Assembly (NCBI GenBank): GCA_937890335.1
Contig: CALBXO010000741.1
Coordinates: 1-51,251, forward strand
From: an uncultured Pseudomonadota bacterium
Lineage (GTDB): Bacteria; Myxococcota_A; Bradymonadia; Bradymonadales; GCA-2716585
Length of the DNA stretch: 51,251 bases
Reading direction: 5' to 3'
This document shows, piece after piece, positions 1-51,251 of the stretch. The notes beneath the pieces were generated by a model. It did not search any database. It was not told where the DNA came from and worked only from the letters and a program-made list of their open reading frames with translations. The stretch's first letter is position 1. Each line of letters opens with the position of its first letter. The translations under genes and the position numbers were made by a program.

Positions 1-16091: not shown

Positions 16092-16631
16092 ATGTTCCCT
16101 CGAATCTTGATCGCGTTCGTCTCCTGGGTCTGGGGATTCCTGGGCTGGTTGGGCGGCGGCGTCGTTGCCGGCATCGTCGGCCTGGTCCTGTTCGTGGCGA
16201 GCCCAACCGTCTTCGACAAAACCGTGGTCGTCTTGCTCGTACTCCTTGGCAGCGGGCTTGGACGCGTTGTCGCATCGGCCGTACTTCACAGCATCGGCAC
16301 GCTGATGCTGCCAGTCGAAACACGCGGAAAGGCCTGGCTCCGAGGCCTGGCGATTGCCTGCGCCTCGCGGGGCGCGTTGGACGCACTGCTGCACATCCAA
16401 TTCGACCCCGGGCCCACCGTCCGGGCCATTCTCGCTCCCGCCGCCACGTTGGCCGAGTTGGAGCAGGTGGCGGTGCTGGCAGTGTGGGCGATGACGGTCG
16501 CCGTCTCCACGCTCGCGGGGTTGGCGGTCGATCTCCATACGGCCCGCACACTGGACCGGCAAGAGACGCTTCGGAAGCGGCCATCGCCAGCGTCCCAACC
16601 GGCAGGCCAGAATGCCATCGCCGCCGCCTGA
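16092..16631 (+). CDS. Four-TM membrane protein, tandem paralog 2 of 3
   Basis: I take the start at the internal ATG 16092 (MFPRILIAFVSWVWGFLGWLGGGVVAGIV...). The helix layout and motifs match paralogs 1 and 3. Confidence 0.8.
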   Translation: MFPRILIAFVSWVWGFLGWLGGGVVAGIVGLVLFVASPTVFDKTVVVLLVLLGSGLGRVVASAVLHSIGTLMLPVETRGKAWLRGLAIACASRGALDALLHIQFDPGPTVRAILAPAATLAELEQVAVLAVWAMTVAVSTLAGLAVDLHTARTLDRQETLRKRPSPASQPAGQNAIAAA

Positions 16632-16724
16632 CCTGCCGCGTCCAATGGCCTCGCACACCGCCCTCATTTATTGATGGCTCATCGGAGAGCACGAACCCCG
16701 CAACCCCCTGCACATCGGGGCCCA

Positions 16725-16878
16725 CAAGAAAAAGAGAAAAAGGACGCAACGGCGGCATCGGGCGCCCGTGAACTCCTCAAAAGGCGGCGGGGGAAGTCAC
16801 CTAACGCCACGTCGGTTCGGCTCCAATCCCGAGGCCTGGCCGCTGCGCCTGTCAGATTCCGAACGGACGAGGTTCACC
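16725..16878 (+). promoter_or_regulatory. Conserved leader/upstream element, copy B
   Basis: See copy A. GTGAACTCCTC (16768-16778) is complementary to GAGGTTCAC (16869-16877), which lies just upstream of ATG 16879. Confidence 0.5.
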
Positions 16879-17427
16879 ATGTTCAACCGCACCATGCTCT
16901 CGTACATCTCCTGGCTCTCCGGCGTCTTCGGCTGGGTCGCAGGCGCCCTCATCGCCATCGCTTTCGTCAAATACATGGGCCGGGCCTACCCAGGGGCGCT
17001 GCACGTCCAGACCTCCCTCTTCCTCTGGATCGTCACCCCCGGTCTGGGGCGCATTGCGGTCTCCGCCATCGTCCATGGGATCGGGTCGATGACCCTTCCT
17101 GCGCAAGAGCGCGGGGCCGCCTGGCTGCGCATGATGAGCATCGGCGCGGCGTCGCCCGTCATGTTCCTGGCGCTCCTGACGGTGCAGCTCCGACCAACCC
17201 TCCTGGACCACGACCTCCTCCAACCCATGATCGAGTTTCATGAGATCGTCGGCGCCCTCGTGCTCGGCACCTGGGCCCTGGGATTCTTCTGCGCCACCCT
17301 CGCCGGGCATTTGACCGATCTGCAGTGTGAGCGGCTGGACGCGCCTCAGGAGGCTGCGCGGCACGAGAGCCTGGGCAATCCCGCGCGGCACACGGGGGCC
17401 CACGGCGTGCTCGCCAATGTCGCCTGA
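16879..17427 (+). CDS. Four-TM membrane protein, tandem paralog 3 of 3
   Basis: I take the start at the internal ATG 16879 (MFNRTMLSYISWLSGVFGWVAGALIAIAFV...). The first codons and the upstream 16 nt are nearly identical to paralog 1 (GAGGTTCACCATGTTC). Confidence 0.8.
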   Translation: MFNRTMLSYISWLSGVFGWVAGALIAIAFVKYMGRAYPGALHVQTSLFLWIVTPGLGRIAVSAIVHGIGSMTLPAQERGAAWLRMMSIGAASPVMFLALLTVQLRPTLLDHDLLQPMIEFHEIVGALVLGTWALGFFCATLAGHLTDLQCERLDAPQEAARHESLGNPARHTGAHGVLANVA

Positions 17428-17591
17428 CAACCCAGTGATCTCGCAATCCAAGATCCCCTCTCTCCAATCCGAGACATTGCTACTCTGGGTCCCAGTGAAA
17501 ACAGACAGTGACGACGTGGGGCAGGTGGCACATATGTTGTACTACCTGGCCGGGAAGCCAGGCTGCTGAGGTCTTTGGAGGACGAGAAGTA

Positions 17592-20500
17592 ATGCGAATT
17601 GGATCATGGATGATGTGGGTGCTCGCCGCGGGATTGCTCGTGGCGTCGTGCACCGAGGGGCCGCGACGCCTCGAGCTGCCACCCAAGGGGCAGCCAGTGC
17701 CTGCTTTCCCCGCCGCGCAGCCCGCCAATGGTGAACAAGCCCAGGCGGGAACCGACCTGGAGGTCGTGCTCACACAGCCTACTGGGGCGGTGTTCAAGTT
17801 GAGCGCTGTGAACATCGGTTTCAACCAGCCGATGACGCTGGACCCAAGCGAGGAACCGGGCTGCGGTCTGGTTCGAATCTCGCCGCCGCTCGACGGCACG
17901 TGCCGCTGGCTGGGGCCCAACACGCTCAGCTTCGTGCCGCGGCAGCGCCTGCCCCTCGCCACGACGTTCGACGTGACCGTGCCCGCGACCGCGCGGGCCG
18001 CCAGCGGTAAAGCCCTCGGCAAGGAACAACACTTCTCGTTCTACACGCCCGGGCTGAGTGTCGTTCGGTACGATCCCTCCTGGTACTCGGCCAAGATCGC
18101 CCCCGACGAGCAGCTCTTCGTCCAGTTCAATCTCCCGGTCAATCCGGAGGCGATGCGCTCCGCGGTCAGCCTGCGCAACACCGCGGCGAATAAGACCGTC
18201 CCCGTGAAAGTGACGGTGGCGACCAAAGACCGGGGCGGGGACGCCGTCGAAGGCGAGGGACGCGCGTTCCACATCCAGCCCACCGAGCGCCTGGCCGCCG
18301 GCACTCGCTACATTCTTCAGATCGCCAAAGGGCTTCGCCCCACCGAGGGCTCGGTGGGCCTGTCCACAGAGTGGGCTCGGGAGTTCACAACCTATGGCGA
18401 CTTCGCCGTACACGACGTCCGATGCGGGTGGGGCGAGTGCACGCCGGACTCGCCCTGGGTGATCGAGTTCACCAACCCGATCAACCAGAAGGACGTGGAG
18501 AAGTGCATCACCGTCCGGCCCAAGGTCGACCTGGGCACCAGCTACGCCTACTCGCGCAGCGTCACGTTCCGACCCAAGGGAAAGCCCGCGACCAGCTACG
18601 ACGTGACGGTCAATGGCAAGTGCAAGGACCGGCTCGGCAACGCGCTCGCCCGCGCCACCACCCGGACCCTGACCGTGGGCCACTACCCGCCGCGGATCAC
18701 GATGTCTCGCGGCGTGAGCTACATGGAGCTGCCCGAGGTCGCCAACGGCGCGATCCGCTACCCGGTCACGTTCCTGAACACACCGGACATCAACCTGCGG
18801 ATGCGGCGCCTGACGGAGGCCGACATTCCGAAGTTCATGGAGAAGTTCAGCGAGTGGTCCAGCGACGATGTGCTCGTCGGAGACTGGTCGCCGCAGGTGT
18901 CACGACCGTTCGGCACGCGCCTCAAGGAGGACGTGAAGAAGACCTATGGCGTCAACCTGCGTGAGGTGGTCGGCGACGCCGGCGCCGGCGTCGTCTACCT
19001 GGACGTGCAGTCGGATCGTTTTGACAGCCGTCGCGGGTACTACGGCACGAGATTCCACAAGAGCGTGGTGCAGATCACGGACATTGGCCTGACGGTCAAA
19101 TACAGCCCCGAGAACATCTCGGTCTGGACCACGAGCCTGGGCTCCGCCGAGCCGCTGGCCGGCGTTCGCGTCGCCCTTCGCACCCTGAGCGGCGAGCTGC
19201 TGTGGGAGGGCAAATCCAACGCGGACGGCATCGCCCTCGGGCCCGGTGTCAAGAGCTTCAAGGGCAAGAAGCCGCGCTACGTCTTTGCCACTCGCGCCAA
19301 GGAGCTCAGCTTCCTCGACCTGGAGGACTGGAAGCTCGAGGTCCACCCCTACCGCTTCAACATTCCGTACGAGTGGGACGCCCCCAGGGCACGGGTTCTG
19401 GGTCAGATCTTCACCGAGCGCGGTGTCTACCGCCCTGGTGAGAAGGTTCACGTGAAGGGCTGGCTGCGACTGGACGAGGGGAGACAGCTCAAGGTGCTCC
19501 CCACCGACAAGGCGCAGGTCACCGTCAAGGACAGCACGGGCAACGTCGTGCTCGACAGGGAGGTAACCATGACCGACCTGGACGGACTCGATGTGGAGAT
19601 TCCCGTCGCGGGCGACGCGCCGCTGGGTACCTGGTACGTGAGCGCCAAACCCGTGGGTGACGTGGACGCCGAGGGCACGGCCAACGGCAGCTTCCGGGTG
19701 GAAGCGTACCGCGCTCCGGACTTTGAAGTCGTCGTGACACCCGCCTCCAAAGACACGTTCGTCACGCAGAAGGCCAAGGTCGAGCTGTCGGGGCAGTACC
19801 TGTTTGGCGCGCCCATGGCGGGCGCGAAGGTCAGCTGGTCCGCCATTCGGCGCGGGCGCGACTTCCAGCCCAGCGGCTGGAAGAACTGGTCCTTTGGCAA
19901 GCAGGCGGACCGGTTCTGGTGGTACGACCACGACGAGCGGTCCAACCTGCACGTCGGCGGCGAGGAGACACGGCTGTCGGCAGCGGGCACCGTGGAGCTC
20001 GATCTGGACATGGTGGCCAGCGACGAGATCGACGGGCCCCAGGAGCTCGTCATCGAGGCTGAGGTCACCGACGTCAACCGGCAGGTGGTCTCCGGTCGCT
20101 CCACGCTGCGGGTCCACCCCGGCGCGTACTACGTCGGCCTCAAGGCGCCCGGCTACATGACGGAGTCCGGCAAGACGCTGGGCATCGGCGTCGCCGCGGT
20201 CACGCCGGACGGCAAACCCGTCGTCGGACGGTCTGTCACGCTGGAGCTCCAGAAGCGCGTGTGGCAATCGGTACGCAAGAAGGTGGCGGGCGGCGGGTAC
20301 TCCTGGATCTCGGAGCGCTCGGACACCACCGTGGACACCTGCGCCGTCAAGACCCGCAAGGACGTGGTCAATTGCGACTTCAAGATCGCCAAGGCCGGCT
20401 ACTACACGCTGCGCGGCATGAGCACCGACGCCGCGGGCCGCAAGGTCGAGACCTCCACCAGCATGTACGCGTATGGCGGGGGCTACTCCTGGTGGGGCAA

Positions 20501-23330
20501 CAGCGACGACGAGCGCATCGACGTCATCCCCGACCAGCAGAAGTACAAGGTGGGCGACACGGCGCGCATGCTGGTGAAATCACCGTTCAGGAAGGCCCGC
20601 GCGCTCGTCAGCATCGAGCGCAATGGCATCCTCGAGCAGAAGGTGCTCGCCCTCAACGGCAGCGCATCCACCATCGAAGTCCCCGTGACCGAGGACATGC
20701 TCCCCAACGCCTTCGTGTCCGTGGTCCTCATCCGGGGCCGCCTCGACGACGCGCCCGACGACGGCACCACCATCGACCCTGGCAAACCGGCGTTCAAAGC
20801 CGGCTACGCGACCGTTACCGTGGACCGGGGCGAGAAGGTCCTGGACGTGGGCATCGAGACCAACGCCAAAGTCTACCGGCCGGGCGACACCGTGCGCGCC
20901 AAGGTCCTGCTCAAGGACTTTGCCGGCAACCCGACCGCGGGCGAGGTGACCTTCATGGCGGTGGACGAAGGCGTGCTGAGCCTCACAGGCTACCGCACGC
21001 CGAACCCCATCGAGGTCTTCTACCGCAAGCGCAGCCTCAGCGTGCTGATGGCCGAGAGTCGCAAGGCCGTTATCGCCAAGGTCGACGCTGCCGAGGAGGA
21101 CGGCGACAAGGGTGACGACGGCGGCGGCGGCGAGGGCGGGGGCGGCGCGCCGGCCAACTACCGGGCTGCGTTTGCCACGACCGCGACGTTCATCCCGACA
21201 CTCAAGGTAGGCGCCGACGGCTTTGCCGACCTGGAGTTCAAGCTCCCGGACAACCTCACAGCCTTCCGCCTCATGGCCGTCGCGGTGGGCGCGGACAACC
21301 GCTTTGGCTCCACCGACACGCGCATCCAGGTGCAGAAGCCCCTGATTGTCCGGCCGGCCCTGCCACGGTTCAACGCGACCGGCGACACGTTTGACGTGCG
21401 CGCAGTGGTCCAGACCGTGGGCGACCACGCCGGTGAGGTTGAGCTTGTCGCCGAGGTCTCGGGGCCCGTCGAGCTCGTAGGGGCACAGCGACAGGTTGTC
21501 ACGCTTGCCCCTGGTCAGTCCAAAGAGGTCAGCTTCCCTGCGCGCGTTGGCGCGCCGGGCATGGCCACGTTCAAGTTCAGGGCGAAGGCAATCTCGGGAT
21601 TCCAAGCCTCGGACGCGGTCAAACTGGATCTCCCCGTCAAGTACCCAGCCGTGACGCGGCGCCTGGTCGAGACCGGGAAGGTCCGCGCCGTCAAGGGCAA
21701 CGAGGGGTCCGTGTGGAAGCAACTCACGCTTCCACGCGACATCCGCTCCGATGTGGGCGGCCTGACCATCGAGATGTCGAGCTCACAACTCGGCGAGCTG
21801 GTGCCCGGCCTGCAATACCTGATGGGCTATCCCTACGGTTGCGTGGAGCAAACCACCGGCAAGACGCTGCCGCTGGTGGCCATGCAGCTTCTGCTCGGCG
21901 AGGTGCAGCTGCCGGGTATCTCCCAGGCACAGTCGCTGGAGTACGCACAGGCAGGCGTGGACCGATTGTTCACGATGCAGACCTGGGCTGGCGGCCTCGG
22001 GTACTGGCCCGGCGCCGACGAGGTCCACCCCTGGGGCACCGTGTACGGCGGGCTCGCGCTGGTCCAGGCGTCCCGCGTCAAGGGCCTCAATGTGGACCAG
22101 GACAAACTGGACCGCCTCCTGGGCTACCTGCGTGAGATGGTGCGCGGCGAGACGACTTCCCCGGACTGGTACAGCACCGGGGCCGCCACCAACACCGAAG
22201 CGTTCGCTGCCTACTTGCTGGCCGTCGCAGGCGAGCCGGAACCCAGCGCGATGACGCGCCTGTTCGAGCGCCGCAAGGACCTCAACCCGTTCGGCAAGGC
22301 GCTGCTAAGCCTGGCCCTCCTGCAGGGCGGCGGCGAGCCGTCGATGGCGGAGACGCTGCTCGGCGAGCTGACCTCGACGATGTACGAGGACGGCGCGATG
22401 GCCAGCATCTCCACGGAAGGCTTTGACCAGCTGGACGAAATCATGGACTCGGACGTGCGCACGAACGCGCTGGGACTGATGGCGCTGCACCGGGCGCAAC
22501 CCGGGTCGGCTCTGGTGGACAAGCTCGCGCGCGGGCTGCTCGAGCGCCGCAGCGCCGGTCGCTGGATCAACACCCAGGACAACGCGTTTGCCGTGCTGGG
22601 GCTCATGGACTACTTCCACGCCCAGGAGAAGGACGCCCCCAACTTCACCGCGGCCGTGGGCCTCGGCGGTGAGTTGATGGGGGAGGAGCGCTTTGCCCGG
22701 CGCGGCATGGATGTGCGGACCGTGCACATCCCCATGCAGAAGCTCAAGGGTATGGATGGGCAGACGCTGACCCTGCTGCGCGATGGGCCGCGGGGCACGC
22801 TGCACTACACCATGCGCCTGGAGTACGTGGAGTCCAACCCGCCGACCACGCCCTACGACGGCGGGTTCACGCTGCGTCGCGAGTACATCGCCCACGACGG
22901 GGCAAACGCCGGCCAGATCGTCACGGCCCTCAAGCCCGGGCAAGTCGTCCAGGTGCGGCTGACGATGGTGATTCCAGTGGACCGCCACTACGTCGCCATC
23001 GAGGACCCACTCCCCGCGGGTCTGGAGCCCATCAACACGAAGTTCGCGACCACGGCAGCCAGCCTGACGGCGGCGGCGGACAAGGCCAACGCGCCCGACT
23101 GGGACGACTGGCATTGGTGGTACGACCATTACGACTTCGACCGCATCGAGCAGCGCGACGACAGGGTGCTCCTCTTCGCCGACTACTTCCCGCAGGGCGT
23201 GTACACGCACACCTACCTGGCGCGCGCGACCACGCCGGGGTCCTACACGGTGCCGTCGGCCCGCGTGGAGGAGATGTACAAGCCGAACGTCTTCGGGCGC
23301 ACGGGCTCCTTCAAGCTGGAGGTGCGCTGA
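17592..23330 (+). CDS. Bacterial alpha-2-macroglobulin family lipoprotein (YfhM/ECAM-like) with an intact thioester motif
   Basis: The start is ATG 17592, with GGAGGA 9 nt upstream. The lipoprotein signal is MRIGSWMMWVLAAGLLVASC. The protein is 1912 aa and the thioester motif GYPYGCVEQTTGK has CVEQ at 21840-21851. It lies immediately upstream of pbpC, the classic gene pair. Confidence 0.93.
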   Translation: MRIGSWMMWVLAAGLLVASCTEGPRRLELPPKGQPVPAFPAAQPANGEQAQAGTDLEVVLTQPTGAVFKLSAVNIGFNQPMTLDPSEEPGCGLVRISPPLDGTCRWLGPNTLSFVPRQRLPLATTFDVTVPATARAASGKALGKEQHFSFYTPGLSVVRYDPSWYSAKIAPDEQLFVQFNLPVNPEAMRSAVSLRNTAANKTVPVKVTVATKDRGGDAVEGEGRAFHIQPTERLAAGTRYILQIAKGLRPTEGSVGLSTEWAREFTTYGDFAVHDVRCGWGECTPDSPWVIEFTNPINQKDVEKCITVRPKVDLGTSYAYSRSVTFRPKGKPATSYDVTVNGKCKDRLGNALARATTRTLTVGHYPPRITMSRGVSYMELPEVANGAIRYPVTFLNTPDINLRMRRLTEADIPKFMEKFSEWSSDDVLVGDWSPQVSRPFGTRLKEDVKKTYGVNLREVVGDAGAGVVYLDVQSDRFDSRRGYYGTRFHKSVVQITDIGLTVKYSPENISVWTTSLGSAEPLAGVRVALRTLSGELLWEGKSNADGIALGPGVKSFKGKKPRYVFATRAKELSFLDLEDWKLEVHPYRFNIPYEWDAPRARVLGQIFTERGVYRPGEKVHVKGWLRLDEGRQLKVLPTDKAQVTVKDSTGNVVLDREVTMTDLDGLDVEIPVAGDAPLGTWYVSAKPVGDVDAEGTANGSFRVEAYRAPDFEVVVTPASKDTFVTQKAKVELSGQYLFGAPMAGAKVSWSAIRRGRDFQPSGWKNWSFGKQADRFWWYDHDERSNLHVGGEETRLSAAGTVELDLDMVASDEIDGPQELVIEAEVTDVNRQVVSGRSTLRVHPGAYYVGLKAPGYMTESGKTLGIGVAAVTPDGKPVVGRSVTLELQKRVWQSVRKKVAGGGYSWISERSDTTVDTCAVKTRKDVVNCDFKIAKAGYYTLRGMSTDAAGRKVETSTSMYAYGGGYSWWGNSDDERIDVIPDQQKYKVGDTARMLVKSPFRKARALVSIERNGILEQKVLALNGSASTIEVPVTEDMLPNAFVSVVLIRGRLDDAPDDGTTIDPGKPAFKAGYATVTVDRGEKVLDVGIETNAKVYRPGDTVRAKVLLKDFAGNPTAGEVTFMAVDEGVLSLTGYRTPNPIEVFYRKRSLSVLMAESRKAVIAKVDAAEEDGDKGDDGGGGEGGGGAPANYRAAFATTATFIPTLKVGADGFADLEFKLPDNLTAFRLMAVAVGADNRFGSTDTRIQVQKPLIVRPALPRFNATGDTFDVRAVVQTVGDHAGEVELVAEVSGPVELVGAQRQVVTLAPGQSKEVSFPARVGAPGMATFKFRAKAISGFQASDAVKLDLPVKYPAVTRRLVETGKVRAVKGNEGSVWKQLTLPRDIRSDVGGLTIEMSSSQLGELVPGLQYLMGYPYGCVEQTTGKTLPLVAMQLLLGEVQLPGISQAQSLEYAQAGVDRLFTMQTWAGGLGYWPGADEVHPWGTVYGGLALVQASRVKGLNVDQDKLDRLLGYLREMVRGETTSPDWYSTGAATNTEAFAAYLLAVAGEPEPSAMTRLFERRKDLNPFGKALLSLALLQGGGEPSMAETLLGELTSTMYEDGAMASISTEGFDQLDEIMDSDVRTNALGLMALHRAQPGSALVDKLARGLLERRSAGRWINTQDNAFAVLGLMDYFHAQEKDAPNFTAAVGLGGELMGEERFARRGMDVRTVHIPMQKLKGMDGQTLTLLRDGPRGTLHYTMRLEYVESNPPTTPYDGGFTLRREYIAHDGANAGQIVTALKPGQVVQVRLTMVIPVDRHYVAIEDPLPAGLEPINTKFATTAASLTAAADKANAPDWDDWHWWYDHYDFDRIEQRDDRVLLFADYFPQGVYTHTYLARATTPGSYTVPSARVEEMYKPNVFGRTGSFKLEVR

Positions 23331-23331
23331 G

Positions 23332-25752
23332 ATGACGGCACGACGGCGACGGCTCATCTCGAGCCTCAAATGGGGGGGGCTGGTCTCCTCCACCCTCATG
23401 GCGCTCTTCCTGGTGTGGGTTGTCGCCGTCGAGTTCCCGGTCGAAATGCTCGAGGAGACCGCGTTCACCTCCGTCCTGGTGGTGGACCGAGATGGACAGC
23501 CGCTGCGGGAAGTCCTGGGCACCGGTGACCGCCGGGCCCGGTGGCTGAAGCGGGGCGAGATCGCCAGCGACGTGGTGCTCGCGACGATTCATGCAGAGGA
23601 CAAGAGATTCCACGAACACGACGGTGTCGACCCCGTCGCCGTCACCCGATCCATCTGGTACAACCTGCGCCGACAGCGGCTGGTCACCGGCGCGTCCACA
23701 CTGACGCAACAGACGGTAAAGCTCGTGATGCCCAGGGGCCGCAGGGATGTGGCGGCCAAGGCCATGGAGGCCATCTGGGCGGTACGCCTCGAGCGGACGC
23801 TGAGCAAGGACGAGATCCTCGAGCAGTACCTCAACCGAACGCCCTATGGGCACCAGCGGTTCGGGATTGAGGCCGCCGCGCGCCTGTACTTTGGCAAGTC
23901 CGCGTCGCGTCTGAGTCTGGCGGAGGCCACGCTCCTGGCAGGGTTGCCGCAGGCTCCCAGCGCCAACGATCCCTACCGCCACTTTGAGCGCGCCCGAAAG
24001 CGCCAATTGCTGCTGCTCGGTCAGATGCTCGAGCGGGACGCCATCAGCCAGGGCGCCCACGACCGCGCCGTCGCGGAGCGGATCGTCCTTCAGCCCAAAG
24101 ACGGGGTGCTCCGGGCGCCTCACTTTGCCCAGCACGCGCTGGACAGCTGCCCACGCGTGGAGCGGTCCAAGGGCTGCGTCGCCGAGGTTCGCACAACGCT
24201 GGATCTCCAGCTTCAGACCAAAGTGGAAGGCATCGTCCGGACCCAGCTGCGCGAGCTCAAAGACAAGAACGTCAACCAGGCGGCGGTGGTGGTGCTCGAC
24301 AACCGCACGGGGAAGGTCCTGGCCTGGGTCGGCAGCGACGACTACTTCGACGCAGCGCGGCTCGGGGCCAATGACGGCGTCACCGCCCGCCGCCAGCCAG
24401 GCTCCACGCTCAAGCCCCTCGTGTACGCACTTTACTTCGAGCGGGGTGGCTCACCTGCGGACCTGATCGCCGACCTCCCCACTGAGTTTCCCACCAAGGA
24501 GGGCGTGTACGTCCCGCAGAACTTCAGCCGCACCTACCGCGGGCCGATCAGCGTGCGCGACGCGCTCGGCAACTCGCTCAACGTTCCTGTGGTTGCCGTG
24601 GCGGCCGAGCTCGGCCCCAAGGCCATCCTGGATCGTCTCCACGCGCTGAACTTCCACACCATGGACCAGGAACCGGATCACTACGGCCTGGGCATTGCCC
24701 TTGGCGACGGTGACGCTCGCCTGCTCGACCTCGCCGGCGCCTACGCCGCGCTGGCCCGTGGCGGCGAGTACATCGAACCCAATTGGCTGATGGACGCGCG
24801 GCCGCGGCGGCGGCAGGTCATCTCCCCGGAGGCGAGCTACCAGATCCTGGACATCCTGGCCGATGACGACGCCCGCGCGCTGAGCTTTGGTCGCGCCGGC
24901 GTCCTGGCGCTGCCCTACCGCGTCGCGGTCAAGACGGGCACGAGCACGCATTTCCGCGACGCGTGGACCATCGGCACAACCCCGGATTTCACCGTGGCGG
25001 CATGGACCGGCAACTTCGACGGCGCGCCGATGCACCGCATCAGCGGCACCCGCGGCCCCGCGCCGATCCTTCGGCACGTCTTCCAAGCCCTCTACCCCCA
25101 CGCGGCCGGACCCGGCGACGTGCCGTGGTTCACGACGCCCCGCGGCGTGGAGCAGCACCAGGTCTGCGCCTTCAGCGGCCAGCCCGCCGGCCCCCAATGC
25201 TCCCATCGCCGCCTGGAGGTGTTCGCCCACGGCCGTCGCGGCGCGTCGGGCGCCATGGGCATTGACGGACACCACACGCCCGGCGCGGACACCTGCCAGA
25301 TGCACGTCGCGCTTCCCATCGACAAGCGCAACGGCCAGCGCGCCACCGCCAGCTGCGACCCCGCCTTCGTCGAGACCGCCGTCTTCCATCGCGTGCCGCC
25401 GGCGTGGCAGGAGTGGGCGCTCGAACAAGGCCTCGCGCCCCCGCCGGCCGGCTACTCGCCGCTGTGCGGCCCCAACCTCAACGCGGACGCGCACTCTGAG
25501 CGCCCCTACATCGCGCACCCACTGGACGGGGACGAATTCCTGCTCACCGGCGCGCCCCACGACAACGCGCGTTCCATGCCGATGCGCGCCCTCTACGACG
25601 GCCCAGAAGATCTAACCTGGTACGTGGACGGGAAAGCCATTGGCACCGTCGATCGCCCCTTCATGACGCGCTGGATGATGACCCGCGGCCCCCACACCGT
25701 CGGCGTCGGACGAGGCGGAATCGAGACCAGCGTGCGCATCGAAGTGCGCTGA
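23332..25752 (+). CDS. pbpC: Penicillin-binding protein 1C (bifunctional glycosyltransferase/transpeptidase)
   Basis: The GT51 motifs are HAEDKRFHEHDGVD and GASTLTQQ. The transpeptidase motifs are SxxK (GSTLKPLVY) and KTG (VKTGTS), followed by a C-terminal PBP1C-type extension. The start is 1 nt after the alpha-2-macroglobulin stop. Confidence 0.93.
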   Translation: MTARRRRLISSLKWGGLVSSTLMALFLVWVVAVEFPVEMLEETAFTSVLVVDRDGQPLREVLGTGDRRARWLKRGEIASDVVLATIHAEDKRFHEHDGVDPVAVTRSIWYNLRRQRLVTGASTLTQQTVKLVMPRGRRDVAAKAMEAIWAVRLERTLSKDEILEQYLNRTPYGHQRFGIEAAARLYFGKSASRLSLAEATLLAGLPQAPSANDPYRHFERARKRQLLLLGQMLERDAISQGAHDRAVAERIVLQPKDGVLRAPHFAQHALDSCPRVERSKGCVAEVRTTLDLQLQTKVEGIVRTQLRELKDKNVNQAAVVVLDNRTGKVLAWVGSDDYFDAARLGANDGVTARRQPGSTLKPLVYALYFERGGSPADLIADLPTEFPTKEGVYVPQNFSRTYRGPISVRDALGNSLNVPVVAVAAELGPKAILDRLHALNFHTMDQEPDHYGLGIALGDGDARLLDLAGAYAALARGGEYIEPNWLMDARPRRRQVISPEASYQILDILADDDARALSFGRAGVLALPYRVAVKTGTSTHFRDAWTIGTTPDFTVAAWTGNFDGAPMHRISGTRGPAPILRHVFQALYPHAAGPGDVPWFTTPRGVEQHQVCAFSGQPAGPQCSHRRLEVFAHGRRGASGAMGIDGHHTPGADTCQMHVALPIDKRNGQRATASCDPAFVETAVFHRVPPAWQEWALEQGLAPPPAGYSPLCGPNLNADAHSERPYIAHPLDGDEFLLTGAPHDNARSMPMRALYDGPEDLTWYVDGKAIGTVDRPFMTRWMMTRGPHTVGVGRGGIETSVRIEVR

Positions 25753-25879
25753 TCCGGAGCCCACCGCCGCGGCCCAGGCGCAACACCCGACGACCACGCC
25801 GAGCAGGTGGCGCGATCGCGCAATGCGCGCCGGTGAAGGCGCGGTTGCGCGAGGACGCGCGACACCTTACAACCGGCCC

Positions 25880-27208
25880 ATGTCCACGAACTTCCAAAGC
25901 AGTGTTCTGCGCGAGCTCGCCTGGCGCGACCGCATTGATGCCACGACCCATACCGAGCTCGATGAGCTGCTCGGCAAGGAGTCCGTGGTGCTCTACGCCG
26001 GGTTCGATCCCACGGCGGACTCCCTGCACATCGGCAACCTGGTCGTCATGATGGGCCTGGCGTTCTACCAGCGCCACGGGCACAAGCCCCTGATGATCGC
26101 CGGCGGCGCCACCGGACGCATTGGCGACCCCTCGGGCAAGGCCACCGAGCGCGAGCTGATGAGTGTCGAGAAGATCGAGCACAACATCGCGTGCCACAGC
26201 GCGCAGCTGCGCACCATCCTCGACCGCGCCGTGCACATGCACCCTGAGAACCTGGGGGACGGCGCAGGCGAGGCGTGGGACACGCCGGTACTCAACAACT
26301 ACGACTGGCTGCGGGACTGGACCTTCCTCGACTTCCTTCGGGACATCGGAAAGCACTTCCGCGTCAACACGATGATCGCCAAGGACTCCGTCAAGAACAG
26401 ACTGACCGAACGGGAGCAGGGCCTGAGCTTCACCGAGTTCAGCTACATGCTCATCCAGGGCTTTGATTTCTACCACCTGCGCGAGCACCACAGCTGCCAG
26501 CTCCAGATTGGCGGCAGCGACCAATGGGGCAACATCACGGCGGGCACAGAGCTCATCCGCCGCAAGATGGGCGTCCCGGCTTTTGGCATGACCATGCCGC
26601 TGCTGCTCGACAGCGCCGGCAACAAATTTGGCAAGACCGCCGCCGGCGCCATCTGGCTCGACCCAGCCCGCACGAGCCCCTACGCGTTCTACCAGTACTG
26701 GATCAACCGCGACGACGCAGACGTGGAGAAGCTGTTCAAGACGTTCACGTTCCTGTCTCAAGACGAGATCACGGCGCTCTGCGCGCAGATCGAGGACGGC
26801 AGCAACCGCGGCCAGGTCCAGCAGCGGCTCGCCTACGAGATTACCTGGCTCGTGCACGGCAAGGACGAGGCAGACATGGCGGTGCGGGCCAGCCGGATGC
26901 TCTTCGGCGAGCGCATTGAAGGCCTGGACGACAAGGCCCTGGCGAGCCTGTTCGCCGAGGTGCCGAGCGCCGAAGTTTCCCGGGACGCGCTGGCGGCTGG
27001 AATCAACATCCTCGACCTCCTCGTGGACACCGGTCTGCAACCCTCCAAGGGGGCCGCGCGCCGGCTCGTGCAGCAGGGAGGCGGCTACGTGAACAATGAG
27101 CGCGTCGACGCCGACACCACCGTCACGCACGACCACCTCGCCAGCGAGTCCATGCTCGTCCTTCGCGCGGGCAAGAAGAAGTATCTCGTCGTAAAGACCG
27201 TGGGATGA
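25880..27208 (+). CDS. tyrS: Tyrosine--tRNA ligase
   Basis: I take the start at ATG 25880 (MSTNFQSSVLRELAWRD). The HIGH motif is DSLHIGNLV and the KMSKS-type motif is NKFGKTA. A C-terminal S4-like domain is present. Confidence 0.95.
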   Translation: MSTNFQSSVLRELAWRDRIDATTHTELDELLGKESVVLYAGFDPTADSLHIGNLVVMMGLAFYQRHGHKPLMIAGGATGRIGDPSGKATERELMSVEKIEHNIACHSAQLRTILDRAVHMHPENLGDGAGEAWDTPVLNNYDWLRDWTFLDFLRDIGKHFRVNTMIAKDSVKNRLTEREQGLSFTEFSYMLIQGFDFYHLREHHSCQLQIGGSDQWGNITAGTELIRRKMGVPAFGMTMPLLLDSAGNKFGKTAAGAIWLDPARTSPYAFYQYWINRDDADVEKLFKTFTFLSQDEITALCAQIEDGSNRGQVQQRLAYEITWLVHGKDEADMAVRASRMLFGERIEGLDDKALASLFAEVPSAEVSRDALAAGINILDLLVDTGLQPSKGAARRLVQQGGGYVNNERVDADTTVTHDHLASESMLVLRAGKKKYLVVKTVG

Positions 27209-28680
27209 CGCCGCACGCAGCAGCGGCGTGGGCCAGATGCGCAGCGGTCCTGGCGCTCGCCGGGACCCTCGCCGGGTGTCCGGTTGGGCAGCGGGTGGAG
27301 GACCGGCAGGCGTCGGTCATGCCGGCGATCGTCTCCTACAAGGTGCAGGTCCGACCGCGGTCCGTGGCGGTCGTCATGGACGTGCGGCGGCCCCAGTCCG
27401 GCGACCTCGTCGTGGCGCTGCGCGACGGCAGCGACACCTGGACGCGCATCTACGACATCCAAGCCCGCGCCGGGGAAGAAATCCTGGAGGTCGTCGCGAC
27501 CGACGATCCCGGTCACTGGCGCGTCCGAGGCGCCAACTCTCGCCGCATCAGCATCCGCTACCTGCTCGTCGCCGAGGATCATGCGCGGGTCTACACGGGC
27601 GACACAGCATTTCTGGCGTATGGGCGCTCCCTGCTGCTGACACCGGTCGGCGCCGCCAGGGAGGCCACCGACGAGGTGTGGATCGAGGTTGAGGCCGGCG
27701 ACTGGCCCGTGGCCACCGGATGGGGCAGGCCCGACGCCAGCTTCAAGAGCTACGACGCCGTCGTCGACGCCGTGCTGCTGGCCGGTGACTGGAAGTTGAC
27801 GGACCTCTCGCTCGATGGCGTCAGAGTGGGTATCGCCATCCGGGGACCGTGGGCCACGGACTCGGGCGCTGTCACCGGCATTCGGGGGCTGCTCCGCGCC
27901 ATCGCCGAGTCCCAGACGCGTGTGTTTGGACGCTACCCGTCGGAGTCACTGCTCCTGGTGGTGCTGCCCGAGGAGACGACCACGCTGATCGCAGGGCCCA
28001 GATCGCTGGTGCTGCGGTGCCCCCAGGACGAGCAGCCGGAGAAGGATCTGGAGCTGGCATTGCAGATCGCCGAGGCACATTTCCGCCTGTGGAATGGCAC
28101 GCGGTTCTCGGCGCGCCAGTCCGATACGGCGCCGTTCCGGCAGGGACACGCCGCCTGGTTCACGGAAGGCGCCAGCGCGTGGTACGGGCTGCGTACCGCC
28201 TACGAAGTCGGGCTCTTGTCCGCAGACCAACTGCTCGCCATGCTCAACGTGTGGATTGCCGCGTACTCGGCCCATCCGGACGCGACCCAAGCCACCATGG
28301 GGGACTTTGAGACACGCTATCGCCAGGACCCGGGCATCGCACAGCTCGCCCGCCTCAAGGGCGCACTGCTCGTGGCGCTGATGGACATCGAGCTACGGGC
28401 AGACAGTGGCGGCGCGCGCAGCTTCGACCTCGTCATGCGGCAGGTCGCCTTTGACTTCACCGGGGCCAAGCTGGGCTACACCACCAAGGACATCCAGAAG
28501 ATCGTTGTCGGCGTGGGGGGTGCCAAATGGGAGACCTTTTTCACCCAGCACGTCGTCGGGCGCGAGCCCCTCCCCCTGACCCGTCTGGACCGGGGAGGGC
28601 TGATCGTCCTGCGCGGCGAGGACGGCGTCCCAAAAGTCACGCAGGCCACCGAGCTCTTCCAGGACTGGTTCCGCCCATGA
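27205..28680 (+). CDS. Lipoprotein, peptidase-M61-like with a degenerate active site (pseudo-peptidase)
   Basis: The lipobox is LAGTLAGC. The layout ...IAEAHFRLWNGTRF...WFTEGASAWYGLRTAYEVGLLSADQLL parallels M61 HEFFHxWN...WFSEG.t.YY, but both His residues of HExxH are replaced. The ATG overlaps the tyrS stop (ATGA). Confidence 0.6.
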   Translation: MTPHAAAAWARCAAVLALAGTLAGCPVGQRVEDRQASVMPAIVSYKVQVRPRSVAVVMDVRRPQSGDLVVALRDGSDTWTRIYDIQARAGEEILEVVATDDPGHWRVRGANSRRISIRYLLVAEDHARVYTGDTAFLAYGRSLLLTPVGAAREATDEVWIEVEAGDWPVATGWGRPDASFKSYDAVVDAVLLAGDWKLTDLSLDGVRVGIAIRGPWATDSGAVTGIRGLLRAIAESQTRVFGRYPSESLLLVVLPEETTTLIAGPRSLVLRCPQDEQPEKDLELALQIAEAHFRLWNGTRFSARQSDTAPFRQGHAAWFTEGASAWYGLRTAYEVGLLSADQLLAMLNVWIAAYSAHPDATQATMGDFETRYRQDPGIAQLARLKGALLVALMDIELRADSGGARSFDLVMRQVAFDFTGAKLGYTTKDIQKIVVGVGGAKWETFFTQHVVGREPLPLTRLDRGGLIVLRGEDGVPKVTQATELFQDWFRP

Positions 28681-29588
28681 CGTGTCGCTGCGCACCACGA
28701 TCCACCCGAATACCGTGGGCGATGGTACAAGTCCTGGCCGTCGGGTTGGCCCTCTGCTCCGTGGCCGCAACCGCCGTCGCCGGCGAACCCATCGTTCGGC
28801 ACCATGTACTCCAGAGCGCCGCGCTCGGACCCCAGAACGTGGTCCTCGTCCTGCCCCCAGACTACGACAGCTCGTCCACAAGGTACCCCACGGTGCTCGC
28901 CATGGCCGGGCTCGGCGAGTCTGTCAGGGGCAACAAGGCCGGCGCCTATGGCTGGGTGGAGAAGTACGGCGTCGTGCCGGCGATGGCCGCACTTCACCGC
29001 GGCAGATTGACGCGTGCGGACTTTCAAGACCTCGTCACGGACGAGGCGCTCGCCCGCTACAACGCAGCGCTCGCCAAAGAGCCGTACCGCGGCGTCATCC
29101 TGGTCTGTCCCTACCCCCCCAATCTGAACAAGGGGATCCGGCAGCTCGACGGCTACGAGCGGTTCTGGTTCGATGAGCTCATGCCGTGGGTGGATGCGGA
29201 GTTCCGCACCACGTCTACATGGGGCATCGGCGGCATCTCGCTCGGCGGTCTGACCGCCACGCACGTGGGCTTTGGCAACCCCGGCAAGTTCGCCGCGATC
29301 AGCAGCCAACAAGCATCTGTGACCCGCTCCAGGCCACGGCTGGTCAAGCGCGCCGAGGCCCACCTGGAAGCGCTCAAGTCCACCCGCCTCAACATCGCCA
29401 CCAGCCACCGTGACGGCTACCGCAAGGCGCTGACGCAATTTCACGAGGACCTCCTGCGCATCGGTCTGCCGCACCGGTTCGTCATCTTGCAAGGCGCGCA
29501 CAACAAGCCATTCGTGAAGGGTCCAGGGAGCCTGGAAATCCTCCTCTTCCACGACCGCGCGCTGCGCGGCTCGGATGTGCTCCCGTGA
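28677..29588 (+). CDS. Secreted alpha/beta-hydrolase, esterase family (esterase D/enterochelin-esterase-like)
   Basis: I take the start at ATG 28677, which overlaps the upstream TGA. The signal-like N-terminus is MVQVLAVGLALCSVAATAVAG. The nucleophile elbow is GISLGG, and YPTVLAMAGLGES resembles the family's N-terminal block. Confidence 0.6.
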   Translation: MTCRCAPRSTRIPWAMVQVLAVGLALCSVAATAVAGEPIVRHHVLQSAALGPQNVVLVLPPDYDSSSTRYPTVLAMAGLGESVRGNKAGAYGWVEKYGVVPAMAALHRGRLTRADFQDLVTDEALARYNAALAKEPYRGVILVCPYPPNLNKGIRQLDGYERFWFDELMPWVDAEFRTTSTWGIGGISLGGLTATHVGFGNPGKFAAISSQQASVTRSRPRLVKRAEAHLEALKSTRLNIATSHRDGYRKALTQFHEDLLRIGLPHRFVILQGAHNKPFVKGPGSLEILLFHDRALRGSDVLP

Positions 29589-30199
29589 CCGACTCCTACG
29601 AGGTTCCCGACGCGGAACTGGTGGAGGAGATCCCCAAAATCAAGGGCTCGCGCTTCCTCGCATCGGTGGCGCCTGTGGACAGCGAAGCGGAGGCCGCGGA
29701 GCACCTCGAACGCGCCCGCAAAGCGGAACACGCCGCCCGACACCATTGTTGGGCGTACCGACTGGGTCCCGCGGGGGACGTGACGCGCTCCAGCGACGCG
29801 GGCGAGCCGTCTGGCTCGGCGGGCAAGCCGATTCTGGCCGCCATCGAGGGACGCGGACTGACCAACGTCAGTGTCGTCGTCACGCGGTACTTTGGCGGCA
29901 CCAAGCTCGGCGTGGGCGGCCTGGTCCGCGCCTACGGCGACGCCGCCGCAGCCGCCCTGGCGCAGGTACCCACGCGGGTCATCGTGCCCACGAGAATCGT
30001 GGACATCAGCGTGCCGTACGACCAGCTCGGGACCCTGGAGACGATCGTCGCCCGCGAAGGTGTTGAGCGCCCGGAGGGCGTGTATGGCGACTTCGTGACG
30101 TTTGCCTTCGAGATCCCCGTGGCAGACGCGCAAGGGTTCGCCGCCCGCGTCTTCGACGCGAGCAGCGGGCGAATTCAGGCGGAGGTTCGGGAAAAGTAG
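29585..30199 (+). CDS. yigZ: IMPACT/YigZ family protein
   Basis: The GTG start overlaps the upstream TGA (GTGA). The motifs are IKGSRFLA, HHCWAYRL, SSDAGEPSGSAGKPIL and VVVTRYFGGTKLG. Confidence 0.85.
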   Translation: MTDSYEVPDAELVEEIPKIKGSRFLASVAPVDSEAEAAEHLERARKAEHAARHHCWAYRLGPAGDVTRSSDAGEPSGSAGKPILAAIEGRGLTNVSVVVTRYFGGTKLGVGGLVRAYGDAAAAALAQVPTRVIVPTRIVDISVPYDQLGTLETIVAREGVERPEGVYGDFVTFAFEIPVADAQGFAARVFDASSGRIQAEVREK

Positions 30200-30220
30200 T
30201 GGCGGGCGGAACACTGGTGC

Positions 30221-30239
30221 CCCGGCCACTGCGGCCGGG
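30221..30239. terminator. GC hairpin between the convergent yigZ and rny genes (possible bidirectional terminator)
   Basis: CCCGGCC (30221-30227) pairs with GGCCGGG (30233-30239) around a 5-nt loop ACTGC. There is no U-tract, so intrinsic-terminator status is uncertain. Confidence 0.3.
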
Positions 30240-30259
30240 AACCGAGCGCTGTGTCCGTC

Positions 30260-31876
30260 CTATCGGGCGTAGTCGACCGCGCGGGTCTCGCGGATCACGC
30301 AGACCTTGACCTGACCTGGGTAGGTCATCTCCTGCTCGATCTTGCGGGCGATGTCCTTGCTCAGGACGAAGGCCTGGTCGTCGGACACGTCCTGGTGCGC
30401 GACCATCACGCGAATCTCGCGGCCAGCCTGGATGGCGTACGATTTCTCGACACCCTCAAAGCTGCTGGAGATGCGCTCCAGGTCCTCGAGGCGTCGAACG
30501 TAGGACTCGAGAATCTCGCGCCGTGCACCCGGTCGAGCGCCGGACAGCGCGTCGCCAGCCATAACCAGGTGGGCGTAGACCGACAGCTGGGGGACGTCGT
30601 CATGGTGGGCAGCCACCGCGTTGACGACGATGTCGTCCTCGCCAAACTTCTTGCAGAAATCACCGCCGATGAGCGCGTGGCTTCCCTCCATCTCATGCGT
30701 GAGCGCCTTGCCGATGTCGTGCAGGAGACCCGCGCGGCGAGCCACCTTGACCTTGAGGCCCAGCTCCGACGCCATCAGACCACATAGGAAGCCCACCTCA
30801 ATGGAGTGCGACCACATGTTCTGTCCGTAACTGGTCCGGTACCGCAGGCGCCCAATGAGGTTGAGCAGCTCCTTGTGGATGCCGTGAAGGCCGAGTTCGA
30901 AAGCCGCCTTCTGCCCGGCCTCGGCGATGCGCTTGTCCACCTCCTTGGTGGTCTTCTCCACAATCTCCTCCACGCGTGAGGGGTGGATGCGACCGTCGGA
31001 GATGAGCTTCTCCAGGGTGATGCGGGCGATCTCGCGGCGAACCGGGTCAAAGCAGCTGATGAGGATGGCCTCGGGCGTGTCATCAATGATGAGATTGACG
31101 CCGGTGGCCGCCTCGATGGCGCGGATGTTGCGCCCTTCGCGGCCGATGATGCGGCCCTTGAGGTCGTCGCTGGGCAGCTGCACCACCTTGACGGTGCGCT
31201 CGGTCACATAATCGCCGGCGTACCTCTGGATGGCGATGCCGATGACACGCTTGGCGCGCCGCTCCGCCTCCGCGGTGGCCTCTTCTTCGATGCGCTTGAC
31301 CTGCTTTGCGGCGTCGATCTTCGCTTGCCCACCGATCTGCTCCAGGAGCTGCTCTTTGGCCTGCTCCGCGGTCAGACCCGCGACGTTGGCCAACTTGACC
31401 TCGGCCTCCTTGAGGACGCCGTCAATCTTGCCCTCCTTCTTGTCCAGTTGTGCGACACGGGCAACGAGTTTCTCCTCCTTCTTCCCGATCTCCGTCTCGC
31501 GATCGTCGAGCTTGCTGGCCCGGCGGTCGGCATTGTCGTCGCGCTTGTCCAGCGCCGACTCCCGTTGTGCGATCTTGCTCTCGCGACCGTCAAACCGCTC
31601 CTCGGCTTTGACCAGCTCCTGGCGCCGCTCTCGCAGCTCCTTCTCCGCAGCCTCCTGTTGGGCGAGCAGAGCCTCTTTGGCGGTGAGTTCAGCCTGCTTG
31701 GTGATTGCGGACGCATCGTCACGCGCGGCGTTGAGCAGGCGCTGTGCCTCCTTCTCAGCGGCCTCTTTGGCCGCCTCTCCGTCCTCGCGTGCGCGCTTGG
31801 CGCCCATCATGAAGCCGCCGAACGCGCCGGCTATGACTCCTACCAAGAGACCGATTACGCCTATGGCGAATTCCAT
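30260..31876 (-). CDS. rny: Ribonuclease Y
   Basis: It has an N-terminal TM helix (MEFAIGVIGLLVGVIAGAFGGF) and a long charged coiled-coil. The KH domain is GRIIGREGRNIRAIEAATGV and the HD domain is LLHDIGK...HH. The protein is 538 aa. Confidence 0.95.
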   Translation of the reverse strand: MEFAIGVIGLLVGVIAGAFGGFMMGAKRAREDGEAAKEAAEKEAQRLLNAARDDASAITKQAELTAKEALLAQQEAAEKELRERRQELVKAEERFDGRESKIAQRESALDKRDDNADRRASKLDDRETEIGKKEEKLVARVAQLDKKEGKIDGVLKEAEVKLANVAGLTAEQAKEQLLEQIGGQAKIDAAKQVKRIEEEATAEAERRAKRVIGIAIQRYAGDYVTERTVKVVQLPSDDLKGRIIGREGRNIRAIEAATGVNLIIDDTPEAILISCFDPVRREIARITLEKLISDGRIHPSRVEEIVEKTTKEVDKRIAEAGQKAAFELGLHGIHKELLNLIGRLRYRTSYGQNMWSHSIEVGFLCGLMASELGLKVKVARRAGLLHDIGKALTHEMEGSHALIGGDFCKKFGEDDIVVNAVAAHHDDVPQLSVYAHLVMAGDALSGARPGARREILESYVRRLEDLERISSSFEGVEKSYAIQAGREIRVMVAHQDVSDDQAFVLSKDIARKIEQEMTYPGQVKVCVIRETRAVDYAR

Positions 31877-31956
31877 CGGTTCCTCCCTGCGGGGGTATAG
31901 GGTCGCTTCGGCCGCCCCCCTGGTGCGTCCGGACCCAGTAAGCGAGGGCGTGCGGC

Positions 31957-32550
31957 TCAGAAGGCCAGCGACACCCCCGACGGTGTAAGCACGCGCGACA
32001 CCGGCCTGTCATGGGGCTCTCGGGGCAGCTCATCCACAAGCTGAAACGAGAACCCAACACCGACAGTCACAGCGCTCGCCGACAATTCGGCGAGTGCGCG
32101 ATCGTAGTAGCCCCCGCCCCATCCGAGGCGGTAGCCCTGGCGGTCGAAGGCCAGGGCCGGAACGACAACGAGATCCAGCTCGGCGATGGGAACTTCGGGG
32201 CCGGTGGCCTCGAGGATGCCGAATACGCCGGGCATGAGCGTCGAGCGGACCGAGGCCGCCGTGGCTCCTGGAGGGGTAGGAATCCCGTGGAAAGTCAGGT
32301 GTCGCGGTTGGCGGTGCGTGCGCGGAAGCACAAAGCGCTTTCCAGCCGCCGCGGGCTCGTTGAGTACGACCATCGGGTCGATCTCCCCGCGGAACGCGCA
32401 GAAAAGCGCGACCGTGGTCGCCGCCTCAAACTCCGCCAGCGCTGCCAATCGTCCAGCCAGCAAGACGCTGGCCTGGACAGCTTCCTGCGCTGTCACCGCC
32501 TCTCGCCGCGTCCGCCACTGCGACCGCAGCCCGGCTTTCCCGGCTGACAT
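31957..32550 (-). CDS. 5-formyltetrahydrofolate cyclo-ligase
   Basis: The motifs are VALFCAFRGEIDP, VVVPALAFDRQGYRLGWGGGYYDR. I take the start at ATG 32548-32550 (MSAGKAGL...). The track ORF begins at a TTG at 32595, which would overlap zapA. Confidence 0.85.
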   Translation of the reverse strand: MSAGKAGLRSQWRTRREAVTAQEAVQASVLLAGRLAALAEFEAATTVALFCAFRGEIDPMVVLNEPAAAGKRFVLPRTHRQPRHLTFHGIPTPPGATAASVRSTLMPGVFGILEATGPEVPIAELDLVVVPALAFDRQGYRLGWGGGYYDRALAELSASAVTVGVGFSFQLVDELPREPHDRPVSRVLTPSGVSLAF

Positions 32551-32591
32551 GTCCTGACTCCTGCCCGACGGGACCGCCAGGTCAGGGAAGG

Positions 32592-32903
32592 TCAACCGCG
32601 CGACGCTCCAGCGTCGCCGATCTCGTCATCGAGTACGTCGAGTAGGGATTGGGACCGACGCTGGACCTCCTCGGCCAGCGTTCGGTTCGCCTCCCGTTCC
32701 GCGAAAAGCTCGTCCGCAAGCTTGAGTGCGACGAGCAAACAGACCTTCGGCATGGGCGCGGCTGGTGCCGCGTCGCGAAGGGCTTCCACCTGAGAACCAA
32801 CGTATTCAGCCAGCTCCATGAGGGTCTCTTCGTCGCGATCGGTCTTCAGGCTGAGCTGATAACCGGCGACATTGAGGTTCACGGACCGCTTGCTCGATGC
32901 CAT
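32592..32903 (-). CDS. zapA: Cell division protein ZapA
   Basis: I take the start at the internal ATG 32901-32903 (MASSKRSVNLNVAGYQLSLKTDRDEETLMELAEYV...). The protein is about 103 aa with a typical ZapA N-terminal beta region followed by a coiled-coil. Its position next to the cyclo-ligase gene matches the known zapA-(ssrS)-ygfA synteny. Confidence 0.75.
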   Translation of the reverse strand: MASSKRSVNLNVAGYQLSLKTDRDEETLMELAEYVGSQVEALRDAAPAAPMPKVCLLVALKLADELFAEREANRTLAEEVQRRSQSLLDVLDDEIGDAGASRG

Positions 32904-33130
32904 GACGCTTCCTGACTTGGTGGGCACGAGGGGCTTCCCCTTCCTCGAAACACCTGAGCCAATTGCCCCAGGTGCTGTCGTGCCGGTTCGCGCCTGCGCG
33001 CGAACATGGACTACCGATGTCAACGTAGACGTCCGTGTAGGTGTGCGTCAACAAAGATCACCGACGAGCAACCTGTGGACCAGTCTGTCCGTGGTGGCGA
33101 CGCGGCCCGTGGTGTGAAACCGCGCCCCGG

Positions 33131-33532
33131 TCACGCCGCGTCCGTCGGCTCCCGGCTGCGGCCACGCGCGATGTGTTCGGCGACCAATCTGGGCAGCGCT
33201 CGGGTGTCAAATGGCTTGGCGACGTAGTCGTCACAGCCGGCATCCAGCGCCCTGGCGCGGTCGCTGGCCATGGCGTAGGCGGTCAACGCGATGATGATGA
33301 CGCTGTCCATGTCGTCCCGCTCGCGGAGAAGCCGGGTCAGGGTGAGGCCGTCCATGCCCGGCATTTGAACGTCCATCAGAATCACCTGCGGGACCCACTC
33401 GGAGAGCACCTCAAGGGCCTCGTCCGCGTTGTAGGCCACGCGAACTTCGTACCCGTGAACCTCCAGAAGAAAGTGCGCCAGCTTGGCGTTTGCCGGATGA
33501 TCGTCCACCACCAGAACTTGTGCGCCCGTCAT
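33131..33532 (-). CDS. Single-domain response regulator (CheY-like receiver)
   Basis: MTGAQVLVVDDHPANAKL...ILMDVQMPGMDGLTL...ALTAYAM...DDYVAKPF. The ATG overlaps the kinase stop (ATGA at 33529-33532). Confidence 0.9.
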   Translation of the reverse strand: MTGAQVLVVDDHPANAKLAHFLLEVHGYEVRVAYNADEALEVLSEWVPQVILMDVQMPGMDGLTLTRLLRERDDMDSVIIIALTAYAMASDRARALDAGCDDYVAKPFDTRALPRLVAEHIARGRSREPTDAA

Positions 33533-35519
33533 CGGTGTAGCCCTCCAGTCTCGCTCCACAGCGCCTTGAGTTGGGAGATGATTTCGCCGCCCGTTCCCCT
33601 GCCCTTTCGGACCACCGCCTGGGCGTTGCTCTGGAGCGTCTCCAGGTCCTCAGCGCTCAGATCCATCGCGGTCCACACGAGGACCGGGACCGATTCACAC
33701 CCGGGCACGGCCCTGAACCGCCGCAGGAACTCGAAACCGTCGACCCCCGGCATCATCAGGTCCAGAACCACGACGGTGGGGATCGCGTCGCGCACTGCGA
33801 CAAGCCCTGACTCCGCGCCCGCGTGGTAATTGCCCTGAAGACCCACTTGATCCAGATGGACCCGCATCGCCAACAAAGCGTTGGGGTCGTCGTCCACCAC
33901 GAGAACGTAGTTCGGGGTGGTGCGCTGGTTCGTCACCCCGGCCCTGGAAAGAGCCTCGACGAGCCGCTCGCGCTCCAGCGGCTTTCGCAGCACGTCCTGG
34001 ACTGCAAACCCTGCCCCAAGGTTGTCATCGGCCACCACGGACGTGACTATGACCGGCACCGCCTCATAATGGGGCTGCCCCCTCAGCTCACGCAGCACGT
34101 CGAGCCCGCTTCCGTCGGGGAGTAAAATGTCGAGCGTGACCGCGTCAAAACGACGCCGACGGGCCAACTCCAACGCCTGCGCCGCTGTGCTGGCCGTCTC
34201 GATCTCGTACCCCTCGCCAACGAGGATGGCGACAATGAAGTCGAGGTCGCGGGGGTCGTCCTCCACAACGAGAATTGCCGGCGCAGACGGACTTGCTCCC
34301 GGCACCACCCGCCGCGCCGGCAGGCTGCGACGGATCCGTGAAATCCGTGGCAGAACCGCGTAGAAAACGCTGCCCACTCCCGGCTCGCTGTGCACCCCCA
34401 CCGTGCCTCCCTGTGCCTCGACCAGGCGGCGGGTCAGCGCGAGGCCCAGACCCGTCCCGCCGTGCCGCTTGGTGGACCCGGCATCCAGCTGGTGGAACTC
34501 GGAAAACAGATGAGGAATGTCCTCGCTGGCAATGCCAACGCCCGGGTCTTCGACCTCCAACCGAAAGTAGCTCGCCCCCTCGGCCACCACACGCACGAGG
34601 ATCTCGCCCTCGCCGGGCGTGAACTTGAGCGCGTTTGCAAGGTAGTTGTAGAGCACCTGTTTGAACCGGGACCCATCGAGTACTACCTCGTCGACGTCGG
34701 GGTCGACGGACGTCGCAATGGATAGACCTCGCTCGCTGGCCCACAAAGAGAGCACGCCCAGAACTTCGTCGACGAGCTCGGTGACGCGCACGGGCCTTGG
34801 ATGGAAGTCCAGCTGGCCCGCGTCGACTTTGGACAGGTCGAGCACATCGTTGATCAGCTTGAGCAGGTGTTGGCCGCTCGCGAGAATGGCCTGCGTGAAT
34901 TCCGCGTAGCGCGGCGAGTCGGGGGAGACCAGTCCGTCGTGGAGAATCTCAGCAAAGCCATTGATTGCGTTGAGGGGCGTGCGCAGCTCGTGCGACATAT
35001 TGGCCAGGAACTGGCTCTTGAGCCGACTCGCGTCCTCAAATCGCTGTTTGTCCAGCTCGAGGCGATCGCCGCGCGAACGCTGCCGCTCAAACGCAGCCTG
35101 TTTGGCCTCGATGTAGGATTCGCCGAGGACGGACATCGCCCAGTCAAAATAGGCCCCATGTACAAGAGAACCCGTGACAGGCGATCGGGATCGTCGCTGT
35201 ACGCACCGACCATCAGCGGGGTGAGCACCTGCGAGACCGACCGGACCAGCCGGTACCAGGCGGCGTACTCCACACCGACGGCGGCGTACATCCCGCCCTG
35301 CTCGCAGAGATTCGTCTCGTAGGCCGACCAATCACCGCTGGCGATCGCGTCGTCCAGCCGCTGGCGACCCTCAAGGTTCTGCTGATCCAGGACCTCCTGG
35401 GGCATGGCCTCGATGATGGGCCCAAAGTGCGAATCGCTCCGGGCCGACGCCAGCGCCGCTGCATTGAGCGCGTCGTGGTTGGCCAGATAGACTCGCCAGA
35501 AATCATCCCGGCCGACCAT
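33529..35519 (-). pseudogene. Hybrid sensor histidine kinase (N-terminal helical sensor, HisKA, HATPase_c, REC, REC), split by a frameshift as written
   Basis: Frame B (33529-35331) carries the H-box NMSHELRTPLN, the ATPase G-box GGTGLGLALTRRLVEAQGG and two receivers (ILVVEDDPRD..., VLVVDDDPNAL...DLMMPGVDG). Its first 60 aa or so are Arg-rich junk. Frame A (34854-35519) gives a plausible N-terminal sensor (MVGRDDFWRVYLANHDALNAAAL...WYRLVRSVSQVLTPLMVGAYSDDPDRL), then degenerates. The two frames swap plausibility near 35150-35200. Confidence 0.7.
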
Positions 35520-35623
35520 GTCTTGCGACCCAGGCCACGACGAAAACTACCCATTCTTGCTCCTGCGCGACGCCCATTGTGCTGACGTGAAGCGCCACGC
35601 GTCCGAACCCTGGCCTTGTGAGG

Positions 35624-36010
35624 TCACGAGCCCTCCCGACCCCGCTCGAGCCACTCAGCGACGAGCTGCGGCAGCTCACGGATGTCAAAGGGTTTGGCGA
35701 CATAGTCGTCGCAGCCAGCATCCAGGGACTTCTCCCGGTCACCCGGCATGGCATACGCTGTCAGCGCCACGATAATCAACCCCGCGGTCCGAGGATCCGC
35801 CCGGAGCAAAGTGGTGAGGGTCAGCCCGTCCATACCCGGCATCTGTACGTCCATCAGGACGAGGTGTGGCAACCAATCGGCCAGCGTGGCCTGGGCTTCG
35901 GCGGCGTTGCGCGCCACCCGAACGTCGTACCCGTGGTCCTGCAGTAGAATCCTGGTCAACTTCGCGTTGGGAGGGTCGTCGTCCACAACCAGAATTCGCG
36001 CGCCACCCAT
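35624..36010 (-). CDS. Single-domain response regulator (paralog of 33131-33532)
   Basis: I take the start at the internal ATG 36008-36010 (MGGARILVVDDDPPNAKL...VLMDVQMPGMDGLTLT...ALTAYAMPGD...DDYVAKPFD). The upstream part of the 364-aa track ORF is Val/Ala junk that overlaps the SGNH gene on the other strand. Confidence 0.88.
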   Translation of the reverse strand: MGGARILVVDDDPPNAKLTRILLQDHGYDVRVARNAAEAQATLADWLPHLVLMDVQMPGMDGLTLTTLLRADPRTAGLIIVALTAYAMPGDREKSLDAGCDDYVAKPFDIRELPQLVAEWLERGREGS

Positions 36011-36154
36011 CGTCCTGCTCCGCGGGACCCACCGACTTGCGCCCCACTGCGGCCGCGATCCCGTACCCACCATTTGCGCACCCGCGACGCGATCGCAAAC
36101 TCCGGCGTGCGGGGAACCGTGGCGACCCCACTCAGGATCTGCTACCATCCATTC

Positions 36155-37714
36155 ATGCGTTTCGTTGGACTGTTCGTCCTTCCCCTCGCGCTCGCCGCGT
36201 GCGGGGATGATTCCGGCTCCGGGCTCGCCCAGGAGACCATCGTCCCCGACGCCAGCGATGCATCCGACGCGGCGCCGGAACCTGACGTGACCACGGACGC
36301 CGCGCCCAACGACGTCGGCGACACCAGCCCCGACGCAAACGAGCGCGACGACGCGGGTGGCGATGTGCCCGACAACATGGACGCAGACATCGGGGACCTC
36401 AGCGATTCCGACGCCACGGACGACACAGCGGACGCTCTGGACTCGGACGCCGGCGACAGCGGCGACACCGACGGCGACGACACCGGCGACGTCGGCCCAG
36501 ACCTCCCCGACGGGGTCGGTCCACGCTGCTTCGGCGAGATCTGGAACGAGGAAGATCCGGGACCCGACTACGACCAATACATGCCCGTGGTCGGCGACCA
36601 CTGCCGCGGGACCAACTACCAGGACATCGTCGACGTGGAGCAGCTGGTGTTCCTGGGCGACTCCGTCACGCAGGGCACGCCGAACGACGAACACCTGCTG
36701 TGCATCGACAACGAGCACTTCTACCGCAACCTCCTGGCCGACTGGACTGCGGACCGCTTTGGCCTCGACAAGGGGGATCTGATCACCTACGGGCAGTGGC
36801 GCTCATACAGCTGCCTCTACAACGGCGAGCCCGGACTCCAGACCTCCGGCGACCTCCACAACTGCTCCAAATGGGGCGCCCGCACGGACGACTTCCTCGG
36901 CGACGCAAACTGCTCGGCGCACGAGGGCGACCTGCGCGAGCAATGCTGCAGCGTCTGCTGCGCCGACGGCACCTGCGGCGACAACGGCGCCTGCATCCGC
37001 GCGGCCAACGCCCCCGAACACGACGACCTCTGTGGCCGACCAGGCAAACAGATCTACCGGTGCCTTCCGGAGGGCGGCACCGCGCGGAACACGCTGTTCG
37101 TCTTCACCATGGGCGGCAACGACATCGCGAAGATTACCCAGGAGGGCGCGATGATCGACCCGGAGACGCCCGAGGGGGCCGCCGAGATCGAGGCGGGCTA
37201 CCCGACCATCTGGGCGCTGGCCGAGCGCACGGTCGCCTACCTGGAGCAGGCCATCGCCTTCCTCAAGGACCCGGAGCGCTTTCCCAACGGCAGCCATGTG
37301 CTCTTCGCCAACCCGTTCGAGTTCACCGACGGTACTGGCATGACGAGCGCGTGCTCGCCGGACTCGATCAACATCCCGGGGCTCGGCGAGCTGGACATCT
37401 CAGCGCTGGGCCTGAACCTGGCGGAGCTGGGCGGCTTTGGGGAGTGGGCGCAGCCGGAGGTCCAGGCTGAGATCGTGATCTGGATCCTCGAACAATTCAT
37501 GCGCATCGCCGACCAGTACGGCGCGGACATGATCTGGATGCTCGAACATTTCTGCGGTCACGGGTACGTCGCAACGGGGCCCGACGCGGACACGGAGAAC
37601 CGCTGCTACCGCGAGGGCGACCCCACCGTGTGGTTCGACATCAGCTGCATCCACCCGAACACGCTCGGCCACAACGCCATCTACGAGATGTTCCGCGCCG
37701 TGATCGCGGAGTAG
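36155..37714 (+). CDS. SGNH/GDSL-family hydrolase lipoprotein with an Asp-rich linker
   Basis: I take the start at ATG 36155 (MRFVGLFVLPLALAACG, a lipobox). A linker of about 100 aa is rich in D, S and T. The SGNH blocks are I LVFLGDSVTQG, III FTMGGNDI and V CIHPNTLGH. Confidence 0.8.
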   Translation: MRFVGLFVLPLALAACGDDSGSGLAQETIVPDASDASDAAPEPDVTTDAAPNDVGDTSPDANERDDAGGDVPDNMDADIGDLSDSDATDDTADALDSDAGDSGDTDGDDTGDVGPDLPDGVGPRCFGEIWNEEDPGPDYDQYMPVVGDHCRGTNYQDIVDVEQLVFLGDSVTQGTPNDEHLLCIDNEHFYRNLLADWTADRFGLDKGDLITYGQWRSYSCLYNGEPGLQTSGDLHNCSKWGARTDDFLGDANCSAHEGDLREQCCSVCCADGTCGDNGACIRAANAPEHDDLCGRPGKQIYRCLPEGGTARNTLFVFTMGGNDIAKITQEGAMIDPETPEGAAEIEAGYPTIWALAERTVAYLEQAIAFLKDPERFPNGSHVLFANPFEFTDGTGMTSACSPDSINIPGLGELDISALGLNLAELGGFGEWAQPEVQAEIVIWILEQFMRIADQYGADMIWMLEHFCGHGYVATGPDADTENRCYREGDPTVWFDISCIHPNTLGHNAIYEMFRAVIAE

Positions 37715-37750
37715 CCCCCGACGAAGCTGCGACAATTCGCAGGACGCCCG

Positions 37751-37846
37751 TCAGAACCAGGACGGTCCTTGGTAGAGGACCAGCAGCATCACGCTGGAGA
37801 TGAACAGTCCGAAGCCGAAGGCGAGCGACCAGAACGCGACGCCCAT
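37751..37846 (-). CDS. Possible 31-aa hydrophobic small protein
   Basis: MGVAFWSLAFGFGLFISSVMLLVLYQGPSWF has one TM-like helix. About 26 of its 30 post-ATG codons end in G/C, which is coding-like for this genome. It lies 41 nt downstream of the gamma-CA-like gene on the same strand. I see no convincing Shine-Dalgarno sequence. Confidence 0.35.
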   Translation of the reverse strand: MGVAFWSLAFGFGLFISSVMLLVLYQGPSWF

Positions 37847-37887
37847 TTGGGCCCGAAGCTGAGGAAGGAGCGCTGGTGCCGGCTCGG

Positions 37888-38415
37888 TCAGCCTTGCGCC
37901 TTGTACCGCGCCGCTTGTTCGACGTACCGCTTCCACGAGTATTCGATCCACTCCCTGTCCTTGTCCGAGAGTTGGCGCACCACTCGCCCCGGCGATCCGA
38001 GGATGAGCGAGCCCGGCGGGAACTTCTTGTTCATGGTCACCACGGCGCCCGCCCCGACGATCGACCAGTCGCCGATCTCCGCGTTGTCCAACACCACGCT
38101 GCCCATCCCGATGATGCAATTGCTCCCCACCTTGGCGCCGTGCAGCGTCACATTGTGACCGATGGTCACCTGGTCGCCCACGCAGGCGTCCGACATTCCG
38201 TCGGTCATGTGGATGACGGTGCCGTCCTGTACCGAACACCGCGCACCGAGAACGATCTTCCCGTCGTCACCGCGCAGGGTCGTGTTGGGCCAGATGGAGC
38301 ACTCGGGCCCCACGGTCACATCGCCAATCAGGACCGCGCGCCGATGCACGAACGCGGAAGGGTGCACGTCGGGGACGAGGTCCCCGAGCGCTTCGAGCCA
38401 AGGCTTGTCGTTCAT
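37888..38415 (-). CDS. Gamma-carbonic-anhydrase-family / hexapeptide-repeat protein (YrdA/PaaY-like)
   Basis: It has left-handed beta-helix hexapeptide repeats (LIGDVTVGPECSIWPNTTLRGDDGKIVLGARCSVQDGTVIH...GHNVTLHGAKVGSNCIIGMGSVV). The protein is 175 aa. Confidence 0.88.
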   Translation of the reverse strand: MNDKPWLEALGDLVPDVHPSAFVHRRAVLIGDVTVGPECSIWPNTTLRGDDGKIVLGARCSVQDGTVIHMTDGMSDACVGDQVTIGHNVTLHGAKVGSNCIIGMGSVVLDNAEIGDWSIVGAGAVVTMNKKFPPGSLILGSPGRVVRQLSDKDREWIEYSWKRYVEQAARYKAQG

Positions 38416-38417
38416 GA

Positions 38418-39149
38418 TCAGTCCGTGAAGAAGCCGCCACCGCCGACGGTCAGGCGAAAATAGCCGCCGGTGAACGCGACGCCCTCGAGGTTCTGAACGT
38501 CCTCTTCGAGATCGTTCTGCCAGGAGCCGCCTGCGACCGACGAGATGAAACCGAGCTCTGCGCCCACAATGAGTCCACCGCCGCCGGACCCATCCTCATC
38601 CTCCTGCAGCAACAGCGCCTGCACGCCGATGCCGAGCTCATAGTAGAAGAAACCCGTGACGAAGGTCTCCGACTCGCCGGGGCCGATGACCGCGTCGCCA
38701 AAGGTCATGTTTCGGGACGCTTGTCGGTTGCTGATCTGCACCTCGATGCTTGCGCCACCCACACCGGCATACGGGTAGAGAATCGCGTACTTCTCGCGGA
38801 GAATGTTGTACCCGAGGCTGAAGCCGCCGCCGCCGCCGCCCATGGCGACCGACCCCTTCTCAGTCTGGTAATCGGGGTGGACAAAGCCAAACCCATTGCC
38901 CCCGAGGATGACGCCTCCGACGTAGATCTTGCCGCCTCCGCCGATGCTGGCGGCCGTGCTGTTGATACCCGGCCCCGCGCCCAGGAGTGACTCTTCGGCC
39001 AGCACCAGGTCCAGGTTGAGGACCCCACCGCTCAGCACACCGGGGCTGAAGTGCCCAAACCCGCCTACCGTCGGCACGTCTTCCGCGGCCGCCACGCACG
39101 CCACGAGCAGAAGCGACGCAGAGATCGCCAAGAATGAGAGTTTCTTCAT
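38418..39149 (-). CDS. Secreted or lipoprotein-type glycine-rich protein, unknown function
   Basis: I take the start at the internal ATG 39147-39149 (MKKLSFLAISASLLLVACVAAAED, with a possible lipobox LVAC). It has multiple GGGG runs and alternating hydrophobic beta-like segments. It is divergent from the MopE-repeat operon. Confidence 0.75.
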   Translation of the reverse strand: MKKLSFLAISASLLLVACVAAAEDVPTVGGFGHFSPGVLSGGVLNLDLVLAEESLLGAGPGINSTAASIGGGGKIYVGGVILGGNGFGFVHPDYQTEKGSVAMGGGGGGFSLGYNILREKYAILYPYAGVGGASIEVQISNRQASRNMTFGDAVIGPGESETFVTGFFYYELGIGVQALLLQEDEDGSGGGGLIVGAELGFISSVAGGSWQNDLEEDVQNLEGVAFTGGYFRLTVGGGGFFTD

Positions 39150-39298
39150 ACTCGTATTTGGTTGCGAACCCCCAGATCGTGTCAAGGCACCCAGCGCAAC
39201 CCATCAGGCACCTGGACGTTTGTATAGGCGACACACTTGCCGGTATACAGTACCCTCACGTGCGCTCAAATGGGTCTTTAAACATGTAGGGAGTCACC

Positions 39299-43839
<4,541 letters not shown>

Positions 43840-43843
<4 letters not shown>

Positions 43844-46800
43844 AGAAAACCATCGTGACCCTCAGCGTCGCCCTTGCGGCGCTGTCGGGTTGCTCCAGCG
43901 ACATCACCGGCCCCACGCCTTCGCTACCCGGCGAACCGGGCACCGACAGCGCCCCAGCGTCGCCGGGATTTGTCTGCAACGAGCAGATCGAGACCTGGGT
44001 GACGTTGACCGGTCACGGGTTCAGCCCGTTGCTCGAAGACGCCATCGCCGACGATGCGGACCCCTCCATCGTGCTGCCATCCGTCCAACTCTTCCTGGCG
44101 CAGGACCTCAATGGCGACTTGATCCAGGACGCCGAGGCGGTCGTCATCACCGGCTCAGAGGACGCCGACAGCCCTGTCCGATGGGAGGACAGGAACACCT
44201 TGCGCTTCCGCGTCACCCCCGAACATGCCCTGCCCGCGGGCGTCTACGGCGTCGTGGTCGTCAACCCCGACGGCAGGCGCGGCGTGGCGCCCGCCGCTTT
44301 TGCCGCAGTCGACAGGCCCACCGTGACCGGCATTGTGGACGAGCTCGCCTGCGTCGCCCAATCGGGCCGCAGCGCCGTCGTCAGCGGCACAGGATTCCTC
44401 GTCCGGGGTGACACGCTTCCGCAAGTCACCGTAGGTGATGTTGTCTACCAGCCAACCGGTGCCGAGGGGTGCACCGACCTACCCAAGGTCTTTGGCACGT
44501 GGACAATGTGCACCTCGCTGTCCATCGACATCGCGCAGGACGACTTTGCGCCCGGATTGTTCGACGTGTCGGTCCAGAACCCGGCGCCAGCCGCGTGCGG
44601 CACGCTACCCGACGACGGCGTGCAACTCACGGTCGTCCCGCCGCCCGCCGTGGCCGACATTCAGCCCGAACCCACATGCTCGGAGCAGCTCGACTACGAG
44701 ATGTCCGTCACCGGCACCGGCTTTGTCCGCATTGGTGGCGACTCGGCGGCGCTGCCCACCGTACAGATCGGCGACATCACGTACGACGCCACGGAGGCCC
44801 GCGGCTGCACGGACATCGATTCGCTGGCGGTTCTTGAGGCGCAGACGTGCACGGAGCTGGTCATCGCCGTACCCGCGGGAGACCAACCGCCCGGCAACCA
44901 GCCGGTGCAGGTCACCAATCCGCTCCCCGCAGGCTGCGGGTCCACCGAGGCGGTGGACCTCACGGTCGTACCCCCGCCCCAGATTGACTCCATCGATCCA
45001 CTGCCCGTTTGCACGGCCCAGGCGGACACGGTGCTCAACCTGCGAGGTCGCGACTTTCTCACCGTCGGTGACGCCAACCCGACCGCCCTCATCGAGGGTG
45101 AGGAGTACCCTGCCACAGCCAGCGACTGCGAACCCGTGGAGGGCCCCGCAGTCGCGACACAGACCTGCCAGTCCCTGTTGATCACGGTCCCCGCGGGCAG
45201 CTTTCCAGACGGCGGCGCCGTCGAGGTCGCCGTGCGCAACCCCGACCCCGCCGCCTGTACCACGGTGGAGACCGCGACTCTCATCACGGTCCCGCCGCCG
45301 GCGCTCACGTCTCTGGACGCCAATTTCGCGTGTCTGGAGACCGCCATCGGGACCTCCACGCTCCACGGCGAGGGCCTCCTGCGAATTGGGGATGAGGTCC
45401 CCGAGGTCACAGTCGGGGGCCAACCCGCGACGGTCGAATCCCTGGACGATTGCACGCCGCTCGACGGCGTGGAGGGGGTCGATGTCTGCCGCCAGGCGAC
45501 GCTTGTCCTGCCCATGGGGGCCACCGAGCAGGAGCTCGATGTGGTCGCGACCAATCCACTGCCGGCCGGCTGCAGCAGCGATCCCATTACCCTGCGCAAC
45601 TTCGCGCCCCCGACGGTCCTCAGCGCGGCGCCAGTGCTCTTCTGCAACGGGGACGGCGGCACGGGGATGAACATCACGGGCACCGGCTTCTACGCCGTGG
45701 ACGACGCGCTGCCGTCCATGGTCGTCGGTGAGACCGTCGTCCTGGCGGACGCGGTGAGACCGTCGTCCTGGCGGACGCGGTGGAAGGTTGCGAGACCGTG
45801 GACGGACTCAGCGCCGAGGTCCGAAACTGCACCATGTTGACCGCCACGCTCCCGGCGAACTCTGCGGCCCCGGATGTCTACGAGATCGCGGTGATCGGCG
45901 CCGCCCCGCTGGCCTGTCCTCAGGTGGACCCAGGTCCCCAGGTCGTCGTCGCCGGCGCGCCATTCATCGAGTCCTACGAGCCGCCCGCCGTGTGCCGCGG
46001 TCAGTTTGACGGCGTGATGACGGTGCGCGGCACAGGTTTCTTTGAGATCGACGGGGCGTCGCCCACGGTGACTGCCAACGGACAGCCCGCGGAGGTGACC
46101 GGCTCCGTGGACTGCGTCGCCGTGGACACGGCGCCGGGTGTCGTCGCGTGCAACGGCATCGACATCCTCGTGCCCGAGTCGCTTCGCGACGAAGACCTCC
46201 TCGTGGCGCTGACCAACCCGGCCCCAGCCGACTGCGAGACCGCGACCATCGAGGTTCCGTTGGAGGAGCCCCCCGTCATCGACGACGTTCAGCCACGCAA
46301 GATCTGTGACGCCGGCGGCTCGCTGGAGCTGACGGGTGACCATTTTGCCGACGGAATGGTGGTGCGTCTGGACGGCGTGGACGCCGAGTCTGTGGAAGTC
46401 CATTCGCCGCAGTCGGCTACCGCGACCTGGTCCGGCCCCCTCACCCCAGGACTCGCGACGCTGGAGGCGCAGAACCCGTCGGGCTGCATGGCGACCTTCG
46501 AGACCGTGATTCGCATCACGGAAGGTCCGGTCGTCTTCTACGTGGACCCGCCGGTGCTCTACAACGGCGTCGCCATCCAGGTCACTGTCTTCCTTGGCAA
46601 CCTGTACGGAGGGTCGGTGACGGAGGTGATGCTCACGGGTCCGGACGACAGCGTCCACGAGCTGGAGTTTACGTTTGACTCCGAGCGCCCCGGACGCGTC
46701 CAGGCCATCGTCCCCGCCGGACTGACCGCCGGGTTGTACGACGTGACGTTGGCGGACGACGTGGACTGCCTGGGAACCACCGAGGACCTTGTGCTGGTCA

Positions 46801-48806
46801 CGGACGAGACCCGCGTCGCCCTCAGCGCGATCGCCCCGCCGTTCGGCTGGACCTCGGCGATCACCGGCGTGACGCTCACCACGCCGGACCCGATTCCCAA
46901 TGATTTGTCCCCGTTCCTCGCCACGCCCCGCGCGTACATCAACCCGTCTGACGCCCAACCCGGCGACATCGCCACGGAGATCAAAGCGCTGGCGTTTGTC
47001 GGGCCGCAGGAGCTGACGGGCATCGTCCCCGACGGACTCCCGCCCGGCACCTATGACGTGATCGTCGTCAACCCCGACGCGACAGTGGGTGTCCTGGACG
47101 CCGGCTTCACGGTGACCGTGGACCCGCCGCCCATCGTGACCGGGGTGAACCCTGGCTCCTGGGAGACCAACGAGGAGGCGCTCGCGTTCCGCATCGACGG
47201 CAACAACTTCACCGACGTGACGGTGACCGCAGAGTGCGTGGACTCGGCGGGCAACGCGCTCCCGGCCCCCAACTTCACCATCGGTGCGGTGACACCGCAG
47301 ACCATCGACGCCACGGTGAACACGTCCTCCCTGTCCCACCTGTCGGTCTGCGCCCTGCAGGTGACCAATGCCGACGGCTCGTTTGACGAGTTCAGCCCCG
47401 TCACCGTGACGAACCCGGCGGGTAATTTCGTCTCCTTCCGCACCGGCCCTCAGCTGGAGACCGCGCGTCGTGGCCCAGCCATGGTCGGCGGCGCGCCGGC
47501 TCGGACCACGCGCATTCTCTACGCCCTGGGCGGGGACGACGGGACCGCCGACGGGGCCCTGTCCACAGGCGAGTACGCCACGCTCGACCGATTTGGTCAG
47601 CCGCAGGTCTGGCAACCCTTGCCGGGGTCACTGCCCACGCCGCTGGCCCAGACCCGCGCGGTCCGGGTCCGGGACTTTGTGTATCTTCCCGGCGGACGCG
47701 ACGCGGACGGGGCCTCAAGCGATGTCTGGCGCGCCCAGATCCTCGACCCGCTGTTCGTGCCCAGCATCGACAGCGTCGACTTCGACTTCCCTGAGGGTGG
47801 CGAGGACGGCTTCCTGGAGGGTGTCTACTACTACCGGGTGTCTGCGGTCCTCGCCGGTGACAATCCTGCCAACCCCGGCGGCGAGACCCTCGCCTCCGAG
47901 GCGCAGCCGCTGTTTGTCCCGAGCCTCGACCGTGCGCTGCACATCGCAATCGGCTGGACGCCGGTGGACGACGCTGTCTCCTACCGCATCTACCGCACCG
48001 AACTGCCGGACGCGCAGGCCGGTCAAGAGCAACTTCTGGCCGAGATTCCCGGTGACGAACTGGCCTACGTGGACGACGGTCTGACGCCGTTCCTGGACAC
48101 CACGGGGCCCCTGCCGATTGGCGCGCTCGGGAACTGGCGCTCCGTCGCGACCCTCTCCACCGCCCGGTACGACCACGGTGTGGCGGTCAGCGCAGACCTC
48201 GAGGACCCAGCGGTCCACCACATCGTCATCGCCGGCGGCACGGACGGCGTGGACCTCAACGCCGACGTGGATGTCATCACCGTGACTGTGAATGGACCCC
48301 GCGATCAGACCGTTGGGCTCAGCACCACGACCGACTACCTGGACGAGCCGCGCACCGGACTGGAAGTCGTGGTCGCCGACCCGACCAACTCCAGCCTCCT
48401 GGCGCCGGACAGGGCGTTCGTCTACTTCCTGTCCGGGTCCGGAGACGGCGACATCACGCAGACCGACTTCGCGCCCCTGATGCCCGGCGGAGCGCTCGGC
48501 ACGCTGGACACCACGGAGCGGCTGCGTCCATTCCGGGCCCACTACGTCGCCGCGGTGGCCAACAACACGCTGGTCGCCGTGGGAGGCCAGGGTGACTCGC
48601 CGAGTTCGACGGGCCAGAGCAGCGGCCTGGCTGGACGGGACGGCACCTTGGACAACTGGAACTCCCTCGGCAACACCGGTCTTCTGGACCGGGTGCGCAT
48701 GGGTCGCGCCGTGTTTGGCGGTTTCCTCTACATCGGGGGCGGCACTGGCCCCATGGACGGCGCAACCCGCGCCGTTGAGTTCTCCATCTTGGGAGGTGTC
48801 CCGTGA
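43840..48806 (+). pseudogene. Giant IPT/TIG-repeat plus Kelch-like lipoprotein gene, split into two ORFs (43840-45840 and 45780-48806) by a 26-bp tandem duplication
   Basis: The GTG start overlaps the upstream TGA and the lipobox is MKKTIVTLSVALAALSGC. About 10 Ig-like modules of roughly 95 aa each share the pattern P..(I/V)....P...C......(L/V)..(T/R)G.GF.......P.V.(V/I)G........(D/G)C.......C..L...(L/V)P. The C-terminal third has Kelch-like blades. Removing one copy of the 26-mer fuses the two ORFs in frame to give ...GETVVLADAVEGCETVDGLSAEVRNCTMLTATLP, which restores the module pattern. Confidence 0.8.
45727..45778 (+). repeat. Exact 26-bp tandem duplication (2 x GGTGAGACCGTCGTCCTGGCGGACGC), followed by GGTG microhomology
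   Basis: Copy 1 is 45727-45752 and copy 2 is 45753-45778, identical base for base. The next 4 nt, GGTG, repeat the unit's start. Because 26 is not a multiple of 3, the reading frame shifts and a TGA follows at 45838-45840. Confidence 0.95.
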
Positions 48807-49441
48807 CGATGCGCATTTTGACCGCAACCGGAGCGCTGCTGGCGGTGCTCGCTTTCTCCAGCGCCGCCCTCGCTGACAAGCCCGGCTACTTCGTCGCGCC
48901 CCACGTCGGCGTCCTGGTGCCTCAGCTGGCCACGGAGCTCGACAGCTCCGTCGTGTTTGGGCTCGAACTGGGCTATGTGGTGCCCGTGGACATGGGCGGC
49001 TTTGTGCGCCCACTCGGCTTTGAGTTCGACGTCATGGGAACCCTGCCCGGCGCCAGCGGTGGCGGCACGTCCGAGCAGCTCGGCGAGGACGGCGGCACCT
49101 ACGACTACGATGTCCGCGTGACGATGGTGATCCTGGAGCTGACGGCGAGCTGGCGTTTCGACATCACCGACATCGTCGGCGTCTACGTCCAGGCTGGACC
49201 GCGGGCCTACTTCATCCAGACCACCGTGGACGCCAGTTCCGGCACCGCCGACTTCGGGCGTCGCACACAGGGTGACAACGCCTTCGGCGGCGTGTTCGCG
49301 GTGGGCGGCGACCTCACGCTCGGTCCCGGCGCGGTCTTTCTGGCTGCCGAGTACGCGGGTAGCGACCTGAAAACCCGCCTCGCGGGGGACGCAAACACGG
49401 GTGCGCTGGCGTTTGACCTGGGTTACCGCATCCGCTTTTGA
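48803..49441 (+). CDS. Outer-membrane beta-barrel protein (OmpW/OmpA-barrel-like)
   Basis: The signal peptide is MRILTATGALLAVLAFSSAALA-DK. It has alternating amphipathic beta-strand segments and a C-terminal beta-signal ending in Phe (...AFDLGYRIRF). GTG 48803 overlaps the upstream TGA, and ATG 48809 is an alternative start. Confidence 0.75.
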   Translation: MTMRILTATGALLAVLAFSSAALADKPGYFVAPHVGVLVPQLATELDSSVVFGLELGYVVPVDMGGFVRPLGFEFDVMGTLPGASGGGTSEQLGEDGGTYDYDVRVTMVILELTASWRFDITDIVGVYVQAGPRAYFIQTTVDASSGTADFGRRTQGDNAFGGVFAVGGDLTLGPGAVFLAAEYAGSDLKTRLAGDANTGALAFDLGYRIRF

Positions 49442-49510
49442 CCCACGCCCGACACGTGCGCAGATCGTGCGGGAAGCTCGCCCGATTCCGAGTGAGCCGT
49501 CGGCCATCGT

Positions 49511-49798
49511 GTGATACTACTGGGCTCGATGGCGCGAAACCTCGACGACGTGAATCATCTTGTTGTCGTCTGCGTGGGCAAGGACTGCCGCAAACGTGGC
49601 GCCAGCGCCGTGCGCCGCGCCGCCAAGGACTGCCTTCAGGAAGCTGGTGTCCGCCGCACGTCCCTCGTGCTCAAGACCAAGTGCGCGGGCATGTGCAAGC
49701 AAGGGCCCGTGCTGTGCCACCAGCCGTCCAACACCTGGCTCACGGACGCGACCCCAAAGCGGGTCCGCACCCTCCTCACTACGCTGCTGGAAGGGTAG
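49511..49798 (+). CDS. Thioredoxin-like (2Fe-2S) ferredoxin-domain protein
   Basis: The Cys pattern is VVVCVGKDCRKRG...KTKCAGMCKQGPV (CxxxxC...CxxxC), typical of NuoE-type 2Fe-2S ferredoxin-like proteins. The start is GTG 49511 or ATG 49529. Confidence 0.55.
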   Translation: MILLGSMARNLDDVNHLVVVCVGKDCRKRGASAVRRAAKDCLQEAGVRRTSLVLKTKCAGMCKQGPVLCHQPSNTWLTDATPKRVRTLLTTLLEG

Positions 49799-49805
49799 TG
49801 CCGGT

Positions 49806-51152
49806 TCAGGGCTCGCCCTGTGCGCCACGCAGGACCTCCAATACCTCCCAGCGCCGCTGGTAGAGTCCCTGGTCGCAGAGATCGTCCACGGGGCTTCCGC
49901 CGGGACGCAGCGCCGCGATGATGGCCTCGGCATCCTCCTCAAACCGCGCGCGAAGCGCTTCGAGGGGGAGCGTATTCGGCGTCGTCATCAGCTCGTCCAG
50001 CCACAGCGGGTCCGAGGTACCGAGCCCCAGATCAGGCATTCCAGGACTCGCCGCTGCCAGAATCCGGAAGCCCGGCGCGACGTAGAAGTTCTGCACCACA
50101 TTCCACGCCTCGAGCAGCGCCTCCATGGGTTCAAACCCCTCCCCGATGCACTGGGAGACGATCTCATCACGCCACGGCGGGGACCAGAGGAGAAAGTCAG
50201 GGTCCAGCGCGCCCTGGACGCCGTAGAACACGACCTCCGCCCCGCCCTGGCGCAGCTTCTCCGCGATCCAGGTGAAGTCCACATCCCAGGTGAGGTCAAT
50301 GAGGCTCGGCGTCTCGAAGGGATCGTGCTCCCGCTGCCCGCCGTAGGTGCGAATGTGGGGTTCACGCGTGCCCGTGTCCCAGATGTGCTGCGCGGCGCCA
50401 CCGTAGTCGAAGACAAACGCAGCCGCGCGCGCGCCCGGCTCCGCGAGGAGCGCCCCCATCGCCAGCGCAATGGGCGCCGTCTCGGGACCGTGGGCCGCCA
50501 CCATCTGCGCGCGGTCGGGGCGCACGTCCGCGCGGGCCTCCAGGTAGGGCTCCCCGTCCACGGCCTCCCACGCGCCGTACCAGACCCGATCCTGCTCCGG
50601 GTCGTCCAGCACGACGTCGATCGGGTCGTCCGTGCCAACGACCAGCCGTTCCCGCACCCCGTCGCACACGCGGTAGACGTCTGCGGCGAGGGCGTCGAAG
50701 AGCTCGTTGGCGACGAGCGCACCTACAAACGGGCGCGGCAGCACATCGCACAGGTCTTGCGCCGACGCGTGCACAAACTCCACGCCCTCCACTTCGAGGT
50801 TCGCGTCACTCTTGTCCAGCGCGATCACGCGCAGGTCGGACGCCCACTCCGGGCGCTCGCGGCGAAGGGCATTGCCGATGTCACGGAGAAACTTTCCGTG
50901 GCCTGCAGCCACGTCCACCACGCAGAACGGGCCCCCCTCCCAATAGCTCAGGATACGCCGCGCGACGAGCTCGCCAAACCAGGGGGACAGCCGGTGGGGG
51001 TAGGTCCAGAAGTCGCCGCCGTAGCCAAAGTCGACTTCGCCGCTGCTGTAATAGCCCCATTGGGGGTCATACAGGCTGCGCTCCATGAAAGTGGAGAACG
51101 GGACCATGCCGGGGCGAGGCTCCGGCAGCATCGTCAGGAAGGCGTCCAACAT
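49806..51152 (-). CDS. MidA/NDUFAF7-family (DUF185) SAM-dependent methyltransferase
   Basis: I take the start at ATG 51150-51152 (MLDAFLTMLPEPRPGMVPFSTFMERSLYDPQWGYYSSG...). The FMExxLYxPxxGYY N-terminal block and the VVDVAAGHGKF motif I are characteristic of this family. Confidence 0.75.
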   Translation of the reverse strand: MLDAFLTMLPEPRPGMVPFSTFMERSLYDPQWGYYSSGEVDFGYGGDFWTYPHRLSPWFGELVARRILSYWEGGPFCVVDVAAGHGKFLRDIGNALRRERPEWASDLRVIALDKSDANLEVEGVEFVHASAQDLCDVLPRPFVGALVANELFDALAADVYRVCDGVRERLVVGTDDPIDVVLDDPEQDRVWYGAWEAVDGEPYLEARADVRPDRAQMVAAHGPETAPIALAMGALLAEPGARAAAFVFDYGGAAQHIWDTGTREPHIRTYGGQREHDPFETPSLIDLTWDVDFTWIAEKLRQGGAEVVFYGVQGALDPDFLLWSPPWRDEIVSQCIGEGFEPMEALLEAWNVVQNFYVAPGFRILAAASPGMPDLGLGTSDPLWLDELMTTPNTLPLEALRARFEEDAEAIIAALRPGGSPVDDLCDQGLYQRRWEVLEVLRGAQGEP

Positions 51153-51251
51153 GGCAAAGGAGATTGCTGCAGCGGCGCAGCCAGTCAAGGCCTAGCAGGT
51201 GAGTGGTGTTTTTCGCGGACCGAGCCGGGGCGAGACAAACGGTGCCGAATT

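What the first reader, a model, noticed from the sequence alone, without database searches (positions are those of the whole stretch)
45727..45778. Exact 26-bp tandem duplication splits one IPT/TIG-Kelch lipoprotein gene of about 1646 aa into two ORFs
GGTGAGACCGTCGTCCTGGCGGACGC occurs twice back-to-back (45727-45752 and 45753-45778) and is followed by GGTG, which is 4-nt microhomology. Because 26 is not divisible by 3, ORF 43840-45840 runs out of frame into a TGA. The second ORF (45780-48806) starts at a GTG inside what should be a domain. Deleting one copy gives ...MVVGETVVLADAVEGCETVDGLSAEVRNCTMLTATLPAN... This reproduces the module pattern of the flanking Ig-like repeats (compare VTVGGQPATVESLDDCTPLDGVEGVDVCRQATLVLPMG). 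The event could be a recent slippage mutation that inactivates the gene, a reversible on/off switch for a surface protein, or an assembly artefact.
Basis: seen in the sequence. Interest (0 to 1): 0.7.

Follow-up and report, generated by a model that had tools for sequence, protein, structure and literature searches.

The report
26-bp duplication breaks surface-lipoprotein gene
A perfect back-to-back copy of 26 bases has knocked a very large cell-surface lipoprotein gene of an uncultured Baltic Sea bacterium out of frame; the mutation is real and recent but of an ordinary kind, and there is no evidence that it acts as a designed switch.

Summary
GGTGAGACCGTCGTCCTGGCGGACGC occurs twice in tandem (45727-45752 and 45753-45778) at 100% identity. 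It is bounded by a 5-nt microhomology, CGGTG, not the 4 nt reported. It is the only exact tandem duplication with a unit of 12 bp or more in the 51 kb; about 5e-8 are expected by chance. Removing one copy fuses ORF 43840-45840 and ORF 45780-48806 into one 1646-aa frame. That protein has a lipoprotein signal, about nine IPT/TIG-like modules and a C-terminal Kelch-type beta-propeller. Dozens of homologs are single proteins that align without a gap across the junction, so one copy is ancestral. The break lies in the middle of module 6. The same two-copy allele is present in at least three other metagenome assemblies (MEGAHIT k141 and k127 contigs), so an assembler artefact is very unlikely. The merged protein is absent from the public collection. 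None of 80 relatives' loci has a frame-breaking duplication or a split gene, so this is a one-off event. Best reading: a recent replication-slippage duplication produced a loss-of-function allele that is the consensus in this population. It could revert in principle, as in pneumococcal cap3A phase variation, but no intact allele was found. Interest is low.

The parts
45727..45752 (+). Copy 1 of the 26-bp unit GGTGAGACCGTCGTCCTGGCGGACGC. It encodes G-E-T-V-V-L-A-D-A in the native frame.
45753..45778 (+). Copy 2 of the unit, identical to copy 1. This is the inserted 26 nt, which shifts the frame by +2 (equivalent to -1).
45726..45782 (+). Full extent of the repeat, including the 5-nt microhomology CGGTG (45726-30, 45752-56, 45778-82). 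This microhomology marks the ancestral slippage sites, which lay 26 nt apart.
   Evidence: TRF; run of 31 matches at period 26
43840..45840 (+). ORF1 (666 aa). It contains native residues 1-639 of the lipoprotein: the signal peptide and lipobox plus 5.5 Ig-like modules. A 27-aa out-of-frame tail follows (codons 45757-45837), then TGA at 45838-45840.
   Evidence: the exact protein P0121 is in the public collection
43840..43893 (+). Lipoprotein signal peptide, (V/M)KKTIVTLSVALAALSG|C, with lipobox L-S-G-C and Cys18.
   Evidence: read from the translation; most relatives have the same feature at the start of their ORF
45607..45917 (+). Ig-like (IPT/TIG-type) module 6, residues 590-684 of the repaired protein. 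The duplication lies in the middle of this module, just before its conserved Cys.
   Evidence: module HMM and alignment
45780..48806 (+). ORF2 (1008 aa), equal to residues 639-1646 of the repaired protein. It has no signal peptide, and no Shine-Dalgarno-like motif precedes its GTG. Its frame is open only from 45732.
   Evidence: exact protein P0122
47424..48803 (+). C-terminal six-bladed Kelch-type beta-propeller with an inserted domain of about 100 aa.
   Evidence: AlphaFold2 pLDDT 95.5, pTM 0.93; the top 50 Foldseek PDB hits are all Kelch-type six-bladed propellers: natural Kelch domains (LZTR1, KLHL12, KEAP1, KLHDC10), the Kelch-repeat protein ESP and designed SAKe propellers; best E 7e-13, probability 1.0; Pfam Kelch_1 is below threshold
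39299..43843 (+). Upstream gene: a 1514-aa protein with 14 MopE-type putative metal-binding motifs. Its stop overlaps the ORF1 start by 4 nt (GTGA), which implies the same operon.
48803..49441 (+). Downstream partner gene: an outer-membrane beta-barrel protein of 212 aa (PF13505). Its start overlaps the ORF2 stop by 4 nt. The pairing with the lipoprotein gene is conserved in relatives.
   Evidence: 52 of 75 evaluable relatives

Best explanation
This is a genuine, evolutionarily recent, spontaneous tandem duplication. Shown: the ancestral gene carried CGGTG twice, 26 nt apart, inside the coding sequence of Ig-like module 6. Inferred: during replication the nascent strand slipped back from the second CGGTG to the first, and the intervening 26 nt were copied again. 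Because 26 is not a multiple of 3, translation leaves the native frame after Val639, adds 27 unrelated residues and stops at 45838-45840. Shown: the lipid-anchored N-terminal stalk is cut inside a domain. The remaining 1007 residues, which include three to four more Ig-like modules and the Kelch-type propeller head, are no longer attached to a signal peptide. ORF2 has no recognisable ribosome-binding site. Inferred: the gene is a loss-of-function allele, a pseudogene in the making. Translational coupling to the conserved downstream outer-membrane beta-barrel partner is probably reduced. Shown: the allele is the consensus in every public assembly that contains the locus. Established knowledge: loss of one copy by the same slippage mechanism would restore the gene exactly, so the lesion can revert in principle. 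Nothing indicates that it evolved as a switch.
For: The duplication is exact and far beyond chance. The 5-nt microhomology sits at both boundaries. The one-copy reconstruction gives an uninterrupted 1646-aa ORF. More than 20 homologs of 1645-1708 aa cover 99-100% of it as single proteins. They align without a gap across the junction, for example P0001 ALPSLVIGETLFPADAVDGCIQVDG. The repaired module 6 matches the internal repeat HMM over positions 2-94 at 9e-29, and the break falls in the middle of the module. The GC3 phase flips at the duplication. There is only one lesion: no other stop or frameshift occurs in 4.9 kb, and the window sequence keeps all 27 family-invariant residues of the propeller region. 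The propeller also models at pLDDT 95.5. Together these indicate a recent event. The event is not an assembler artefact: identical two-copy alleles occur in ENA assemblies ERZ1283799 (k141), ERZ27056333 (k141) and ERZ964670 (run ERR2206771, k127). Those contigs have different ends and small differences elsewhere. Both split products are in the collection on 4-5 contigs, and the merged product is absent. Other long genes in the window are intact (PolA, alpha-2-macroglobulin of 1940 aa, PBP1C, TyrRS, RNase Y), so the contig is not riddled with frameshift errors. The event is a one-off: among 80 relatives' loci (757 kb), none has a frame-breaking exact tandem duplication inside the gene, and none has modules continuing in another frame. 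The GTG of ORF2 lacks the GGAG-like motifs seen before the real starts in the operon.
Against: No raw reads were available, so a minority one-copy allele that was collapsed during assembly cannot be excluded. The public contigs are 99.97-100% identical and may derive from the same or closely related Baltic Sea samples, so 'consensus everywhere' may describe one clonal population. Perfect tandem duplications are intrinsically unstable, so a reversible state is mechanistically possible. One haplotype (ERZ1283799) carries an additional 2-bp deletion in the downstream OMP gene. That fits decay of the operon, but it also shows that the duplication has persisted long enough for a second variant to arise. 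No expression data exist. Loss of function is inferred from architecture and has not been measured.
Confidence: 0.72

Rival explanations
1. The duplication is a reversible ON/OFF switch (phase variation). It turns the surface lipoprotein off, and precise slippage-mediated loss of one copy turns it on again. This would give the population heterogeneity in a surface structure, for example under phage or grazer pressure.
For: The lesion is a perfect tandem duplication within an ORF, and the rest of the gene is fully intact. This is the architecture of the documented pneumococcal cap3A, cap8E and tts switches (Waite et al. 2001 and 2003, as summarised in PMC11163986 and listed in PMC4292784). The target is a surface-exposed lipoprotein, the typical class of phase-variable gene (general knowledge). 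The OFF allele is seen in several assemblies.
Against: No ON (one-copy) allele was found. The merged protein is not among about 15 billion sequences. Neither allele was found in JGI metagenomes or in species-representative genomes. There is no recurrence: none of 80 relatives has a comparable frame-breaking duplication or a split gene. There are only two copies of a unique coding segment, and the unit has no significant secondary structure (z = -0.44). One haplotype has a second disruptive lesion in the operon, which suggests decay rather than switching.
Confidence: 0.15
2. The duplication is an assembly or sequencing artefact, and the real genome has one copy and an intact gene.
For: The window is a metagenomic contig and no reads could be inspected. 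All contigs are nearly identical and might come from overlapping read sets.
Against: At least four separately built contigs, with different lengths, ends and assembler k values (k141, k141, k127, plus the 51-kb window), carry the identical junction. With k=127-141 a single k-mer spans the whole 52-bp repeat plus its flanks, so the junction must be present in reads; de Bruijn assemblers collapse repeats rather than create them (established knowledge of the method). Other long ORFs on the contig show no frameshifts.
Confidence: 0.05
3. The two ORFs are both functional as they stand. Either they are two separate proteins, or they are joined by programmed ribosomal frameshifting in the 45732-45837 overlap.
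For: Both ORFs are long and retain coding-type GC3 bias. They overlap by 61 nt.
Against: ORF2 begins in the middle of an Ig-like domain. It has no signal peptide and no Shine-Dalgarno-like motif. There is no slippery heptamer and no homopolymer of 5 nt or more in the overlap. The perfect identity of the two copies and the absence of this arrangement in any homolog show that the arrangement is not conserved.
Confidence: 0.03

Closest known systems
Tandem-duplication phase variation of Streptococcus pneumoniae capsule genes cap3A, cap8E and tts (Waite et al. 2001, 2003)
   Same: A perfect tandem duplication arises spontaneously inside an ORF for a surface-structure gene and abolishes function. 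The gene is otherwise intact, and precise loss of the duplication would restore it (PMC11163986; PMC4022640; references in PMC4292784).
   Different: In pneumococcus, many independent duplications were recovered and reversion was measured. Here there is a single event, no ON allele, no recurrence in 80 relatives, an uncultured environmental bacterium, and a lipoprotein rather than a capsule enzyme. Reversibility is only inferred.
Ordinary microhomology-mediated (slipped-strand) tandem duplications that create frameshift pseudogenes in bacterial genomes
   Same: Short direct repeats (here CGGTG, 26 nt apart) flank the duplicated unit. The unit length is not a multiple of 3. There is a single disabling lesion relative to intact orthologs. 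The two copies are identical, which indicates a recent event.
   Different: Nothing differs in kind. This is simply an unusually clean example in an unusually large gene.
Simple-sequence-repeat contingency loci (Haemophilus, Neisseria, Campylobacter)
   Same: Slipped-strand mispairing changes the reading frame of a surface-protein gene (review PMC4235727).
   Different: Those loci have long arrays of 1-7-nt units that are maintained by selection and conserved among strains. Here there are two copies of a 26-nt unique coding segment, and relatives have no array at this site.
IPT/TIG-Kelch giant lipoproteins of Bradymonadia and Myxococcota, e.g. Persicimonas caeni FIV42_20815 (P0010, 2040 aa), unnamed metagenomic orthologs P0002 (53% identity, 1672 aa) and P0004 (51%, 1652 aa)
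   Same: The architecture is the same: a lipobox, repeated Cys-containing Ig-like modules and a C-terminal propeller. The OMP beta-barrel gene directly downstream is also the same.
   Different: Those genes are uninterrupted. The closest relative is only 60% identical, so no same-species intact allele is available. The function of the family is unknown.

Membership tests
IPT/TIG domain protein (Pfam PF01833) | Whole-protein score above the Pfam gathering threshold | tested here: met
   36.3 bits against a cut-off of 20.9, E 5.8e-9, on the merged protein. ORF1 alone scores 36.0 bits. About nine internal modules were detected with a self-built HMM.
Kelch-repeat beta-propeller | Sequence match to Kelch Pfam models above threshold | tested here: not met
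   Kelch_1 scores 16.8 bits against a cut-off of 20.1. PF24681 scores 14.5 against 50. Several homologs do carry precomputed PF01344 or PF24681 hits.
Kelch-repeat beta-propeller | Six-bladed propeller fold superposable on solved Kelch domains | tested here: met
   The AlphaFold2 model has pLDDT 95.5 and pTM 0.93. The top 50 Foldseek PDB hits are all Kelch-type six-bladed propellers: natural Kelch domains (LZTR1, KLHL12, KEAP1, KLHDC10), the Kelch-repeat protein ESP and designed SAKe propellers. E values run from 7e-13 to 1e-10, probability 1.0; TM normalised to the target is about 0.6-0.74 for most hits and below 0.55 for a few.
Bacterial lipoprotein | N-terminal signal peptide ending in a lipobox [LVI][ASTVI][GAS]C | tested here: met
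   KKTIVTLSVALAALSG|C is read directly from the translation. Equivalent lipoboxes occur in most relatives. No dedicated predictor was run.
Frameshift pseudogene (recent) | A single disabling lesion relative to intact orthologs, with the reading frame restored by its removal | tested here: met
Duplication-type phase-variable locus (cap3A-like) | Perfect tandem duplication within the ORF that abolishes the product | tested here: met
Duplication-type phase-variable locus (cap3A-like) | ON (no duplication) and OFF alleles coexist in the population | tested here: inconclusive
   Only the OFF allele appears in 4-5 public contigs, and the merged protein is absent from the collection. Neither allele was found in JGI metagenomes or GTDB representatives. 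Consensus assemblies cannot reveal minority alleles, and reads were not available.
Duplication-type phase-variable locus (cap3A-like) | Recurrent, independent duplications at the locus or in the gene family | tested here: not met
   No frame-breaking exact tandem duplication lies inside the gene, and no gene is split, in 80 relatives' loci (757 kb).
Duplication-type phase-variable locus (cap3A-like) | Precise reversion at a rate well above the background mutation rate | not testable with these tools
   This needs culture or a reporter assay.
Programmed ribosomal frameshift site | Slippery heptamer or homopolymer in the overlap, conserved among homologs | tested here: not met
   No slippery heptamer and no homopolymer of 5 nt or more in 45727-45840. 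Homologs are encoded in a single frame.

The most novel reading that the evidence does not exclude
The 26-bp duplication is the OFF state of a reversible duplication and excision switch. The switch would control a giant surface lipoprotein and, through translational coupling, its outer-membrane partner, in an uncultured Baltic Sea bacterium related to Bradymonadia and Myxococcota. The OFF state would currently be swept to high frequency by selection, for example from phage or grazers. This would extend cap3A-type duplication phase variation from a human pathogen to free-living environmental bacteria.
Probability: 0.12. Interest if true: 0.5.

Novelty: new member of a known kind. Interest (0 to 1): 0.2.

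Why it matters
For annotation, the two ORFs (666 and 1008 aa, both deposited as separate proteins) should be treated as one disrupted gene. The finding is a textbook-clean example of microhomology-mediated duplication caught soon after it happened. It also gives a convenient natural marker, a 26-bp length polymorphism, for tracking this population in the Baltic Sea metagenome series. If read mapping showed both alleles, it would be a rare case of duplication-type phase variation outside pathogens. The gene belongs to a widespread but uncharacterised cassette in Myxococcota-like bacteria, a giant IPT/TIG-Kelch lipoprotein followed by a small OMP beta-barrel, and this natural knockout might help probe its function. 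Otherwise the finding is ordinary.

Tried and rejected
1. Exact-pattern scans that allowed either allele (0-26-nt gap) found no hits in GTDB species-representative genomes or in JGI metagenomes. The species is simply not present in those collections.
2. A protein-based scan of genome contigs found no relative that tblastn confirmed.
3. A focused homolog search with a 190-aa junction-spanning query returned nothing at all, not even the known 60%-identical P0001. The word index is too sparse for short queries, so this negative result is uninformative.
4. The supplement of the Baltic MAG paper, searched for ERR2206771.bin_3 (8.89 Mb) to name the organism, contained nothing. The taxon is inferred only from the named homologs: Persicimonas, Bradymonadaceae and Myxococcales.
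5. A hairpin-promoted slippage idea was rejected. The one-copy sequence folds no better than shuffled sequences (z = -0.44). The two-copy form folds better (z = -2.1) only because the arms are duplicated.
6. Programmed frameshifting was rejected because there is no slippery site.
7. Three ORF pairs (37888-39203 and 33529-35546 on the minus strand, 28455-30199 on the plus strand) were checked as possible further split genes. They are unrelated neighbouring genes.
8. The other exact tandem repeat whose unit is not a multiple of 3 (11 bp, 15980-16004) lies in the spacer or 5' region between paralogous small membrane-protein genes. The GC3 phase does not change there, so it does not break a frame.
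9. A crude GC3-based gene finder was too noisy to use beyond these checks.
Full report
OBSERVATION. The sequence at 45727-45778 is two identical, adjacent copies of GGTGAGACCGTCGTCCTGGCGGACGC. Tandem Repeats Finder reports 45726-45782 with period 26, 2.2 copies, 100% matches and no indels. An exact-match scan finds 31 consecutive matches at period 26 starting at 45726. At this base composition about 5e-8 such events are expected in 51 kb. This is the only exact tandem duplication with a unit of 12 bp or more in the window. The local sequence also contains a weaker 15-bp quasi-repeat, GTCGTCGGTGAGACC, so it is rich in short direct repeats.

EFFECT ON THE READING FRAMES. ORF 43840-45840 (666 aa) and ORF 45780-48806 (1008 aa) lie in different frames and overlap by 61 nt. 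Removing one copy gives a single 1646-aa ORF without an internal stop. In the present sequence ORF1 is native up to Val639 (codon 45754-45756). It then reads 27 unrelated residues (RPSSWRTRWKVARPWTDSAPRSETAPC) and stops at 45838-45840. ORF2 corresponds to residues 639-1646 of the repaired protein. Its frame is open only from 45732. An independent GC3 frame plot shows the coding phase switching from the ORF1 frame to the ORF2 frame at about 45780.

WHAT THE GENE IS. The repaired protein begins with a lipoprotein signal, KKTIVTLSVALAALSG|C. An HMM built iteratively from one internal module finds about nine Ig-like modules of roughly 95 residues with a conserved Cys pattern. Pfam calls these IPT/TIG, at 36.3 bits against a cut-off of 20.9. 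The last 460 residues (47424-48803) were modelled with a 40-sequence alignment at pLDDT 95.5 and pTM 0.93. The top 50 Foldseek hits in the PDB are all Kelch-type six-bladed propellers: natural Kelch domains (LZTR1, KLHL12, KEAP1, KLHDC10), the Kelch-repeat protein ESP and designed SAKe propellers. The model also carries an inserted domain of about 100 residues. By sequence alone the Kelch signal is below threshold.

THE OPERON. The gene sits in an operon-like arrangement. An upstream 1514-aa protein has 14 MopE-type metal-binding motifs, and its stop overlaps the lipoprotein start by 4 nt. A downstream 212-aa OMP beta-barrel gene (PF13505) has a start that overlaps the lipoprotein stop by 4 nt. 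The pairing of lipoprotein and OMP is conserved. It is seen in the three ortholog contexts inspected and in 52 of 75 evaluable relatives' loci. The MopE neighbour is not conserved.

ONE COPY IS ANCESTRAL. A search with the repaired protein returned 159 homologs. More than 20 of them are single proteins of 1645-1708 aa that cover 99-100% of the query. The repaired module 6 (residues 590-684) matches the module HMM over positions 2-94 at 9e-29. The break falls in the middle of the module, directly before a conserved Cys. The best named relatives are from Persicimonas, Bradymonadaceae and Myxococcales. The closest relative is only 60% identical, so no same-species intact allele is available. The lineage is an inference from these names.

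REAL OR ARTEFACT. Both split products exist verbatim in the public protein collection on 4-5 contigs, while the repaired product does not. The contigs retrieved are ENA ERZ1283799 k141_650712, ERZ27056333 k141_398958 and ERZ964670 (run ERR2206771 of PRJEB22997, k127_618350). All carry the two-copy allele. PRJEB22997 is the Baltic Sea water-column metagenome project. The contigs differ in length and end points. One has two SNPs near its end, and one has a 2-bp deletion elsewhere, so they are separate assemblies. With k=127-141 a single k-mer spans the whole 52-bp repeat and its flanks, so the junction must be present in reads; this rests on established knowledge of de Bruijn assemblers. Other long genes in the window are intact: PolA (889 aa), alpha-2-macroglobulin (1940 aa), PBP1C, TyrRS and RNase Y. 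Three suspicious ORF pairs proved to be unrelated neighbours. An artefact is therefore very unlikely.

ONE-OFF OR HABIT. I fetched 80 loci encoding relatives from JGI metagenomes. In the 52 loci with enough upstream DNA, the genes are single ORFs of about 900-2130 aa, and most have a lipobox. Nine lacked an obvious signal peptide. None of these showed Ig-module coding that continued in another frame. The same exact-duplication scan that detects the 26-bp event found only two things in 757 kb: in-frame repeats of 12, 15 or 18 bp inside these genes, and arrays outside them. The family is therefore not prone to this kind of lesion.

MECHANISM AND CONSEQUENCE. Shown: the duplication, its microhomology, the frameshift, the mid-domain break, the absence of a signal peptide on ORF2 and the lack of an SD-like motif before its GTG, and the intactness of the rest of the gene, including all 27 family-invariant propeller residues. 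Inferred: replication slippage between the two CGGTG sites created the duplication, which is the established mechanism for such events. Also inferred: the product is a truncated lipoprotein stalk without its propeller head, so function is lost, and premature termination 3 kb upstream weakens translational coupling to the OMP partner. The identity of the two copies and the single lesion indicate a recent event. The extra 2-bp deletion in the OMP gene of one haplotype hints that the operon may be decaying. Frame restoration would need one of three things: loss of one copy, a compensating +1 or -2 indel within 45732-45837, or a gain to four copies (+78 nt).

RIVALS.
- Reversible phase variation is the main alternative. 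Its architecture is exactly that of the pneumococcal cap3A, cap8E and tts switches (Waite et al. 2001 and 2003). However, no ON allele was found, the event is not recurrent, and no feature suggests evolved hypermutability. A hairpin hypothesis was not supported (z = -0.44).
- Programmed frameshifting, or two functional genes, is rejected. There is no slippery site, the break is in the middle of a domain, and the arrangement is not conserved.

VERDICT. The feature is a real, recent, ordinary slippage duplication that inactivates a large IPT/TIG-Kelch surface lipoprotein gene in an uncultured Baltic Sea bacterium. It is a new instance of a well-known kind of mutation. Interest is low (0.2). Its value lies mainly in correct annotation and as a population marker. 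Read mapping is the decisive test for the minority reading that it is a switch.

Noticed in passing
window 48898-48899 (compare L003 = ENA ERZ1283799 k141_650712): One other assembly of the same locus carries a 2-bp deletion (GCGC to GC) inside the downstream OMP beta-barrel gene 48803-49441, in addition to the same 26-bp duplication. The deletion shifts that gene's frame, so it is called as 174 aa instead of 210 aa. This is a second disruptive variant in the same operon, and it suggests either population heterogeneity or decay.
   Followed up: partly
window 43840-49441; L006, L007, L008 and L009-L088: A giant IPT/TIG-Kelch lipoprotein gene followed directly by a small OMP beta-barrel gene (PF13505), often with a 4-nt overlap, is a conserved two-gene cassette. 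It is present in 52 of 75 evaluable relatives. The OMPs are 41-45% identical to the window's OMP. The function is unknown. The OMP may anchor or export the lipoprotein.
   Followed up: partly
window 132-273: A 38-bp tandem array with 3.7 copies at about 90% identity. The unit is GCCATCGGGGACCGCCGGGCATGCCACCCAGCAGGCAG and contains the palindrome GGCATGCC. It lies just after a plus-strand stop codon (99-101), near the contig start and at the 3' end of minus-strand ORF 247-1317. Its nature was not determined.
   Followed up: no
window 39299-43843: A 1514-aa protein with 14 copies of the MopE-type putative metal-binding motif (PF11617, E 6e-95). It is translationally coupled to the lipoprotein gene by a GTGA overlap. 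This neighbour is not conserved next to the orthologs inspected.
   Followed up: partly
window 15378-17427: Three tandem paralogous genes for small membrane proteins (186, about 180-221, and 219 aa, sharing motifs such as GLGR..AS..LH.IG and RG.AWLRGLAIA). An exact 11-bp tandem repeat, GCCAGCGCGCG with 2.3 copies, lies at 15980-16004 in the spacer or 5' region of the second gene. The GC3 phase does not change there, so it does not break a frame.
   Followed up: partly
window 17508-25752: A bacterial alpha-2-macroglobulin (1940 aa, with MG and bait-region domains) is immediately followed by a PBP1C-type bifunctional transglycosylase/transpeptidase (806 aa). From memory, this is a known conserved gene pair. 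Both genes are intact.
   Followed up: no
window 5459-7684 (minus strand): A 741-aa protein whose only Pfam hit is an N-terminal eCIS core domain (PF13699, E 3e-14). The rest of the protein is unannotated.
   Followed up: no
window 47424-48803 (model m51d01594ad9a): The Kelch-type propeller carries an inserted all-beta domain of about 100 residues, roughly residues 115-215 of the model, containing YYYRVSAV...WTPVDDAVSYRIYR. The motif looks fibronectin-III-like, but the insert was not searched separately.
   Followed up: no
L005 (ENA ERZ964670, run ERR2206771), window 44474 and 44495: Two SNPs (C>T and G>T) relative to the window lie within 30 nt of that contig's end. They may be contig-end errors or strain variants. 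PMC12529799 reports that the largest Baltic MAG (8.89 Mb) is ERR2206771.bin_3, from the same run. It may be this organism, but this was not verified.
   Followed up: partly
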